NCBI GenBank assembly: GCA_005779395.1
Contig: SXJP01000028.1
Span: 1 to 64,000, forward strand
DNA length: 64,000 nucleotides
Origin: Actinomycetota bacterium
GTDB lineage: Bacteria; Actinomycetota; Acidimicrobiia; IMCC26256; PALSA-610
Reading direction: 5' to 3'
Shown here: in pieces, positions 1-64,000 of the stretch
Numbering within the stretch: the first letter of the stretch is position 1
Layout of the letters: each line of letters starts with the position of its first letter
Program-made: the position numbers and the translations under genes
Notes under the pieces: generated by a model
What the model was told of the DNA's origin: nothing
Seen by the model: the letters and a program-made list of their open reading frames with translations, nothing else
Database searches by the model: none

Positions 1-1027
1 AGACGTTGAAGCGGATTTCGACTACGTCGCCATCTTTGACTTCGTAGTCCTTGCCTTCGAGTCGAATCTTGTTGGCTTCTTTGGCCTTGCTCCATGACCC
101 GCACTCGAGCAGTTCGTCCCACTGGATCACTTCAATCCGAATGAATCCCCGCTGCAAGTCAGAGTGAATCACTCCGGCGCACTCGGGAGCCTTCGCTCCA
201 GCTCGGAAGGTCCATGCTCGCGACTCTTTGTCTCCTGTGGTGAGGAACGTGCGTCGGCCAAGAAGGTGATAGGCATTGCGAGCAAGACGCGGTAAGACAC
301 TTTCGCCGATACCGAAGGTCTCGCGCATTTCTTCGCGATCGGCCGGGTCACACGCTGCAATCTCGGCCTCGATGTCGATGGCAGCAGCGATTGCGTCGTC
401 ACCAAACTTCGCTGTGAGCTCTCCTGAGTCGGCGAGTTGGTCTTCGCTCACGTGCAACACGGTGAGGCTCGGCTTCGTTGTGAGACAAAAACATGGCTCT
501 AGCAACTCGAGTTCATCGGCTGTGAGATCCGCTCGGCGCAAAGGAGTGCCGTCGGAGAGTGCCGCGTGTGCGCGCTCTAACGCTGTTATCTCAGGACCGA
601 GAGTCTTGTTGCCTTTCGATGCCCGGCGAGCTGCATCGAGCCGCTTACCGACTGTTGTGGCATCGGCCATAACTAGTTCGAGTTCCAATAAGGCGAGGTC
701 AGATTCTGGGTCAGCTGGACCTGTTCCCGTGTGTGCGCGCAGCACGAACAACACGGCATCACAGTTGCGGAGCGCCCCAACAAACTTGGCTCCAAGGCCT
801 TCGCCAGCCTTAGCTCCAGGCGGCAACGCAATGTGCACGACCTCGAAGCCAGTAGCGACAACCTTCTTGCTCTCACTCATCGCCGCGAGTCGGTTCAGGC
901 GCTCGTCTGCGATATGAGCGATGCCTACCGCTGTCTCAAAAAGGCCAGGATCAGCAAGCCCGGTCAGGGCACTAAAGAGCCTGTTAGTGCCAGCATCGGC
1001 GAGTCCTACGATTCCCAGGTTTTCCAT
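1..1027 (-). CDS. YchF/Obg-family ribosome-binding ATPase paralog, C-terminal end runs off the window. The Walker A is degenerate (GLADAGTNR instead of GLPNVGKST), G3 is HIAL instead of DIAG, and G4 is HVSE instead of NVNE.
   Basis: Reverse-strand translation MENLGIVGLADAGTNRLFSALT...KIRLEGKDYEVKDGDVVEIRFNV aligns along its whole length with E. coli YchF, including the C-terminal TGS domain. The start ATG is at 1027..1025. Confidence 0.7.
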   Translation of the reverse strand, partial: MENLGIVGLADAGTNRLFSALTGLADPGLFETAVGIAHIADERLNRLAAMSESKKVVATGFEVVHIALPPGAKAGEGLGAKFVGALRNCDAVLFVLRAHTGTGPADPESDLALLELELVMADATTVGKRLDAARRASKGNKTLGPEITALERAHAALSDGTPLRRADLTADELELLEPCFCLTTKPSLTVLHVSEDQLADSGELTAKFGDDAIAAAIDIEAEIAACDPADREEMRETFGIGESVLPRLARNAYHLLGRRTFLTTGDKESRAWTFRAGAKAPECAGVIHSDLQRGFIRIEVIQWDELLECGSWSKAKEANKIRLEGKDYEVKDGDVVEIRFNV

Positions 1028-1098
1028 CGCTGAGCAGGGTAGAACGATTTCGCAGGCCAGCGACTATCCTGCCGGAGTTCCATTTCCAGGAGATTTCA

Positions 1099-1188
1099 AT
1101 GCCTAAGAAGACAAAAATGCGTCGCCTGAATGCCAAGCGCAAGAAGGCCAACCACGGCAAGAAGCCGAACGCAGGTAAGCGGAGCTAA
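1099..1188 (+). CDS. Small 29-aa highly basic protein MPKKTKMRRLNAKRKKANHGKKPNAGKRS, probably ribosomal protein bL37-like. It is missing from the ORF track because it is shorter than 60 aa.
   Basis: ATG at 1099 is preceded by AGGAG with a 6-nt spacer. The KANHGKKPNA core matches my recollection of mycobacterial bL37 (..KANHGKRPNA). It is transcribed divergently from the ychF-like gene. Confidence 0.5.
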   Translation: MPKKTKMRRLNAKRKKANHGKKPNAGKRS

Positions 1189-1255
1189 GTCTCCCTACTG
1201 CGCTATTCGCATAGCGCTTGGCCTACCGGCGCCGTGACCGACCGACCGGCGAGAT

Positions 1256-1738
1256 ATGACATTCGATCAAGTACGGGTACTTCCCGACGACACATCCCAT
1301 GAACTGCTCTCCAACACCTTGGAGCGCGCCAACAACGTGAGCAACCTCGCGCGCGCCGAAGCCCTGCAACTCCAAGTGTTTAACGGACCGATCTTGCGAG
1401 AGGTAGTCAAGGAACACGTGGCTAAGGCCAAACTCCCCGACGGGTTCATCACACCAATCACCCAGCGAGTCCAGACCAGCCTCGAACGCCGCGCTGGCAA
1501 GCAACAGAAATTCTCTGCTTTTCAATCTCTCACCTTGCCTCCGGGCGCGTTCAAATGGGGCGAAGGTCGTGTCATGATGCTCACTGCGCGTGGACGCCGG
1601 ACCATTGGCGTCCGCGTAGATCTCACCCAAGGCGGACTACGCCACCCTCTTAATGGCCGCCCTATTTCAATCGTGTTCCGCAACGGCGAATTCGATCTGT
1701 GCGCTGCCGACGTAGAACGCAATACCGACGACGAATAA
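1256..1738 (+). pseudogene. tnpB: N-terminal fragment (160 aa) of an IS200/IS605-family TnpB (OrfB). The RuvC and zinc-finger domains are missing, so this is a mobile-element remnant.
   Basis: RVLPDDTSHELLSNTLERANNVSNLA and FKWGEGRVMMLTARGRRTIGVRVDLTQGGLRHPLNGRPISIVFRNGEFDLCAADVE follow the conserved TnpB N-terminal pattern (V-RLYP..Q..L..T.G..R.VYN and IGEGRLKLPKLG...I..V.V.R...G.WY.S..CEVE). The ORF stops where RuvC-I would begin. Hairpin GCGCTAT-tcgc-ATAGCGC lies at 1200..1217 just upstream. Confidence 0.5.
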
Positions 1739-1813
1739 CTAGCAATACTTGTCTCTCCACTAGTCGATATCAGGTCTTGGCGACAGGCGATACTTCGTCG
1801 TAGCTTCTGACCC

Positions 1814-2587
1814 ATGGTGGCTGACGGACTGCTAGATGGCAAGGTCGCACTCATCACTGGGTCCGGTTCTGGTCAAGGTCGCGCCGCAGCACGGTTGTTT
1901 GCTCAGCACGGCGCGCGGATCGCAGTAATAGACCTAAGAGACGACTGCGCAGCTGAGACAGCCAAGATGGTCGAGTCAGACGGTGGCGAAGCTGTCGCGA
2001 TTCATGCCGACGTTTCCAACCGTCACGACGTCGATCGAATGGTCGATGAGACCATGGATCGATTCGGTCGCCTTGATGTGCTCTACAACAACGCTGCTGT
2101 GCAGATGAGCGGCAGGCTCGTTGACTGCACTGTCGAAGACTGGGATCTCACGATTGCCACGAATCTGTCAGCGATTTTTTGGGCGTGCCGTGCGGCAATC
2201 CCGAACATGAAAAAGGGTGGCTACGGGTCGATAATCAACACAGCTAGCACGCTTGGACTAATCGGAAGCGAAGGGTTCGCTGCCTACGGCGCAGCTAAGG
2301 CAGGTCTCGTGATGCTCACTAAACAATTAGCTGTCGAGTTCGGACCGGTTGTGCGCGCAAACGTGATCGCTCCTGGGTCAATCGATACGCCTCGTTTTCG
2401 TACAGTGCTTGACGACAACCCCGATCAGAACGGCTTCATGAAAATGTTGTTGGGCAACATGCCTCTGAAACGGCTTGGGACAGCCGAAGACATCGCGGCT
2501 GCTGCTCTGTTCCTCGCAAGCGAGAGTTCGTCTTACACGTCTGGCGCAGTAATACCTGTAGATGGCGGCTTGGCTGCCCTGCGATGA
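1814..2587 (+). CDS. SDR family NAD(P)-dependent oxidoreductase
   Basis: TGSGSGQGRAA glycine-rich motif, NNAAV, and the YGAAKAGLVMLTK catalytic YxxxK. Confidence 0.85.
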   Translation: MVADGLLDGKVALITGSGSGQGRAAARLFAQHGARIAVIDLRDDCAAETAKMVESDGGEAVAIHADVSNRHDVDRMVDETMDRFGRLDVLYNNAAVQMSGRLVDCTVEDWDLTIATNLSAIFWACRAAIPNMKKGGYGSIINTASTLGLIGSEGFAAYGAAKAGLVMLTKQLAVEFGPVVRANVIAPGSIDTPRFRTVLDDNPDQNGFMKMLLGNMPLKRLGTAEDIAAAALFLASESSSYTSGAVIPVDGGLAALR

Positions 2588-3366
2588 GTTCCGGTACCGA
2601 ATTCAAGGGACAGGTCGCGATAATCACTGGCGGAGCGTCTGGACTTGGTGCCGCAATCGCAGCGCGACTAGCTAGCGATGCGATGCATGTAGTTCTCGCA
2701 GACACAGACGAGGAGCGCGGCCAAAGCGTCGCCGACGACCTTCGCGAAGCCGGTCTAGGAGCCGACTACGAAACCTGTGATGTGACCCAGGAAGGCGAAG
2801 TCGCAGCCCTCGTCGATTCGGTGGTCGAGCGACAAGGCACTCTGAATCACCTGATTTGTAGCGCAGCAATCGAAACCCGTGCGTCGCTGCTCGACACATC
2901 GAATGACGATTGGCAACGCATACTCGACGTCAATCTCAAGGGCCCTTTCTTGTGCATGAAACACGCGATACCCGCGATCGCTAACGGCGGTGGTGGGTCT
3001 GTCGTGCTTCTCGGTTCTGTGCTCGGGTTCATTGGCCAACCTGGGTACAGCGCGTACAGCGCATCTAAGGGAGCACTCGCGAACCTTATGAAGCAGGCAG
3101 CGATCGAAAACGCCGCCGCAGGCGTACGTGTGAATCTCGTGTCCCCGTCTGCCACTGACACAGGCCTGTTTATGAAGATGGCAGAAGCCACAGGAAACCC
3201 CGAAGCAATCATCGACATGGTCACACGCAACAGCCCGATGCGCCGCCTCGGCACGTCCCAAGAGGTCAGTGACACCGTCGCATTCTTGTGTTCGCCTGGC
3301 GCTGCCTATATTTCAGGCGCAGTCATCCCGCTCGATGGAGCCATGGCGGCAAGGCGGATCGTTTGA
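2584..3366 (+). CDS. SDR family oxidoreductase, ATGA-coupled to the upstream SDR
   Basis: ITGGASGLGAAIA motif and YSASKGALANLMK. The start overlaps the upstream stop. Confidence 0.85.
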   Translation: MSSGTEFKGQVAIITGGASGLGAAIAARLASDAMHVVLADTDEERGQSVADDLREAGLGADYETCDVTQEGEVAALVDSVVERQGTLNHLICSAAIETRASLLDTSNDDWQRILDVNLKGPFLCMKHAIPAIANGGGGSVVLLGSVLGFIGQPGYSAYSASKGALANLMKQAAIENAAAGVRVNLVSPSATDTGLFMKMAEATGNPEAIIDMVTRNSPMRRLGTSQEVSDTVAFLCSPGAAYISGAVIPLDGAMAARRIV

Positions 3367-4430
3367 CCCGCCGAGTCCTCGACGCCGATGCACACGTCAT
3401 CGAACCGTACGGAATCTTCGGCGATGCACAGAGCCTCGACCGAAACCCCATCGACATACCTCCCACAACGCCAACTAACGCATGTGGCGGCGCCGACCTC
3501 AGTGACCAGTGGGAAAATCGCTGGGATGCTCCCTCATACCTGCGCGCAATGGACACCCAAGCGATCGATGCGGCGGTCCTCTACCCCTCGGTCGGGCTAT
3601 TCGTTCCGTTTCAGGCAGACATTGACAGTGCCCAGCAAACAACCGCATGTTCGGGCTATGCAGAATGGATTGCGGGTTACTGCGATAGTGCGCCATCTCG
3701 TCTCGCCGGAGTAGGCATCGCTCCACTAGCCGACCCTTTGGCGGCTGCATTCGAGGCGCGTCGTTGCGCCGCGCTCGGCTTAGTCGGCATACTCGCTCGT
3801 CCGAACTACCTATATGGCCGGAGCCTCGGCGACCCTGCTTACGACCATCTGTACGACGTACTAGAGGAACACAGTCTGGTCCTGGCCGTACACGAAGGCA
3901 TGGGGTTGCGTGGTGGCCCGACCCTCGGCGCCGATCACTTCGCGAGTTTCGCCGGGCGACACCTTTGTTCGCATCCAATGGAGCAGATGGCAGCGCTGGC
4001 GTCGCTGGTATTGGGTGGTGCGCTCGAGCGTCACCCTTACTTGAAAGTTGCTTTCCTCGAAAGCGGAACCGGGTGGTTGCCCTACTGGCTAGCGCGCCTA
4101 GACGACCACATCGAGTGGATGTCAGACACCGAAACCAAGCATCTTTCACTCAGCGCGACGGAGTACTTCAAGCGGCAATGCTGTATTTCTTCGGACCCCG
4201 AAGATCGCCTCGCCGCACAGACTTGCGAAGTAGTTGGCGCCGACCGGATGATCTGGGCAAGCGACTTCCCCCACCCCGATGCCGCATTCCCTGATGCGTT
4301 GCTCGAGTTCGAAAGCAACAACCCGGGACTCGACAAAGAATCTGCGACAGCGATTCTGTGGGACAGCCCCGTGGACTTTTACGGCCTACATCAGCGATTC
4401 TTGTCAGCAGCTGTGGCTAGTACCGGTTGA
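3363..4430 (+). CDS. Amidohydrolase-2 (PF04909-like) metal-dependent hydrolase
   Basis: VLDADAHVIEP at the N-terminus, AVHEGMG, and WASDFPHPD at the C-terminus. The probable TTG start at 3363 overlaps the SDR stop (TTGA). Confidence 0.7.
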   Translation: MTRRVLDADAHVIEPYGIFGDAQSLDRNPIDIPPTTPTNACGGADLSDQWENRWDAPSYLRAMDTQAIDAAVLYPSVGLFVPFQADIDSAQQTTACSGYAEWIAGYCDSAPSRLAGVGIAPLADPLAAAFEARRCAALGLVGILARPNYLYGRSLGDPAYDHLYDVLEEHSLVLAVHEGMGLRGGPTLGADHFASFAGRHLCSHPMEQMAALASLVLGGALERHPYLKVAFLESGTGWLPYWLARLDDHIEWMSDTETKHLSLSATEYFKRQCCISSDPEDRLAAQTCEVVGADRMIWASDFPHPDAAFPDALLEFESNNPGLDKESATAILWDSPVDFYGLHQRFLSAAVASTG

Positions 4431-5319
4431 GCTTCACTAAGTAGGCAGCCATCGCCGAGGTTGTTTCGGCTGGCCGTTCTTGTTGGGTCCAATGGCCACA
4501 GTTGTCGATCACGACCTTCACGAGATTTGGGACACGTTCTTCCATGCCGTCTGCCATCGCAGGCGTTAGCACCGGGTCATCTGCTGCAGAAATCATGAGG
4601 CACGGCACATCGATCTTGCGATCTGCCCAGCCTTTAGATAGTTCCCAGTTTCGGTCGAGGTTTCTGTAGTACTCGATCGGTGGGGTTAGCGCGCCGGCGG
4701 GCCGAAATGCAATCTTGAACTGTTCGAGAATCTCGTCTGGAAACGCATCCGGGTTCTTCACCATGTCATTCAAGAAAATCATTTCTATGAAGTCATCGTG
4801 TCCTTTGCCCCAAGAAAAGATCCATTCCGCTACCCCGCGGTCTTGAAAACCGATTATGTAGATCGGTGTGTCAGGAAAGACCATCCGGAGCATCTGCACG
4901 GGCGGGATCGGACTGCGTGCCAGGTCAGGCGTGTTGACACCGATGACACCGGCAGTCATCTCGGGGAATTGGCGAGCGAAGTTCCATACCAAAATTCCGC
5001 CCCAATCATGGCCTGCAACTACAACGGTTTCGTGTCCGAGTGCGGTAACTAGGGCCGCGAGTGCGCCGTTCAGGAACACGATGTCATAGTCGACATCTGG
5101 CTTGTCAGTACGGCCGTAGCCAGGCAGGTCTGGTGCTACGACATGAAATCCGAGGGCAGCAAGCGCGTCGATCTGGTGGCGCCATGACAACGCAATTTCT
5201 GGGAATCCGTGGCACAACAGAACTAGTGGGTCGGCTGAGTCACCTGCTTCGAGACAAAAGAATCGCATTCTGTTAGCAACCACATAGCGCTCCCTCACGG
5301 GGCCGCACAGTACCGCCAA
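4417..5319 (-). CDS. Alpha/beta hydrolase, epoxide hydrolase / haloalkane dehalogenase-like
   Basis: LLCHGFPEIALSWRHQ, VVAPDLPGYGRTDKP, and GHDWGG nucleophile elbow. The start codon is ambiguous (TTG at 5319 or ATG at 5268). Confidence 0.75.
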   Translation of the reverse strand: MAVLCGPVRERYVVANRMRFFCLEAGDSADPLVLLCHGFPEIALSWRHQIDALAALGFHVVAPDLPGYGRTDKPDVDYDIVFLNGALAALVTALGHETVVVAGHDWGGILVWNFARQFPEMTAGVIGVNTPDLARSPIPPVQMLRMVFPDTPIYIIGFQDRGVAEWIFSWGKGHDDFIEMIFLNDMVKNPDAFPDEILEQFKIAFRPAGALTPPIEYYRNLDRNWELSKGWADRKIDVPCLMISAADDPVLTPAMADGMEERVPNLVKVVIDNCGHWTQQERPAETTSAMAAYLVKLNRY

Positions 5320-5387
5320 CTCGATGTATGCATAGCCACGAAACGTCTGAAGCGCCTCGATGCGACCGTCACTAACGTGAATACACG

Positions 5388-6140
5388 ATGACTGGACCAG
5401 TCCGACCAGAAGATGCTGACGTGACCGATTACGTCGGGTTGCTCGATGTCGACGAACGCCTCGGAACTCGGGTCGGGCGTCGCATCGTGTTGGGCCTCAT
5501 GGGCGCCGGAGCCGCTGGCATTATTTTCGGGCGACCGATTCAGGAAAAAACCGCTCAGGTCATCTCCGGTGTGCCTGGCCTGAACCAACTGCCAGTCGGC
5601 GGTCGCTGGCGGATCTACACAGTCACCGGCGGACTACCGAAGCGTTCGCAAGCCGACTACTCGCTTCGGATACACGGACTCGTCGATGAGGAACTGACCT
5701 TCAGCTATGAGCAGCTACTCGAACTTGAGCCAACCCATCTCACCAAAGATTTTCAGTGCGTTACAGGTTGGCGTGTCGAGGATGTGAAGTGGACAGGAAT
5801 ACGGCTCGCAGATCTGCTCGATGCTGCTGGCGTGCAAACGAGCGCGACTGCGCTGCGGTTCTTTAGCTTCGACGGCATATACACAGAGAGCCTGACTCTC
5901 GCTCAGGCCCGCCGTGACGACGTGATCGTTGCGTACTCGATGCTCGGCGATGACATCACCCGCGCTCACGGTGGTCCCGTTCGGTTGTATGTCGCGCCGA
6001 TGTACGGCTACAAGAGCATCAAGTGGTTAGAGAGCATAGAAGTCACAGACGAAGTCGTTCCGGGATATTGGGAGCGCCGGTTCTACGCGGTCGACGCGTG
6101 GATCGGAAACTCAAACGGGCGCAATGACAATCCCGTCTGA
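5388..6140 (+). CDS. Sulfite-oxidase-family molybdopterin oxidoreductase (MsrP/YedY-like) with a Tat-type signal
   Basis: RRIVLGLMGAGAAG twin-arginine N-terminus, FQCVTGWRVEDVKWTGIRLADLL, and GGPVRLYVAPMYGYKSIKWLESIEVTD. Confidence 0.75.
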   Translation: MTGPVRPEDADVTDYVGLLDVDERLGTRVGRRIVLGLMGAGAAGIIFGRPIQEKTAQVISGVPGLNQLPVGGRWRIYTVTGGLPKRSQADYSLRIHGLVDEELTFSYEQLLELEPTHLTKDFQCVTGWRVEDVKWTGIRLADLLDAAGVQTSATALRFFSFDGIYTESLTLAQARRDDVIVAYSMLGDDITRAHGGPVRLYVAPMYGYKSIKWLESIEVTDEVVPGYWERRFYAVDAWIGNSNGRNDNPV

Positions 6141-6777
6141 GATACCTGCGCGCATCGCGCGCTTCGCTCCGACTGTGCGTGTAGTACATGCATTAAATGC
6201 GATCGGCTTCGGCTTACTCACCTTCACAGGTGCTGCGATGTACGGAGCGCCGGGAACACAGTGGGTTGGACGACGCGACCTAGTACGCAATGTTCACGTG
6301 TGGGTCGGCATTTTCCTGCTGCTTCCCCTGATCGTCGGTCTCGCTTCAAGCTCGGGGTTGCGTGACGACTTCAGGCGACTGTCGCGTTGGAGCGCAGAAG
6401 ACAAGCGGTGGTGGTTTAAGTCAAAGCGCACGGAAGTTCGGCTCGGAAAATTCAATCCTGGCCAGAAGGCCAATGCGAGTTTCACACTCGCGGCTCTGCT
6501 CGCACTTCTCGGAACTGGCGCCATCATGAAGTGGTACTCGCCGTTCGGCGACGACTGGCGCACGGGAGCAACTTTCGTCCACGACTGGACTGCACTAGCC
6601 CTCGGGCTAGTCGTAATCGGCCACATCTACATGGCGATACGCGACCGCTCTGCGCTCGACGGGATGATTCGAGGCACTGTCCCATCTGAGTGGGCAGCCA
6701 CCGGACGACCCCGTTGGTATTCCGAAGTCATACAAGCGTCTGAAAATGATGCAAGCGATTTGGGCGACTCTCGATAG
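6124..6777 (+). CDS. Membrane b-type cytochrome (cytochrome b561 / Ni-Fe hydrogenase b-type cytochrome family), partner of the Mo enzyme
   Basis: VRVVHALNAIGFGLLTFTG with a conserved His, four predicted TM helices, and a 17-nt overlap with the upstream Mo-enzyme gene. Confidence 0.6.
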   Translation: MTIPSEIPARIARFAPTVRVVHALNAIGFGLLTFTGAAMYGAPGTQWVGRRDLVRNVHVWVGIFLLLPLIVGLASSSGLRDDFRRLSRWSAEDKRWWFKSKRTEVRLGKFNPGQKANASFTLAALLALLGTGAIMKWYSPFGDDWRTGATFVHDWTALALGLVVIGHIYMAIRDRSALDGMIRGTVPSEWAATGRPRWYSEVIQASENDASDLGDSR

Positions 6778-6788
6778 GGTCAATACCA

Positions 6789-7931
6789 ATGGAAAATGCG
6801 CCCATGAGTAAAAAAATGGTTATTCCAACTGACCTATTGCCACTTGATGGACGTTTCGGGTCAGGACCAAGCAAGGTCCAGACCCAGTTCGTGTCCAAGC
6901 TTGCATATGCAGCACCGAGATTCCTTGGTACGAGCCATCGCCAACCTGCCGTGCGTTCCGTGGTCGGAAAAATGCGCTCAGGAATGCGCGACCTTTTCGC
7001 GCTGCCGGACGGCTACGAAGTGCTACTCGGCAACGGAGGAAGCACATCGTTCTGGGATGCCGCAAGCTTCGGACTTGTACAAAACCGTGCTCAGCATTGC
7101 GTTATCGGTGAGTTTTCGAGCAAGTTCGCAACCGTCAACACCGCAGCACCGCACCTCGGGCAACCCGAAATTATCGAGACGGCGCCAGGCCAGACGCCAA
7201 CCCCGTGTCGCATGAACACCGACATCGATACCTATTGCTTCGTTCACAGCGAAACGAGTACCGGCGTAACGATGAACGTCGAGCGACCAGACGGCGCAGA
7301 CGGCATCGTTCTCGTAGACGCCACAAGTGCCGCAGGCGGCTTGCGTGTAGACCCCGCCCAGTTCGACGTCTACTACTTCGCTCCGCAGAAGTGTTTCGGC
7401 GGCGATGGAGGGTTGTGGATCGCACTCGTATCTCCGGATGCCGTCGCTCGCATCGAGTCGCTGAGTCAGACCGATCGCTGGCGTCCTGCCTCACTTGATC
7501 TTGGTATCGCGCTCGAACAAAGTCGACTCGATCAGACCTACAACACGCTGGCACTTGCGACTGTGTTCCTTCTCGCCGAGCAAGTCGAGTGGATGCTCGA
7601 CGGTGGTGGCCTCGAAGGTATGGCACAGAGAACCGACTCGAGCGCGACAACGCTTTATGGCTGGGCAGAAAAGCACCCTCTCGTCACACCGTTCGTGAGT
7701 GACACCCGGCACCGGAGCAATGTGACTGCGACACTCGACTTCGACGCGTCAATCGACGCAGCTGCAGTCGCTAAGACTCTGCGATCCAACGGAATCATTG
7801 ATACCGAGCCATATCGCAAGCTCGGTCGCAACCAACTCAGGATCGCGATGTTCCCGAACATTGACCCGTCCGACATCGAGCGACTCACAGCTTGCCTCGA
7901 CTACGTCCTAGAGCGATCAACTACTGCCTAG
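6789..7931 (+). CDS. serC: Phosphoserine aminotransferase SerC (actinobacterial type)
   Basis: DGRFGSGPSKV, LGTSHRQPAVRSVVGKMRSG, and GYEVLLGNGGSTSFWDAASFGL are collinear with mycobacterial SerC. Confidence 0.9.
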   Translation: MENAPMSKKMVIPTDLLPLDGRFGSGPSKVQTQFVSKLAYAAPRFLGTSHRQPAVRSVVGKMRSGMRDLFALPDGYEVLLGNGGSTSFWDAASFGLVQNRAQHCVIGEFSSKFATVNTAAPHLGQPEIIETAPGQTPTPCRMNTDIDTYCFVHSETSTGVTMNVERPDGADGIVLVDATSAAGGLRVDPAQFDVYYFAPQKCFGGDGGLWIALVSPDAVARIESLSQTDRWRPASLDLGIALEQSRLDQTYNTLALATVFLLAEQVEWMLDGGGLEGMAQRTDSSATTLYGWAEKHPLVTPFVSDTRHRSNVTATLDFDASIDAAAVAKTLRSNGIIDTEPYRKLGRNQLRIAMFPNIDPSDIERLTACLDYVLERSTTA

Positions 7932-7940
7932 AGTTGCACC

Positions 7941-9368
7941 GTGGCACTAGCCGACGGATTCGTAGTTTTTGTCAAGCGAGACTGCCCGACATGCGAGGTA
8001 ATTGTCCCGACTCTCCGCGCAATCGCGAAGGAACTCCCCCTCACCGTTTTCACTCAAGATGACCCAGCGTTTCCAGAGGGCCTATCACCAATCAACGACA
8101 CTGACCTCAACAAGTCTTTCGAGTTTGAAGTCGAGACAGTCCCGACACTGTTGAAGGTCGAGGCAGGGGTCGTCACCGAACGTCTTGAAGGTTGGTTACG
8201 GTCAGCCTGGCAAGAAGTAACGGGGTTACCTGATATTGGCGCGGAACTTCCGGAATACAGACCAGGGTGTGGAAGCCTGACTAACGACCATGCAGTTCTC
8301 GATGCGCGCTTGGTCGTTAACTACGCCTCGGAACTCAGTAGCCGCACGGTTTCATTAGGAGCAGATGAAGACGACGTCGAAGCGATATTCGAGCGGGGTT
8401 GGACCGACGGACTCCCTGTCGTACCTCCTACTGTCGAGCGCGTCGCACGCATGCTGGCTGGTACAACGCGCGAACCAGATGAGATAGTCGTGCTCGCGCC
8501 ACCTGACCTCGTCGAATGCACTATCGAAAAGATCGCAATCAACGCTGTGATGGCCGGATGCAAGCCCGAATACCTACCCGTTGTCATCGCCGCCGTGGAA
8601 GCGGCGTGCACCGAATCGTTCAATGCTCACGGACTCCTGTGCACGACTTATTTCAGCGGCCCTCTAGTACTCGTGAATGGCCCGTACTCACGCGTGATTG
8701 GAATGAACAGTGGAGTGAACGCCCTCGGGCAAGGCAACCGAGCGAATGCGACAATCGGGCGCGCGTTGCAGCTAGTGATTCGCAACGTCGGTGGTGGACG
8801 CCCAGGCGAGATCGATAGAGCAACGTTGGGCAACCCTGGTAAGTACACCTTCTGCTTTGCTGAAAGAGAACATGATTCGCCGTGGGAGCCATTCCATGTC
8901 GAGCGCGGGTTCGACGAACGCCAAAGCACGGTAACGCTTTTCGCGGCAAGTGGCGTGCAACCAGCCGTCGACCAGCTAAGCCGAGAACCAGAAGAGCTCG
9001 CACGAAGTCTCGCTGCCTGTTTGCGAACAGTCGGCCACCCCAAAAACGTCTACGTATGGGACGCCATGCTCGTAGTTAGCCCAGAACACGCACGCGTCTT
9101 TGGCGAAGCCAGCTGGAGTAAACAACGGGTCCGCGACGAAATCACGTCAGCGTTGCAGATTTCGGCCGATGAGATCATCAAGGGCGCAGGTGGAATTGCT
9201 GAAGGCGTGCCAGAGCAACTCAGCGGCACATCCATTCCGAAGTTTCGAGAAGGAGGCTTGCAAATCGTTCACGCTGGTGGAGATGCAGGTTTATTCTCGG
9301 CAATCATCGGTGGATGGGCGAGTGGCGCAGTCGGTTCCGAAATCATCACGAAGGAGATCACGCTATGA
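7941..9368 (+). CDS. Fusion protein with an N-terminal thioredoxin-fold domain (CPTC) attached to an unrecognised domain of about 370 aa. Translationally coupled to the downstream selenoprotein gene.
   Basis: GTG start. VVFVKRDCPTCEVIVPTL CxxC motif. No signal peptide. The stop TGA overlaps the ATG of the next gene (ATGA at 9364..9368). Confidence 0.6.
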   Translation: MALADGFVVFVKRDCPTCEVIVPTLRAIAKELPLTVFTQDDPAFPEGLSPINDTDLNKSFEFEVETVPTLLKVEAGVVTERLEGWLRSAWQEVTGLPDIGAELPEYRPGCGSLTNDHAVLDARLVVNYASELSSRTVSLGADEDDVEAIFERGWTDGLPVVPPTVERVARMLAGTTREPDEIVVLAPPDLVECTIEKIAINAVMAGCKPEYLPVVIAAVEAACTESFNAHGLLCTTYFSGPLVLVNGPYSRVIGMNSGVNALGQGNRANATIGRALQLVIRNVGGGRPGEIDRATLGNPGKYTFCFAEREHDSPWEPFHVERGFDERQSTVTLFAASGVQPAVDQLSREPEELARSLAACLRTVGHPKNVYVWDAMLVVSPEHARVFGEASWSKQRVRDEITSALQISADEIIKGAGGIAEGVPEQLSGTSIPKFREGGLQIVHAGGDAGLFSAIIGGWASGAVGSEIITKEITL

Positions 9369-9877
9369 CCACGATCTTGGACCCAACTTCCGAGCGCGTG
9401 CCTGCGACTCGGTCGCTTACACCACGGCCGGCTTCCCTCGACGGCCTTACTGTTGGGTTGCTCGATATCGGTAAGCCACGCGGCGACGTTTTTCTGAACC
9501 GGATCGAAGAGTTGCTCACCGCGAATGGCACCACGGTCTTGCGCTACCGCAAACCGACATTTACAAAACCCGCTCCAATTGACCTTCGGCAAGAAATTGC
9601 ACTGAATTGCGATGTCGTTATCGAGGCATTGGCCGATTGAGGGAGTTGCGCGTCGTGCAGTGTGCACGACACCGTGAATCTCGAAGGCGCAGGCGTGCCA
9701 ACCGTTTTCGTGGCTTCGAGCGCTTTCGTAGCCGCGAGCGCCGCGCAAGCGTCTTCTCTCGGCGCTAATCCAGCTTCGGTTTTTGTTGCTCACCCGATCC
9801 AGGATCGCACGAACGACGAAATTATTGCGCTCGCCGAAGCTGCCTTCGGCGAAATCCTGATTGCGCTAACCGCCTAA
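9364..9877 (+). CDS. Candidate UGSC-type selenoprotein (171 aa). TGA at 9638..9640 is read as selenocysteine in the motif ADUGSCASC (UxxCxxC).
   Basis: ORFs 9314..9640 and 9662..9877 are in the same frame, separated only by TGA. The frame stays open for 79 codons after the TGA. The next codons encode G-S-C-A-S-C. A perfect hairpin lies 11 nt downstream of the TGA. Confidence 0.7.
9652..9670 (+). promoter_or_regulatory. Candidate bacterial SECIS hairpin
   Basis: GTCGTGCA-gtg-TGCACGAC: a perfect 8-bp stem with a GUG loop, starting 11 nt 3-prime of the in-frame UGA. Confidence 0.55.
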
Positions 9878-11016
9878 GACTGCGCTGTACCGCCAAGCTT
9901 GCCGCCTAGTTCTGGACACTCGCCTGCGAACACTCCCCAACTGCAATCCCAACCCGGCGCAACCCACGCGTGGGTCATCCAGATGTGTTTCATCAGTTCA
10001 CCGGATTTCTTGCCGCCACGGGCAATGCATTCTTCTTCGGTTGCATTTTCCCCGGCGACGACAGTGAAGTTTTCGTCGAGGCAAAGGCCGCCGTTGGCGT
10101 TGTGCTGGTGCCAAATGTCGTTAGCGCCAGCAAAACCTTCGGGAACTCCTGATGCATCGAGCACGAGGTAGCTGAGCCCAATGATTCTGCTGGTCGGATC
10201 TGTACCTTCATATAGCAACTCAGATGGTGCCGCAGGGTTAAACCCAGGCACCCGAGAGATGTTCGTGTAGTGAGCGCCAATGCATGGCACAAATACTGTG
10301 CTCTCTTTATATCCGGCTGCGAGCGCATCAGCGACGGTCGGGAACTCGTCGATCACGGTTCGGGCCTGTGCCATCTGAACGATCAAGGTCTCTCGCTCGG
10401 CGTTACTAAGCGGAAATTGCTTCACGAGTCCACGGTGCCCGTGGTCTCCAGCGGCTTGGCCTTCTTGGCCGCCGTCTCCAGAGCCAGCCTGGCCAGGCGA
10501 AGCAGGCGTTGGAGATGAGATCTCACATGGAGAGGTCCCGTCTGCTGTCCCAGGAATTACTTCGCCAGCAGCGATAGCCACGTCGCCGTGGTCCATGTCG
10601 TGGTTTGCTGCTGTGGTCGGTGTCGCGTCGTCGCCCTGATGATCTGCACCCGATGTTGTCGCAGTCGTGTCTTCGGCGTGGTGATCCATCTCTGCAGGCT
10701 TGGAGTACGAACTCGAATCGGCCACCGCGGCTGTCACACCAATCAGTGCGATAACGAACACACCAGCAAGAACTTTCGGGCCAGCGTTTGTGCCGCTTAG
10801 TATGCGTTCACCGAACGCCAGCACTAAGGCGCCAATGCCAACAATGCAAGTCGCCGCAAAAAACAAAACATGGGTCGGAACACCGAAATCGAAGATCGCC
10901 TCGCTCTGCGCTAAGGCGTCGTCATCGACATAGCGGAACCAATCGATGAGCAGTGAGAGAACAAGAGTCGTGGCTCCGACGCCAACGAGTGAGGTTCCGA
11001 GTTTGCGTGCGCTCAT
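9874..11016 (-). CDS. Membrane protein with three N-terminal TM helices, a His/Asp-rich disordered linker and a Cys-containing C-terminal domain. Function unknown.
   Basis: DHHAEDTT, HDMDHGD and DHGHRG His clusters. It is convergent with the selenoprotein gene and the two stop codons overlap. Confidence 0.6.
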   Translation of the reverse strand: MSARKLGTSLVGVGATTLVLSLLIDWFRYVDDDALAQSEAIFDFGVPTHVLFFAATCIVGIGALVLAFGERILSGTNAGPKVLAGVFVIALIGVTAAVADSSSYSKPAEMDHHAEDTTATTSGADHQGDDATPTTAANHDMDHGDVAIAAGEVIPGTADGTSPCEISSPTPASPGQAGSGDGGQEGQAAGDHGHRGLVKQFPLSNAERETLIVQMAQARTVIDEFPTVADALAAGYKESTVFVPCIGAHYTNISRVPGFNPAAPSELLYEGTDPTSRIIGLSYLVLDASGVPEGFAGANDIWHQHNANGGLCLDENFTVVAGENATEEECIARGGKKSGELMKHIWMTHAWVAPGWDCSWGVFAGECPELGGKLGGTAQS

Positions 11017-11098
11017 TACAACTCCAGAGTTGAAATTCTTGGGATCGACGTCAAACAGTAGTGCGGCTTGCCGGAACTATTGGACTAGCCCAAGCTTG

Positions 11099-12244
11099 CT
11101 AGAGAGCGCACGTAGCAGCGCGGTTGGCTATCGCTGCAGTACGTCGCCACTCTCGCAAGACATTCTCATCTAGACCGTTCGTCAGATAACAAAATGAGAT
11201 GCCAGTTTCGGGGTCGGCGAATGCGATCTGGCCACCAGCGCCGCCATGTCCAAATGTCCGCGGCGAACAGGTACGACCGAAGCCCCGCATGGACGCCCAC
11301 TTGTCGCCACCTTGGATAACGAGGCCGAGGCTGCGGTTGGCCGGGATTCCGCGTAGATCAGGAAGACTGTTGCGCACTTCGGAGGTGAACGCCTGTTTGG
11401 TCTCGCTCGTCCATGGTCCAGCATGAAGTAACGCTTGATAGAACCGTACGACTCCGACCGCCGTCGCCACACCACCACCACCTGGGACACCAAGCTGCAA
11501 GACTTCGTCGCGGCTAAAAGACAAGAGCTGCTCTTCGGGGATTACAGAAACGCCGAGATCGCGCACGCCGAGCGCTGCCTCTAACTCATCGGGCGATGCT
11601 GGCTCACCACACAACACGGGCCTGTTGATTTCAGCGAGATGCTCTGGGGGCACGCCGATCTCTACGTCGTCTAGTTGGAGCGGGTCGATGATCTCCTCAC
11701 GTAGAAACTGTCGATAGTCGCGCCCATCGAGAATTTCGATGAGTTCGGCGAGGACCCAATGCGCAGTCGTTGCGTGGTACTCGTACTTGGTCCCTGGTTC
11801 TGCGTTGAGTCGCCATTTCGCGAACGCTTCGAGTCTGCCTTCGCGGCTGTCCCACAGTGGCGGTCCGAGCGGAGCGTAAGCAAAGCCGCTCGTGTGCAAC
11901 ATCACCTGCTCGAGCGTGATCTCAGACTTGCCGTTGGTTGCGAACTCTGGAATCAACGCAGAGATCTTGGTGTCGAGCGTGATCTTGCCATCTTGCAGCA
12001 ACAACCAAAATCCACTCGCAACAAATGCCTTGGTAGCCGAGTACATGACATACCGACTCGATGGTGCAACTTCGCCGATTGTCTCGAAGACACCAACTTC
12101 ATTGTTGCGAGCGATCGCTAGTTGACAGCTCGGCAACAAACCACTGTCGACTTCTTGACGGGCACGGTCGATGAGTGCATCGACTTTGGTTGGGTCTAAG
12201 CCGATTGCTTCGGCGCCGACTATCTCGGCGTACTCACTCTTCAT
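11099..12244 (-). CDS. Beta-lactamase-family serine hydrolase (class C / esterase-like)
   Basis: YSATKAF SxxK motif. ATG at 12244 lies 1 nt after the flotillin stop (TGAcATG). Confidence 0.75.
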   Translation of the reverse strand: MKSEYAEIVGAEAIGLDPTKVDALIDRARQEVDSGLLPSCQLAIARNNEVGVFETIGEVAPSSRYVMYSATKAFVASGFWLLLQDGKITLDTKISALIPEFATNGKSEITLEQVMLHTSGFAYAPLGPPLWDSREGRLEAFAKWRLNAEPGTKYEYHATTAHWVLAELIEILDGRDYRQFLREEIIDPLQLDDVEIGVPPEHLAEINRPVLCGEPASPDELEAALGVRDLGVSVIPEEQLLSFSRDEVLQLGVPGGGGVATAVGVVRFYQALLHAGPWTSETKQAFTSEVRNSLPDLRGIPANRSLGLVIQGGDKWASMRGFGRTCSPRTFGHGGAGGQIAFADPETGISFCYLTNGLDENVLREWRRTAAIANRAATCAL

Positions 12245-12245
12245 G

Positions 12246-14249
12246 TCAGGCTGGTTGCTCCTCAACTGCCACAAGCTCCGGTGAGGGCGACTGCAACAAT
12301 TTAGACAGGCCTTCGCCGTTCGTGAGTGTTCTCATCAAGGTCGCGGCTAGGCCTTCGACAGCCCCGCCTCCACCAGTCACCAAAACCTCCGGCACGATAG
12401 TTATCTTGCCCTCCGCAACTGCGTTTGCGACCGCAACCAATGCTGTCGCTATCTCGCCGATGGCTTCGCGCTGAGCCTTAAAACCTTCGGCACGACCTAG
12501 TCCGAGCGCTTCAACTGCCTTGCCTTCGGCAAGACCAATCGCTTCGATCTTTGCAGCTTCAGCACGACCTGTCAGTTCCACATAGCTCGCCTGGCCACGA
12601 GCCTCTGCTTCACGCGCTAGAGCCTCGTTCTGTTTTATGCCAACGCCGACCTGAGAGGCTGCGAGTTGCGCTTGCATCTCGGCCGTTCCCTTCGCCTTTT
12701 CCATTTCGACACGAGCGACTTGGGCGCGTTCTTCCTCCGCAAAAGTCGCCTTTTCTTGGTTGGCTATCTCCCGTTTGGTGAGAACGTCGACTAGCTCTGG
12801 CGGGAAAACGACATCTTGAATGTAGACACCTTTGGTCTCAACCTCATACAAACCGAGGTACTGCATGATCGCCGTGAGCGCAGCCTGCTGGACTTCCATT
12901 CGAGTTTCGATGAAGCGGACAGCCTCTAGGTCTTGAAGTGTGTTGCGGAAATGGTTTCCTACCGCAGATTGCAACACTTCGTTCACGAGATTCAACATTG
13001 TGCCGACCATCGAAATGACTTTCGGAGCGCGCGTGTCCGGAACGTGAATCTGAACTTGAAGTTCGATTCGAAACACGAAACCCTCGCGGCTCTTACCTTC
13101 GATTGGTTTCAGGTTCGCGTCGAGACAATGAGCCGTTGACACCGTCTCCGACCAGTTCAATGTCAGGATTGATGTCGGCACGATCTCGGCCGCATAACAG
13201 CGCGAGTTGATCGGGTACTTGCCTGTACGCAGTGGTTCCTGCCATATACCGCGGTGCCCGGGACGCACGATCGAACCGAACTTGAACTCGGTGCCTGAAG
13301 TGTCACTCGTTGGTAAGCCGACATACGCCTTGATTACTGCGACCTCGCCTTGGTTGACGACAAGCATCGGGACAAGTTCAACCTGAATCAAGAACGGGTT
13401 CAGCAAATAAGCGCCGTACAAAAGTGGGTCGTGTTGCAGTCCGATCTTGCCTCCGTGGGTAATGAAGCTCTGAAAATCTTGGTAGTTGTTGTGCAGGTTG
13501 TTTTTATTGCCGAGAAGCACGTCGATGATGTCAGCGTCGGTAGCTCCAGCAGCCTCGAGCGGTTCGACATCTGCGTACCCGCCAAGCCGATTCGCAATGT
13601 CTCCAGAAGGCAACGGCTCGCCTTCGAGCGCAGTCACTATGCCGACGATGTCTTGCGGGCCATCTGGTGCTATCACCATTACCCGTAAGTGTTCTGGTGC
13701 GAGGCCGAATGATTCTGGACGCATCACTCCACCAGTAGCCCGAGCGCGTTGTTCAAGCTCCGGTGCCACAGGTACGCCGTAAACCTGCCGTGCGCTAATT
13801 ACTAGAAATGCGACAGGATGAATCGGGATAAGAGTTCCCGGAGGAAGCACAGGTCGTTGGACTCCCTTTTCGCCTCCGCCTTCTATGAAAGGGCGGACAC
13901 TCGAGAAGTTCCCGAACGATGCAACATAGACACCGCTCTTGGCGCCTATCGGCAGTGGTTTTCCGACTTGCGCAACTACGACTCCAATTTCGCCGGCCGG
14001 AATCTGCACCCACGGGTGCTTCTTCACACCGAAGATCGGCCAAAGCTTGAAGCGCACACCGGGCATCAATAGGTCTGCCTGATACCCAGCTTCACCACTA
14101 AAGGCAATCGGGTTGTCGTCTCTTAATTTCTTGAACGAGAAGTGTTTGGTGACGAGACCAATCTGTGTTGGGCCGATGATGTTGATCGACTGCCATGTGG
14201 CGATTACCACTATGACAATGGCCACCGAGGCAAGTATCTGAACGATCAT
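12246..14249 (-). CDS. Flotillin / SPFH (band 7) family protein
   Basis: N-terminal TM helix, SPFH core, and a C-terminal Ala/Glu-rich coiled-coil flotillin tail (AEEERAQVARVEMEKAKGTAEMQAQ...). Confidence 0.8.
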   Translation of the reverse strand: MIVQILASVAIVIVVIATWQSINIIGPTQIGLVTKHFSFKKLRDDNPIAFSGEAGYQADLLMPGVRFKLWPIFGVKKHPWVQIPAGEIGVVVAQVGKPLPIGAKSGVYVASFGNFSSVRPFIEGGGEKGVQRPVLPPGTLIPIHPVAFLVISARQVYGVPVAPELEQRARATGGVMRPESFGLAPEHLRVMVIAPDGPQDIVGIVTALEGEPLPSGDIANRLGGYADVEPLEAAGATDADIIDVLLGNKNNLHNNYQDFQSFITHGGKIGLQHDPLLYGAYLLNPFLIQVELVPMLVVNQGEVAVIKAYVGLPTSDTSGTEFKFGSIVRPGHRGIWQEPLRTGKYPINSRCYAAEIVPTSILTLNWSETVSTAHCLDANLKPIEGKSREGFVFRIELQVQIHVPDTRAPKVISMVGTMLNLVNEVLQSAVGNHFRNTLQDLEAVRFIETRMEVQQAALTAIMQYLGLYEVETKGVYIQDVVFPPELVDVLTKREIANQEKATFAEEERAQVARVEMEKAKGTAEMQAQLAASQVGVGIKQNEALAREAEARGQASYVELTGRAEAAKIEAIGLAEGKAVEALGLGRAEGFKAQREAIGEIATALVAVANAVAEGKITIVPEVLVTGGGGAVEGLAATLMRTLTNGEGLSKLLQSPSPELVAVEEQPA

Positions 14250-14272
14250 GAACGTCTCCTACATATTCGCGA

Positions 14273-15460
14273 TTACCGAGGTAACGAAATAGTTCTTCTC
14301 CACCATGCATGAAAATGGGCTACGCCAGCTTCTGGACCAATGCCACTTGTCTGGACTAGGTATCCGGCGTTGCCGAGATCGAACGCTCGCGCCGTAGCGA
14401 TACCGCGCGCACGGGTTTCTACAAGTTCAATGTCTTGCACGGCGGTCTCGGCGTAAGCAGCGATCATTGCCGCGGTGAGTCCGGGCGCATGTTCTTCTGT
14501 TCCTTCACGTACAAAGAAATGTGCTCGGTTGATAAATGAGTTCGGACCCGTTGGTATCACGACTGAGATCACGCGCAAGCCGGCGTAGAGTTCGATCATC
14601 ACATTCGGGTAAATCGCGATCCAAGCCACAGCAAGTTCGTCGAGTTCTACGCCGCGACCAGCAGCATCCTTCGCGATCCCGTCAGCCCACTTGGCGTATT
14701 GCGCCGATGAGCTGTCGACATGTGCGAAGTCCAGAAACTGTGCATGGAAATGTTCACCGAACTCCCACTCGAGCGTGGCGCAGTCGGCGAAAGCGCTAAG
14801 ACCATCGTGAAATGGCGGCACGTGGTAACAGTCGCCGAAGACTTCTAAGAAGATCTTCCAGTCAGCGTCGTAGTGGTCGTCTTCACTCGAGTGCAAGACC
14901 CAGTCAGAACCGATGTTCGCATCGATTCCGCGACGTTTGAGTGCCGAGTCGAGTGCCGCCAAGTCGGCATCGAACTCTGCGACGCGGTCGACATCGGCGA
15001 CGAAAATCATGCCGCACCACTCGATGGTTTCGAACTCTCGCAAGTCGAGTGCTCGGCGTTCGGCAACGCCTGCTTCGTCATCAGCGAACTCACATCCTGG
15101 TCCACCAACAAACGATCCGTCGCGCCTGAAAGACCACTGGTGGTAAGGACACGTGATTACGGTCCGTTCGTTCACTATGTCGTCGTCTACTAAAGGTCGT
15201 AGCGCATGCGAGCAGAGGTTGGCGAGTGCTCGTACCTTGCCGTTTTCGCGTGTGATCAACAGGCGTGGATCACCATCTGAGCGGCGCGACCCACTCCCTG
15301 CCCAAAGTCGATCGTGGTCGAGATATGAAAACCCTGTCCCTGGATGAAAAAGCTGTGACCGTTCGCGATCGAAAACTTTCGGGTTCGCGTATTCATCAAT
15401 TTGCAAAGCGGACACGGCCGGGTGTGCCACGCGAGGATCCCTATTTGTACCGTCGATCAC
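14273..15460 (-). CDS. Rieske [2Fe-2S] aromatic ring-hydroxylating oxygenase alpha subunit
   Basis: CSHALRPL...CPYHQW Rieske CxH-x17-CxxH motif plus a C-terminal catalytic domain. Confidence 0.8.
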   Translation of the reverse strand: MIDGTNRDPRVAHPAVSALQIDEYANPKVFDRERSQLFHPGTGFSYLDHDRLWAGSGSRRSDGDPRLLITRENGKVRALANLCSHALRPLVDDDIVNERTVITCPYHQWSFRRDGSFVGGPGCEFADDEAGVAERRALDLREFETIEWCGMIFVADVDRVAEFDADLAALDSALKRRGIDANIGSDWVLHSSEDDHYDADWKIFLEVFGDCYHVPPFHDGLSAFADCATLEWEFGEHFHAQFLDFAHVDSSSAQYAKWADGIAKDAAGRGVELDELAVAWIAIYPNVMIELYAGLRVISVVIPTGPNSFINRAHFFVREGTEEHAPGLTAAMIAAYAETAVQDIELVETRARGIATARAFDLGNAGYLVQTSGIGPEAGVAHFHAWWRRTISLPR

Positions 15461-15520
15461 ACACGGAGACTACGTCAGGATATTCCGTCGCTCCTAAGGG
15501 GGAATTATTACTATGTGACG

Positions 15521-15982
15521 ATGTCCACAATTGCCGAACGCCTAATCAGCGCGAGCAACGCTTTCCTAATTGCTGTCCTGTGGTTCGACCTGATGTTTGA
15601 CGTGCAAGTAATCCGCCATCGCAACGCTTCCTTGCTGCCTACCGATGTTCTCGACTCAATCGCTCGGTATTACAAACGGGTCACGACTGATGCATTCCCT
15701 ATGGGCAGGCTCGTCGCCGTAGCGATGCTCACGCTGTTCGTTTCGCTGATCGTACGGGCTGCTTCAGAGGATGCGACGCTTCTTATCGATGTGCTGTCAA
15801 TAGGCGCCACGGTCGTGGCGGTCGGGCTAGCGCTCGCCAGAGTTGTGCGCGACTCTGTTCGGCTCGGCGCGCAGACGGAAACACAAGAGGTCCAGACTCG
15901 TCTCGCCCGTGGAATCTGCCGCGACCACTTCATTTGTCTAGCTGGGATGCTCGTCGTGTTTGTCACCCAACTCGTTCGATGA
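15521..15982 (+). CDS. Hypothetical small membrane protein
   Basis: Three to four hydrophobic helices. The start is ambiguous (GTG 15515 or ATG 15521). It is convergent with the ABC exporter gene. Confidence 0.45.
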   Translation: MSTIAERLISASNAFLIAVLWFDLMFDVQVIRHRNASLLPTDVLDSIARYYKRVTTDAFPMGRLVAVAMLTLFVSLIVRAASEDATLLIDVLSIGATVVAVGLALARVVRDSVRLGAQTETQEVQTRLARGICRDHFICLAGMLVVFVTQLVR

Positions 15983-15989
15983 CGGAGAT

Positions 15990-17792
15990 TTAGCGGTACG
16001 CGGCAGCCTGGATCGCGTAAAGCTCTGCGTACTGCCCGCCGTTAGCCATTAGCTCCTCGTGCGACCCGACTTCGGCAACGCGTGAGCCGTCGAGCACAAC
16101 GATCAGGTCTGCCATTCTGACAGTCGAGAATCTGTGCGAAACAAGCACCGTGATCCGGCCGTTTGTCTCTGTCGAAGCGCGCGACGCTGCTGCGAAGCGC
16201 TCGAACAGCGAGTGTTCCGTTTCGGCATCGAGAGCCGCAGTTGGTTCGTCGAGAATCAGAACGAGCGGATCGTCGCGCATAAACCCACGCGCCAGCGCGA
16301 ACTTCTGCCACTGGCCGAAGCTCACTTCGACACCCCCGTCCCATGTCGGCCCCAACTGGGTGTCTAGGCCATCCGGGAGATGCCCGATGACGTCGTTGGC
16401 GCCTGCACGATCAATCGCCACGCGAATGGCGTCAGTGTCCCCGATGCGCGGCTCGTCGCCCAACCCCACAGTTGTCTTGGCGTTGAACTCGAATCTGTAG
16501 AAGTCTTGGAAAGCACCTGCAAGCCGGGAACGCCAATCAGAGTTCGGCACCTTTGCAATGTCTGTTGCATCTGCGAGGATGCGGCCCGAGTCGGGCGAAT
16601 ATAGGCGTGCAAGAAGTTTGACGAGCGTGCTCTTACCTGCACCGTTTTCACCGACTACTGCGATCACTGCCCCTGCCGGCAAGAACAGGTTCACGTCGTC
16701 GAGGACGACACGATTGGCTCCAGGGTACGAAAACGTGATGTTCTCGAATCGGATGCCGTCGGTAAGGCGCAGTGGCGAGTCGAGATCCGCGTTTTCATCG
16801 AGACGGTTCGCGTAATCCTCAAGCCATGTAAGGCGCCGCGATGAATCGAGCCAGATACCTCGAAGGAAACCAAGTTCGCCGACAGCGGCGCCGACATAGT
16901 TGCTGAGGCGACTACCTGCTGTGAGCACAAGGATTATTGCGATAGTTCCGCCGTCAAGGCCGTCGGCGACGAATACAACAGCGCCGACGTAACCGCCGCT
17001 GAAACACAACCACGCAAGGCAGTGCCATAGCGCGCTCATCCATCGAGCCGTAGCTACTGGGCCATACCAAGCATCCCACGCGGCGCGTCTTTGCTCGACC
17101 AACAACTGAGCATTGCCGCTTACGCGAATTTCTTTGCCGGGAGGCGCAGTAGTTCCGACTATAAACAGATGACGAGCAAGCCGATTCTTAGTTGCCGCGC
17201 GCTCTTCCACTCTGCGTTCTACACCTGGTCGCCACGTCGAGGTGATCACCGTCGGGATCGCGAACAAACCAAGCAGGATCAGCGCGGGGTGAATTGACCC
17301 CAACAAAACGAGCGTGATCACAAGCCGAATAATCCAACCAGCCGTAGCGAACAACGACATAAAGAGATGGTCGAGCGCGAAGACCTGATCACGCAACATT
17401 GCGAGGCGATCGAGGTAATCCGGGCGCTCATGGTGTTCGACTGTTGCGACGGTCGCCTGAAGCCTCGCAACGTGCGACTCGAGTGCGACTGCGACCTTGT
17501 CACGAAACCTTCTCTGAACGCGGTCGAAGACGATCGTGAGAAACCAAGTCATTGTTGCGCTGATGCCAAGTCCGATGGCGGCGACGAAAATAAGTGTCCG
17601 GTCAGTTTCGAGCATTCCGTGCGCAAGCAGCGCTAGCCACAGCGCGATGAGCGCATCCGGGAGAGCGCTCAACAATGTCATCGCAAACGACAACAGCAAC
17701 ATTTTTGGCTCAGCCGAATATCCGAGTTTGACTGTGCGCCAAAGCGAATTAAGCGCTGGTGGGAGATCGCGGTCTGGCTCAGAGCTTTTCAT
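15990..17792 (-). CDS. ABC exporter with fused permease and ATPase
   Basis: N-terminal TMD, Walker A GENGAGKST, and the LSGGQ signature. Confidence 0.85.
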   Translation of the reverse strand: MKSSEPDRDLPPALNSLWRTVKLGYSAEPKMLLLSFAMTLLSALPDALIALWLALLAHGMLETDRTLIFVAAIGLGISATMTWFLTIVFDRVQRRFRDKVAVALESHVARLQATVATVEHHERPDYLDRLAMLRDQVFALDHLFMSLFATAGWIIRLVITLVLLGSIHPALILLGLFAIPTVITSTWRPGVERRVEERAATKNRLARHLFIVGTTAPPGKEIRVSGNAQLLVEQRRAAWDAWYGPVATARWMSALWHCLAWLCFSGGYVGAVVFVADGLDGGTIAIILVLTAGSRLSNYVGAAVGELGFLRGIWLDSSRRLTWLEDYANRLDENADLDSPLRLTDGIRFENITFSYPGANRVVLDDVNLFLPAGAVIAVVGENGAGKSTLVKLLARLYSPDSGRILADATDIAKVPNSDWRSRLAGAFQDFYRFEFNAKTTVGLGDEPRIGDTDAIRVAIDRAGANDVIGHLPDGLDTQLGPTWDGGVEVSFGQWQKFALARGFMRDDPLVLILDEPTAALDAETEHSLFERFAAASRASTETNGRITVLVSHRFSTVRMADLIVVLDGSRVAEVGSHEELMANGGQYAELYAIQAAAYR

Positions 17793-19593
17793 AGACCACC
17801 TCGTCGCCTTCTTCGTCTAGTTCGATGAAGCGACTCGCCTGGAGATCGAACATCGTGCGGTATCGACCGCTAGCAGCTATTAGTTCGTCGTGCGTTCCGA
17901 GTTCGACGACCTTGCCGTGTTCGAGTACGCAAATGCGGTCGGCAAGCCGAACGGTAGAGAACCGATGTGAGATCAAAATGGTTGTGCAACCGCGCGTGGC
18001 ACCCAGAATACGTTCAAAGATTTCGGACTCGCCGCGCACATCGAGTTGCGCGGTCGGCTCATCGAGCAGCACCACACCAGCGCCGAGACGCACAGCGCAT
18101 AAAGCTCTAGCAAGCGCTATTCGCTGCCATTGTCCGCCAGACAGATCGATCCCGCCGAAATACCCCTTGGCTAGAACTGTGTCGAGATCGGCGAGTTGAT
18201 CTGCTCCGGCTTCGAGTAAAGCAGCGAGAATCTCTTCGTCGGGAGCGCCCGAAGGCGCGACATTGTCGCGAAGTGAGAGTTCGTAGCGAACAAAATCTTG
18301 GAATACCGCTGTGACGGTCGAGCGCCACTCGGCGACGTCGAGGTCACGTAGATCTACGCCGTCGACCTCTACCGAGCCGTGCTGCGGGTCGTATAGACGA
18401 CACAGCAACTTGGCAAGGGTTGTCTTGCCGGCACCGTTCTGGCCGACGATTGCTAGCGAGGTTCCGGCAGGAATCGTGAGATCAAAATTTTCGAGAACTG
18501 GTCGGCTACTCGACTCGTACCCGAAGCTCAGATCGTGGAATCGAATTTCTCTTGCAACAGAGTCAGGTCTGCGAATGACGGCTGTCGCGCTCGCTGTGCC
18601 AGATAACGCTCCAGCTTCGGCCATCGATGATTCCAACCGGAGTACAGCAGCGACGGGGGCAGCGGCGCCGTCTAACGCCCAACTCCATCCGCCGAATGCG
18701 ATCGTGAACGTGCCCGCGGCAACGCTCATGTAGACGATTACAGCAGCGAGACTCAACTGCCCATTTGCTGCGTCGTTGCCAAGTGACCAAAAAACAGCGA
18801 CGTTCGCAGCTAGCACGACTACTAGCGCACCGGCAACAGACCGTTCACGCAACCGCGTCGCGTTGCGTTGTAGGTCGAACAAGGTCGTGCGTACAGTGAC
18901 GAAGCGATCGATGACCCACGGCGCCAGGCCGAACAGACGGATCTCCTTTGCTGCCGGAGCGTCGACTGCCAACCGATACGCATATTCGGCGTGCCGCTGA
19001 GCCGAGCGAACTTCGTCTGTATTGCGGTCACGCCAGACGGCACTTTCGCGCAACATCCAATGCGTGCTCAGCCACCCGCCTGCAAGAACTAGCGGCGCCC
19101 ACCATGAGTAGTTGAACAGGATTGCGGCTGCCACTAGCCCACCGAACAGGCGACCTAACCCGCTAGCGATGAAGTCCATCGAGATATGTAGCGGCGGACC
19201 CATGATGCCCAGGTCAAAGTCCCTCGCCATCGTCAGATCGTGCGTAAGTTCTGGGCGTTCGAGATGGCCCATGCCCGGTGGGGCTGTGGTTGCGACCATG
19301 AGACGATCGCTCAACCACGCCGACAAGCGGCTACCTAAGTTGAGTCCTACGACTTGGTGCAACGGCACGATCATCGAAAAGACGATGAACGTGATGCCAA
19401 CGAAAACGAGTGATCCCGTGATCGGCTCGCCATTGTCGAGCGCTCCGATCAGCGAGCCGGTCGCAACGGCTAACAGGGCCGGCAGCACTGAGCGCACAAT
19501 CAACATTGCCCACCAAGTAACGGCGAGAGCTGGCGCGGCGCGATACAGCGATGCGAAGAACTGGTGTTCCTGTCGTGCCTGAAGCTGTTTCAC
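17779..19593 (-). CDS. ABC exporter with fused permease and ATPase, heterodimer partner of the downstream gene
   Basis: GQNGAGKTT Walker A and LSGGQWQRIALARAL. It overlaps the partner gene by 14 nt. Confidence 0.85.
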   Translation of the reverse strand: MKQLQARQEHQFFASLYRAAPALAVTWWAMLIVRSVLPALLAVATGSLIGALDNGEPITGSLVFVGITFIVFSMIVPLHQVVGLNLGSRLSAWLSDRLMVATTAPPGMGHLERPELTHDLTMARDFDLGIMGPPLHISMDFIASGLGRLFGGLVAAAILFNYSWWAPLVLAGGWLSTHWMLRESAVWRDRNTDEVRSAQRHAEYAYRLAVDAPAAKEIRLFGLAPWVIDRFVTVRTTLFDLQRNATRLRERSVAGALVVVLAANVAVFWSLGNDAANGQLSLAAVIVYMSVAAGTFTIAFGGWSWALDGAAAPVAAVLRLESSMAEAGALSGTASATAVIRRPDSVAREIRFHDLSFGYESSSRPVLENFDLTIPAGTSLAIVGQNGAGKTTLAKLLCRLYDPQHGSVEVDGVDLRDLDVAEWRSTVTAVFQDFVRYELSLRDNVAPSGAPDEEILAALLEAGADQLADLDTVLAKGYFGGIDLSGGQWQRIALARALCAVRLGAGVVLLDEPTAQLDVRGESEIFERILGATRGCTTILISHRFSTVRLADRICVLEHGKVVELGTHDELIAASGRYRTMFDLQASRFIELDEEGDEVVYEKL

Positions 19594-19656
19594 AGGCGTG
19601 CATCCTCACACACGGATACGCCCGCGAAACGACTCTACGTTGAGTTTTTTGAGTAT

Positions 19657-20214
19657 TTAGACGACGCGCCCGAGCAACGCTGCTAGCCGATCGGCGTTGC
19701 TAGAGCCCGCTGGGGCTACCTGCTCGACACCGAATGGCGCACCTTCGGGTCCGCGGAACGCGTCTTGTATCGCCATCTTGGCAACGGCGTGCATCTTTTC
19801 CGAGAGTTCAGGCGCAAGATCGGTTGACTGACCAGTGGCACGCGCGAGATCCCAACCGTGCGTGAGGACATCTGTAGTCGCAAGACTTATGAAGGCACTG
19901 CCAGGGAACTGACCGAACGGCAACGTAAGGATTTTTTCCATCACGCCTTCGCCACTAAATGCCGCGACTGATACCGCACTCGCCTCGTCGAATGCCGAGA
20001 GAAAGTCGCCGCCAGCGAACCCGCCACCGCCGTCGGTCGGAGGCGTACCGTTGACTCCAGCAGCAAAGAAATAGTGGCCGCCGACAATGTGATCGATGAG
20101 GTCACTCACTTTCCAAGACGCGCATGGAGTTGCGAGGTCTAGTTGGTCTTTGCTGGTAGCCGCAAGGACTCGCCGAGTTGTTGCAATTGCTTCCTTCAAT
20201 GACGCGATATCCAT
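19657..20214 (-). CDS. Protein carrying a mycothiol-dependent maleylpyruvate isomerase N-terminal domain (DinB-like, TIGR03083-type)
   Basis: PCASWKVSDLIDHIVGGHYFF motif. Confidence 0.6.
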   Translation of the reverse strand: MDIASLKEAIATTRRVLAATSKDQLDLATPCASWKVSDLIDHIVGGHYFFAAGVNGTPPTDGGGGFAGGDFLSAFDEASAVSVAAFSGEGVMEKILTLPFGQFPGSAFISLATTDVLTHGWDLARATGQSTDLAPELSEKMHAVAKMAIQDAFRGPEGAPFGVEQVAPAGSSNADRLAALLGRVV

Positions 20215-20290
20215 TGGATTCCCCTTCGTCGACGATTTGTTTGCTTGAAAGTATCAGCGAGATGGCCCATGGCCAATAGCGCGTTGTTGA

Positions 20291-22039
20291 TCAGTGCACC
20301 GGGTCCCGCCGACTGACAATGATCAGCTTGCCGCATTTAGGTTTTTGACCAAGTGTCGCTTCATCAACAGACTTGCCACCTACAAGCAGTTGCGTTACGA
20401 GTGCAGTCCACACGTCGCACTTCACCCGTTCGGCTGGCTTGAGCTCGTCAAGCCGTACAACCACCTCCGCGCCTTCTGCGGGGTGGATGCTCGCGGTATC
20501 GGTTGCGACGTTGATTACTAATTCATAGCCATCACCGTCCGCGTACGTTCGGTGATCTCCAACTATGTAGCCCTCATCAGGGATCGCGAATACGTTCATG
20601 CCACGCTTCTCAAGTTCGAGTAGCAAGCCCTTCGAAACGAGTTCGGCTTCGAGGCTCCCTTGACCGATAATCACTCTCGGTAAGACCGACCCGTCATATT
20701 CGATCAGGCTCTCTGCGATTCTCGGAACAAAACGATCGAAGGTATCGGCGTTTACCGGATTACTGATTCCGCGCACTACTGCTGGGCCGAGTACAACGGC
20801 GCAGACAACTAACGCCGCAACGCTCTTCGAGAGTCGTTGAATGTTTCGGGGTATCCCCTCGATTTCGCGAAGCTCGAAATTGCGATCAATCCATCGCGCT
20901 GCGCCCACGACGATGATCGTCACTGTCCACCAGCCGACTACCGCTACCCAGCGGACCAAATAGTTGTAGAGGTACCCCTCGATAGATCCAACCGCGATGA
21001 CGGCGGCGAATGTCAGGGAACTGGCCAGCGCAACTCCGGCTTGTACAACACGGTCGCCCTCTCGAATCGCTACGACTGCGACGCCAACGAGACCGATTAG
21101 AACTACTGGGGCGGCGTAGGTGTGCGCGCGGACGACATCTCCAGTGAAGGCGTGCGACTCGCCGATTCCCCGCCACCATGACCCTGCTATTCCGAATTCG
21201 TTGCTCATCATGCGCAGCCCGAACGCCGTCCCGCGGGGATTGTGGCGACCGGTGAAGAACTCGAACATCTTCGAAATATTGCCTTCTGATCCTTCGCGAA
21301 AATGTTCGACTAGCGGAGGCAACCACGCAATAAGCCCGACTGTGAATGCCAATAGAAAATCTGTGCGAGAGAACCGCTGCTTCGAATCAGACGGATCACG
21401 CACAAGCAGCTGGAATCCGACCCCAGCGATCAGCATTGTGAATACCGGCAATACGAATCCGACATGGGCTTGGACAATGAAACTCGCTAGGAACACAATC
21501 AGCCAGAGTGGTTGTCGAGTGCCACTAGCCAACGCCCACAACAAGGCGACAAGCCATGCGAACGGCAAGAGCGGAACATCTGGATTCCATGGGCTCACCC
21601 AGAATTCGCCGCCGAGCGATGCCACCAACAGCACAAGCGGGATCACGGCAACGACGAGTGCGCTTCCTAGAACTTTCTTGACCGTCGAAGCGATACCAAC
21701 AACACTTCCAATCGCGATCAGACCAGCAACAACTTGCAACGCGACCGATCGCTCTCCGAAAAGTTCATAGAACGGAGCGAACACCCAATAGAGCAGAGGT
21801 CCAGGATGCGACCACCCAAATCGAGAAAAAGCCCCGAGTTGAACGCCAGGCGAAAACACGTCACGAACGCGGAGTTCGATAACAGCGATATCCCCATTAG
21901 CCACATAGTCACCAAGAATGACTGTCGCGATTCGAGCCAGGATCACGACGAAGGTCGCCGCAATTAGGCATTGAGAAGGATCACAGGAAGTGACTAGTTC
22001 TACCGATCGTGACCCGAAGCGACGAAATCGGGGACCCAT
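20291..22039 (-). CDS. Large polytopic membrane protein with a C-terminal soluble domain, function unknown
   Basis: At least 10 hydrophobic segments, then a roughly 150-aa C-terminal domain. Confidence 0.55.
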   Translation of the reverse strand: MGPRFRRFGSRSVELVTSCDPSQCLIAATFVVILARIATVILGDYVANGDIAVIELRVRDVFSPGVQLGAFSRFGWSHPGPLLYWVFAPFYELFGERSVALQVVAGLIAIGSVVGIASTVKKVLGSALVVAVIPLVLLVASLGGEFWVSPWNPDVPLLPFAWLVALLWALASGTRQPLWLIVFLASFIVQAHVGFVLPVFTMLIAGVGFQLLVRDPSDSKQRFSRTDFLLAFTVGLIAWLPPLVEHFREGSEGNISKMFEFFTGRHNPRGTAFGLRMMSNEFGIAGSWWRGIGESHAFTGDVVRAHTYAAPVVLIGLVGVAVVAIREGDRVVQAGVALASSLTFAAVIAVGSIEGYLYNYLVRWVAVVGWWTVTIIVVGAARWIDRNFELREIEGIPRNIQRLSKSVAALVVCAVVLGPAVVRGISNPVNADTFDRFVPRIAESLIEYDGSVLPRVIIGQGSLEAELVSKGLLLELEKRGMNVFAIPDEGYIVGDHRTYADGDGYELVINVATDTASIHPAEGAEVVVRLDELKPAERVKCDVWTALVTQLLVGGKSVDEATLGQKPKCGKLIIVSRRDPVH

Positions 22040-22115
22040 GGTCGTTGACGGTAGCCGTGGCGCCTCAAGTCGGATTCACCAGAGCGAGAGACTTGAGGCG
22101 CCCGATACGTTGCGA

Positions 22116-22718
22116 CTACTCAACAATCGCGTTGCGTGGACTCTTGATTGCGTGCACTGCACCAGCTATCGATGCGAGCAGCAACACGAACGCCACGAGG
22201 AAACACACGATGGCTGCTTGGTCGGCCTTGCGTCCGAATTCACTGAACCCGTATGAAGTCAGGAGTAGGCCTCGCAGTGATTCGCCTCGGAACAACGATT
22301 GCACCTTGCCTTCAAGTGTTGCGGCCGTTGCTTCTAGAGCCTCGTCAGGAGTGCCGTCTTCAGCTGCTGCGATCGCCTCGGCACGCGCTGCGCGCGCCGC
22401 GCCTGAAGTTTGCGAGTAGGTCTGTCCATCGTTCACTGCCTTGAGGTGCAGCCCGATGTACTCGTTGGCATAACACTCCGCTTGCTTGCCTGTCGTCAAC
22501 GCACTGCCAGCGTTGTCAGCAAGGCAACTCCTTTTCTTCTCTTCATCTGAGAGGTTTGCAGCTGGTGTGAATGAGATCTTCTGAGCAGACAGTTGGTCGT
22601 GCACGTAGTCGCTCGCGAAGTTCGCGTTTGACGTCAGGACAGTGCCAAGCACAAACAAGAGCACAGCGAGCACGAGCCCACCCACAGCAAAGAACTTGTC
22701 AAGTGTTGAGCGACGCAT
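22116..22718 (-). CDS. Hypothetical membrane protein with two TM helices
   Basis: N- and C-terminal TM helices flanking a soluble domain. Confidence 0.5.
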   Translation of the reverse strand: MRRSTLDKFFAVGGLVLAVLLFVLGTVLTSNANFASDYVHDQLSAQKISFTPAANLSDEEKKRSCLADNAGSALTTGKQAECYANEYIGLHLKAVNDGQTYSQTSGAARAARAEAIAAAEDGTPDEALEATAATLEGKVQSLFRGESLRGLLLTSYGFSEFGRKADQAAIVCFLVAFVLLLASIAGAVHAIKSPRNAIVE

Positions 22719-22884
22719 GGGACCCCTCCATTGCTAGAGAATCAAGTGACACTTCTCACTCTCTGCGCTCACGGAAGCAGTTGCGAGTGTCATCGTGCCT
22801 ATTGGCGGAGCCAAAAGGCCACAAGGCTGAAGGGCCAAACGTCCCGAACTACCCTTCGCAACACTGCGCATTCGATCCGGCCTA

Positions 22885-23268
22885 TCAGCCAGGCTGAGTC
22901 AACTCAATGACATTGCCGTCAAGGTCTTTATAGCGAGACGACCGGCCCCACGGTTGCGCGATCGGATCGTGCAGGACCTCGGCTCCGGCAGCCACTGCCG
23001 TTGTGTGAGCCGACTCGGTGTCCTCGACTCGGAATGCGATTTGCGCACCGCTCGTGGTGGTGCCGTCCTTGCTCGCGTACAGGGCGAAGTCCATCAACTC
23101 GCTCCCGGTCCACGAAATCGCTGCATGTCTGCCACTAGCCCACGGGTTGTCGCCATCATGGTCGCTCAAGCGGAACACAAGTCCGAATGCTTCTGAGTAA
23201 AGCTGCATAGAACGATCAAGATCCGCGACTGTGAACACAACAGTCACTATGCGCCGAGATTCGATCAT
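22885..23268 (-). CDS. VOC (glyoxalase/bleomycin-resistance) family protein
   Basis: The IVTVVFTVADLDRSMQLYSEAFG beta-alpha-beta-beta-beta module. The start was trimmed to MIESRR. Confidence 0.7.
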   Translation of the reverse strand: MIESRRIVTVVFTVADLDRSMQLYSEAFGLVFRLSDHDGDNPWASGRHAAISWTGSELMDFALYASKDGTTTSGAQIAFRVEDTESAHTTAVAAGAEVLHDPIAQPWGRSSRYKDLDGNVIELTQPG

Positions 23269-23436
23269 CGCAATAGAGGTGCTCAGAGATACAGCAATGG
23301 CAACTCCGCGCACCCTTCGAACGTCGAACTACGAAGTCCATTTGGCGGACGAAGCAATTGACATGGGTCGGCGTAAGTGGCTACTGTGTCAATTTGCTGT
23401 CAGCAAAACTGACAAAATATTTACTGGAGGCAATAT

Positions 23437-24256
23437 GTTTTCGGTCGGGCGCAAAGCCGGGTACTTGGGCTGTGTATTCGTTTATATGCTTTCGGCTTGC
23501 GCCGATGATGGCACGAAGATCGACGCGAATAACAGCACCTCTGCGCCGCCAACTACTCACGAGACCGCCGCACATGGCGAAACACCGCATTGGACCTACG
23601 CAGAGGCCGAAGAGTGGGGCGAACTCTCTGAAGAGTTCGCAACTTGTGAATCTGGGACGCACCAGTCGCCCATCGACCTGGCAGGCGAAGAACCAGCAGA
23701 CCTCCCTAACGCCACGATTAAGTACACACCAGCATCAGGCACAGTCGTCAACAACGGTCACACGATCCAGGTGGATGTAAGCGGTGCCGGCGGCATCGTC
23801 CTCGACGGCACGAGCTACGAACTAGTTCAATACCACTTCCACGGACCGAGTGAACACACTGTTGACGGCAAGGTCTTTCCGCTCGAGGGCCACCTCGTGC
23901 ACAAGACCTCTGACGGGAATCTTGCGGTAATCGGGTTCCTCGTCGATGAAGGTGCGCAAGACAACCCTGCATTCGACTCTCTCATTGCGGGCCTTCCCGC
24001 TAGCAGCGAGCCAACATCGCTTGAGTCAAACGTCGACCCGAACGCGATGCTCCCAGGCGCTCACTCGGCATTCCGTTACGACGGTTCGCTCACAACGCCG
24101 CCGTGTAGCGAAGGCGTCGAGTGGACCGTGCTCGCCACACCGATAACGATGAGCGCAGCTCAGATAGCAGCGATCACCGACGGACTAGCAGAACCAAACA
24201 ACCGGCCGGTGCAATCGCTCAACGACCGAGAGCTAGCTCTGGACATCACGGACTAG
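23437..24256 (+). CDS. Alpha-class carbonic anhydrase, lipoprotein
   Basis: GGAGG SD. LSAC lipobox. QSPIDL, YHFHGPSEH and SLTTPPCSEGVEW motifs. Confidence 0.85.
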
Positions 24257-24289
24257 CGCGAAACAGTCACGCCGAATTTCTTGAAGCGA

Positions 24290-25138
24290 CTATGCGACTC
24301 TTGTAACCCACAAATTTGGTAGGTCATGACAGAGCCCCGTGCCGTTATTATCACCGAACTCGTTGCAGCGTTGGCCCTCAAGTGCCTTCCGGTCAACAGC
24401 GCTGTTAGCGATCCAAATGTTGGCGGAGCAAGGAAGCACGATCTGCATCGTCTTGCCCGGCCCTAGGTCAATCTGGTTCTTGTCGCTGAACGCGACCTCG
24501 TTCGAGTCATACCACCAGTCTTGTCCGTACATAGGGTCGGATGCGCGATAGTTCGGCAAATCAGACATCTGCCAACGCCAGTTAAGGAATGCAGTGACCT
24601 TGTCACTCTTGTTTGTCACTTTCAGGACACGCGCATTCATATATAGCAGGTCGAGGTACTGATTCGCTGCCGACGTGTTGACATCATCCTTATTCAGAAA
24701 CCAATTGGCCTTGAAGGCCTTGTAAACGGGACGTTCCGGCGCCGGAGCGACACTCGTGTAAACATTTGCGGCCGGACCCTTATTGTCAGCCCATATGTGG
24801 TCCATTTGACATGGAAACGACAGCGTTTTGTTCTTGCCAGAGTCGAGGTGGAAAAAGAACCATGATCCCGTGTACGCACCGTGCGACGAACGCCAGTTGA
24901 TCTGATTCCCATAAGAGCCACTCCTGTTCTCAAACTTTATTGCAGACGTATTCGTCCAGTGGGCTGCGCCCGACGCGTCGGGGATCATCGCAGGTGCGCA
25001 CAGCTCCGTATCATTGTTGCAAGGAGTTGTGGCGGTCCCAGCCAACTTGCCACCATCGCCTGCTACGCGCCAGAGCGCTACTCCACCCAACATCAGCAAT
25101 ATCACCAACGAAATCAGCATTTTCTTGTGACGGCGCAT
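24290..25138 (-). CDS. Secreted protein of unknown function, rich in W, N, K and Y and with lower GC than the flanks
   Basis: N-terminal signal/TM (LISLVILLMLGGVALW). Local GC is about 50-52% against about 60% in the flanks. No recognisable motif. Confidence 0.55.
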   Translation of the reverse strand: MRRHKKMLISLVILLMLGGVALWRVAGDGGKLAGTATTPCNNDTELCAPAMIPDASGAAHWTNTSAIKFENRSGSYGNQINWRSSHGAYTGSWFFFHLDSGKNKTLSFPCQMDHIWADNKGPAANVYTSVAPAPERPVYKAFKANWFLNKDDVNTSAANQYLDLLYMNARVLKVTNKSDKVTAFLNWRWQMSDLPNYRASDPMYGQDWWYDSNEVAFSDKNQIDLGPGKTMQIVLPCSANIWIANSAVDRKALEGQRCNEFGDNNGTGLCHDLPNLWVTRVA

Positions 25139-25285
25139 CGGGTCTCTCCATTCGTGGTCTAAGTGAAATGTTCAGACTCTCGATTTCAAGGTCGATAGTA
25201 TGTCACATTATAACATGCAGACTGCCAGTATACCCCCCGCCTTCGGATAGCAAATCAGATCACGCCAGAGCGAGCGTCCGTCGCC

Positions 25286-25486
25286 GTGTCTCGCAACCTC
25301 ACGATGCCTCTTCTACGTGTGCAGCTACGACCGCTGCTTTCGGAGGCATGGACTTTGCGCGACAACATCACGATCGCCGACGCGTTGTACGTCGTCGTGG
25401 CCCGTCACCTCCGCGCTCCGCTAATCACCACTGATGCGAGGCTCGCGGCGTCGCGGGCCGAAGGCGTGAACTTCATGGTTCCGTAG
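25286..25486 (+). pseudogene. vapC: C-terminal fragment of a PIN-domain VapC toxin
   Basis: ITIADALYVVVARHLRAPLITTDARL matches a PIN C-terminus. The N-terminal catalytic part is absent. Confidence 0.45.
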
Positions 25487-25576
25487 ACAGCGATCACCGA
25501 CGGTAAAGCAGAACCAAACAACCGACCAGTGCAACCACTCAACGACCGAGAACTAGCGCTCGAAACCACCGACTAA
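25487..25576 (+). repeat. Second, diverged copy (about 84% identical) of the last 89 nt of the carbonic anhydrase gene, including an in-frame stop
   Basis: Aligns to 24168..24256. It encodes AITDGKAEPNNRPVQPLNDRELALETTD* where the intact gene has AITDGLAEPNNRPVQSLNDRELALDITD*. Confidence 0.6.
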
Positions 25577-26187
25577 CGGGATCTCGGAAAAACCTTGAGC
25601 AGTCAGGCCGCGTCGCGGCGCAACAGGTCCCTGTAGCGGTCGACCGGCCCCGGCAGCGGCCGGACCCACACCATTTCAGCCTCTAGCTGAACTGCTTGAG
25701 CCACTGCGCGAGTCGTTCCCGAACGTCGTCGCAGCAGCGTTACTCACAGGGCTCATCGGGGGGACGATCCGCCCTAATGCATTCGAACCGAAAACGATCA
25801 GCCACGCCGAGGCCGCGGAGTTGTCGCCGCCACTCATTGCCGACGACGAGTTACACGGTGCCTCACGATCGGTTCGTCGGCCCGCAAACGTCCTGCTATT
25901 TGGCGCGTTCTTATGGGCATTCCCAATCGTTGGTTTCGCCCTCTGGCAAGGGACGAACAGCACGCTGTTCAAACAAGCCACGTTCGTCGTCACATGGGTG
26001 ACGTATGTTCCCTGTTTTCTGTGGTTTTCCTAGGCGGGCCGTGGTGATCGCCATCGCTTCTACGATCCTGCTCTACCGTTACAAACTCAGCATTGCTCGC
26101 GTCGTTCTGATCTCTGGCATCTTCGGAGGGCTGCTCTACTTCGTCGGCTGAAAAAAACACACCGGACGTGTAACCGGGCGACAACTT

Positions 26188-26263
26188 TGGTGGAGGTGAC
26201 CGGACTCGAACCGACGACTTCTACGATGCGAACGTAGCGCTCTACCAGCTGAGCTACACCCCC
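26188..26263 (-). tRNA. tRNA-Ala (anticodon CGC)
   Basis: 76-nt cloverleaf GGGGGTGTAGCTCAGCTGGTAGAGCG...TCCACCA with the G3:U70 identity pair. The anticodon loop is TTCGCAT. The CCA end is encoded. Confidence 0.9.
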
Positions 26264-26334
26264 AAAACCAGAAGCGCACGATACCAGAAGGCATTTTCAA
26301 GTCCTCGGCTCGCGGTCGGTGCACGTGGCGACCT

Positions 26335-26976
26335 TCAGATGTTGCGGTCGGCGCGTTCTGCATCTATCGACGCTTGCAGTCTCGCTGCAACAATCGTTGT
26401 CGTTAGATCGCCCCGCGTTCTTTCTAGAACAGCCCGAAGTGCATCGGTGGTCCTGCGCAGCCCAGCGGTTACGGCATCTGGATAATCGACGGTCACCAAC
26501 ACCGAATAGATGTCGTCCATCGCAGCCATCAGTGATTCGGCGCGATGCAAGTTGCCGCCGCGCAGCAAGTCAAGAATTTCGCGACGGAGTTCGCTCGCTG
26601 CTTCGGCCATTCCGTTGAGATATGCCGCAGATTCAACCCCGAGATCATCTGGAGTCGGTAGCGGTTCATCGCGAACGAGTGCAAGCGTGATGCACGCTTC
26701 GGCCAACTCTTTCTTGGCGTCTTGTAACGGACCATTCGACCGCACCTCAGGAAATCCCGCGGTCGCTTCATCGGCAGAGTTGAGATGGCCTTGCGCTTCG
26801 GCTGCAAGCTGAGTAGCGGATTCCCATTCGCCACGATGCGTAGCGCGAATCGAGGCTGCACAACATTGGATCGCGAGTCGGGCTGCGCGGATCGTTACCT
26901 CGCGCGCACGGTGCTTTTCTTCGAATCGCTTTAGAGCGACCTTGCCGAGTGCCGAAACCTCAGCGGCGCGGTCCAC
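26335..26976 (-). CDS. All-alpha protein, possibly translin-family
   Basis: AAYLNGMAEAASELRREILD resembles the translin EDYLLGVADLTGELMR catalytic segment. Overall helical periodicity fits. Confidence 0.4.
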   Translation of the reverse strand: MDRAAEVSALGKVALKRFEEKHRAREVTIRAARLAIQCCAASIRATHRGEWESATQLAAEAQGHLNSADEATAGFPEVRSNGPLQDAKKELAEACITLALVRDEPLPTPDDLGVESAAYLNGMAEAASELRREILDLLRGGNLHRAESLMAAMDDIYSVLVTVDYPDAVTAGLRRTTDALRAVLERTRGDLTTTIVAARLQASIDAERADRNI

Positions 26977-26984
26977 AGGAGTGC

Positions 26985-27527
26985 TTAGTAGTTAGCTGTT
27001 CGGCGGTACGCGGGCTGTTCTTCGCGAATTTCGGATTGCGGGCTTGGCAGGTATCGAACCGAAGCGATTCGGTCGATCGCCACCCGCGCAGATGACGTCG
27101 GTCGAAAATGTGCGATCAATCCAACGAAGCCCAAAAGCAAGACCGTAGAAACACCAAACATAAGCCAAGCCGCTTGAGTCCCACTCACCGCGAGCATGAG
27201 GTTTACAACTGCGCTGATCCCGAGAACCGAGACGACTTGGCGGCGACGTAACTCAGAGCGACTCGATGCGGCCATCGATGGTCGGTAGGCCTCGGCGGGG
27301 AGGCTCACAGGGCGAAGATTGGCCGTGTGGGTGTTGCTAGCGGACATCCTGAGGGATTGCATGCCGTGGGATCGGCGAGGGGTGTTAGCTGTGCCAAGCG
27401 CGCCGATCCGGAAAGAAAAATCGCGTATGGAGTCTCGGCTGACGTGTTCTGCACGTGCTCGAAGGAGCGGTGGCACCAAGACCACGATCCAGAACACTGC
27501 TAATACGACGAGTGCCACCGTTGCCAA
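26985..27527 (-). CDS. Hypothetical membrane protein
   Basis: N-terminal TM helix plus two internal TM helices. No motif recognised. Confidence 0.45.
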   Translation of the reverse strand: MATVALVVLAVFWIVVLVPPLLRARAEHVSRDSIRDFSFRIGALGTANTPRRSHGMQSLRMSASNTHTANLRPVSLPAEAYRPSMAASSRSELRRRQVVSVLGISAVVNLMLAVSGTQAAWLMFGVSTVLLLGFVGLIAHFRPTSSARVAIDRIASVRYLPSPQSEIREEQPAYRRTANY

Positions 27528-27701
27528 AACCCTTCTACCGCCTTATGTTCGGGGACAATAACTGAGAGTCGCGTCCAAGTGGTGGACCCTCTGACAATTC
27601 CCACCCTGTTTAGAGTGCGGTACCGGCTAGATGCAAACTCAGCGTCGCTGACCTGGGGTTTTGCCTCAAGGACAGACAGCTTTTGGTCTGCTGAGGGACG
27701 C

Positions 27702-28217
27702 TTAGCGATCGAAGCTTGCGAGCGGGTCGCCTTCGCTCGAATTATCGCGATGCCAGGTCCCTGTACGACCACCCGACTTCTCCCACAACGCAAGTTCTCC
27801 GATGATCATTGCCCTGTCGATCGACTTACACATGTCGTAGATCGTGAGGGCAGCAATTGAGCACGCTGTAAGGGCTTCCATCTCTACGCCTGTACGGTCG
27901 ATACAGTCGACGCTCGCTTCGATCTCAACGAAAGTGTCTTCGATGCTGAAGTTGACATACACCGAACCAACTAGCAGCGGGTGACACAGCGGCAACAAGT
28001 TGGCGGTCTGCTTCGCTGCCTGTATGCCAGCTACCCGTGCCACCGCTAAAACGTCGCCCTTTTGGACAGCGCCTGATGCGATCGCTGAGCTCGTGTCGAC
28101 CGACATGTGTACCCGACAGCGGGCAACGGCTTTGCGGTGCGAGGCGTCCTTCGAACTGACATCGACCATCCGGGCCCGGCCAAGTGGATCTAGATGGGTG
28201 AACTGAGACGGAGGCAT
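27702..28217 (-). CDS. moaC: Cyclic pyranopterin monophosphate synthase MoaC
   Basis: LTHLDPLGRARMVDVSSK and the conserved core GDVLAVARVAGIQAAKQTANLLPLCHPL. Confidence 0.9.
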   Translation of the reverse strand: MPPSQFTHLDPLGRARMVDVSSKDASHRKAVARCRVHMSVDTSSAIASGAVQKGDVLAVARVAGIQAAKQTANLLPLCHPLLVGSVYVNFSIEDTFVEIEASVDCIDRTGVEMEALTACSIAALTIYDMCKSIDRAMIIGELALWEKSGGRTGTWHRDNSSEGDPLASFDR

Positions 28218-28261
28218 CGCTTGAGTCTAGGTTCGGGCCGACGATTTCCGCTAGGGGGCGC

Positions 28262-29284
28262 TCAACCGCCGATCTGGCTCATCGAACGGTCGGGGCGAAT
28301 GAAATTGACCTGGCCGATGCGGTGTCCGGCCCACTTCGTGCCAACAGCGCTAACGATCACAGTGGCGAGGCGGTCGTCGAGGTCGGGAGCATCGAGCCCC
28401 GCTCCTGTCCTCAACTCGGCTCTGAGGTCAAACTCGTTCAGCGCGAACAGGCACGTCCGAAACTTGCCCTCAGCTGTGATCCGGACCCTGTCGCAGTTAT
28501 CGCAAAATGGTTCTGTAACACTCGCGATCACACCAACATCGCCGTTGCCGTCGGCGTACTCAAATCGTTCGGCTGGCTGGGTGTGACCACTCCCGGGAAT
28601 CGCCACGGTTTTGAGTGGGAAAACGTCGTTGATTCGGTCGAGGATTTCACGGGCTGGCACGACCTTGTCGTGGCTCCACATCGAATCTGCATCGAGCGGC
28701 ATGAACTCGATGAAACGCATACCCACTCCCTTGTCGCGAGCAAAACGTGCGAGATCGACAATCTCGTCGTCGTTGATCGATCGCATCACGACTGCGTTGA
28801 TTTTCACTGGTTTGAGACCGGCTTCGATCGCAGCGTCTATGCCAGCAAGCACGCGATCGAGTTCGTCTCGGCGTGTTAGCGCAAGGAATGTCTCACGGCG
28901 CAATGAATCGAGTGAGATGTTTACGCGTGAAAGCCCAGCGCGCGCCAAGTCGTGGGCGACCTCTGGAAGTTTCACGCCGTTAGTTGTCATAGCGAGGTCG
29001 ACCCCGAGGACAGCGAGCATCTCGATAAGGCGAACGACGTGGGCGCGAACTAGAGGCTCGCCGCCCGTAATCCGAATTGCATCGAATGCGTAACGCTCAA
29101 CGCACACCGACGCGATGCGAGCGAGTTCTTCGAAACTGAGAAGTTCTTCTCTGCCGATCCACTTCATGCCTTCTTCTGGCATGCAGTAAGTGCAACGGAA
29201 GTTGCACCGGTCCGTGATGGAAATGCGTAGATCCTTGACCAGTCGCGCGTATGGATCTATTAGCGGGATGGGTGTCCGTGCCAT
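28262..29284 (-). CDS. moaA: GTP 3',8-cyclase MoaA (radical SAM)
   Basis: CNFRCTYCMP CxxxCxxC motif and the C-terminal second cluster CDNCDRVRITAEG. Confidence 0.9.
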   Translation of the reverse strand: MARTPIPLIDPYARLVKDLRISITDRCNFRCTYCMPEEGMKWIGREELLSFEELARIASVCVERYAFDAIRITGGEPLVRAHVVRLIEMLAVLGVDLAMTTNGVKLPEVAHDLARAGLSRVNISLDSLRRETFLALTRRDELDRVLAGIDAAIEAGLKPVKINAVVMRSINDDEIVDLARFARDKGVGMRFIEFMPLDADSMWSHDKVVPAREILDRINDVFPLKTVAIPGSGHTQPAERFEYADGNGDVGVIASVTEPFCDNCDRVRITAEGKFRTCLFALNEFDLRAELRTGAGLDAPDLDDRLATVIVSAVGTKWAGHRIGQVNFIRPDRSMSQIGG

Positions 29285-29349
29285 CTCATAAGCCTAGAGA
29301 TGCGGGCCAAGTTTGGTTGCAAGGCTCGTCTCTACTCGGAACTGGCCCT

Positions 29350-29395
29350 AGAAAAGAAATGGCGGACGTCGGAAAAGGGGGTAACCGACGTCCGC
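29350..29395 (-). terminator. Intrinsic-terminator-like hairpin plus U-tract 70 nt upstream of the moaA start. It could be a leader attenuator, or the terminator of the moeA-galU-plsY transcript.
   Basis: On the minus strand there is a perfect 11-bp stem (GCGGACGTCGG / CCGACGTCCGC) with a 12-nt loop, followed by CAUUUCUUUUC. Confidence 0.5.
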
Positions 29396-29770
29396 TCACA
29401 GGTTCGCTCTACATTGAGCGCCCACTGACAGTGTTAACTCTCGTCCAAATTGCCACTCTCCGCAATAGGTCATCGGGCCTGTGTTACACATTTCACATTG
29501 CAGCGAAATAGCTACAGATAGTCCAATTAGCCCTATACATGTCTGTCTCGGGGTGTTACAAATTACGTACACAACCGCCCGGGCGGGCGGAATCAACAGT
29601 CACCGCACAACAGGGTGATTGGCCTGGGAGGCATTGACGTGGATGTTCACCGTCAGAACGACGGCTAGCACCCGGGGAAGCAGTAACCCGTCGGCCGAAG
29701 TTGGTCGCTGCGCTGACGGATAGCTAGAGCGAACCCGACCCCGGTTCCCACGTCTGCGACACGGCGATGT

Positions 29771-30979
29771 CTACAGCAACATCACCTTAAGCGATTCTCC
29801 CTCGCCCACTCCATCGCCATCTTCGAGGATCGCAAGCCCATTTGCCTTCGCCATACCAGAAAGCACATTGCTTGCCTGCGCACCAGACCGTTGAGCTCGG
29901 AATCGGCCACTCGAGTCGATCGTCACATGCACACGGTCGAAATGGATTTTGCCATCCGGCCTTCTCGCAAACGTCTCTGTAGCTATCGCTTCGACTACGG
30001 GACGAGACGGTTCGCGGGCGCCGCTCAAGACACGCAACGCTGGCCGCGCGAAAAGTTCAAAGCTCACGCTCGACGACACGGGATTGCCAGGCAACCCAAA
30101 TATCGGAGTCCCACCGATGCTCCCGAACGCGAGTGGTTTAGCTGGCTTAATCGCAACCTGCGACCACGAATACGTACCGCCTCGCTCAGCTGCGAGCTTC
30201 TCGATCGCGATCTTCACGAAGTCATAGTCGCCAACCGAAACAGCGCCGCTTGTTACGAGTGCATCGCAGGTATTCAGCCCATGGGCGATGCGCTCTGTGA
30301 TGACCTGTTCGTCGTCTCGGGCATGGCCAAGATCTAGCGGTTCACAGCCTGCTTCTCTTAACATCGCTGTCAGCATCGGGCGATTCGAGTCGCGGATCTG
30401 GCCCATGCGCAGCGAACCACTTTGGACGAGTTCATCACCGGTTGAGAGGACGCCAACCAAAGGGCGGCGATACGCAAGCACCTCGTGTACGTCGAGGCTC
30501 GCGAGCACTCCGATGTGCGCCGGAGTTAGAAGCTCGCCAGCTACGAACACGGTCTGGCCTGCTTCGACATCGCCTCCTGAGCGTCGGACGTGGTCACCTT
30601 GTTTGGCAGCGTTACCGATTCGGACATGCCTATCCCCGACCCGTTCGGTTCGCTCGACCATCACCACTGCGTCGGCGCCTTCGGGCATCGGGGCGCCGGT
30701 CATGATTCGAATCGCCTCTCCCTCTCCAACCCGAACCGTAGGGGCCTTACCCGCTGGTAGCTCCGCGACAACAAGTAATTCGACCGGTGCGTCGGCCGTG
30801 TCAACAGCGCGAACCGCATAGCCATCCATTGCCGTATTCGCAAAAGGCGGCACGTTCGCTTCGGCGACGATTGCTTCGCCGAGCACGAGGCCAAGTGCAT
30901 CAGCCGCGCTCACACGAACAGGCTCAAGTGCTCGAACTGAGCCCATCACCATTGCTTGCGCAGTTGCAAGGTCAATCAT
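29771..30979 (-). CDS. moeA: Molybdopterin molybdotransferase MoeA
   Basis: TSGAVSVGDYDFVK motif. Length 402 aa. Confidence 0.85.
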   Translation of the reverse strand: MIDLATAQAMVMGSVRALEPVRVSAADALGLVLGEAIVAEANVPPFANTAMDGYAVRAVDTADAPVELLVVAELPAGKAPTVRVGEGEAIRIMTGAPMPEGADAVVMVERTERVGDRHVRIGNAAKQGDHVRRSGGDVEAGQTVFVAGELLTPAHIGVLASLDVHEVLAYRRPLVGVLSTGDELVQSGSLRMGQIRDSNRPMLTAMLREAGCEPLDLGHARDDEQVITERIAHGLNTCDALVTSGAVSVGDYDFVKIAIEKLAAERGGTYSWSQVAIKPAKPLAFGSIGGTPIFGLPGNPVSSSVSFELFARPALRVLSGAREPSRPVVEAIATETFARRPDGKIHFDRVHVTIDSSGRFRAQRSGAQASNVLSGMAKANGLAILEDGDGVGEGESLKVMLL

Positions 30980-30993
30980 CGCGACCTCGCCAT

Positions 30994-31872
30994 CTAAAGG
31001 TCGCGAGAACGAACGATGTCGCGGAGCATTTCGGCGACATCGGCTGAGAGGTCCTCGCGGTCCAATGCGACTTCGATGTTGGCACGAAGAAAACCGAGTT
31101 TCTGACCGATGTCATGCCTGCCACTCGAAAACTTCTGGCCATAAACGCTCTGGTCTTCTAGTAGCAACGAGATCGCGTCGGTGAGCTGAATCTCGCCACC
31201 GCGCCCGGGCTGCACGCGGTCGAGGGTCTCGAAAATATCCGCGGTGAATACGTAGCGACCGAATACAGCCAAGTTCGACGGCGCCTCTGCGGCAACCGGC
31301 TTCTCGATGATCGCCTTCACCTCGACAAGACCATCATGAGACGGCGCCGGATCCACGCAGCCGTAGCTACTGATTTCGTCAGGCGCTACCTCTAACAGTG
31401 CGAGCACCGAACGGCCGTAGCGGTCGTGCGTGTCGAGCATCGATCGAAGTAGTGCAGCGTCATCGACCATGATGTCGTCTGGCAGCAACACGACAAAAGA
31501 CTCGTTGCCGACATGTTCGCGAGCCACCGATACTGCATGCCCAAGGCCGAGTGGATCGCGTTGGCGCACGTAGTGAATGTCGGCTAGTTCGCTACTCGCT
31601 TCGACTTCTTTTAGCATGTCGTCCTTGCCGTCTCGGCGCAAGTAGTACTCGAGTTCGAAGTTGCGATCGAAGTGGTCTTCGATTGCGCGCTTGTTTCGTC
31701 CCGTAATGATGAGAATGTCTGTGAGCCCGGCTGCGACGGCTTCTTCTACGACGTACTGAATTGCAGGCTTATCGACGATAGGCAAGATCTCTTTTGGCAG
31801 GCTCTTGGTGGCTGGCAGGAATCGTGTGCCAAGTCCTGCTGCCGGAATTACTGCCTTGCGGATCTTCGTCAT
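30994..31872 (-). CDS. galU: UTP--glucose-1-phosphate uridylyltransferase GalU
   Basis: KAVIPAAGLGTRFLPATKSLPKEILPIVDKPAIQY. Confidence 0.9.
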   Translation of the reverse strand: MTKIRKAVIPAAGLGTRFLPATKSLPKEILPIVDKPAIQYVVEEAVAAGLTDILIITGRNKRAIEDHFDRNFELEYYLRRDGKDDMLKEVEASSELADIHYVRQRDPLGLGHAVSVAREHVGNESFVVLLPDDIMVDDAALLRSMLDTHDRYGRSVLALLEVAPDEISSYGCVDPAPSHDGLVEVKAIIEKPVAAEAPSNLAVFGRYVFTADIFETLDRVQPGRGGEIQLTDAISLLLEDQSVYGQKFSSGRHDIGQKLGFLRANIEVALDREDLSADVAEMLRDIVRSRDL

Positions 31873-32513
31873 TGATTCTTGTCCTCTTGGTGACCGTGGT
31901 TCTCGTGATGTGCGGGAGCGTCTCCGATGCTACGGGAACCCGCTACGAGATCGACTTCCTCGCGATGAATCAGCCGACGGATATTGCTCGAATGGCGCGA
32001 TATGAGCACGAGCGCTAACGCTGAGATTGCGAGCGTCTCCCACCAAGGCGCACCGATAATCCCAACGACGATTGGGAACGCGACCACGATAAAAAGCGAA
32101 GCTATCGACGCTTTGCGCAACCCTTTCGCGACGAGCATCCAAGTCGTTATGCCAGCAAGCGCGATCCACGGAAACAGCACGAAAAGCATGCCGCCAGCGG
32201 TCGCAACCCCCTTGCCGCCACGTCGAACGATCGGAAAAACGTGGCCGATGACCGCCGCGATACCGAGTGCGAAACCAGCCCACCTGCCCTCTACGACTAG
32301 CCCGATTGCGGCTGGTGCAGTGCCCTTGGCCGTGTCGCCGATCATCGCTAACAAGCCAGCCTTCCAGCCTGCGACACGCATCACGTTGCTCGCTCCGGGG
32401 TTACCCGATCCCTGTGCTGTCACATCAGCGCCAAAGGCGCGCCCAACTATTACCGAACACGGAATCGTGCCGATGAGATAAGCAAGAGGGACAGCCAAGA
32501 GGATTTTGAGCAC
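31869..32513 (-). CDS. plsY: Glycerol-3-phosphate acyltransferase PlsY
   Basis: GSGNPGASNVMR motif in a polytopic membrane protein. The stop overlaps the galU start. Confidence 0.8.
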   Translation of the reverse strand: MLKILLAVPLAYLIGTIPCSVIVGRAFGADVTAQGSGNPGASNVMRVAGWKAGLLAMIGDTAKGTAPAAIGLVVEGRWAGFALGIAAVIGHVFPIVRRGGKGVATAGGMLFVLFPWIALAGITTWMLVAKGLRKASIASLFIVVAFPIVVGIIGAPWWETLAISALALVLISRHSSNIRRLIHREEVDLVAGSRSIGDAPAHHENHGHQEDKNQ

Positions 32514-32643
32514 GGGCCATCATCGCGCAGCACTCACGCACTATTGAGCGTGTATCCGGTCGAGATCGCCACTTCGGGTAACCTTGGCACTCTCACACTT
32601 AGAGTGCCAACCGCACGCAGAACGTCCCTCTAGGGAGTAGCAA

Positions 32644-33030
32644 ATGCCCACTTATGACTACCGTTGCACCAAGTGCAGCGACCAGTTCGAGGTTTATCAG
32701 ACATTCGCTGATGAGCCACTGAAGAAGCACCCTGGTTGCGGCGGCAAGGTCAACAAGGTGATGTCCGCAGCAGGGATCGTGCTGAAGGGCTCTGGCTTCT
32801 ACAAGAACGATTCTGGCGACTCGGCGCGATCTGTGTCGAAGATGCGCAGCGAAAAGACTGCGGCGAGCACGACCACGTCAAGTGCTTCTGACTCAAGTAG
32901 CACGGCCAAGTCCGAGACCAAGTCCGAGACCAAGTCAGAGACGAAAACCGAAACCAAGTCCGACTCAAAAACCGTGACTCCAACAAGTTCGCCCAAGAAG
33001 TCGGACTCGAAAACATCTAGCGCCGCCTAG
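32644..33030 (+). CDS. FmdB-family zinc-ribbon protein with a low-complexity S/T/K-rich tail
   Basis: MPTYDYRCTKCSDQFEV...HPGCGG (CxxC...CxxC). The tail contains SETK repeats. Confidence 0.7.
   Translation: MPTYDYRCTKCSDQFEVYQTFADEPLKKHPGCGGKVNKVMSAAGIVLKGSGFYKNDSGDSARSVSKMRSEKTAASTTTSSASDSSSTAKSETKSETKSETKTETKSDSKTVTPTSSPKKSDSKTSSAA
32908..32967 (+). repeat. Five tandem copies of a 12-nt unit (AAGTCCGAGACC and variants) encoding (K)SETK repeats inside the fmdB-like gene
   Basis: Direct reading of the sequence. Confidence 0.6.
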
Positions 33031-33033
33031 ACC

Positions 33034-33879
33034 GTGGTCGGAGCACGCGCTTGCGTTGGAGTCATCGGCGGATCAGGGTTTTATACATTTCTCGAAGACG
33101 CAGTTGACTTAAACATCGACACGCCGTGGGGTCCAACGAGCAGTCCGATAACCGTGGGCGAAATCGGCACAGGCACACCTAATCCGGTCGCTGTTGCATT
33201 CATCGCGCGCCATGGCCGCCACCACCAACATCTCCCGCACGAAGTTCCGGCGCGCGCGAACCTCTGGGCACTGCACCAGCTCGGCGTACGACAAGTGATC
33301 GGCCCTTGCACCGTTGGAAGTTTGCGCAAGGATTACGTACCAGGAGACTTCGTAGTTCTCGATCAGATCATCGATCGCACGGCGGGCAGGCCGGCAACTT
33401 TCTTCGAACGCTCGGGCACGAGTCTTTCTCATACCTTCCACTTGTCATTTGCAGACCCGTACTGCCCTGCAATGCGGGCAGCCGCGATTCATGCAGGCTC
33501 AAGTGCCGGCACAACAGTGCACGACTCAGGGACAGTAGTAGTAATAAATGGACCACGTTTTTCCTCGCGTGCAGAGTCCCGCTGGTATCGCGCTCAGGGT
33601 TGGGATGTCGTCAACATGACCCAAACGCCCGAGGCCGTATTAGCAGCGGAACTCGGCATGTGTTATTGCGGACTCGCCCTCGTCACCGACTTCGATAGCG
33701 GAGTTGAAGACGACCCTGACATCACACCGGTCACTGCGACACAAGTCTTCGATTTCTTCAAAGCCAACATCGATCATGTGCGGTCGCTCCTTACAGAGCT
33801 AATCCCGGGACTGAACGACGTCAAGCCATGTGGCTGTGCGGCGCGGTCGGGCCCGATCGCATCGTTGCCATCTGATTGA
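33034..33879 (+). CDS. mtnP: S-methyl-5'-thioadenosine phosphorylase (MTAP/PNP family)
   Basis: VGVIGGSGFY phosphate loop and VVNMTQTPEAVLAAELGMCYCGLALVTDFD. Confidence 0.75.
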   Translation: MVGARACVGVIGGSGFYTFLEDAVDLNIDTPWGPTSSPITVGEIGTGTPNPVAVAFIARHGRHHQHLPHEVPARANLWALHQLGVRQVIGPCTVGSLRKDYVPGDFVVLDQIIDRTAGRPATFFERSGTSLSHTFHLSFADPYCPAMRAAAIHAGSSAGTTVHDSGTVVVINGPRFSSRAESRWYRAQGWDVVNMTQTPEAVLAAELGMCYCGLALVTDFDSGVEDDPDITPVTATQVFDFFKANIDHVRSLLTELIPGLNDVKPCGCAARSGPIASLPSD

Positions 33880-33950
33880 CCTTGCCCGGCGGCGTTGACT
33901 AGCCGTTGGGATTCGCTTAGTGTTGCGGCACTCCCTCGCATCCTCCCCGA

Positions 33951-34658
33951 TTGCCACATCCTTTTTCGCGCTTGGGAGATTTCATGGGCTCTAGTCCTCG
34001 CGTTCTTTGCCTTCGCGTACTCGCGATCGCTCTCGCTCTGTTCACCGCTCGACTCATAGCTACCGACCTCGCGACCCTGCACGGTCGAGCAAAAAGCCTC
34101 GGGAATCTGTCGCCTGTGCTTGTAGCAAACCGCGATCTGAGCCTCGGCACAGTACTGAAAAGTAGCGATTTCGCGATCGTCGAACGACATTCGAGCCAAA
34201 CGCCCGGGTCAACGTTGCATTCGATTGGCGATGCTGTCGGGAAAACGGTTGTGGTGCCCGTCGTCGAGTCGGCGTACCTGCTCGATTCCAACGTCGCTGA
34301 GTCTTCACGCAGAGGCACAGCCGAGCTAATCGCTGCGGACCACGTCGCTGTTCGTGTTGTTTCAGAAGATGGACTCAGCCCAACCGTTGGTTCAAGCGTC
34401 CAAGTGATCGCGACTCTCGATGGTGGAGCTCCTGCTTCTACTGCGGTCCTCTCCGAAGTCGCTCTCGTGCTTGGAGTAGATGGCGGCGACAACGGCCGTG
34501 AACTAGGGGTTCTTCTAGAGGTACCCCGCGACGATGCTCCCCGAATAGCCTTCGCTCTCGCTAATGGAGTTGTCATGCTCGCGCTGTTGCCACCGGAGGA
34601 CGTTTGTTGCGCCGAATCACGATCATCTTCGCAATTGTCATCGGTTGCGGATTCCTGA
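33951..34658 (+). CDS. SAF-domain protein resembling the Flp-pilus assembly protein CpaB/RcpC, orphan
   Basis: N-terminal TM helix and PVLVANRDLSLGTVLKSSDFAIVE SAF motif. No other tad genes are nearby. Confidence 0.5.
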   Translation: MPHPFSRLGDFMGSSPRVLCLRVLAIALALFTARLIATDLATLHGRAKSLGNLSPVLVANRDLSLGTVLKSSDFAIVERHSSQTPGSTLHSIGDAVGKTVVVPVVESAYLLDSNVAESSRRGTAELIAADHVAVRVVSEDGLSPTVGSSVQVIATLDGGAPASTAVLSEVALVLGVDGGDNGRELGVLLEVPRDDAPRIAFALANGVVMLALLPPEDVCCAESRSSSQLSSVADS

Positions 34659-35551
34659 TCGCTCCAGTTGCTAGCGCACAACTAGCAGGACAACGACGAG
34701 CAGTCGCAAATCAAGCCGCAGATACCGCGCTGCCAGCTTGGAAGGCGGTTGTGCTCGGTCTCGTCGAAGGCGTAACCGAGTATCTTCCGATCAGTTCTAC
34801 AGGCCACTTGCATGTAACCGAACGATTACTCGATGTCGGATCTGATTCTGCGACCAAAGATTCGGCTGACACGTACGCGATCACAATTCAGGCTGGCGCA
34901 ATATTCGCTGTGCTCGTGCTCTACCGCAGAAGGATTATCGAGATTGTGCGCGGCGTTCTCGGTCGTTCGGCCACAGGTCGGCGCGTCTTCGTCGCTCTGA
35001 CAGTTGCCTTCCTTCCAGCGGCGCTCACGGGAGCGATATTCGGGGACCTGATCAAGGATCAACTCCTTGCTGCTGGACCAATCGTGGGCGCATGGATTCT
35101 CGGCGCTCTCGCAATTTGGATACTCGTCCCGCGATTAGGCACGAGCGCTTCGCGATCGCTCGACTCGATCAGCTGCCGTCAGGCAGCGATTATCGGAGTC
35201 GCACAAGTGCTCGCTTTATGGCCGGGCACTAGTAGGAGTCTCGTCACAATCATCGCGGCGCTAGCCGTTGGCTTGTCTTTGAGCGCGGCGATCGAGTTTT
35301 CGTTCATTCTCGGTCTACTCACACTCAGCGCGGCAACCATCTACGACGGCGCTAGCAACGGTAGTGAACTAGTGAGCACGTTCGGGATTGCTACACCTGT
35401 GCTCGGCCTATTGGTCGCGTTCGGATCGGCAGTTTTCGCTGTGAAATGGATGGTGAGATACATCGAATCACGTGGCCTAGCGATATTCGCGACGTACCGG
35501 CTACTAGCTGCTGGCGTGACTTTGCTACTCATCGCAACTAACACGATTTGA
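34604..35551 (+). CDS. uppP: Undecaprenyl-diphosphatase UppP (BacA)
   Basis: LGLVEGVTEYLPISSTGHL. The start is ambiguous: TTG at 34604 gives a 49-aa signal-like extension that overlaps the upstream gene, and GTG at 34751 is the alternative. Confidence 0.85.
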   Translation: MLRRITIIFAIVIGCGFLIAPVASAQLAGQRRAVANQAADTALPAWKAVVLGLVEGVTEYLPISSTGHLHVTERLLDVGSDSATKDSADTYAITIQAGAIFAVLVLYRRRIIEIVRGVLGRSATGRRVFVALTVAFLPAALTGAIFGDLIKDQLLAAGPIVGAWILGALAIWILVPRLGTSASRSLDSISCRQAAIIGVAQVLALWPGTSRSLVTIIAALAVGLSLSAAIEFSFILGLLTLSAATIYDGASNGSELVSTFGIATPVLGLLVAFGSAVFAVKWMVRYIESRGLAIFATYRLLAAGVTLLLIATNTI

Positions 35552-35564
35552 TGGTGCGAGACCC

Positions 35565-35927
35565 TCAGTCTTCGTCGCGATGAACTGAGTCTGGGCTAAA
35601 CGCGGGAATACATACTGCGACGTAGTCAGCGCCCTCTGGCGTGGAGAAGCGAATCCACTCTCCTTTGGGTGTGTGTATCGCTTGCCCTGCGTGAACGTCT
35701 ATCGAGCCTTCAGCACTTTCGACTCGAACGAACCCTTGCAGGACATAGGTGTACTCGTCGAAGTCGGGCGTTTGCCCGGGCTCGACCCAACCTGCCGGAG
35801 AGTGCATATGAGCGATGCTCAGGTCGCCCGTGCCTGTGTTTACACGACCGACAACCTCGTCGATCAACTTGGGTTTGTTACCAGCAGCTTCGATCCGTGT
35901 CGGCGATTCAATCAATCTCGGTGCCAT
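35565..35927 (-). CDS. Cupin-domain protein
   Basis: The two cupin motifs (G-x5-H-xH ... G-x5-P-xG-x2-H) are present in a 120-aa protein. Confidence 0.7.
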   Translation of the reverse strand: MAPRLIESPTRIEAAGNKPKLIDEVVGRVNTGTGDLSIAHMHSPAGWVEPGQTPDFDEYTYVLQGFVRVESAEGSIDVHAGQAIHTPKGEWIRFSTPEGADYVAVCIPAFSPDSVHRDED

Positions 35928-35934
35928 CTTGTCC

Positions 35935-37302
35935 TCAGGTTCCGCTCAGTGTCATGTCAGAAATTAGGAGCGTCAGCCCCGCAGTGCTGCCAGGAAGATA
36001 GGTGATGTCAGAGCCAACCTCGACGATGTCGGTGAGCATCCGTGGCAAGGTCGACGCGATCGTGACTTCTCTCACCGGGTCTGCAAACTCGCCGCCGCGC
36101 ACTAGGACTCCGGTGGCGCCTACAGAGAAATCGCCGCTGATCGGATTGGTTCCCGAGTGGATACCGCTAACCGACTGCACGTAGAACGCTTCCTGCGACA
36201 TCTCAATGATCTGTTCAGGATTCTTGTTGCCAGGCTCGAAAGACAGCGCCTTGATCCCGACGCCCGTCGTCGTCTTAAAGCCCCCACGCACCGCAGAAGC
36301 AGTCGTCTTCGAACCCGCCCTCCGTGCCGTATACGTATTGTGAAGAAATCCTTGGAGAACCCCATCTTTTACAAGCTGATTTGATCTGCATGCAACACCC
36401 TCTGAGTCATGGGGTGATGCGCCCATCATTTTCAGGTTGGTTGGATCGTCGATTATCTGCACATGCGATGCGGCAACTTGTTCGCCAACACGGTCTTGAA
36501 AGAGACAACGCCCCTTCAACATCGACTCTGCATTGAATGCACTCGACAACACGCCGAGAAACGAAGAGGTAACGAGCGGATCAAAGATCACCGCTGTACG
36601 CCGACTCGAGATCGGAGCGGCACCAAGCAACCTCACGGTACGTTCAACTGCCATCGCGACTATCGCGTCGAGATCAAGGTCGGCGAAATGGCGTCCGACC
36701 GCAAATCCATATCCGCTCATAGTCGCTTCTGCGACTCCAGCCAAAGCCACAGCGCTTGCGGAACAAATGGTTCTTCGCAATGAAGCGGTGACACCGTTAG
36801 AACTCGCTAACGCAGTCTCGACCGCTCCATCGCCATAGCTAGCAGACTCCACCGCTCGCAACCGCGGATCTGCAGCGCGCAATGTCGCATCGAGCGTTAG
36901 TGCGAACTCGACCTTGGTGTCTGTATCGACTGCCAACAGTTCTTCGCGCCATAGATCGAGTTCGACCTTCGGAGCACTCGCTACATCTGCTGCCGTCGCG
37001 AGGCCGTTGAACTCGTCTGGCTCAGCAAACTTCGCGTTGTCGCGTGCGTCTGCAACAGCGTCACGAACGAAAGACTCAGCGAGGGAACCGGCCCACGCAA
37101 ACCCCTGGCGCCCATCTCTAACTACGCGCACACCGACGCCGTCGATGCCAGCGATCGATAGCGATTCAACATTCGCGTTGAATACCTCGATATCGGTCTC
37201 GCGGGTTCGAACCGCGTAGGCCTCTATATGTTCTCCTTGCTCTGCACTAGCGACGACTCGCTCACAAAGGTCCAGCAGATCGACCTGCCCTTCATCGTTC
37301 AC
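35935..37302 (-). CDS. pmbA: TldE/PmbA-family metalloprotease component
   Basis: GVGVRVVRDGRQGFAWAGSL. The GTG start overlaps the tldD stop (GTGA). Confidence 0.75.
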   Translation of the reverse strand: MNDEGQVDLLDLCERVVASAEQGEHIEAYAVRTRETDIEVFNANVESLSIAGIDGVGVRVVRDGRQGFAWAGSLAESFVRDAVADARDNAKFAEPDEFNGLATAADVASAPKVELDLWREELLAVDTDTKVEFALTLDATLRAADPRLRAVESASYGDGAVETALASSNGVTASLRRTICSASAVALAGVAEATMSGYGFAVGRHFADLDLDAIVAMAVERTVRLLGAAPISSRRTAVIFDPLVTSSFLGVLSSAFNAESMLKGRCLFQDRVGEQVAASHVQIIDDPTNLKMMGASPHDSEGVACRSNQLVKDGVLQGFLHNTYTARRAGSKTTASAVRGGFKTTTGVGIKALSFEPGNKNPEQIIEMSQEAFYVQSVSGIHSGTNPISGDFSVGATGVLVRGGEFADPVREVTIASTLPRMLTDIVEVGSDITYLPGSTAGLTLLISDMTLSGT

Positions 37303-38696
37303 GATGCCGTACCGCCAATCGTCAGGTTCTGAACTCGCAGCGTCGGCTGACCAGATGACACGGGCACGCTCTGGCCGCTCTTTCCGCACATGCCAGACCA
37401 TGTCGCGAAGTCGTTGCCAATCGCGTCGATGTCGCACAAAGCTGCTGGACCATTTCCGATGAGTTGCGCTGGGCGGATTGGGCGCGTGATCTCACCATTC
37501 TCGATCAGGTAACCCTCGGTGACTCCGAACACAAAGTCGCCAGATGCAGTATCGACCTGCCCCCCGCCTAGTTGCACGCAGTACACACCAAACTCTGTGT
37601 TGGCGATGATGTCGTCTGGATCTGTCTCACCAGCAACCAAGAACGTGTTGGTCATGCGTACCATCGGCAACACCTGATACGTCTCGCGACGACCATTACC
37701 GCTCGACGCGCGCCCTTGTTGGCGGGCGCGCACCAGGTCCCACATGTAATCGGTCAACACACCGTTTTCGATCAGCGTGTTCGAACGCGCCGATTGGCCT
37801 TCGTCGTCGATCGCGAATGTCCCCCACTCGCGAGCGAACGCTCCATCGTCGATAAGCGTCACACCATCGGCGGCGACGCGCCGGCCAATTTTTCCTGCAA
37901 AGACTGAGGCATCGCGATGCACGAGGTCTGCTTCAAGACCGTGCCCGCACGCTTCGTGAAACAACACGCCGCCAGCACCGCGCTTGAGCACAACTGGCAC
38001 CTTGCCACTCGGCGCAGGGACAGCTTCGAGCAACGTGAGCGCTTGGCGGGCCGCTGTGCGGGCAATCACGTCAACCGCGAACTCATCGTAGAACTCGAAG
38101 CCCATAGTGCGCCCAGGCGCCTCATATCCGGTCTGCATACCCGTGTCACTCTTGGCCACGGCTTGCACATAAAAACGCGTCCGCACACGTTCGTCCGTTG
38201 CGAGAAGGCCGTCGGAGTTGGCAACAAGTATTCGACGCCGACCCTCTGCGTAGCTCGCGCTCACGGAACGAATTGCTGCCCCCTCGCTTCGAGCCGCGTC
38301 GTCCGCCACCTTCAACATCTCGATCTTCTTTGCCCTCGGAACCGACTCAGGCAAGATGACTACATCGTTTTGGTAGGCGATCGGATTAACGGCGAGTGCA
38401 ACAGATCGCGCAGTCGCGCCTCCGCCTCGCGCCGCAGCAGCTGCAGCACGAGCGGCTTCGGCCAAGCCTCGCTGCGAAAGATCTGCTGTGTGCGCAAAAC
38501 CTGTGGTGTCATCGTGAACGACGCGAACCCCGACGCCGCGTTCACGACCAGCGACCAATTCTTCGATCCGGCCCTCGTCAAGGCGAGCACTTTCGTTTCG
38601 TCGATCTTCTACGAACACTTCAGCAAAGTCGCCCCCGCCTGCGAGCGCGATATTGAGCGTGCTATGAACCAGGTCTGTTTCAAGTAGTTGCGCCAT
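37299..38696 (-). CDS. tldD: TldD-family metalloprotease
   Basis: ERGVGVRVVHDDTTGFA and HEACGHGLEAD. ATG at 38696 is preceded by GGGAGAT. Confidence 0.8.
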   Translation of the reverse strand: MAQLLETDLVHSTLNIALAGGGDFAEVFVEDRRNESARLDEGRIEELVAGRERGVGVRVVHDDTTGFAHTADLSQRGLAEAARAAAAAARGGGATARSVALAVNPIAYQNDVVILPESVPRAKKIEMLKVADDAARSEGAAIRSVSASYAEGRRRILVANSDGLLATDERVRTRFYVQAVAKSDTGMQTGYEAPGRTMGFEFYDEFAVDVIARTAARQALTLLEAVPAPSGKVPVVLKRGAGGVLFHEACGHGLEADLVHRDASVFAGKIGRRVAADGVTLIDDGAFAREWGTFAIDDEGQSARSNTLIENGVLTDYMWDLVRARQQGRASSGNGRRETYQVLPMVRMTNTFLVAGETDPDDIIANTEFGVYCVQLGGGQVDTASGDFVFGVTEGYLIENGEITRPIRPAQLIGNGPAALCDIDAIGNDFATWSGMCGKSGQSVPVSSGQPTLRVQNLTIGGTAS

Positions 38697-38738
38697 TGGT
38701 ATCTCCCTGCCTAGTGGCTGCGGCGTGCGGAGTGTTCT

Positions 38739-39146
38739 GTGCATGGCCGTACCGAGGCATACGTTAGGGCCGTGACTATCGAACTTGGACTCAGCGCAAC
38801 TGTTTCGTTGCAGGTCAGTCACGCCGACACGGCGTTGATGCTCAAGAGCGGCGACGTCGAGGTCCTAGGCACTCCACGGGTCATCGCACTTGCTGAAGAA
38901 GCGTCTTGTGCTGCGGTCGCTGCTCACATCCTCGCCGAACAAGCCACGGTCGGAAGCGAGGTTCAAATTTCGCACATCGCTCCAACTCCGGTCGGCGCCG
39001 ACGTGTCCGCGAACGCTGTTCTCGATTCAATCGAAGGCCGACGCCTGGTTTTCAAAGTCACGGTTACAGACTCTCGTGGTCTGATCGCCGCTGGCTACAT
39101 AACGAGAGTTCTCGTCGACCGAGCGCGGTTCTTAGAAAAGGTCTGA
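38739..39146 (+). CDS. Hotdog-fold thioesterase-like protein
   Basis: SGDVEVLGTPRVIALAEEAS and HIAPTPVGADV resemble the fluoroacetyl-CoA thioesterase / DUF4442 pattern. Confidence 0.5.
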   Translation: MHGRTEAYVRAVTIELGLSATVSLQVSHADTALMLKSGDVEVLGTPRVIALAEEASCAAVAAHILAEQATVGSEVQISHIAPTPVGADVSANAVLDSIEGRRLVFKVTVTDSRGLIAAGYITRVLVDRARFLEKV

Positions 39147-39153
39147 CCGTTCG

Positions 39154-40785
39154 CTAGGCGAGATTGCTGCTGCGCGGGTATGCGTCGGTCGGGTCCGTAA
39201 GAACGTTTACTACGTACGGACCCTTGTGAGCAGCTGCTCGATCTAACGCGGCGCCAATCTGATCAGAGCGTTGCACCATTTCTCCGCCGCCGCCTAGCGC
39301 CACCATGACTTCGTCATAACGCGTTCCTGGTCTGAGATCCGCTACGACGTCGTAACCGAATATCGCGGTCATCGGGTGTTTCTCTAAACCCCAAATCCCG
39401 TTGTTGCCAATGATGATCGTGCAGTTGACTTTGTGGCGCACCAACGTGTCGAAATCGCCGAGAGCGAAACCGACCGCACCATCGCCGAATAGCACTACGA
39501 GTTCTTTGTCCGGGCGTGCGCGCCCAGCCGCGAGTGCATAACCGGGACCCATACCTAGACACCCAAAGGGACCAGGGTCCAAAAATGTGCCAGGCGAATA
39601 TGAGTCAACGTACTTTCCTGCGTAGCTCACGAAATCTCCACCATCGCCGATCACAATTGCGTCACGGTCAAGCCGGCGGCGCAGCTCGCCGTAGATCCGC
39701 GTTGGTTTGATCGGGTCAGTCGACGCATTAAGGGCCGCTGCGTCGGCTGAGCGCGCAAGGTTCTCTTCGTCGCGCAATTTCGCGATCCAGTCGCGGTGGC
39801 CCGCCGCTCCGCTGGCCTGTTCCGCCAGCTCGAGAAACGTTCGCTGCAAATCAGCACCGCTCGAAGCCTCAAGTGCAGCGTGTGGACTTACTTCGCTTGG
39901 CGAGTCGCAAATATGGATGACGCGGGCATCTCCGAATTGGCCGAACCCCAATCGAAAATCGAGTGGCGTGCCAGCCACGAGTACTAGGTCTGCACCGCGA
40001 AGAGCAGTAGAACGAGTCCGCGAAAATGCCAGGTCATGGTCGGCGGCAATCGTGCCGCGACCCATTCCGTTGACGAACACCGGGACTCGCGCAACACTCG
40101 CCCAGGTAACCATCGCCTCTTCTGCATTGCCCCAGTAGACGTCGGCGCCAGCGATCAACACGGGGCGAGACGCTTCGCCAACCAGCTTCGAAATCTGCGT
40201 AATAACCGCCGGATCGGGCGCAATGCCAGCAGTCTCCATTGTTTCAACTGCGGGAATCGCGACGGCTCCCGGACCGAAGACGTCCAGCGGAATGTCCACA
40301 AATGTCGGTCCCCTGTGCGGCGAGCGCGACTCCATAAGCGAAGCGTGCAATTCTGCGACGATGGATTCAGGACCAGTAGCTGTCGCCGCTCTGCGAACGA
40401 CGGTCGCGACTATTGGCACATGGTCTAGTTCTTGCAGAGAACCAGTACCCCAGCGGCCCATAGGTGCTCGGCCGCCAAGCACGATCATCGGCGTACCGTT
40501 CATTTGTGCGGCCGCCATGGCGCTGACACCATTTGTGATTCCTGGGCCAGCAGTAAGTGCAGCGCAACCCGGACGTCTAGTTACCTTCGCCCAACCTTCC
40601 GCGGCGAACGTCGCTGTCTGTTCGTGGCGTACGTCAACTAACGGCAGATCACCCGCTACGCACCCGTCATAAAGAACGAAAAGATGTCCGCCAGACAGCG
40701 TGAACATGACATCGACATCGTGCGCCTTTAGTACCTCGACAGCCAACCTACCGCCATGGCCATCGAACAGCAACGAGTCGCTCAC
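39154..40785 (-). CDS. Thiamine-diphosphate-dependent enzyme (acetolactate synthase / benzoylformate decarboxylase family)
   Basis: GDGAVGFALGDFDTLVRHKVNCTIIIGNNGIWG ThDP-binding motif. Length 543 aa. Confidence 0.8.
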   Translation of the reverse strand: MSDSLLFDGHGGRLAVEVLKAHDVDVMFTLSGGHLFVLYDGCVAGDLPLVDVRHEQTATFAAEGWAKVTRRPGCAALTAGPGITNGVSAMAAAQMNGTPMIVLGGRAPMGRWGTGSLQELDHVPIVATVVRRAATATGPESIVAELHASLMESRSPHRGPTFVDIPLDVFGPGAVAIPAVETMETAGIAPDPAVITQISKLVGEASRPVLIAGADVYWGNAEEAMVTWASVARVPVFVNGMGRGTIAADHDLAFSRTRSTALRGADLVLVAGTPLDFRLGFGQFGDARVIHICDSPSEVSPHAALEASSGADLQRTFLELAEQASGAAGHRDWIAKLRDEENLARSADAAALNASTDPIKPTRIYGELRRRLDRDAIVIGDGGDFVSYAGKYVDSYSPGTFLDPGPFGCLGMGPGYALAAGRARPDKELVVLFGDGAVGFALGDFDTLVRHKVNCTIIIGNNGIWGLEKHPMTAIFGYDVVADLRPGTRYDEVMVALGGGGEMVQRSDQIGAALDRAAAHKGPYVVNVLTDPTDAYPRSSNLA

Positions 40786-41640
40786 TCAGGCAGCAACTTC
40801 TGCGAGGAACTTCGCCATCGCGACGTACCACTCTTCGGGATTCTCGAACTGCGGCGAATGCCCCGCAGCTTCGATCACTGCGAGCCGTGAATCGGCAACG
40901 GCATCGGCAATGGTGGCCGACGGAGCGCGGAATGGCTTGTCTAACTCACCAACTATCACGAGCACCGGGCACGCCAGACCTCGGAGTACATCGAGGTCGT
41001 CTTCTTGGAACGCAATTGCGCGGGCTAAGGCAGCCCACATGATGTGCGAGAGGTCGGTCCACTTTTTATCGACGTACTCCTGAAATCCTGGACGCTCTGC
41101 GATAAGCCGATCGAATGCAGGATTATCGAGTGGACTCCCAAGCGCGTCGAGTGCGGCCTTTAGCGCATCCTTGCCTTCGTCGATCGCGATCGTGGCGCCA
41201 AGATCAAGTAGCGATGGATCGACGCCCGGAATTGGGCCGTGACTCGTATCCATAAAAATATGAGCGGTCACCCGGCTCGGATAATCGGTCGCGATCCTGC
41301 GGGTCACCATTCCGCCGAGTGAATGGCCTAGCAACACGAACGTATCGAAGCCGAGAGCATCGGCTACTGCGATCGTGTCAAGCCTGAGCCGTTCAAGTGA
41401 ATATGAATCGAGTGAGTCAGGTTTGTCGCTCTCGCCGTGACCACGATGATCAAACGTTGCAACGCGATTCGTTTGCGCCAACGCGTCGAGGTGGTCGGCG
41501 AAATCTTCTTTCGCTCCACCAAAGCCGTGCACGAGCAGCAGGCATGGACCTTCGCCCTTGACGACTACTGCGAGCTCGACACCGTCATCTGTAGTGATTC
41601 TCATCCGAACATGATCCCCTAAATCGTTGAACAATGCCAA
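40786..41640 (-). CDS. Alpha/beta hydrolase
   Basis: LLLVHGFGG and GHSLGG nucleophile elbow. Confidence 0.75.
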   Translation of the reverse strand: MALFNDLGDHVRMRITTDDGVELAVVVKGEGPCLLLVHGFGGAKEDFADHLDALAQTNRVATFDHRGHGESDKPDSLDSYSLERLRLDTIAVADALGFDTFVLLGHSLGGMVTRRIATDYPSRVTAHIFMDTSHGPIPGVDPSLLDLGATIAIDEGKDALKAALDALGSPLDNPAFDRLIAERPGFQEYVDKKWTDLSHIMWAALARAIAFQEDDLDVLRGLACPVLVIVGELDKPFRAPSATIADAVADSRLAVIEAAGHSPQFENPEEWYVAMAKFLAEVAA

Positions 41641-41653
41641 AACTCGACCTCGC

Positions 41654-42550
41654 TCATGTTGCTGCCTGTCGCGCGTGGTTGTCGAACAGCCGCAAAACGC
41701 CCGCGTAAATTAGGAACAGCAGCGCGAACACGAACGGCATCACGATCCACGGATTGACCTGGTTAAGTTCCACGCTCGTAACCCACCACGGCCCACCCCA
41801 AGAGAGATCCCACGGGTAACTATCGAAAGTTCTCGTGACGCCGTTCGGAAGCACGATGTTCGGATTCGCGATCAGGTGAGCCCAGGTCGTCCAAGCGACC
41901 ATCCGACAAACACCATAAAAGAATGTCGCCCTGTAAAGGGCAAGTCGACCGTCCTCTGAGAGGAAGCGGCCGAAGAATCCCCAGGCTTTTGCGTCGGCAG
42001 GCACGATCCGCTGCTTCCAGTAATCACGGGTGAGGCAGCGCCACGAGCAAAGAACCACGACAAGCCAGAACGAATCCATGACAAAACCGAGGCTGCTGTA
42101 ATAGGCAGCACCGTCGTAATACTTACCGCCTTCAATCGTTGCGGCGTACGCCCAAGTTCCGACTGAGAAATTGTCGAGCGAGAAGGGAAACAACAACATC
42201 GTCCCAATACTGTCGTTGACATCCGTCAGCGCATGAGCCGCGTAACCGAGAATAAATCCGATCGCCCAATTTGGATTCCTTTTCCACATCCAGATGACCG
42301 CAGTTATTAGAAGCCCCAAAAAGGCAGTGTGCGTAAAACCCATTCCGGGCCATCCACGGTGCCGTCTGTGCGGATTCGTTGCGCCGTAATGGGTCCCGCC
42401 GATGGTGAATCCGTATACCCAGAACTTCGCAAGAAAATCCGGCATGAAATCGCCGAGATAGATGGCAAAGAAACTGACCTTGCCCTGTAGCCGTTTCGGC
42501 AGATGATTCTCGCCCGCATAGATCTCGAACTGGTGCGCCGCCCAACTCAT
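41654..42550 (-). CDS. Trp-rich polytopic membrane protein, possibly a membrane-bound metal-dependent hydrolase
   Basis: Several TM helices. No confident motif. Confidence 0.5.
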   Translation of the reverse strand: MSWAAHQFEIYAGENHLPKRLQGKVSFFAIYLGDFMPDFLAKFWVYGFTIGGTHYGATNPHRRHRGWPGMGFTHTAFLGLLITAVIWMWKRNPNWAIGFILGYAAHALTDVNDSIGTMLLFPFSLDNFSVGTWAYAATIEGGKYYDGAAYYSSLGFVMDSFWLVVVLCSWRCLTRDYWKQRIVPADAKAWGFFGRFLSEDGRLALYRATFFYGVCRMVAWTTWAHLIANPNIVLPNGVTRTFDSYPWDLSWGGPWWVTSVELNQVNPWIVMPFVFALLFLIYAGVLRLFDNHARQAAT

Positions 42551-42747
42551 CGCAAAGCCTCCGCATGGCGTCGACGATTTCGCAAATTACTGATCCGACT
42601 TCCAGCTTCGATCCAGACAACTACCCACAACGGACCGACCACCCAATTGAGAAGTCCTTTGTATGCGATACCGGCCACCACATAACTCAGCGCACCAGAC
42701 AGATATAGCAGCGCTTCGACCTTGCGGGATACGTTCCGTTGGCTCAC
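42547..42747 (-). CDS. Small membrane protein with two TM helices, ATGA-coupled to the downstream gene
   Basis: 66 aa and hydrophobic. Its stop overlaps the start of the next gene. Confidence 0.4.
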   Translation of the reverse strand: MSQRNVSRKVEALLYLSGALSYVVAGIAYKGLLNWVVGPLWVVVWIEAGSRISNLRNRRRHAEALR

Positions 42748-42757
42748 GCCGGTGAAG

Positions 42758-43414
42758 CTACCGGCTAGGCACTATGCGTGACGCGACCGCTCGAACCGCG
42801 ACACCCACCAGGATTCCAACGGCAGCACCGCCAACAATGTCAACGACAAAATGAGCACCGACGTATAGGCGACCAACCGCTACGGCAGTCGCTAATCCGA
42901 AGACTGCAATGCGTTCCCAGGATGAAACCCGAGTACCCCAAACGGTCGCGATTGCGAACGCAAAAGTTGCGTGACCAGAAGGAAAAGAAAAACTGTCGGC
43001 TACTTCGCGGACGTTGATTCCTTGCTCGATGGTTGGCCTTGGAGTAGAGAACGCCTGCTTCGAGAGGTCCGACACGATGCGTGCTATTACGCCTGCGGCA
43101 AACAATTCAACAACGATTACAAAGGACGAGAAGCGCAGGTATGCGAACGGAATGACCGCAACGAGGCCGACCAGGCTGCCGAAAATCATCACGGCTTCCG
43201 CGACTGGCGAGAGAAAGTCGGGCGCGCCAGATGCTGCTTCGACCAACGTCCTATCGATACTCGCTAGCCAGTCGTTCATCGCGGCTAGTGCAGTTCCGCT
43301 GGCGATACCGACCGCGCCGAGGACAGCTGTACGAACTTTAGGAATTATCACCATCCGCAGGCTACGGGAACTGATACTCGCCAGGAGACGCTCAAGCCCT
43401 ACCGAAAAACTCAA
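42758..43414 (-). CDS. PAP2 (phosphatidic acid phosphatase type 2) family protein
   Basis: PSGHATFAFAIATVWG motif. Confidence 0.75.
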   Translation of the reverse strand: MSFSVGLERLLASISSRSLRMVIIPKVRTAVLGAVGIASGTALAAMNDWLASIDRTLVEAASGAPDFLSPVAEAVMIFGSLVGLVAVIPFAYLRFSSFVIVVELFAAGVIARIVSDLSKQAFSTPRPTIEQGINVREVADSFSFPSGHATFAFAIATVWGTRVSSWERIAVFGLATAVAVGRLYVGAHFVVDIVGGAAVGILVGVAVRAVASRIVPSR

Positions 43415-43440
43415 GGCTCAACTCTTAGACTCGCTCGGAG

Positions 43441-44418
43441 ATGGCCAAACCTGAGACAAAGCGCCGTTTGGCTTTCGCGATGCGTCTCGTCTTGTCCTGC
43501 GGTCTGCTTGCAGTTCTGATCGCGAAAGTTCCGGACCTCGACGGTCTAGTCCCTAACACGCACCGGGGACGGGCCATTCTGTTCCTGGTTGTGGCGCTCG
43601 CTCTAGCCGTCGTCGGTGTCGGCCTATCCGCTTGGCGATGGCAGCGCGTATTTATCGCCCTCGGGGTCGAAGTGCAACTACGCGCCTTGATCAGCATCTA
43701 CCTAGCGAGTTCCTTCGTGGGCAACGTGTTGCCATCGACGATCGGCGGCGATGTCCTGCGTGTCTCACGCGTTGGTAGCCGCGTCGGCTCGACTCAGGTT
43801 GCTTTCGCGTCTGTCGCACTAGAGCGACTTAGCGGCTTCATCGCGCTGCCGATACTCGTCTTTATCGGCTTTGCGTTGCGACCATCGTTGCTAGACGTTG
43901 ACCACGCCATACTTGGGCTACTCGTCGGGGTAATCGCACTGGCCGTACTAGCCCTCATCATTTTCCTAGCTGGCCATCCCAGGCTCGCTGGCCGATTCAC
44001 CGACAACGAAAACTGGACGCGGTTTCTCGGCGCAGCACACACAGGTGTTATCGAATTTCGCAGAGCCCCGCTGCGCACTTTCGAGGTTCTCCTTACCGCC
44101 ATGATCTACCAAGCGTCAGTCATCGCCTGCGTAGTGTTAATAAGCGCCGCTATGGACCTTGACCTCCCGATCGCTGCACTCGTCGCCTTCGTTCCAGCGG
44201 TTGCCATGGTCCAAGTACTGCCTCTCTCGATTTCGGGCCTTGGTGTTCGCGAAGGATTGCTCGTGTATTTCCTGACGCCACTCGGAATTACGCGCGGACA
44301 TAGCATCAGCCTTGGGCTGTTGTGGTACGCGTCGATGTTGCTAACTAGCGCACTCGGAGCACCAAGCTTCCTCGCTGGCCACCGCAGCACAGCATTCAAA
44401 TCGAGCCCAGCAGCATGA
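43441..44418 (+). CDS. Flippase-like TM-domain protein (lysylphosphatidylglycerol synthase TM region, UPF0104)
   Basis: FVGNVLPSTIGGDVLRVSRVGS motif and eight TM helices. No synthase domain. Confidence 0.7.
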   Translation: MAKPETKRRLAFAMRLVLSCGLLAVLIAKVPDLDGLVPNTHRGRAILFLVVALALAVVGVGLSAWRWQRVFIALGVEVQLRALISIYLASSFVGNVLPSTIGGDVLRVSRVGSRVGSTQVAFASVALERLSGFIALPILVFIGFALRPSLLDVDHAILGLLVGVIALAVLALIIFLAGHPRLAGRFTDNENWTRFLGAAHTGVIEFRRAPLRTFEVLLTAMIYQASVIACVVLISAAMDLDLPIAALVAFVPAVAMVQVLPLSISGLGVREGLLVYFLTPLGITRGHSISLGLLWYASMLLTSALGAPSFLAGHRSTAFKSSPAA

Positions 44419-45254
44419 CCCAGGTCGAGCCTCGCTTTCGCGACCTGCCAGCAGTGCACCATCTTCGCAGTGGTCATGCCATCTATTGGTGGGCCGAAGC
44501 GCTCTTTGTCGGCATCTTCTACTCGATCTATTCAACGATCAGAAACTCAAATACAGCTTCACCAGGCACGGCATTCGCACATGCGAAGCAACTCATGAGT
44601 CTGCAGCGGTTTCTGCACATCAACGTTGAAGAGTCAATCCAAAACGTGGCACTTCACTTGAGACCGCTCATCATCGGTAGCAACTACTTCTACGGTTCGA
44701 TGCACTTCATCGTCACTATCGGTGTCGCAATCTTCTTGTTCCGAAAGTTTCCGGACGACTATCCGCGCTATCGCAACATGCTCGCAGTCGCTACTGCTCT
44801 CGCCCTGATCGGATTTTCTACTTTCGCACTCATGCCGCCGAGATTGCTCGACTGCTACGTGAGCGAACTTGCAACGGCAGAGTGTTTCGTCGATGGCAGC
44901 GAACCACGAGTTCAACGGTACGGATTTGTCGACACGCTCGCGCGTGACCCAGCGATTTGGAGTTTCAATTCCGGAGCGATGAGCAAGCTCTCGAACCCAT
45001 ACGCCGCTATGCCGAGCGTCCACTGCGCCTGGGCCCTCTGGTGCGCGGTGGCTCTACGAAAGCGGGTTCGCAATACGTGGGCGAAGGTCTTGGCTGTTAG
45101 CTATCCGATGGTCACCGTTGCAGTGATTGTTGTAACTGCTAACCATTACCTGCTCGATGCGGTTGCAGGGTTCGCAGTTCTCGGTATCGGATTCTTGCTC
45201 GCGCAGCGTTTCACGCGCGCTGGCCGAACAGTGGCTGCATTGTCGTCGTTATGA
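44415..45254 (+). CDS. PAP2-like membrane protein (PAP2_C / AUR1-like)
   Basis: SVHCAWALW and TANHYLLDAVAG motifs. ATGA-coupled to the upstream gene. Confidence 0.6.
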   Translation: MTQVEPRFRDLPAVHHLRSGHAIYWWAEALFVGIFYSIYSTIRNSNTASPGTAFAHAKQLMSLQRFLHINVEESIQNVALHLRPLIIGSNYFYGSMHFIVTIGVAIFLFRKFPDDYPRYRNMLAVATALALIGFSTFALMPPRLLDCYVSELATAECFVDGSEPRVQRYGFVDTLARDPAIWSFNSGAMSKLSNPYAAMPSVHCAWALWCAVALRKRVRNTWAKVLAVSYPMVTVAVIVVTANHYLLDAVAGFAVLGIGFLLAQRFTRAGRTVAALSSL

Positions 45255-46021
45255 GCAACGATGCCTATGACCTCGACCACATCGCGCTAGCTGCAGCCGA
45301 TACCTCTGATCTACTGCGTTTTCTTACCGGTGTTTGTGGCGGAACGATTCTCTGGGGCGGTGCAAGCATCGGCTTCAGGCCGATGCAGGTGCACATTGGC
45401 AACGCCGAAAGTGGCATGAAGATCGAGCTGCTCGAACCGTGGGAAACCGAGCGCAACGACTTCCTACAGCGCTTCGTGCAACGGCACATTCACGGTCCGC
45501 ACCACATGACTTTCAAGGTTCCAGACATCCGCGCTGCAATCGAGCGATTCCGGGAGTCAGGATTCTCGCCAGTGAACATCGACCTTCGGGATCCATATTG
45601 GATGGAATGTTTTCTGATGCCGCGCGAAGCACACGGGACTGTCGTACAACTCGCGCAAACAAATGAGACCTCAGCCTTCGTAGATCGCAAAGAGTTACTC
45701 GCCCATCTCGCCGTGCATGGGCCGAACGGCAATCCTCGCTGGTGGGTAGATGCAGACCCACCCGTCGACGAGCCGTTGGTTCTGCAAAATGTTGTCATGG
45801 CGACTCCGAGCGTGTCGGCTGCTCTCGGGTTTTTTGCGGGACTTCTGGGTGGAGCGGTCGTCGGAGAGTCAGCAGACCGGATCGACCTGCAATGGCCAGG
45901 TGGTGCCGCATTATCCCTCGAGCAGAACACCGACGTTGCTCCCGGGGTAGACCGACTCGAAATCGAAGGCCTAACCGAGGCGCAGACGGTGCTCGGAACG
46001 CGGTTCGTTCCGGCTGACTAG
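45251..46021 (+). CDS. VOC-family protein (two glyoxalase-like modules)
   Basis: HIALAAAD and HHMTFKVPDIRAAIERF. Confidence 0.55.
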   Translation: MSNDAYDLDHIALAAADTSDLLRFLTGVCGGTILWGGASIGFRPMQVHIGNAESGMKIELLEPWETERNDFLQRFVQRHIHGPHHMTFKVPDIRAAIERFRESGFSPVNIDLRDPYWMECFLMPREAHGTVVQLAQTNETSAFVDRKELLAHLAVHGPNGNPRWWVDADPPVDEPLVLQNVVMATPSVSAALGFFAGLLGGAVVGESADRIDLQWPGGAALSLEQNTDVAPGVDRLEIEGLTEAQTVLGTRFVPAD

Positions 46022-46025
46022 CAGC

Positions 46026-46913
46026 TCACGAGCGCGTACGGCGAGCGATACGCAGAACAATTTCGCGAACTGCTCTGTCGGCCATCGACAATTGCGCCCC
46101 CGATGCCGCGACTAGCGCGAGTCTTCGTTGTGGCATGTCGGCGATCGGAATGACCCGAATGCCAGGAGCGTCAGGCGGCACGGCGGTTGTTGGGATAATG
46201 CTTACCCCTGTGCCTGCAGCCACGAGGTCTGCAATAAGTCTGACGCCTTCGACCTCAACGGGAACGTGGAAGTCAAGTCCTTGAACTGCTGCAGAGTTTT
46301 GAATTTCCTCACGCATTGGATTTCCTGCTGGCGGAAGAATCATCGGATGTTTTGCGAGGTCTTCAAGACTTACCGAACGTGAATGCCGCATCTTCAACGA
46401 ACTTGGGACAACGGCTACAAGGTCCTCATTGAGTAGGTGCTCAAATACAAGCCGCGAGTCGCTGACATGTTCGGTTACGACAGCTTGCGCGATCTCGCGT
46501 TCGGCTACCTCTACAGCGAGCCGCTCTGATGCTCCCTCGTTGACGCGCATCGCGACCCCCGGTGCCTCAGCGCGAAGAGTCGCTACGAGTTCCGGCACTA
46601 GCCACCGGCTGACAGTTCCCACTACGCCAAGCGTGGCATGACCGGCTTCAAGACCAAGCAGCATCGACACGTCCTCGCGCATCGCCACGATTTCTGCATG
46701 GATGCGACGCGCGCGCTCAAGTACCACCACGCCAAACTCTGTTGGTGTTGCGCCACGCTTGTTGCGCACAAGGAGAGTCACTCCGAGTTCAGACTCAAGC
46801 TGGCGAATCGTGTCTGACACATTCGACTGGACAGTGTGCATGGCGTCTGCAGCAGCGGTAAAAGAGCGGAAATCGTCTATTGCGACGAGGGTATCTAAGT
46901 GCCTAAGGTCCAT
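46026..46913 (-). CDS. LysR-family transcriptional regulator
   Basis: N-terminal HTH LRHLDTLVAIDDFRSFTAAADAMHTVQSNVSDTIRQLE. Confidence 0.85.
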   Translation of the reverse strand: MDLRHLDTLVAIDDFRSFTAAADAMHTVQSNVSDTIRQLESELGVTLLVRNKRGATPTEFGVVVLERARRIHAEIVAMREDVSMLLGLEAGHATLGVVGTVSRWLVPELVATLRAEAPGVAMRVNEGASERLAVEVAEREIAQAVVTEHVSDSRLVFEHLLNEDLVAVVPSSLKMRHSRSVSLEDLAKHPMILPPAGNPMREEIQNSAAVQGLDFHVPVEVEGVRLIADLVAAGTGVSIIPTTAVPPDAPGIRVIPIADMPQRRLALVAASGAQLSMADRAVREIVLRIARRTRS

Positions 46914-47194
46914 TGTTCTGCTTCCGATCTATGTGAGAAGCGGTGTGATTACAGCGTGGCGTGGTACCACAACGCCATTTTCGCCACGCATTGTGAACTA
47001 TCGATCATACTGATGGATTCTATCTGTCTGAACTGTTTGACAGATAGGGTTGTGAACGTGTTCACTAGTAGGACGCAAGACTGAACTACTCGAAGCGCAA
47101 GAGTTCCGAGGCTGTTAGTTCACACGAGATTTATCCAGCTACCTACCCCAGCGACCACAAGTGAGTGGCGTTGAGGAACGAAGGGGAAATTCAA

Positions 47195-47539
47195 ATGACT
47201 ACTGAAACCGCATCATTCATCTTTGGCGGAGTCCTCGAATGGACAACTGACTCCGCATGTGCGGGCAACACGAAACTGTTTTTCGCCCCGCCAGGCGAGC
47301 GTCCAGAAGCGCGCACAGTGCGCGAGTCGCAGGCGCGTTCAATCTGCGCAGGATGTGAAGTCCTCGTCGACTGCCGTGCATGGGCTCGCGAGAACCGCGA
47401 GTACGGCTTCTGGGGTGGGGAGTCAGAGGAAGAGCGTGCTGCCGCTGGTTATCGCGTGGATATGCCTGTTGGTCGCGTTGCGCGTTACCCACGCGGTAAC
47501 GGCGAGCCTGTCGCTCCACGCGACGCTCGCATCGCATAA
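47195..47539 (+). CDS. whiB: WhiB-family (Wbl) Fe-S transcription factor
   Basis: C-x29-CAGC-x5-C four-Cys pattern with FFAPPGE and GFWGGESEEER. Confidence 0.85.
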   Translation: MTTETASFIFGGVLEWTTDSACAGNTKLFFAPPGERPEARTVRESQARSICAGCEVLVDCRAWARENREYGFWGGESEEERAAAGYRVDMPVGRVARYPRGNGEPVAPRDARIA

Positions 47540-47598
47540 GCGTCGCTGGCTAGCACCGTTGCCACCGCTCGTAGCGGGACTGCGTAGATTGCAGACCC

Positions 47599-48645
47599 AT
47601 GACAGACCACGTGGCAATCGACGGCCTCGACCTCGAACGACTCCGCAAGTACTTCGCCGATAACGTCCCCGCCTCAACAGGGGAAGCGTTATCGGCGTCT
47701 TTAATTTCAGGTGGGAAATCCAACCTCACCTACTCGATTTCTGATGGCACTTCGACTTGGGTCTTGAGGCGTCCACCGCTTGGCCACGTGTTGCCAACCG
47801 CACACGACATGGCGCGCGAGTACAGAGTCATCAATGCGCTAGGCGCAACCGAAGTACCTGTTCCGAAGGCTTACGCGTTTTGCGATGACCTCGAGGTAAA
47901 TGGCGCGCCTTTTTATGTAATGGAACTCGTGACGGGGCGCGTTTGTCGAACTCAGTCAGATGTCGCGGGATTCAGTGCTGACGATGCACGGCGCTGTTCC
48001 GCCGAACTCGTAGATGTTCTTGCAGCAATACACAAAGTGGACTATCAGACCGTTGGTCTCGCAGATTTCGGGCGACCGGACGGGTATCTCGAACGTCAAG
48101 TTCGACGCTGGAACAGGCAATGGCAATCGTCACTAGAAGCAGGATGCCCCGACGTCACCGCCGTCACCGAACTATCACGTCGACTTGCTGAGCCGGTACC
48201 GCAGTCGCCACCGCCGACCATCGTCCACGGCGACTACAGGCTCGACAACACGATGTTGTCTGCTACCGATGCTGGCAAAGTCATCGCCGTTCTCGACTGG
48301 GAGATGAGCACGATCGGCGATCCGCTCGCAGATCTCGGGCTCTTCTTGTTGTATTGGGGCGGCAGTTCAACCGCAGCCTCCGTGGTTACCGGCGCAGCTG
48401 TGAGTACCGAAGCTGGGTTCATGAGTCGTCACGAAATCGTTGACCGTTACGCGAAAGCAACTTCTATCAACATGGATTCCCTCGAGTGGTACGAAATCTT
48501 TGCGGCGTTCAAGCTCGCAGTCATCGTGGCTGGAATCCAGGCTCGCTACCTAATGGGCATGACTCGCGGCGAAGGTTTCGACGGCATGGGCGAGATGGTC
48601 CGCCATCTTTCAGAAGGCGCTCTCGAAAGATTCGGTCGCTCCTGA
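47599..48645 (+). CDS. Phosphotransferase (APH/ChoK-like kinase) family protein
   Basis: HGDYRLDNTM catalytic loop and DWEMSTIGDPLADL. Confidence 0.75.
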   Translation: MTDHVAIDGLDLERLRKYFADNVPASTGEALSASLISGGKSNLTYSISDGTSTWVLRRPPLGHVLPTAHDMAREYRVINALGATEVPVPKAYAFCDDLEVNGAPFYVMELVTGRVCRTQSDVAGFSADDARRCSAELVDVLAAIHKVDYQTVGLADFGRPDGYLERQVRRWNRQWQSSLEAGCPDVTAVTELSRRLAEPVPQSPPPTIVHGDYRLDNTMLSATDAGKVIAVLDWEMSTIGDPLADLGLFLLYWGGSSTAASVVTGAAVSTEAGFMSRHEIVDRYAKATSINMDSLEWYEIFAAFKLAVIVAGIQARYLMGMTRGEGFDGMGEMVRHLSEGALERFGRS

Positions 48646-49839
48646 CAACTGCTCGATCTGCGGTCGTCTGAGCGAAGTGCGAGAAATAGCGCACGCGACA
48701 AATACTGCGATTGGCGCGGCTAACGCGATCGGGGCACGCCGTGTTGCTTCGGCAGCTAATGCGATCGATGCGATCGGAATTCGATAACCAGCAGCCCAGG
48801 CGGCGAACGCTCCAACCATCACGGAAACAACCGGCGAAACGCCAAAAGGTTGTGAGACCAACCTCCCGGTCAGGCCGCCAAGCATCAAAAGAGGCATAGC
48901 GAGTCCCCCGCAACCGCGCGCTGCGACCGTTGCTGTGATCCCGATGACCCGGGCAACCAGCACCAACGCAATAATCCACGCGCCCGTCTTGAGATCCATC
49001 GCGACACGAAATAGCTCCTTGCCCGGCGAAGTAGCAAGCGCCACCGATTCGACGGACGACACCAAAAGGGCGATTCCAGCCACGACAGCCGTGGACCCGA
49101 CAAGGAAAACGCCACGCGGTTCACAACGACCAACCCAGCGGAGAGCGCAGGCAAATAGTTCTACAACAACGCCGACTGCGACCCCTGTTGTGATAACTGC
49201 GCCGAGAAGATTCACAGACCATCCAAGCCCACCAAGGCGATCAAATCTGACGCTACTCCCGTGGCGCCACCACGAGAGGAGAAACCCAGGTAGTGAACCG
49301 CACAACGCCAACGGCACTTTTGTCCATCGTCGCAGCGAGCCTCCCGGAATTTCGACTGCGAATAGCGCTCCAGCCAGAGGAGCGCGAAACAAGGCTGCGA
49401 CGGCTCCAGCGACGCCAGCCGCCATGACCTCGCGCCGCGCCAAACTCGAAGAGCGACGCGCCACAACATCACCTACGACTGCACCCCCATAACCGACCGG
49501 TCCTTCGAACCCGAGCGGTGCCCCACTCGCCAATGTGGCGCAGGTCGCTACTAGTCGTGCAAGCGCAGTGCGCAACGGGAGCCTCTCTCCGTCTCGCAGC
49601 GCTTCGATCATGTCGTCAGCCATCGCACCGTTTGTTCGTGTGCGCGTCAAGATGATCGCCGAGAAGCAGAGCCCAACGGCAACTACCCCGGTTGCAACCC
49701 ATACGGACTGGCGCGACAAGATCGGTGCAGCTAGGTATACAACTAACCACTCAAGACCGACCGTGATGGCTCCACCTAATATGCCAGCCACTATGCGCGG
49801 CGTAACCCCGACAGCAGTATCGGTTGCTTTCACACGCAA
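48610..49839 (-). CDS. ClC-family chloride channel / H+-Cl- antiporter (tentative)
   Basis: LGFEGP (GxEGP selectivity motif) and FRAPLAGALFAVE. Polytopic. Confidence 0.55.
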   Translation of the reverse strand: MRVKATDTAVGVTPRIVAGILGGAITVGLEWLVVYLAAPILSRQSVWVATGVVAVGLCFSAIILTRTRTNGAMADDMIEALRDGERLPLRTALARLVATCATLASGAPLGFEGPVGYGGAVVGDVVARRSSSLARREVMAAGVAGAVAALFRAPLAGALFAVEIPGGSLRRWTKVPLALCGSLPGFLLSWWRHGSSVRFDRLGGLGWSVNLLGAVITTGVAVGVVVELFACALRWVGRCEPRGVFLVGSTAVVAGIALLVSSVESVALATSPGKELFRVAMDLKTGAWIIALVLVARVIGITATVAARGCGGLAMPLLMLGGLTGRLVSQPFGVSPVVSVMVGAFAAWAAGYRIPIASIALAAEATRRAPIALAAPIAVFVACAISRTSLRRPQIEQLSGATESFESAF

Positions 49840-50702
49840 TCGAGCGCGTCTCGCAGCACCATAAGGTTCGAATTCATGATCGAGAAGTAGTCATCACCGC
49901 TTTCGACTTGCGATTCAGTCAAGCCTTCGAGCGGGTTGAGTACTGCGACTTGTAAGTTGCCAACTTCTTGCGCGAGCGCTTCGGCAATCTCAGGTGACAG
50001 CAAACTCTCCGCGAATATTGTTGTAGCTCCAGACGCCGTCGCTAGATCGGCTAGCTCAACAAGCCGTTCTGGACCGGGTTCTGAATTTGGGTTGACAGCC
50101 GCTACGCCGTGGGCAACAAGGCCGTACTGCAGACCGAACCAGGCGAAAGAGTCGTGAGCTGTGAAGAGGTCGCGTCGTTCACATGAAGCGAGACCTGATT
50201 CAAGATCGGCATTCAGAGTCGCAAGCTCAGTCTTCAAGCGGTTCGCTTCTGTGTGGTAGCTCTCGCTCTTCTCGGCATCGACGGCACCGAGCGCGCTGTC
50301 GATTGCATCGACGATAACTCTCATCTTGTCTGGGTCGAGCCACACGTGTGGATCCGCTGCCTCCGGGTCATCGAACAAGTCAAGAATCGACAAAGTCGTT
50401 GCTCCACCATTTTTTGCGGCGGTCTCTACACCGGGCTGAAACCCGTTGCCCATAACGATGACAAGATCGGCCTCGGAGATTGCACTCAATTGTTTGGGAG
50501 TGAGTTCGAGTTCGTGCGGTTCGGTGCCCGCCGAGGTCAAGTTGGCAACTGAAACGTCGTCCCCGCCGATTTGTTCGGCCACAAATGCGAGCGGGTAAAA
50601 CGACGCAACAACTTTGATCCCATCAGTTTCTTGTGTTGCACCTCCAGCGCAGGCGCCCACGAACGTCAGGACCATGGCCAAGACAACAGTTCCCCTCAAC
50701 AT
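49830..50702 (-). CDS. Metal ABC-transporter substrate-binding lipoprotein (TroA/ZnuA cluster-9 family). No cognate permease or ATPase genes are adjacent.
   Basis: MLRGTVVLAMVLTFVGACAGG lipobox. DPHVWLDP motif. No His-rich loop. The ORF-track N-terminal extension was trimmed. Confidence 0.75.
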   Translation of the reverse strand: MLRGTVVLAMVLTFVGACAGGATQETDGIKVVASFYPLAFVAEQIGGDDVSVANLTSAGTEPHELELTPKQLSAISEADLVIVMGNGFQPGVETAAKNGGATTLSILDLFDDPEAADPHVWLDPDKMRVIVDAIDSALGAVDAEKSESYHTEANRLKTELATLNADLESGLASCERRDLFTAHDSFAWFGLQYGLVAHGVAAVNPNSEPGPERLVELADLATASGATTIFAESLLSPEIAEALAQEVGNLQVAVLNPLEGLTESQVESGDDYFSIMNSNLMVLRDALDCV

Positions 50703-50784
50703 GCCGACAATTGTGCAGACGTCGCGCGGTATTCGCAAATTGGCGCAAACAAGCATCGTGGTCTTGCTCTCATAACATCGGAAC

Positions 50785-51777
50785 ATGACCACATGGGCGG
50801 TCGAACCGAGCCTCCGTGACCCAGTGTTGGTCTGTGCCTTCGAGGGCTGGAACGACGCAGCCAACGCAGCCACTGACGCCCTTCGGTTCTTGATCCGCCA
50901 ACTCAACGCCACCGACATCGGCGGAGTCGATGCCGAGTCGTACTTCGACTTCCAGGCCGCACGACCCCAGGTCGAGATCGCTAACGGCGTAATCAAGAAG
51001 ATTCGATGGCCGAATACTCGCTTCGCAATTGCACGCGTAGCGAGAGCGGAGCGCGATCTGGTCCTCGTTATGGGCGTGGAGCCGAACCTGAAATGGCCGG
51101 CGTTTTGTTCTGAGATTCTCGAGATGGCGGCCGGACTCGGTTGCTCGATGGCAGTCACCCTCGGCGCCCTGCTCGGAGATGCACCGCATTCTCGACCGGT
51201 TCGCGTAACAGGAACAGCCGATGCAGAACTCAGTGCGCGACTCGGGTTGCAAAAATCCAGCTACAGAGGACCGACCGGCATCGTCGGAATCCTCACGGAT
51301 TGCAGTCGTCGCGTCGGCATGCCAACAGTTTCTCTCTGGGCACCCGTTCCCCACTATGTCGCGACTGCACCTAGCCCGATGGCAACACACGCGTTATTGG
51401 ACCGCCTAGCTCAACTAACGGGGATCCCGCTTCCGTTGCAATCTCTCGAGATCGCTGGCCGCGGATGGCAGCAGCAGGTAACCGAGGCGATCAACGACGA
51501 CAACATCTTGAACTATGTGCGAGAGCTCGAAGATAGCTACGACCATGGCGACCCGGACGATATCGACGTAATCGACGAGGACAATTCAGAAGAGATTGAC
51601 TTCGATGAGTCGTTGGGCTGGGGTGCCTATACAGGCGAGTACGAGGACGAGGACGACGACTACGAGGACGACGACCACGAAGAAGACGATCTCCCGTCGG
51701 GCGACGCGATTGCTCGCGAGTTAGAGAAGTACCTCCGCGAAAATGGCGACGACGAACCGCCTTTGGCTAACGACTGA
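50785..51777 (+). CDS. PAC2-family protein (proteasome assembly chaperone-like, actinobacterial) with a long acidic C-terminal tail
   Basis: LVCAFEGWNDAANAA N-terminal motif. The tail is EYEDEDDDYEDDDHEEDD. Confidence 0.6.
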   Translation: MTTWAVEPSLRDPVLVCAFEGWNDAANAATDALRFLIRQLNATDIGGVDAESYFDFQAARPQVEIANGVIKKIRWPNTRFAIARVARAERDLVLVMGVEPNLKWPAFCSEILEMAAGLGCSMAVTLGALLGDAPHSRPVRVTGTADAELSARLGLQKSSYRGPTGIVGILTDCSRRVGMPTVSLWAPVPHYVATAPSPMATHALLDRLAQLTGIPLPLQSLEIAGRGWQQQVTEAINDDNILNYVRELEDSYDHGDPDDIDVIDEDNSEEIDFDESLGWGAYTGEYEDEDDDYEDDDHEEDDLPSGDAIARELEKYLRENGDDEPPLAND

Positions 51778-53134
51778 TCGAGTCGGCCAAGTAGTCGCGC
51801 GCCACTGCTTCCCAAAGCTCTGTAGAAAGCGCAAGCGACTCGACATCGACACGTTCGTCGTTGCCATGGAACATCGTTGAGTAATCCTCAAGGCTCATTC
51901 GCTGGCTGAACAAGCCGAACCCATATGCGGTTGAACCTTGGCGACGAAAAAAACGCGCATCTGTTGCCCCGACCATTAGAAAAGGAACGAGAGAGGATCC
52001 TCCAACCAGCCGACCAGTAACGCGACTGAGACTTTCCCAAAGTTGTGTGTCGCGCGGCGATGAAGTTGATTCGCCATCGTCTGAAGAAAGAATCTCGACC
52101 ATTGGCATTAGGTCACCTATCGCGTGCTCAAGCATCTTGCGAACTTCTGCCGTGTTCTGGCCGGGAAGAGTGCGGATATCAATTTCGATCGAAACTTCGT
52201 CGGGGATGACATTGGTTTTCGTGCCACCCCGAATAATTGTCGGAGCGAATGTCGTATGCGTACACGCATGAGCTTGACGTGCGATGCCTACTGGAAGAGC
52301 GCCACAAAAGTCCCAGAGTGCTTCAGCATCCGTAAGAGGATCAGAGATCTCCTTCGGAAATATGCCTGTGACGAAATCGCGCCAAGTCTCGTGAATCATC
52401 GTGGGTGGCCGATAGTCGGCGACCCGACGAACGATCTCTGCTGCGGTCACAAGAGCGTTGTCTGTGCGGAAAGGTTGGCTCGCGTGACCTGGAGTGCCTC
52501 GAACGATGACCTGACACCAGTAGCTACCTTTTTCGCCAATGGTCACAGGCAATTTCGGACCGTCAGCCGTCGGGATCTGAACACCACCAGACTCTGTAAT
52601 CACTGCATCAGCCATAATCGCTGAGCGCTCATTATTCAAGAGATGTTCGGCACCGTATGTAGCCATATTTTCTTCGTCAGCAACCCCTAAGTAGATGAGA
52701 GTTCCCTTCGGACGAAAACCTGAACGCGCCAAGTTCTTAACTGCGACGGCCATCGATGCCGTTAGGTTCAGCATGTCTACTGCGCCGCGACCCCACACAA
52801 CCTTGTGGCCGCCGACATCGACGACTTCACCGCCGAAAGGATCGCGAGTCCAATTATCGGCATTGACGGGGACGACATCGGTATGCCCCATGAGTAGCAA
52901 CGACGGTGCCGTTGGATCGGTTCCCTCGATGCGAGCGACGATGCTGTCGCGCCCCTCTCGCGCTCTGAAGCGTTGCGTGTCGAGTCCTGACGACCCTAGG
53001 TACTGCTCAAGGACGTCGGCACTGCGTGACTCGAAACCGCTGTCGGGTGTCCCATCGTTGACGCAAGCGTTTCGGATTAAATGCTGTAGAAGGTCGGTGA
53101 CTTCGTGCTCTGTTGAACTTTCCACAGCAGTCAT
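51767..53134 (-). CDS. M20-family metallopeptidase (ArgE/DapE/dipeptidase-like)
   Basis: LLLMGHTDVVPV and GVADEENMATYGAEHLL. Confidence 0.8.
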   Translation of the reverse strand: MTAVESSTEHEVTDLLQHLIRNACVNDGTPDSGFESRSADVLEQYLGSSGLDTQRFRAREGRDSIVARIEGTDPTAPSLLLMGHTDVVPVNADNWTRDPFGGEVVDVGGHKVVWGRGAVDMLNLTASMAVAVKNLARSGFRPKGTLIYLGVADEENMATYGAEHLLNNERSAIMADAVITESGGVQIPTADGPKLPVTIGEKGSYWCQVIVRGTPGHASQPFRTDNALVTAAEIVRRVADYRPPTMIHETWRDFVTGIFPKEISDPLTDAEALWDFCGALPVGIARQAHACTHTTFAPTIIRGGTKTNVIPDEVSIEIDIRTLPGQNTAEVRKMLEHAIGDLMPMVEILSSDDGESTSSPRDTQLWESLSRVTGRLVGGSSLVPFLMVGATDARFFRRQGSTAYGFGLFSQRMSLEDYSTMFHGNDERVDVESLALSTELWEAVARDYLADSISR

Positions 53135-53169
53135 GTCCCTCGCCCTCGCTCTTGCCGTTTGCTTTGAAC

Positions 53170-54402
53170 CTAACCCTCGGATGGGACAGGCTCGGCACGA
53201 AAATGCAAGATGCCATCGACATCGAAACTCTCGGCCTGCCCACTGAATTGCAGATGCATCAGATGCGCGAAGGTTTCGCTCTCGGCCATAACACCCCAGT
53301 GGCGTTTCGGGAATACCTCACGGGATAATGCTTGCACTGTTGCTGGGCCAAGCGACAAGGAAGCGGAGCGCAAGAACTCCATGCGCTCAAAGTGGTGCTC
53401 TTTTATGGCCTCGACACGGCCAGGTACATCGTCAAAGATTTCACCATGTGCGGGTAGGCCGAGTTTCACGCCAGGCAAACGGGCTACGAGATCAAGCGTC
53501 GACAAGTAACTGTTGAGAGAGTCTGCCTTGCCGACGCCAGAAACATGCGGAGTAATCGTCGGCAAGACATGATCACCAGCTAGGAGTGTTCCGGTTTCCT
53601 GGTCGTATAAGCAGAGGTGATCGACCGTGTGGCCGGGCGTGTGCACAGCTTGGAAGTCGCGGCCTGCTAACGAAATAGTCGCACCATGCTTGACTCGCTC
53701 GGTTGGTTCTGGCGGGACGAACAGCAAGCGCATCGCACGAATCATCATCCGGCGCTTCCATGGAGGTCCAGGGTTGGTAGAACCCCAAGGCGTAGGCGAA
53801 CCCCATGGGCGGGTCGCGTGCGCCGGTGCATTGTCGTGACTATGCCCAGGGTGATCGTGGCCGTGATCGTGGCCACTGTTTACGACGTCGCCAAGCGTCG
53901 GGATCTCATATGGATTGACATCGAGGCTCTGCGCGATTGCAGCCGCGGCGGTCTCGAGTTCTTCTGCTTCGTGCAGACTGATCGTGCGCGTGGCGCTCGG
54001 GCCTTTGACAGTCCATGTCGAGAACGATTCGTGAGTTACGAGCCTTCCGCCGCTCTCTTTGACGATGCGCCCGGCACCGCCGAAGTGGTCGGGGTGCGAG
54101 TGTGTGACGATCACGGTATGCACGTCTTTGACTTTGTAGCCAGCCGACTTGAGTCGCGCCTTCAATGCCTTCCAACTCTTCGGACCGGGAAGGCCTGGAT
54201 CAACTACAGCGATTCCCTTGTCGTCAATAAGCCCGTACATGTTGACGTGACCGAGGCCTGGCATCCATATCGGAAGTTGCATACGGATCATGCCCGGCGC
54301 GACTTCGATTATTTCTTCGCTCGCCGGTAGCTGCTCAGTTTTAGGTGGTCTCGCCGGCACATGATCTGGGGCCGGTGAGTGCCCGTGGGTCACTCCCGTC
54401 AT
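53170..54402 (-). CDS. MBL-fold metallo-hydrolase
   Basis: VIVTHSHPDHFGGAG HxHxDH motif. The N-terminus was trimmed to MTGVTHG to remove overlap with the amidase gene. Confidence 0.75.
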   Translation of the reverse strand: MTGVTHGHSPAPDHVPARPPKTEQLPASEEIIEVAPGMIRMQLPIWMPGLGHVNMYGLIDDKGIAVVDPGLPGPKSWKALKARLKSAGYKVKDVHTVIVTHSHPDHFGGAGRIVKESGGRLVTHESFSTWTVKGPSATRTISLHEAEELETAAAAIAQSLDVNPYEIPTLGDVVNSGHDHGHDHPGHSHDNAPAHATRPWGSPTPWGSTNPGPPWKRRMMIRAMRLLFVPPEPTERVKHGATISLAGRDFQAVHTPGHTVDHLCLYDQETGTLLAGDHVLPTITPHVSGVGKADSLNSYLSTLDLVARLPGVKLGLPAHGEIFDDVPGRVEAIKEHHFERMEFLRSASLSLGPATVQALSREVFPKRHWGVMAESETFAHLMHLQFSGQAESFDVDGILHFRAEPVPSEG

Positions 54403-54451
54403 GTGGCCGATGCTACAGACGCGTCGGCCAAATTCTTTGTGTGGACATCGG

Positions 54452-55885
54452 CTACCCGATGAGTAATTCGGGTGCTTTGAGCCGCGGCCGTGACCGCTCT
54501 GACAAAAGGCCCAACGCCAGTACGAGTTCATCCATGTGGCGGCGGGTGATGGCCTGTAACCCGATCGGCAATCCTTCGCTGTTCAATCCACACGGTATCG
54601 AAACGCCAGGTTGGCCAGAAATATTGAAGGGCGCAGTGAACGGCACAGAACCCATGCCACTTACCTTTTGGCCAGCAATTTCTGATGGCGGTGGGCCTGC
54701 TGCATCGAACGCGACCGTGGCGGTTGTTGGCGTAAACAAGATGTCGATGTCGTCGAAGACCCGCGCGATTGCGGCAAGAATTTCTGCACGGCGCTTGTAT
54801 GCGTGCACAATGTCGTCGATCGTGACCCGTTCACACCACTCCATGCCGCCGCGCACTACTGGCGTTAGGTCATCGAACCTGCCGCGAGCTACTGCTAGGT
54901 GATCAGCCGCTGTCGAAAGAGACGAGAGCAGGCTCCATGCCATGCCGGGACGTGGAATCCGAACGTCGACATCGACGAGCTTGAGTCGAGCGGCGGCCGC
55001 AAGTTCGATTGCCGCAGCGTGCGACTGTTCTTCGACCTCTGGGTCGGTCACTGCGAAGCCGAGCGTGCTCGACCATGCTGCGCGTAGTCCGCGAAGCGCT
55101 GCGATCGGCTCACCGCTCAATAGTTGTTGCTCGTACGGCACAGCGTTGCGTGCGGTGGATGTCGGGTCATTGACCGTCGGACCACCGACTACATCGACGT
55201 AACGGGCAGCGTCTAGAACTGTGCGTGCCATTGGTCCAGGAACCGATGTGAGGGACGAATCGAAGCCTTCCGGGTCGCTACCAATTTTTCCAAACGTCAC
55301 CTTGTAGCCGAACAGACCGCAATATGAAGACGGGATACGGATAGAACCGCCACCATCGCCACCGGTTGCAATAGGGACCATCCCGCTAGCAACCGCTGCG
55401 CCAGAGCCACCCGAGGAACCACCCGGCGTCCGGGTCACATCCCATGGGTTACGAGTGATGCCATGAATCTTGGTCCGTGTCCAGTTCGTAGAACCGAACT
55501 CTGGGGACGTGGTCTTTCCGACTATCACAGCGCCAGCACTCCGCAGCCGCGCTACCTCGGTGCAGTCATGGTCAGCGATCTGGCCCTCGTAGAGCAACGA
55601 CCCATGAGTGTCGGATAGCCCTTTCACTGCCGCTAGTTCTTTGACCCCGATCGGCACTCCAGCAAAAAGCCCTGGGTCTTCGCCGCGGGCGATGCGCGCA
55701 TCGATCGCCGAAGCCTGCGCTCGCGCTCCTTGCACATCTAGGTCGCACCAAGCATTGAGATGTGGCTCGATCCTTTCGATGCGATCGAGGTAGACGTCAA
55801 GGACATCGGACGCTGCGAGTTTCCCGGCGCGTATCGCGTCGGCTAGTTCGCATGCGGAAGATTCGAGGATTTCTTCGGCGCTCAT
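54452..55885 (-). CDS. Amidase (amidase-signature family)
   Basis: [45 protein letters not shown] signature. The start was trimmed to MSAEEIL. Confidence 0.85.
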
Positions 55886-55916
55886 AAACCCGAATAGTAG
55901 GACTACCCTCAGAGTC

Positions 55917-56420
55917 GTGGCAGACCTCGTAGCGACAACTCTCTGGACTATCTCACCGCCCGTGATAATCGCGCTCGACAGCGTATTCGGCGGTCCTGTC
56001 GACTCATATGTAAATGGTTCGCAGGTTTGGTTGAGTAACGATGGCCCTAACACAGCAATGCTCGAATGGCGTCTGCATCCGGTTTCTAAGTACCGCACGC
56101 CAGAAGGACTCTCGCATTACGACGTATGGGAAGCAGTGATCTCTGCAATTTCTGCGAACCCTGCAGCTCCCCCAGAGTTTCAAATTCCGTTGGGCAAAGA
56201 GTCTCGGCCGCTAGCAGAATTATGGGAAGGTCTCGAATGTTTCTGCGCATACGGCGAAGACGTCGAGCCGAATCCGCTCGCGCAAGCAGCGCAAAGCGCG
56301 TTAGGAATCGAGCCTGACTATTTCGGTCTCGTAGATCATGAGGCGCTCGGCGCAGAGTTCGAACGAAGCGGCGGCGCCGTGAATCTCGTTTCGTTACTTA
56401 TTGGTCAGCTTCGGCGCTAG
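55917..56420 (+). CDS. Hypothetical protein (167 aa)
   Basis: Clean ORF divergent from the amidase gene. No motif recognised. Confidence 0.4.
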   Translation: MADLVATTLWTISPPVIIALDSVFGGPVDSYVNGSQVWLSNDGPNTAMLEWRLHPVSKYRTPEGLSHYDVWEAVISAISANPAAPPEFQIPLGKESRPLAELWEGLECFCAYGEDVEPNPLAQAAQSALGIEPDYFGLVDHEALGAEFERSGGAVNLVSLLIGQLRR

Positions 56421-57094
56421 CCACGCCAGGGCGGGGTCCGCGCTACATCAAAATCGCAGGCACGTTGCTCGCCTTCTATCGCGGCGAAAGCTAAGTCGAC
56501 CCAACGGTGTGCACCGGCTAACGGTTGCGGGAGATTGTCACGCGAGAAGTAACCAACGGCGCTGGTCTCTAGCGGGTGTCCTTCGAGAGTTCCGCCGATT
56601 GGCTTGCAGTGGAACAGAATCGAATACAACGGGTGACGCGAAAAGCCCATGCGGAAACCGTCGATTACCGCAATCAATGACACAACCTCGACTTCGATAC
56701 CGGTTTCTTCGTGAGCCTCTTTAATTGCGACCTCGCTTGGCGAATATCCGACATCTGCCCACCCGACTGGGTATAGCCACCAGCCTGAGTCAGCACGTTG
56801 AGTGAGCAGGATCTCGTTATTTTCGTTACCAACGATCGCGGCGACTGCGCACTTGGGCGTGACGTAACCAGCGACGCCTTCGCCGACGCTGTCAAGCCAG
56901 TCCTCGTACATTTCTTCTGACACGGCTTCATCGATTGCCGCGGCGCGTATGTCAGAGGCGACGTGGAGCACCTCGAGAAATCGTTCTTGCTCATAAAGGC
57001 TCTCGGTGAACCCGAGACCGGTGCGGGCTACGGCCGACAAGGTCTCTGCCCACCGCAGGAGATCAGATGCGCCAATCATGAAATCTTCGCTCAT
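56417..57094 (-). CDS. NUDIX hydrolase with an N-terminal helical extension
   Basis: GWADVGYSPSEVAIKEAHEETGIEV Nudix box. Confidence 0.75.
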   Translation of the reverse strand: MSEDFMIGASDLLRWAETLSAVARTGLGFTESLYEQERFLEVLHVASDIRAAAIDEAVSEEMYEDWLDSVGEGVAGYVTPKCAVAAIVGNENNEILLTQRADSGWWLYPVGWADVGYSPSEVAIKEAHEETGIEVEVVSLIAVIDGFRMGFSRHPLYSILFHCKPIGGTLEGHPLETSAVGYFSRDNLPQPLAGAHRWVDLAFAAIEGEQRACDFDVARTPPWRG

Positions 57095-57108
57095 GGCGCG
57101 GACTCTAC

Positions 57109-59592
57109 TCAGACTTTCTCAACGGCAAGGCGCGCTCTCAATGCTTGCTCGATTGTGGTGAGTCGGTCTGCGTCTTCGATCCGACCATTCGAGTCGCGAA
57201 TATAAAAAGTGTCGACGACTCTTGCGCCGAGGGTTTGTACTTTGGCGACAGTCACATCGACGCCGAGTTCCGTGAATGTCTGTGCGAGTTCGTACAAAAG
57301 ACCAAGCCGGTCATCGCAATGAACCTCGATGACAGTCGCAACACTCGAGGCATCAAGATCCAGCGCGACAACAACAGGGCCTTGTTCGCCAGCCACCTTG
57401 TCATACCTTTGGCGTGTTGCAACGCCTTTTGCGATATCTACAATCCCAGTGAACGCGTCCCCCAATGTGCTTTCTACCCAGAGCACACCACGATCCGCTA
57501 CGCGACCGAAACTGTCATCGACCTGAAAAACATCGAGAGCCATTCCGTCGGTCGTGGAAAAGAGGCTCGCTTCATGGACGGCGAGTCCGCACACAGTCAG
57601 AGCGCCAGCGACTGTGGCGAGCAGGCCTGCGCGGTCTGCTGCCGCGACTGTCACGATTAGGCGACTCGCTTCGCCTTCAACACAACTAACTACAAGTTCG
57701 CGACGCAGCAGAAGTCCGTGATGTACGGCCATGACGTTCGGTTCAAACGCCGATACATATGACTTGGGCATAACGGCGAGAAAATCGTCGCAGGCTTGCT
57801 TGCCAAGAATTTCGCGAAGCGCCTCGCACCTTTCAAGCAACAAGTTCTGCGAGGTTGCACCTTCGACAAATGCTGCGGCCTTCATGAATAGGTCGCGGCA
57901 CAACGATGCCTTCGCGTTGCTCCACGCGGCATGGCCCGTGGCGAGCGAGTCGCCAATGGTGAGCAGATACAACAGGCGTAGCCTCTCGGGATCGCCTGCA
58001 AGATTGCTAACGAATCGACCGAGCGTCTCTTCATCTGACAAATCGCGTCGAGTCGCAGTATCTGCCATCAACAAATGCGCTTTACCTAGCCACACAAGAA
58101 TCTCGACACCTTCAGAGTCGAGATGCATGCGTCGCGCTATGTGCTCCGCGATTTCTGCACCTACAGCCGAGTGATCCCCGGGAAGACCCTTCCCAATGTC
58201 GTGCAAAAGCGCTGAGAGCAACAAGAGGTCCGGCCGGCGACAGGCACGCGCCACGACCCCATCGAAAGGACGAGGTTCCGGTGCGTCGGCGAGGTCAAGG
58301 AGATCGGCGCAGTCTGCAACGGCTTCGAGGAGATGTCTGTCGACTGTGAACTTGTGGTACGCGTTCCGTTGCGGAAGCGATCGCACGTGCTGCCATTCGG
58401 GAAGTATTTGTGTCAGCACACCCGCATGGTCGAGAGCTTCGAACACGGATATCGCGCGCCGACCCGACCTCAACAGCCGACCGAACGCGGCACGCTCCCA
58501 AACATCCCACTTCGGTTCTGCCATGGAACCGAAGATGTCGAGAGTCGTACGATCGAAGGCGATGTCGAGTTCGGCGGCGTGGGCTGCGGCTACCAAGACT
58601 TCTAATGCCGTCGGTGCGGTGTCCCCCTGAAAGAAAACTCGACCGGCTTTTACTCCTAGCCGCTCTTCGAGTTGACGATCAACGATGCGCGGCTTTTTGT
58701 CCCGACCGAGTTGGCCAAAAACATCCTTCGTAATCCATGCAACTTCGCGCGCAACTGCCGCGAGCTCTCGTACGAGCACATCAGCGTCGCGAGCGTCGAC
58801 GGCCTCTGCCACAGCGTCTTGATCCTGAAGTACTAACAAGTCGCTCTTGCCTCCGTTCACGCGATGCAGTTCAACGCGAAGGTTCAGCAAATAGCTAGCA
58901 GCATCCTTTAGCCGGACGACGTCGTCAGTGCGAATAACACCTTGCTCGATTAGTGCGTCGTGGCCGTTCGGGTCTCGGCCGCCGAGACTGGAGTTCGCCC
59001 AGCCGAGCGAGTGAATATCTCGCAATCCTCCGCTGCCGTCCTTCAAATTCGGGTCGAGCATCTCGGCTACAGCGCCGTGTCGAGAGCGTCGTGCGGTCGC
59101 TCCATCAGAAAGCTCAGCGATGACTTGCGCAGATCTCGACGCTACGAAGGAGCAAACTTGAGCGTGCAGGTCCTGCGCGAGAAGGTCGTTGCCAGCGATT
59201 ACACGAACATGCATCATGGCGGTGAGAGCATCGATGTCTGTTGAGGCGAGCGTTAGCGACTCTGCGACCGTTCTCGCTGCATGGCCAGTGATGAAACCAG
59301 CGTCCCAAAGTGGATACCAAATACGTTCGGCTAGGCCTGAATGATCCTGCGGCCTGCGGAGTCGTTTCCTAGCGGGGAGCACAAGCAGCACGTCAAGGTC
59401 ACTGCCTGGGCAGAGTTCGCGGCGTGCGTAACTCCCCAACGCTACGAGCACACAATCACTCTCAGCGTCGAACGCATCGATGAGAATTCCGTCGACAGCA
59501 TCTGCAAGCGCCTCGCCAAAACGCGCTCCACGAATGGAGCGATCATCTATAACGCGACGACGCAGTTCTTTTAGCGTCGCGCCTGGCATCAA
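57109..59592 (-). CDS. glnD: [Protein-PII] uridylyltransferase / uridylyl-removing enzyme GlnD
   Basis: 827 aa. N-terminal NTase domain, HD domain (LLHDIGKG) and two C-terminal ACT domains. Confidence 0.85.
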   Translation of the reverse strand: MMPGATLKELRRRVIDDRSIRGARFGEALADAVDGILIDAFDAESDCVLVALGSYARRELCPGSDLDVLLVLPARKRLRRPQDHSGLAERIWYPLWDAGFITGHAARTVAESLTLASTDIDALTAMMHVRVIAGNDLLAQDLHAQVCSFVASRSAQVIAELSDGATARRSRHGAVAEMLDPNLKDGSGGLRDIHSLGWANSSLGGRDPNGHDALIEQGVIRTDDVVRLKDAASYLLNLRVELHRVNGGKSDLLVLQDQDAVAEAVDARDADVLVRELAAVAREVAWITKDVFGQLGRDKKPRIVDRQLEERLGVKAGRVFFQGDTAPTALEVLVAAAHAAELDIAFDRTTLDIFGSMAEPKWDVWERAAFGRLLRSGRRAISVFEALDHAGVLTQILPEWQHVRSLPQRNAYHKFTVDRHLLEAVADCADLLDLADAPEPRPFDGVVARACRRPDLLLLSALLHDIGKGLPGDHSAVGAEIAEHIARRMHLDSEGVEILVWLGKAHLLMADTATRRDLSDEETLGRFVSNLAGDPERLRLLYLLTIGDSLATGHAAWSNAKASLCRDLFMKAAAFVEGATSQNLLLERCEALREILGKQACDDFLAVMPKSYVSAFEPNVMAVHHGLLLRRELVVSCVEGEASRLIVTVAAADRAGLLATVAGALTVCGLAVHEASLFSTTDGMALDVFQVDDSFGRVADRGVLWVESTLGDAFTGIVDIAKGVATRQRYDKVAGEQGPVVVALDLDASSVATVIEVHCDDRLGLLYELAQTFTELGVDVTVAKVQTLGARVVDTFYIRDSNGRIEDADRLTTIEQALRARLAVEKV

Positions 59593-59646
59593 CCGCGACC
59601 GTAACAGCGAGCGAACGAATTAGGGGGCTTGTTACTCAGGGTGCAC

Positions 59647-61325
<1,679 letters not shown>

Positions 61326-61396
61326 ATGTTGGGGTCAACCTAACGCGCCACGTTTGTTGCCGAGTCGGATGTGTGTTACGAGCGTGTTAACTGTGT

Positions 61397-61642
61397 TCAG
61401 CCTGCGACGATGTCGCCGCTCATGTCGTCGACTGTGCAGCCGAGGCCACGCAAGTACGCGACGGCCGCTGTACGTGCTTCGGTAGGGCCACCTAGCTCGA
61501 GGATCACCCAGCCGTGGTCGCCTTCGACGTTGGCGCGACGCACGTTCGGTATGACGTCGAATTCTTTGGTGATTTCGTAAAGCAATGGCCGCGGCACGAG
61601 TGACGCTGGGAAAGACACATACAGGCGATCTACTTCAATCAT
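61397..61642 (-). CDS. Small ACT/NIL-like domain protein (81 aa)
   Basis: A beta-alpha-beta-beta-alpha-beta sized ORF between hemQ and amt. The assignment is weak. Confidence 0.4.
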   Translation of the reverse strand: MIEVDRLYVSFPASLVPRPLLYEITKEFDVIPNVRRANVEGDHGWVILELGGPTEARTAAVAYLRGLGCTVDDMSGDIVAG

Positions 61643-61666
61643 TTAGGAAGCCCTTCATGCGTTCGG

Positions 61667-62443
61667 CTACGTGAGTCCGACACGTTCTAATGCTACGACC
61701 GGTTCGAGAACAAGCCCAGTAATAAATGGACCGAAGTCTGCGTAGCGCGCACTAACTACATCGAAACGCATCTCCATAACAATCTCTTTGAGCACGACCG
61801 GATCATCGGCGAGCAGCGTGACGCCCCACTCCCAATCGTCGAGTCCAGTAGAGCCTGTGATGAGTTGCACTATGCGCCCTGCATAAGTGCGACCGATCTT
61901 GCCGTGGCCTGCCATGAGTTGTTTTCGCTCTTCGAAGCTGAGTTCATACCAGTTGTCGGGGGCAACACGGCGCTTGCTCATTGGATAGAAGCCAATGACT
62001 TTTTTCTTAGGGAGATTCGGGTGGATGCGTTGCTCTTGATAGTGCACCATCCGGTCTTTCCAGACCGCGAGCTTGGCTTCTAGTTCCTCGCCCGCGAGAT
62101 TTTCCTCGGTTGCTAGACGGTCACGCTCGTCGGCTTCAGTTGTCGTGTACTCAGAGAGTTCCGTTAGAGAAAAGTACGAGTCCTTCGGGATTAGGGGCGC
62201 GGTCAAAAGCTCTTGTTGAAAGGCCTGTAGCCGAGCAATATCTGGGCCGAGTGCCATGACACCAATGTCTGCCTTGTGGCCAAGCACCGCGAACACGAGC
62301 GCCTGATGCCCATCGGCTTCAAGCGACTCGACAGCGTCTAAGACGAGCGTCGCTGCGTTTGGGTCGCACTCTGCCCGTGCGCGATCGACGTCGAAAAACA
62401 GGTGCAACACACCCCAACCAAGCGACGGGATCACAGGCTCCAT
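61667..62443 (-). CDS. hemQ: Coproheme decarboxylase HemQ/ChdC (chlorite dismutase family)
   Basis: FYPMSKRR and GWGVLHLFF motifs. 258 aa. Confidence 0.8.
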   Translation of the reverse strand: MEPVIPSLGWGVLHLFFDVDRARAECDPNAATLVLDAVESLEADGHQALVFAVLGHKADIGVMALGPDIARLQAFQQELLTAPLIPKDSYFSLTELSEYTTTEADERDRLATEENLAGEELEAKLAVWKDRMVHYQEQRIHPNLPKKKVIGFYPMSKRRVAPDNWYELSFEERKQLMAGHGKIGRTYAGRIVQLITGSTGLDDWEWGVTLLADDPVVLKEIVMEMRFDVVSARYADFGPFITGLVLEPVVALERVGLT

Positions 62444-62503
62444 ACGCTCCGAGATTACCGTCGAACCAAGAGAACCCGCCGGTCGGCGGACTTCCTCACT
62501 GGT

Positions 62504-63430
62504 TCAGCAGGCTGGTTGCTGGAGTTTGAGAAAGTCGGCGTAGTCGATCACGCTCTCGGCCGATGGAACTGCGGCATCTACCGTCACGCCAAAGTCAGCG
62601 AGAGCGAACAGCAGGGAGGATGTCTCGCTCGGATCGCTCATTTGGTATGTGATTTTGTCGAGGCGTCCCTCGTTGTCAACCGACACGTGGAGTTGCGTCC
62701 CGTCGGGGATGCCGAAGCGTTCGGTCAAGATGCCGGCCGAACTTTGACCGGCAAGTCCTGGAAACAACGCCGAGATTCGCTCGGAAGCCCCATCAAGAAC
62801 TTCGGCATTCACGATGGCGGTGTATTCGCGCCCGTAATCATCGGGGCCAAAGTCGCTCGGAACTTCGGCGATCTCCGTCGCCCCGAGTACGAGCACAAGA
62901 GTCTCGATCCACCTTTCCGGATCCATATCTCCATGGTCGTTCTCGAACATGGATGATCGTTGCATCTTCACGTAGGAGATGCCTTCTAAAGCAGGCTCCG
63001 CGGGGTCGAGGTAGCCGCGCACCACCCTCGCGCCGTCGATGTCGAGATAGGCCATCTGGTCTGCAATGTCGACCGACAGTTGCCCATCAATACGGCTACA
63101 ACCACCATCGAGCAAGATGGTGCTGGTGCTCCCATCGACCTTTGCATCGCCACTTTCGAATTCAACATCTCCGTGTTTGACCTCAGAACTGAAGGTCCAG
63201 CTACTCATCCCTTGTCCAGCCAATATGACTGATGCTGAGTGCTCGCTCAGGGTCGCCTCTAATGCTTCGGTCAGCACATCGCTGGAAGGTTGCGGAACAG
63301 TTGTCGTAGTGGTCAGCGCAGAAGTCGAAGCCGCATCGGGTGATCGCTCGTCATTGCTGCAAGCAGAGGCAGCCGATGTTGTGACCAGAAGTAAGGCCGC
63401 ACTCCAGACCAGCGCTTTGGTTCCTGCCAT
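62504..63430 (-). CDS. Hypothetical lipoprotein
   Basis: LLLVTTSAASACS lipobox. Distantly resembles the downstream ORF, so the two may be paralogs. Confidence 0.5.
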   Translation of the reverse strand: MAGTKALVWSAALLLVTTSAASACSNDERSPDAASTSALTTTTTVPQPSSDVLTEALEATLSEHSASVILAGQGMSSWTFSSEVKHGDVEFESGDAKVDGSTSTILLDGGCSRIDGQLSVDIADQMAYLDIDGARVVRGYLDPAEPALEGISYVKMQRSSMFENDHGDMDPERWIETLVLVLGATEIAEVPSDFGPDDYGREYTAIVNAEVLDGASERISALFPGLAGQSSAGILTERFGIPDGTQLHVSVDNEGRLDKITYQMSDPSETSSLLFALADFGVTVDAAVPSAESVIDYADFLKLQQPAC

Positions 63431-63443
63431 CGCTCAGCGCCCC

Positions 63444-64000
63444 CTACGGAGTCGTGCCCATAAGTTCCTGAAACTCCGAATCATCAATTGCGTTGTCAGG
63501 AATCTCGATTACTACTTCGACTCCGTAGTCAAAAAAATCAATCATCATGTCAGCACCGTCAGGCGGACCGTCTGGAGGCGATCCTTCGCCAACCGTGTAC
63601 TTGAATCGCACGACGCGACCATCTTCATCGAGCCATACGTCAATTGGGACGTCTTCAACGAAGAATTCCATCTGCGCTTCTAGGTTAGAAGCAACGATTT
63701 TGGGGACTGAATCTTTGAGATCTGCAAAAACAGCCTCAAACGCATCCGGCTTGGCTATCGCCGTGAAGTGGGTGGTTGCAACTTCGTCAATTTCCTCTGG
63801 TCCAACTTCAACGATTTGCGTGGCACCTAACAAATACCCTTGATAATGGAACCATGTGTTCGCGGACGCAGTCCCGATTCCCCCTTCCGACCCTGCTGCT
63901 GGATCCATCATTACCCATTCAACATCACTCAGCGCTTCCGACATCCCCGCAAGACCCACCATTGCTTGCAAGAGAACTCCCATGTTGATATAGGAATTTC
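63444..64000 (-). CDS. Hypothetical secreted protein, N-terminal end runs off the window
   Basis: The frame is open to the window edge. Weak similarity to 62504..63430. Confidence 0.4.
   Translation of the reverse strand, partial: NSYINMGVLLQAMVGLAGMSEALSDVEWVMMDPAAGSEGGIGTASANTWFHYQGYLLGATQIVEVGPEEIDEVATTHFTAIAKPDAFEAVFADLKDSVPKIVASNLEAQMEFFVEDVPIDVWLDEDGRVVRFKYTVGEGSPPDGPPDGADMMIDFFDYGVEVVIEIPDNAIDDSEFQELMGTTP

Follow-up and report, generated by a model that had tools for sequence, protein, structure and literature searches.

A UGA-split gene that reads as a UGSC-family selenoprotein coupled to a conserved partner gene

Two open reading frame entries, 9314..9640 and 9662..9877, lie in one frame (offset 348) within the stretch of bacterial DNA that was analyzed here, all 64 kb of which we refer to as the window. 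The sole stop between them is the TGA at 9638-9640. The question raised by this locus is whether the TGA ends a small protein or is decoded as selenocysteine (Sec) inside a longer one. A first-pass annotation of the window had favored the latter and described a hidden selenoprotein whose shared reading frame we could reproduce. The features of the gene, as predicted from our analysis, are the following.

9351..9356, + strand: Shine-Dalgarno-like AAGGAG, 8 nt 5' of the UGSC ATG, a direct reading of the sequence
9365..9877, + strand: predicted selenoprotein gene of the UGSC family; 170 codons, one of them for Sec, followed by TAA
9638..9640, + strand: in-frame UGA, predicted Sec codon (residue 92), which opens the motif U-G-S-C-A-S-C (9638-9658); assigned from conservation and Cys homologues
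9875..9877, + strand: TAA, the true stop of the UGSC gene; overlaps the end of the convergent gene 9874..11016 (- strand)

The start codon of the gene, ATG 9365-9367, overlaps the TGA stop (9366-9368) of an upstream 475-aa ORF, which bears out the ATGA coupling described earlier. The start itself had been placed at 9364, one base too early, and the frame from that position is wrong. The same coupling is seen in loci that carry a Cys form of the gene, two of which (L086 and L087) have GGGAG at the site of AAGGAG. The codons that follow the TGA, GGG AGT TGC GCG TCG TGC, encode G-S-C-A-S-C, and the UxxCxxC motif that had been pointed out, here U92-x-x-C95-x-x-C98, can be read directly from the sequence. 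Past the TGA, 78 sense codons follow in frame up to the TAA at 9875-9877, or the 79 originally counted if the stop is included. This length had been put forward as unlikely by chance; on its own it is a weak argument, since other TGA-ending genes of the window (57% GC) have 55-115 open codons after their stops. The read-through equivalents in relatives, 166-190 aa long, stop at the matching position.

The 170-aa read-through product scores 153.5 bits with the NCBIfam model NF041046, "UGSC family (seleno)protein" (cut-off 125), and 154.8 bits with Pfam PF24696 (cut-off 25), where the match spans residues 3-169 of 170. In addition, tblastn alignments in relatives cover residues 1-170. Judged by its sequence, the predicted read-through protein is a full-length, ordinary member of the UGSC (seleno)protein family. 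The family, called "UGSC-containing protein" by Zhang and Gladyshev, was described in 2007 (PMC1976440) and 2008 (PMC2398784) in aquatic bacteria, and ranked among the commonest selenoprotein families of the GOS survey, with 255 Sec forms versus 21 Cys forms (PMC1976440, PMC2398784). Reviews list its function as uncharacterized (PMC13188914), and we found no experimental proof of Sec incorporation in the literature for any family member. The proposal of a selenoprotein is thus correct but not new, because the family was already on record in 2007 and is covered by curated NCBIfam and Pfam models; for the same reason the label "hidden" does not hold, and the locus demonstrates no new kind of biology.

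The expectation that gene callers would split or truncate the gene was borne out. The ENA, NCBI, and Logan calls end at the TGA, public records shorten the gene to 91 or 108 aa, and the downstream 71-aa ORF is called as a separate gene in many metagenomes. For the present MAG, the public record holds the 91-aa fragment only. The gene is identical in five independent assemblies. Its practical value is that of a clean case in which a publicly truncated selenoprotein gene (91 aa) was recovered from sequence alone.

Conservation of the TGA was followed across 80 related genomic loci, all of which (80/80) carry TGA at the Sec column. These loci belong to Acidimicrobiia, Myxococcota, Pseudomonadales, Latescibacterota, and others, and the nearest relatives are up to 73% identical to the window gene. 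Six full-length homologues (P0003, P0004, P0005, P0007, P0008, and P0009) have Cys at this column, the alignment for which the first-pass annotation had called, and the Cys-form homologues are uninterrupted proteins of 171-180 aa. Sec (TGA) and Cys therefore alternate in a U/C-G-S-C motif, encoded in the window by TGA-GGG-AGT-TGC at 9638-9649. Hundreds of homologues stop exactly at ...EALAD, and a few database homologues (P0001, P0002, and P0012) have W, R, or G at the TGA column, which indicates that single-base neighbors of TGA do occur. Beyond the TGA, the frame is still conserved in the manner of coding sequence, and codon periodicity continues: mean entropies at codon positions 1/2/3 are 0.42/0.24/1.19 before the TGA and 0.78/0.61/1.45 after it. 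In protein terms, the seven codons from the TGA to GTG 9662 belong to the best conserved. As far as sequence comparison reaches, we regard this evidence for a Sec gene as decisive.

The stem reported 11 nt past the UGA is present and perfect over 8 bp, and RNAfold reproduces it.

9652..9670, + strand: predicted SECIS-type hairpin, within the codons of (A)-S-C-S-V-H-D

The hairpin consists of the 5' arm GTCGTGCA (9652-9659), the loop GTG (9660-9662), and the 3' arm TGCACGAC (9663-9670), so that the GUG apical loop starts 20 nt after the UGA. Such hairpins are rare here: perfect 8-bp hairpins with loops of 3-8 nt occur 10 times in the 64-kb window, and only 1 of its 852 TGA triplets has such a hairpin starting 5-25 nt downstream (expected ∼0.3% per site). 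The 71-nt fold is not unusual when compared to shuffles (z = -0.9), no Rfam family matches the hairpin, and no T-run lies 3' of it. Across 80 distinct sequences, stem pairing is retained in 98.8% of cells. Five of the eight stem pairs are invariant and are consequently uninformative on covariation either way; the sequences are mutually related, and covariation comes from one variable pair only. This pair, 9655:9667, is G-C in 69 sequences, G-U in six, and A-U in five, and the switch from G-C to A-U, which affects two third-codon positions, is compensatory. The synonymous sites of codons +6, +7, +8, and +10 are invariant, and third-position entropy collapses across the hairpin, within which 81 sequences have TGC and never TGT, AGT and never AGC or TCN, and GAC and never GAT. 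The Asp codon directly 5' of the TGA does vary. Moreover, two Cys-form (TGT/TGC) homologues encode the near-identical peptides SCAIHD and SCSTHD with other codons, and in these the hairpin is missing. Taken together, these patterns suggest that a stem-loop directly 3' of the UGA, with an apical G in the loop GUG, is under selection as RNA.

Neither selA, selB, selD, nor a tRNA-Sec was found in the 64-kb window, and Sec decoding in the present genome is therefore assumed from relatives. The window amounts to a few percent of the genome, so the absence of these genes from it means little. In four related loci, a tRNA-Sec lies within ∼4 kb of the operon, either directly 5' of the upstream gene (L047, L057, and L076) or 3.5 kb 3' of the UGSC gene (L007). 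Scans for selD, selA, and selB covered L047 and L007, and in both the three genes adjoin the tRNA-Sec with scores above equivalog cut-offs. Within the window, TGA is the commonest stop (25 of the 49 genes, the upstream gene included), which argues that the genetic code is not reassigned. When the unannotated gaps of the window were searched for other ORFs split by TGA, only low-complexity, out-of-frame-looking translations came up.

As a whole, the locus is very probably best explained as a single 170-residue selenoprotein gene, with UGA read as Sec, in a two-gene module. The public gene calls that end at the TGA, and the 71-aa ORF called separately in many metagenomes, would fit two small genes instead (9365..9640 and 9662..9877), in which case the TGA is a plain stop and the hairpin a terminator or attenuator. 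That arrangement is highly improbable, given that a single Pfam/NCBIfam domain covers both halves, that Cys-form homologues are continuous over 171-180 aa, that protein conservation is high over the seven codons that separate the TGA from GTG 9662, that the hairpin has no T-run behind it, and that the predicted fold requires both halves. An alternative genetic code, with TGA as a sense codon for Trp or Gly and no recoding signal, could account for the in-frame TGA and finds nothing else in its favor. TGA ends 25 of the 49 window genes, including the one that overlaps the UGSC start; the residue of homologues at the column is Cys rather than Trp or Gly; and the same gene ends with TGA in many relatives. 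We consider its likelihood negligible.

It is also conceivable that the UGA is not Sec-decoded in this genome, the Sec machinery having been lost, and that the gene is a decaying relic or undergoes low near-cognate (Trp/Cys) read-through to yield mostly the 91-residue fragment. The window without sel genes or tRNA-Sec and the W, R, or G residues of P0001, P0002, and P0012 are in line with such a loss. The missing genes carry little weight for a window of a few percent of the genome, and a relic sits poorly with an intact gene that has a perfect hairpin and a fully open downstream frame and is identical in five assemblies. TGA and hairpin are both kept in 80/80 relatives, and a tRNA-Sec lies near the operon in four of them, two of which were scanned and have selD, selA, and selB next to it. 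We therefore hold a loss of Sec decoding to be improbable. A last objection concerns the hairpin, whose nucleotide conservation might reflect amino-acid and codon-usage constraint on S-C-S-V-H-D alone, without any RNA element. This peptide is indeed highly conserved, and five of the eight stem pairs are invariant. Against this, third positions are fixed in the hairpin and free elsewhere (mean entropy 1.2-1.45 bits), the sole variable pair changes compensatorily, and the two Cys-form homologues with SCAIHD and SCSTHD switch codons and lose the hairpin, which makes the objection very improbable.

The single-gene Sec reading places the UGSC gene downstream of a coupled partner, the 475-aa ORF, with the following features.

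7941..9368, + strand: partner gene, 475 aa, with an N-terminal thioredoxin-fold domain (C15-P-T-C18), a linker motif, and a ∼340-aa C-terminal domain
7983..7994, + strand: C-P-T-C redox motif, codons 15-18; C15, P16, T17, and C18 are invariant in the partner alignment
8328..9365, + strand: partner C-terminal domain, ∼residues 130-475, of no curated family

The partner adjoins the UGSC gene in 79 of the 80 loci, and in the exception (L045) a partner homologue lies ∼5 kb away. Its CPTC motif aligns with the thioredoxin active-site region in PDB profile matches, and the linker motif R-P-G-C110-G-S is invariant. The C-terminal domain is marked by the near-invariant motifs DGLP, AVMAGC207, NGP, GxGxRAN..IGRA, GG, and C305, and was found in 6871 representative clusters, either as a stand-alone domain or in fusions with UGSC, Trx-like, ResA-like, or FtrB-like modules. 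Natural fusions of UGSC and the C-domain thus exist. Apart from thioredoxin, no curated family matched the partner protein. For the C-domain, the PDB sequence profile search gave no match, Pfam gave nothing at E ≤ 10, and an NCBIfam scan of 26 C-domain proteins matched only the fused modules. The AlphaFold model of this domain is of low confidence and unreliable.

The fold of the UGSC protein is predicted to be flavodoxin-like alpha/beta and not thioredoxin-like. The AlphaFold model, built on a 58%-identical Cys homologue rather than on the window's own sequence, has a pLDDT of 90.4 and comprises five successive beta-alpha units. Among solved structures, the model is closest to flavodoxins and corrinoid-binding domains and not to thioredoxins, and we accordingly rejected an assignment of UGSC to the thioredoxin-fold selenoproteins. 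A PDB sequence profile search with UGSC gave no match. In the model, the Sec site, within U-x-x-C-x-x-C, lies where strand 3 ends and helix 3 has its N-terminus. Redox-active selenol/thiol pairs usually have such a geometry.

A possible relation to selenoprotein B was assessed with models of GrdB, GrdF, GrdH, and PrdB (TIGR01917, TIGR01918, NF040794, and Pfam GRDB). Weak matches to the GrdB/GrdF models were obtained for 19-20 of 24 UGSC members, with a best E of 5e-5. An hhalign comparison of UGSC to a 15-sequence PrdB/GrdB-like GOS profile gave P 0.001 and a probability of 21% over 68 columns; it aligned ADUGSC with VPxUPxC, placing Sec on Sec and Cys on Cys. Comparisons of the UGSC profile to single PrdB/GrdB reads were weak (E 0.005-0.11), and Pfam GRDB did not match UGSC even at E ≤ 10. 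The TIGR01917 score was 15 bits versus a cut-off of 602, and only positions 312-397 of the 431 in the profile were matched. Among the neighboring genes, no Pfam families of the GrdA, GrdE, or PrdA (pyruvoyl proprotein) type were present. Membership of the selenoprotein B family (GrdB/GrdF/GrdH/PrdB) was rejected, as the score is far below the cut-off and both the ∼430-aa architecture and the operon partners are absent. The hhalign result and the weak model matches point to remote homology of one region and not to family membership. By these statistically weak alignments, UGSC seems to be remotely homologous to the part of the glycine/proline reductase selenoprotein B that bears Sec.

A working model can be built from these elements. 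The UGA at 9638-9640 would be decoded as Sec by the standard bacterial route, in which the hairpin at 9652-9670 would act as the SECIS, bind SelB-GTP-Sec-tRNA(Sec), and bring the complex to the ribosome, following bacterial Sec insertion as reviewed in PMC9312934. The UGSC gene is the downstream, translationally coupled half of a conserved two-gene module, and both proteins together could form one cytoplasmic oxidoreductase. Reducing equivalents may be exchanged between the partner CPTC and a Sec92/Cys95 selenenylsulfide, while the partner's uncharacterized C-domain, with its two nearly invariant cysteines, would hold the substrate. Such an oxidoreductase would have its analogue in the UxxC selenoprotein B subunits of the glycine and D-proline reductases. 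As a tentative and rather doubtful extension, we propose that UGSC and its obligate partner are an unrecognized two-subunit selenoenzyme for reductive small-molecule cleavage in abundant aerobic aquatic bacteria, whose Sec subunit, minimal and free-standing, either descends from or is ancestral to the selenoprotein B Sec-domain. Regardless, four leads toward a testable function emerge, namely the conserved and sometimes fused partner, the flavodoxin-like fold, the probable remote link to selenoprotein B, and the sel clusters near the operon in some relatives. The partner lead extends to an uncharacterized domain spread over thousands of protein clusters.

Compared to the described UGSC family, the window protein has the same U-G-S-C position, homologues with either Sec or Cys at that site, and a hairpin located 3' of the UGA; its motif is UGSCASC versus UGSCTSC in most relatives, and otherwise nothing essential differs. 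Like the SECIS of Escherichia coli fdhF, the predicted element is a stem-loop in the coding sequence a few nt 3' of the UGA with a G in the apical loop, whereas here the helix of 8 bp is perfect, lacks a bulged U, and is capped by a 3-nt GUG loop. The Trx-like, Prx-like, and SelW-like selenoproteins share with UGSC a UxxC redox motif at a helix N-terminus and the link with a CxxC thioredoxin-fold domain, which is carried here by the partner, but the model of the UGSC homologue is flavodoxin-like and does not have their thioredoxin fold. The selenoprotein B of glycine, sarcosine, betaine, and D-proline reductases likewise has UxxC straight after a hydrophobic beta-strand, then a helix, a strand reading "G-I-P-T-V", and, further on, a segment of the form "H/F-P-x-G/Q". 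In contrast, UGSC has 170 aa versus ∼430, is without the N-terminal ∼300 residues of GrdB, and has a partner that is unrelated to any curated family. The hosts presumably differ as well, since we take the UGSC lineages to be mostly aerobic aquatic Actinomycetota and those of selenoprotein B to be amino-acid-fermenting anaerobes.

The gene at window 9365-9877 (+) is an ordinary member of a curated, already known selenoprotein family. With U written as C, its 170-residue read-through product was scored against curated models and matched NCBIfam NF041046, 'UGSC family (seleno)protein' (153.5 bits, cut-off 125), and Pfam PF24696, 'UGSC' (154.8 bits over residues 3-169). The 'UGSC-containing protein' family was first reported in 2007 (PMC1976440), and recent reviews place it under NF041046 with a function still termed uncharacterised (PMC13188914). 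The observation of a hidden selenoprotein made in the first-pass annotation is confirmed and its interpretation supported, and we consider it very likely that the window carries a genuine Sec-encoding UGSC gene.

The gene layout was read directly from the sequence. As had been proposed, the ORFs 9314..9640 and 9662..9877 share one frame, the TGA at 9638-9640 (Sec92) is the sole stop separating them, and the codons directly after it encode G-S-C-A-S-C; 78 sense codons then remain open up to the TAA at 9875-9877. The length of this frame had been taken as an argument against chance, which is weak, as 55-115 codons are open after other TGA stops in this window of 57% GC. The proposed start, an ATG overlapping the upstream gene, held, with its coordinate (9364) one base early. 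The ATG at 9365-9367 overlaps the TGA stop (9366-9368) of an upstream 475-aa ORF, the partner gene, and AAGGAG lies 8 nt upstream of it. The expectation that gene callers would split or truncate the gene was correct: the identical sequence is present in five independent assemblies, where it is called as a 91-aa or 108-aa fragment. On the opposite strand, a convergent 380-aa ORF (9874-11016) overlaps the UGSC stop codon by 4 nt. This ORF lacks a Pfam match, is hydrophobic at the N-terminus and rich in His and Asp in the middle, and has a homologue downstream of UGSC in only two related loci, L015 and L084.

A homologue search with the UGSC protein gave 5154 matches, of which a few are full-length at 171-180 aa and hundreds are 93-97 aa long, ending exactly at ...EALAD. 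When the downstream half was the query, many 71-aa fragments called as separate proteins were recovered. In the alignment, six full-length homologues have Cys at the TGA column, and three carry W, R or G, all single-base neighbours of TGA. These three database proteins (P0001, P0002 and P0012) come from short contigs; the codons behind these residues would be TGG, CGA or GGA, all of which differ from TGA by one base, and the residues may reflect either sequencing errors or genuine loss of Sec. Scanning species-representative genomes at the DNA level identified 575 relatives, from which 80 loci were kept for comparison, mostly Acidimicrobiia and Ilumatobacteraceae MAGs and also Myxococcota, Pseudomonadales, Latescibacterota and others. 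Each of the 80 carries TGA at the homologous codon and GSC[T/A/V][S/T]C after it, and their read-through products (166-190 aa) stop at the equivalent position.

Across 81 sequences, the mean entropy at codon positions 1/2/3 was 0.42/0.24/1.19 bits for the 30 codons before the TGA and 0.78/0.61/1.45 bits for codons +11 to +43 past it. Codon periodicity therefore persists into a downstream region that is coding in the same frame. TGA terminates 25 of the 49 window genes, the partner gene included, so the genetic code is the standard one. Elsewhere in the window one TGA lies between the members of two further same-frame gene pairs: an alpha/beta hydrolase and the TPP enzyme after it (39154-41640, -), and a 308-aa ORF and the chlorite-dismutase-like gene after it (61667-63430, -). 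Because the domains on either side are unrelated, both pairs appear to be normal adjacent genes and not cases of recoding.

The perfect 8-bp hairpin reported 11 nt past the TGA is present in the sequence and is also recovered by RNAfold.

9652-9659: 5' arm of the SECIS-type hairpin, GTCGTGCA, followed by the loop GTG
9663-9670: 3' arm of the hairpin, TGCACGAC

The hairpin is rare within the window: the 64 kb hold 10 perfect 8-bp hairpins, and one of the 852 TGA triplets has such a hairpin starting 5-25 nt downstream. The 71-nt fold was not exceptional when compared to shuffled sequences. Over codons +4 to +10 the third-position entropy drops to 0-0.57 bits, and the synonymous sites of TGC, AGT, GTG/TTG and GAC past the TGA are invariant in 81/81 sequences, whereas the Asp codon directly before the TGA is variable. 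In the same alignment 98.8% of stem cells are paired, five stem pairs show no variation, and two are broken, solely in five UGSCTTC variants. At pair 9655:9667, which connects two third codon positions (one of Ser, one of His), 69 sequences have G-C, 6 have G-U and 5 have A-U. The covariation is modest, with one variable pair among sequences related to one another; the case is reinforced by a control of two Cys-form homologues, which encode almost the same peptide with other codons and lose the hairpin (downstream MFE of -3.0 and -11.1 kcal/mol vs -20.3 in the window). Bacterial SECIS elements are described as stem-loops immediately 3' of the UGA (PMC9312934) whose apical loop contains guanosines (PMC2398784, Figure 7). 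The window hairpin, with a GUG loop starting 20 nt after the UGA, fits this description in position and in its loop G, and would be bound by SelB.

The Sec-encoding reading is left with one main doubt: none of this genome's sel genes was seen in the 64-kb window searched. Its sole tRNA gene is a tRNA-Ala, no tRNA-Sec was found in it, and no SelA, SelB or SelD domain was found among its genes of at least 170 aa. Four related Actinomycetota MAG loci (L007, L047, L057 and L076) contain tRNA-Sec (ARAGORN and Rfam RF01852) at most ~4 kb from the partner-UGSC operon, and in three of these loci it immediately precedes the partner gene.

L047:4404-8461, Sec-machinery region, in the order selD, selA, selB, tRNA-Sec, partner gene, UGSC
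L047 4404-5426, minus strand, selD
L047 5453-6760, selA
L047 6757-8364, selB
L047 8370-8461, tRNA-Sec
L007:14036-18826, Sec-machinery region; selD, selB and selA adjoin tRNA-Sec, itself 3.5 kb downstream of UGSC
L057:8402-8493, tRNA-Sec
L076:2702-2793, tRNA-Sec

All sel genes of L047 and L007 exceed their equivalog cut-offs, and the clustering in these relatives points to a selenium-utilisation island of which UGSC would be part. Other genes of the window were observed as follows.

27702-30979, minus strand, molybdenum-cofactor biosynthesis cluster (MoaC, MoaA, MoeA), with ~490 nt lacking annotation (29285-29770) between moaA and moeA
57109-61325, minus strand, nitrogen-regulation cluster of a glnD-like gene (57109-59592) and amtB (60021-61325); a P-II gene too short for the ORF cut-off presumably lies in the 430 nt that separate them
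23231-24256, plus strand, 341-aa protein with a eukaryotic-type (alpha) carbonic anhydrase domain and an N-terminal extension of ~125 residues

A homologue of the 475-aa partner (7941..9368, +) is immediately upstream of UGSC in 79/80 loci, and also lies beside Cys-form UGSC genes with the identical ATGA overlap. At the sole exception, L045:3415-10504 from a high-GC Dormibacterota MAG, the partner homologue is ~5 kb away across an interval of very long ORFs, which may be an insertion or misassembly. The remaining neighbours are conserved no further than the closest relatives. A class-V aminotransferase gene (6789-7931, +; Pfam Aminotran_5), which we take to resemble the actinobacterial-type phosphoserine aminotransferase, stops 10 nt short of the partner gene and keeps this position only in L015, L059, L061, L084 and L085. 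Just upstream of it, an overlapping pair (5388-6777, +) with Oxidored_molyb and Ni_hydr_CYTB domains resembles MsrP/MsrQ.

The partner begins with a thioredoxin fold that bears an invariant CPTC motif, continues with a linker containing an invariant RPGCGS, and ends in a C-domain of ~340 aa (8328-9365) for which no relatives were found in Pfam, NCBIfam or PDB sequences. The C-domain occurs in 6871 representative clusters and is a large unnamed family repeatedly joined to thiol/selenol redox domains. It is found alone, in proteins of about 710-740 aa, fused to Trx-like, ResA-like and FtrB-like (double-selenoprotein) modules, and fused to UGSC in the database proteins P0471, P0487, P0499 and P0503, which probably correspond to the 'UGSC/Unknown_1 fusion' described in PMC2398784. 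Based on the conserved adjacency, the translational coupling and the fusions, we argue that UGSC and its partner work together as a unit.

The UGSC fold was taken from the AlphaFold model of a Cys-form homologue, P0003 (pLDDT 90.4). The model has five successive beta-alpha units, and the Sec/Cys site lies where strand 3 ends and helix 3 begins. The solved structures closest to the model are flavodoxin-like and not thioredoxins. We propose that Sec92-Cys95 (with Cys98) could form a selenol/thiol relay with the CPTC of the partner, whose C-domain would bind the substrate. A weak match was found between the window protein and GrdB (E 0.009; residues 52-147 vs profile positions 312-397 of 431), and this pattern recurs across the family: of 24 UGSC members, between 8 and 20 matched each selenoprotein B model.

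GrdF model: 20/24 members, best E 1.6e-4
GrdB model: 19/24 members, best E 5e-5
Generic selenoprotein B model: 10/24 members, best E 0.003
GrdH model: 8/24 members, best E 0.015

An hhalign comparison of the UGSC profile with a 15-sequence profile of PrdB/GrdB-like Sec sequences (Dataset S1 of PMC2398784) aligned 68 columns (P 0.001, probability only 21%), placing Sec on Sec and the UxxC Cys on Cys, with the next strand and the 'HPIQD / FPLG' segment matching as well. Given this probability, and because most of GrdB is absent from UGSC and none of the GrdB operon partners accompanies it, we place UGSC outside the selenoprotein B family and regard it as at most a remote relative of the Sec-bearing region of selenoprotein B. 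That UGSC and its partner constitute a new selenoenzyme of two subunits, related to selenoprotein B, seems to us rather unlikely.

Follow-up and report, generated by a model that had tools for sequence, protein, structure and literature searches.

A thioredoxin-fold protein with a large uncatalogued domain is the near-constant genomic partner of the UGSC selenoprotein

UGSC, an abundant selenoprotein, was first reported in 2007 as one of unknown function, and as late as 2026 a review counted it among the uncharacterised ones. In the 64-kb stretch of DNA that we analyzed (the window), a UGSC gene directly follows, and overlaps, the gene for a protein that we call Trx-X: a thioredoxin-fold domain joined by a linker to a large domain, X. 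What is this protein, and what might it do for the selenoprotein beside it?

Anatomy of the gene pair

The Trx-X gene is real, far above chance. Its homologues fill at least 8,000 clusters at 90% identity (E<=0.001), and the best 120 among the matches listed are full length, scoring 709-808 bits at 64-73% identity. The strings quoted in the initial annotation are all found in the open reading frame (VFVKRDCPTCEVIVPTL at residues 9-25, AGCKPEY at 205-211 and EAACTESFNAHGLLCTTYF at 220-238). A scan of positions 6500-10300 detected neither promoters nor terminators; base composition is uniform and so gives no hint of a recent island. The features of the locus are collected in Table 1.

Table 1. 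Features of the Trx-X/UGSC locus, numbered by position in the window
Feature	Position	Strand	Detail
Trx-linker-X protein gene	7941..9368	+	475 aa; GTG start, TGA stop; from ORF list and sequence
Thioredoxin-fold domain	7941..8225	+	residues 1-95
C15-P-T-C18 redox motif	7983..7994	+	read directly
Linker	8226..8330	+	residues 96-130; P108-G-C110-G-S112 at nt 8262-8276, invariant in alignment A1
Domain X	8331..9365	+	residues 131-475; uncatalogued, ~345 aa
C207 codon	8559..8561	+	motif A-x-N-A-V-M-A-G-C; sole Cys invariant across the whole X family
C305 codon	8853..8855	+	P-G-K-Y-T-F-C-F-A-E; nearly invariant
ATGA stop/start overlap of Trx-X and UGSC genes	9365..9368	+	read directly
UGSC-family selenoprotein gene	9365..9877	+	170 aa; Sec codon TGA 9638-9640; motif U92-G-S-C95
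SECIS-like hairpin	9641..9682	+	directly 3' of UGA; conserved core GUCGUGCA-GUG-UGCACGAC at 9652-9670

The N-terminal domain has the beta-alpha-beta-alpha-beta-beta-alpha order of the thioredoxin fold in an AlphaFold2 model of the full-length protein that is of moderate quality (pLDDT 79, pTM 0.61). The CxxC sits at the start of helix 1, with a helix at residues 16-20 following C15-P-T-C18. All four residues of this motif are invariant among 55 homologues; CPVC, CDTC, CETC and CATC occur in relatives. An invariant T-V67-P68-T precedes the strand at 69-74, placed by alignment and model where the cis-Pro loop is expected. No curated thioredoxin-superfamily model in Pfam or NCBIfam scores above its cutoff, the best being TraF (17.6 bits, cutoff 23) and the TIGR01068 thioredoxin model (13.4 bits, cutoff 96.8). 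We conclude that this is a divergent member of the thioredoxin superfamily, identified by its fold and motif and not by profile scores. Read directly, the N-terminus contains no signal peptide or membrane segment, and Trx-X should hence be cytoplasmic, within reach of thioredoxin reductase. The linker motif persists as PGC(G/A)S in fusions of X to redoxins; X proteins that stand alone do not have it.

Domain X belongs to a very large family that is missing from Pfam, NCBIfam and the PDB. Searches of Pfam and NCBIfam with the window's protein and 10 stand-alone X proteins returned only scattered, unrelated weak matches up to E=10, a setting at which the HMMER filters still drop most matches above about 0.1. 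PDB sequences yielded no match either to the single protein or to a profile built from 20 sequences, and comparison of the X fold with the PDB gave no convincing match, the weak echoes being of Fe-S hydro-lyases and HypA. In these comparisons X was not like any reductase subunit described so far. Among the closest systems listed for comparison were the YjgF/Rid, AroH chorismate-mutase-like and "Toblerone" (cyclic amide hydrolase) folds and class I fumarate hydratase. Glycine-rich loops, G-Q-G-N-R-A and N-V-G-G-G-R-P-G, lie at helix N-termini. We rejected a Rossmann GxGxxA or Walker-A assignment for G-Q-G-N-R-A and G-N-P-G-K-Y-T because of their spacing, the modelled secondary structure and the absence of matching folds.

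C207 is invariant in alignments A2, A3 and A5 and in each half of X-X fusions; the model places this Cys between X helices 65-75 and 79-92. The Gly before it, G206, is invariant too. C305 is kept in Trx-X, redoxin-X and stand-alone X proteins and is replaced by V, L or I in X-X fusions.

How do these data bear on the initial annotation? It had seen a thioredoxin-like CxxC in the first 95 or so residues, which fold and conservation bear out, and an ATGA overlap with the selenoprotein gene, which is exactly what the sequence holds (TGA 9366-9368 over ATG 9365-9367). It had also described an unrecognised domain of about 370 residues. That domain indeed maps to no catalogued family or solved fold, but the stretch divides into a 35-residue linker and a 345-residue domain. 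Of the several Cys that it took to be conserved, only C207 is universal. C223 and C193 are clade specific, C233 is variable and C305 is lost in X-X fusions.

The downstream gene reads through its in-frame TGA as ...ALAD-U-GSCASC..., and its product scores well above the curated cutoffs of the UGSC family (PF24696, E 3e-45, 154.8 bits, cutoff 25; NF041046, 153.5 bits, cutoff 125) and bears the family's U/C-G-S-C motif as D-U-G-S-C. Within the SECIS-like hairpin, which has a minimum free energy of -28 kcal/mol (z = -1.9), RNAalifold predicts five pairs over 9654-9668. The core stem is retained in 30 of 30 homologues and is near-invariant even at wobble positions, with one pair varying among GC, GU and AU. 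No tRNA-Sec or other Sec machinery lies within the window. A weak HdrC-like match was also seen.

The window's UGSC reads U-x-x-C-x-x-C-x-x-H. The second Cys is missing from some Cys-form relatives, which read CGTST or CGASS, and one fusion carries W but no Cys; hence U-x-x-C is not universal. We considered whether U-x-x-C-x-x-C and C207 could together build a bridging metal or Fe-S site, and rejected this: across the wider UGSC family W replaces the third Cys and some members have lost the second, and in this clade the U-x-x-C-x-x-C stretch is under SECIS constraint.

Pairing of X and UGSC across genomes

Does the pairing extend beyond this contig? The initial annotation had staked its reading on linkage between the two families in other genomes. 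We surveyed Trx-X loci in 80 genomes of different species, 78 of them informative, with hosts in the Acidimicrobiia, Actinomycetes, Deltaproteobacteria, Myxococcota, Burkholderiales, Chloroflexota, Nitrospirales and other taxa. UGSC was found at 76 of the 80 loci, directly downstream and on the same strand at 75, so that linkage holds at 75 of the 78 informative loci. At two of the four loci with no UGSC match, the sequence stops at the Trx-X gene or no more than 97 nt from it. A 4-nt overlap joins the genes at 60 of the 76 loci with UGSC (ATGA at 51, GTGA at 9). An in-frame stop occupies the Sec position in all 75 readable partner loci and is TGA in 74; one of these 75 loci has its UGSC 5.1 kb away. 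Records with an isolate-type or genus label include a Rhodoferax MAG (L012) and Candidatus Blastococcus massiliensis AP3 (L022), whose Sec codon is TAG as deposited; Hyphomonas neptunium is also reported to carry UGSC.

The wider family behaves similarly. At metagenome loci with stand-alone X, UGSC is adjacent, in either order, in 67 of 80 cases and is nearly always split at the Sec codon. Seeding from the UGSC side gave three full-length UGSC genes of the Cys form, and all three follow a Trx-X gene with the overlap described above. One redoxin-X gene has UGSC one gene away. We conclude that the genomic pairing of X and UGSC is nearly universal.

Cys forms of UGSC are rare; environmental GOS data contain 255 Sec forms and 21 Cys forms (PMC2398784). 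Together with the Sec position in all 75 partners and the conserved SECIS-like hairpin, this suggests a chemistry in which Sec matters.

X occurs by itself or as tandem X-X. It also follows CxxC domains of the thioredoxin or TlpA/redoxin type, and its fusions to UGSC come in both orders. Among the top 150 representatives at 50% identity, the fusions to UGSC comprise 16 UGSC-X and 4 X-UGSC proteins. The Trx module is thus optional and interchangeable. Electron-donor add-ons are usually just that, as in the MsrAB-Trx protein PilB and in plant APS reductase, and we count this pattern in favor of the Trx domain as electron supplier.

A "UGSC/Unknown_1" fusion, with a conserved unknown domain bearing conserved Cys, was noted by Zhang and Gladyshev (PLoS Genet 2008; PMC2398784). 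Unknown_1 is probably domain X, and the linkage of UGSC to X is to that extent not wholly new. That paper gives no function, gene-neighborhood analysis, Trx-X or redoxin-X architecture, or structure. New here are the scale of the pairing, the domain anatomy and the outcome of the fold comparison.

Clustering of open reading frames across 160 loci retrieved with X queries revealed no conserved third gene. Only the closest Acidimicrobiia keep serC (6 of 80 loci) and a molybdopterin oxidoreductase gene (4 of 80) in synteny. Fifteen Actinomycetota-labelled loci have an alpha/beta hydrolase gene, in several of them immediately upstream. A beta-lactamase-family gene recurs only in one contig deposited twice (L081/L082) and at one other locus (L016), and one stand-alone X-X locus continues with ADH-like and thioredoxin-reductase-like genes.

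A proposed Sec-dependent oxidoreductase and its rivals

What might the pair do? With moderate confidence, we propose that Trx-X is the non-selenoprotein subunit of a two-subunit, Sec-dependent thiol/selenol oxidoreductase whose other subunit is UGSC. Domain X and UGSC would form its core. X would supply C207, probably reactive; the Arg, Asn, Asp and Glu residues next to it are invariant and probably make up a substrate or partner site. UGSC would supply a U92-x-x-C95 redox centre. In each turnover a selenenylsulfide or disulfide would form, whether inside UGSC or linking U92 to C207. Re-reduction of the oxidised centre would, in this clade, take place inside the complex with electrons from C15-P-T-C18, probably by way of the invariant linker residue C110, whose P-G-C-G-S setting echoes U-G-S-C. 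Cellular thioredoxin reductase and NADPH would then recharge the Trx domain. Domain anatomy, conservation, obligate genomic pairing, fusions and Sec recoding are observed; that the two proteins form a complex, which way electrons flow, what C207 and C110 do, and that the enzyme is a reductase are inferred. The thiol/selenol relay, or two-component reductase, suggested by the initial annotation likewise fits the linkage and fold data. Since no pathway genes are conserved nearby, a general small-molecule or repair substrate is favored over a dedicated catabolic route.

UGSC also resembles the Sec region of GrdB and PrdB, weakly but repeatedly in sequence. GrdB, GrdF, GrdH or PrdB models (TIGR01917, NF040794, TIGR01918, NF040795, TIGR04483) were matched by seven of nine UGSC sequences, at E values of 9e-5 to 0.04 that are far below the curated cutoffs in score. 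The alignments span the Sec residue: UGSC residues 75-145 align with GrdB model positions 333-398, and residues 79-129 with PrdB model positions 139-188, where the PrdB Sec is U151. Tentatively, X may be a catalytic domain of undescribed fold, and X and UGSC together a new selenoenzyme class widespread in aerobic soil and freshwater bacteria: a minimal Stickland-type relative of GrdB/PrdB performing Sec-dependent reductive bond cleavage, or oxyanion or organic reduction, through a built-in thioredoxin relay. G206-C207 might be either a reactive thiolate or a pyruvoyl precursor.

Could UGSC instead be the terminal catalyst, for example a Sec peroxidase or a Sec-thioredoxin working on other proteins, with Trx-X as its dedicated reductase? 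Electrons would then pass from NAD(P)H or another donor to X, through an unrecognised cofactor, and on through C207, C110 and CPTC to UGSC. In the ahpF-ahpC arrangement, a thioredoxin-fold CxxC domain is fused to a large domain and the partner gene is adjacent, and this is the layout seen here. The X-UGSC pairing fits such a scheme as well as it fits the oxidoreductase, the glycine-rich loops in the model could hold a nucleotide or other anion, and one stand-alone X-X locus continues with the ADH-like and thioredoxin-reductase-like genes noted above. X does not qualify as a flavoprotein of the AhpF/thioredoxin-reductase type, having no Pyr_redox match and no notable Rossmann-fold match, and it has a single invariant Cys where the large domain of a flavoprotein disulfide reductase should carry a redox CxxC. 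We consider this scheme unlikely.

Perhaps X is an analogue of the partner subunit in glycine or D-proline reductase component B? The X proprotein would be cleaved at G206|C207, C207 would become an N-terminal pyruvoyl that binds an amine substrate, U92 would attack the alpha-carbon to cleave a C-N (or C-X) bond reductively, and the resulting Se-S would be reduced via the Trx domain. The likeness to the GrdB/PrdB Sec region speaks for this, as does the strong dependence on Sec. GrdB/PrdB selenoproteins are always partnered with a subunit whose single essential Cys becomes a pyruvoyl; in PrdA cleavage is at T420|C421, and as of 2024 no Prd structure had been solved (PMC11229817). X has exactly one universally invariant Cys, with an invariant Gly before it, and its invariant Arg could bind a carboxylate. 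Against these points, the GrdE/PrdA family (Gly_reductase) is absent from the Pfam and NCBIfam matches of Trx-X (E<=1) and of 10 stand-alone X proteins (E<=10). Neither a PrdH-like maturation gene nor GrdA, GrdC/GrdD or PrdC genes, nor any other third gene, is conserved at the 160 X loci. In the model C207 sits between two helices, unlike known self-processing sites, which occur in inter-strand loops. Since X-X fusions retain the Cys in each half, they would have to be cleaved twice. We judge the pyruvoyl scheme quite improbable.

Equally, we would put little weight on X as a non-enzyme: a scaffold, a chaperone, or a partner that handles a metal, metalloid or selenium (Hg, As or Se, for example, or a metal bridged with the U/C of UGSC). 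The U-x-x-C-x-x-C-x-x-H of UGSC and the invariant Cys of X could form a four-ligand site, and the HdrC-like match and the fold echoes of X point the same way. Incidental operon packing of independent genes has practically no chance of being right, being effectively refuted by adjacency at 75 of 78 informative loci from many phyla, overlap in 60 of 76 loci with UGSC, UGSC at 67 of 80 wider-family loci, and fusions in both orders.

Comparison with known systems

An almost obligate partner, a very large uncatalogued family and, in one major clade, a built-in thioredoxin-type donor make the function of UGSC experimentally approachable. The work also flags thousands of UGSC genes as mis-annotated: they appear as truncated hypothetical proteins of about 93 residues because the UGA is read as a stop.

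Among systems that couple a CxxC thioredoxin-fold domain to a larger redox protein encoded beside or within its partner, as in Trx-X, are AhpF-AhpC, the MsrA/B-Trx protein PilB, plant APS reductase and Prx-Grx hybrids; in these, multi-Cys relays carry the disulfide outward. X has none of their catalytic folds, and the partner of Trx-X is a selenoprotein family.

The protein B systems (GrdB with GrdE, GrdF with GrdG, GrdH with GrdI, PrdB with PrdA) resemble the X-UGSC pair in joining a U-x-x-C selenoprotein to a larger, co-encoded non-selenoprotein partner. As proposed for X and UGSC, the glycine, sarcosine, betaine and D-proline reductases have their oxidised Se-S centre re-reduced by a thiol system, and in Grd/Prd protein B, as in UGSC, Sec is seldom replaced by Cys. 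The two also differ. UGSC is only 170 residues long and does not have most of GrdB, X bears no sequence relation to GrdE/PrdA, and Trx-X holds reductant module and partner subunit in one chain. The hosts of X and UGSC are for the most part aerobic bacteria of soil and freshwater, not Stickland fermenters. If the link to GrdB/PrdB holds, Stickland-type selenium chemistry would extend to aerobic Actinomycetota, Burkholderiales, Myxococcota and others.

The Trx-X gene and its selenoprotein partner

The open reading frame described in the initial annotation exists, its quoted strings falling at residues 9-25, 205-211 and 220-238 of the protein, here called Trx-X, and so does the noted overlap with the next gene (TGA 9366-9368 over ATG 9365-9367). 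That gene encodes a member of the UGSC selenoprotein family. When its in-frame TGA at 9638-9640 was read through, a 170-aa protein containing ...ALAD-U-GSCASC... resulted; with U replaced by C, it matched PF24696 (UGSC; E 3e-45) and NF041046 (153.5 bits versus a cutoff of 125). A hairpin 3' of the UGA has the core GUCGUGCA-GUG-UGCACGAC, conserved in 30 of 30 homologues, wobble positions included, as expected for a bacterial SECIS.

Features of the Trx-X locus and parts of its product (window positions unless given as residues)
Feature	Position	Strand	Details
Alpha/beta hydrolase relative	4417-5319	-	distant; 24-28% identity among matches listed
Molybdopterin oxidoreductase domain protein	5388-6140	+	PF00174, E 4e-41
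Cytochrome b561-type membrane protein	6124-6777	+	PF01292
serC, phosphoserine transaminase	6789-7931	+	TIGR01366 serC_3, 510 bits
Trx-X ORF	7941..9368	+	GTG start, 475 aa, TGA stop 9366-9368
Linker of Trx-X	residues 96-130		invariant R/x-P-G-C110-G-S motif
Domain X of Trx-X	residues 131-475
UGSC gene	9365..9877	+	
Convergent ORF	9874-11016	-	380 aa
Serine hydrolase, beta-lactamase family	11099-12274	-	PF00144

Domain X and its family

An alignment of 55 homologues (64-73% identity), together with comparison with stand-alone X relatives, split Trx-X into three parts. The "unrecognised domain of about 370 aa" indeed matches no known family, but it is really a linker followed by domain X. Relatives with an N-terminal TlpA/redoxin-type CxxC domain (redoxin-X) keep the linker motif as PGC(G/A)S, and stand-alone X forms lack it. 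X itself carries the motifs G-W-T-D-G-L-P-V-V-P-P-T, A-I-N-A-V-M-A-G-C207, N-G-P, G-x-G-x-R-A-N-x-T-x-G-R-A, P-G-K-x-T-x-C305-x-A-E, S-P-W and A-G-G. Of the cysteines thought to be conserved, C207 was borne out as the sole Cys invariant across the whole X family, both halves of X-X fusions included; C223, like C193, is confined to the window protein's clade. C305 is V, L or I in X-X fusions.

Neither the window protein's X nor ten stand-alone members matched Pfam or NCBIfam, even at E = 10, and a 20-sequence X profile found no match among PDB sequences. Structural likeness extended at most to a sub-domain with Rid/chorismate-mutase-like topology. Judged against solved structures, the predicted fold of X is new, and there is a real, though less than even, chance that X represents a novel fold and class of enzyme.

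The C-terminal 376 residues of Trx-X retrieved the representatives of 5725 clusters at 50% identity with E<=0.001; 1477 of them reached E<=1e-30. We sorted the best 150 of the 5725 by local HMMs, with examples checked against Pfam: 83 were X alone (including fragments), 35 Trx- or redoxin-X, 16 UGSC-X, 12 X-X (or X-X-X) and 4 X-UGSC. The redoxin-type domains carry CETC, CATC or CPTC and hence resemble thiol-disulfide reductases rather than peroxidatic enzymes. Most UGSC-X proteins begin right past the Sec codon, and every X-UGSC protein stops at it, the signature of gene calls truncated at UGA. Close UGSC homologues (P0373-P0483) are represented in databases almost wholly by N-terminal fragments, mostly of 93-114 aa, which where named are called 'hypothetical protein'. 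Hence, a common selenoprotein is systematically mis-annotated because its UGA is taken for a stop codon.

Overlapping tandem pairs of stand-alone X genes exist too. Tandem or fused-duplicate X genes are frequent, some with a UGSC gene on each side (U-X-X-U arrays in L125 and L163; X-X-X in L142; X-X proteins of ~715 aa in P0147, P0166, P0179, P0192, P0253 and P0264), which suggests that X may work as a (hetero)dimer.

Linkage of X to UGSC and other neighbouring genes

A genome scan seeded with Trx-X gave 80 loci, each from a different species, spanning Acidimicrobiia, Actinomycetes, Desulfobacterota and other 'Deltaproteobacteria', Myxococcota, Burkholderiales, Pseudomonadales, Chloroflexota, Nitrospirales, Dormibacterota, Hydrogenedentota and spirochaetes. 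UGSC was present in 76, directly downstream on the same strand in 75 and 5.1 kb away in one; two of the four negative loci end at or <=97 nt from the Trx-X gene. All 75 loci covering the Sec position have an in-frame stop there (74 TGA, one TAG), and 60 of the 76 share the 4-nt overlap (ATGA 51, GTGA 9). Among 80 metagenome loci seeded with stand-alone X, UGSC adjoins X, upstream or downstream, in 67, nearly always split at the Sec codon, and several hold U-X-X-U or X-X-X arrays. In UGSC-seeded loci, all three full-length Cys-form UGSC genes lie behind a Trx-X gene with the same overlap. Hence, the proposition that X lacks linkage to UGSC in other genomes, posed in the initial annotation as a refutation, clearly fails. 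ORF clustering of the X-query loci found no third conserved gene. From these comparisons, X and UGSC behave as an obligate pair, with the thioredoxin/redoxin domain an optional addition.

The TAG belongs to Candidatus Blastococcus massiliensis AP3 (L022:7668-7670), where the downstream SECIS-like sequence is intact; a sequencing error, a pseudogene or some stranger cause could account for it. The redox motif is partly lost in some non-Sec UGSC relatives (P0222, a 563-aa UGSC-X fusion; P0246, P0249, L101 and L137): one reads W-S-G-V, without any Cys, and the others C-G-T-S-T or C-G-A/S-S-S, without the second Cys. Such variants may be inactive or mechanistically different.

Other neighbours recur less widely. 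An alpha/beta hydrolase of the epoxide-hydrolase/dehalogenase-like type, its HGFP motif read in one cluster representative (L003), occurs in 15 of the 80 genome loci; the 12 that are listed all carry an Actinomycetota or Acidimicrobiia label, two 'Bifidobacterium breve' MAG records among them. In L003, L014, L046, L047, L052, L057 and L076 it immediately precedes Trx-X in the same orientation (~5050-5985, +); it may reflect lineage synteny or hint at the substrate. The window's relative lies on the opposite strand. A PF00144 gene lies near UGSC in the window and again in one redoxin-X locus (L081/L082, one contig deposited twice; 8782-9978, +). Otherwise it was seen in a single one of the 80 Trx-X loci, which makes its proximity a probable coincidence. 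In L083 (1219-2920, +), an ADH_N/ADH_zinc_N gene and a 312-aa thioredoxin-reductase-like (Pyr_redox_2) gene lie 3' of a stand-alone X; among the 80 metagenome loci, which form a separate set, ~3 hold a TrxB-like gene. Such a neighbour may be an external electron donor where the Trx domain is not fused.

Because no promoter- or terminator-like site was found in window 6500-10300, co-transcription of Trx-X with serC, which stops 9 nt upstream, is possible; only 6 of the 80 loci share this arrangement. The overlapping molybdopterin oxidoreductase and b561 genes suggest a YedY/MsrP-like pair in which the partner is a b-type cytochrome; they are syntenic with Trx-X only in the four closest Acidimicrobiia loci. 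The convergent 380-aa ORF runs 4 nt into the UGSC gene, over its stop codon, and matched nothing in Pfam; it has what looks like an N-terminal membrane region, and a His/Asp-rich stretch that precedes a Cys-rich C-terminal part. Its homologues lie close to Trx-X in just 3 of 80 loci.

A putative relay and its alternatives

UGSC was first mentioned in 2007 as a selenoprotein of unknown function, and a 'UGSC/Unknown_1' fusion, in which Unknown_1 is probably X, was noted in 2008 (PMC2398784). A 2026 review still counts UGSC among selenoproteins with largely uncharacterised functions; we found no further paper on its functional context in the literature searched. Several points are new here: X and UGSC pair almost obligately across phyla; the Trx-X and redoxin-X architectures bring in a putative third relay Cys; X has a single universal Cys, is missing from domain databases and has no solved structural relative; and UGSC repeatedly gives a GrdB/PrdB signal. 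Together they offer experiments a concrete way to approach what a major orphan selenoprotein family does.

Seven of nine UGSC sequences, the window's included, gave sub-threshold matches (E 9e-5 to 0.04) to GrdB, GrdF, GrdH, 'various selenoprotein B' or PrdB models, always spanning the Sec-bearing region: residues 75-145 align with GrdB positions 333-398, and residues 79-129 with PrdB positions 139-188, the PrdB Sec being U151.

We infer a catalytic core made of X and UGSC. In the predicted model, C207, preceded by an invariant Gly, appears to cap a helix N-terminus; it is probably a reactive thiolate beside an Arg/Asn/Asp/Glu pocket. The redox centre would be U92-x-x-C95 of UGSC, and turnover would leave an Se-S or S-S bond. 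In the window's clade, the fused CPTC domain would reduce this bond, probably via linker Cys110, and would itself draw fresh electrons from thioredoxin reductase and NADPH. No pathway genes are conserved nearby, which points to a general substrate of the small-molecule or repair kind. We regard this general model, a core of X and UGSC re-reduced by the fused Trx domain, as about an even bet.

An AhpF-like arrangement, in which Trx-X with its CPTC domain would be the reductase for a catalytic UGSC, is unlikely. Could the pair instead be a pyruvoyl-type analogue of glycine or D-proline reductase? GrdB and PrdB each work with a partner encoded alongside them, GrdE or PrdA, in which the one essential Cys is converted to a pyruvoyl group; the analogous cleavage would fall at G206/C207. 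Pfam and NCBIfam scans showed no sequence relation of X to GrdE or PrdA, and no PrdH-like gene was found in the X-query loci. We consider this analogue quite improbable. A scaffold or metal(loid)-handling role for X has an equally slim chance; a metal site of three UGSC ligands and one from X was dropped because most of the wider UGSC family has W in place of the third Cys, and some members lack the second. Incidental adjacency of Trx-X and UGSC is effectively excluded.

The initial reading of the pair as a thiol/selenol relay is thus supported wherever testable, its redox chemistry being putative. Trx-coupled ArsC and MsrA use multi-Cys relays, to which we liken the proposed Trx-X relay, and we rate the system as kin of the Sec/Cys relay reductases with a thioredoxin-fold donor.
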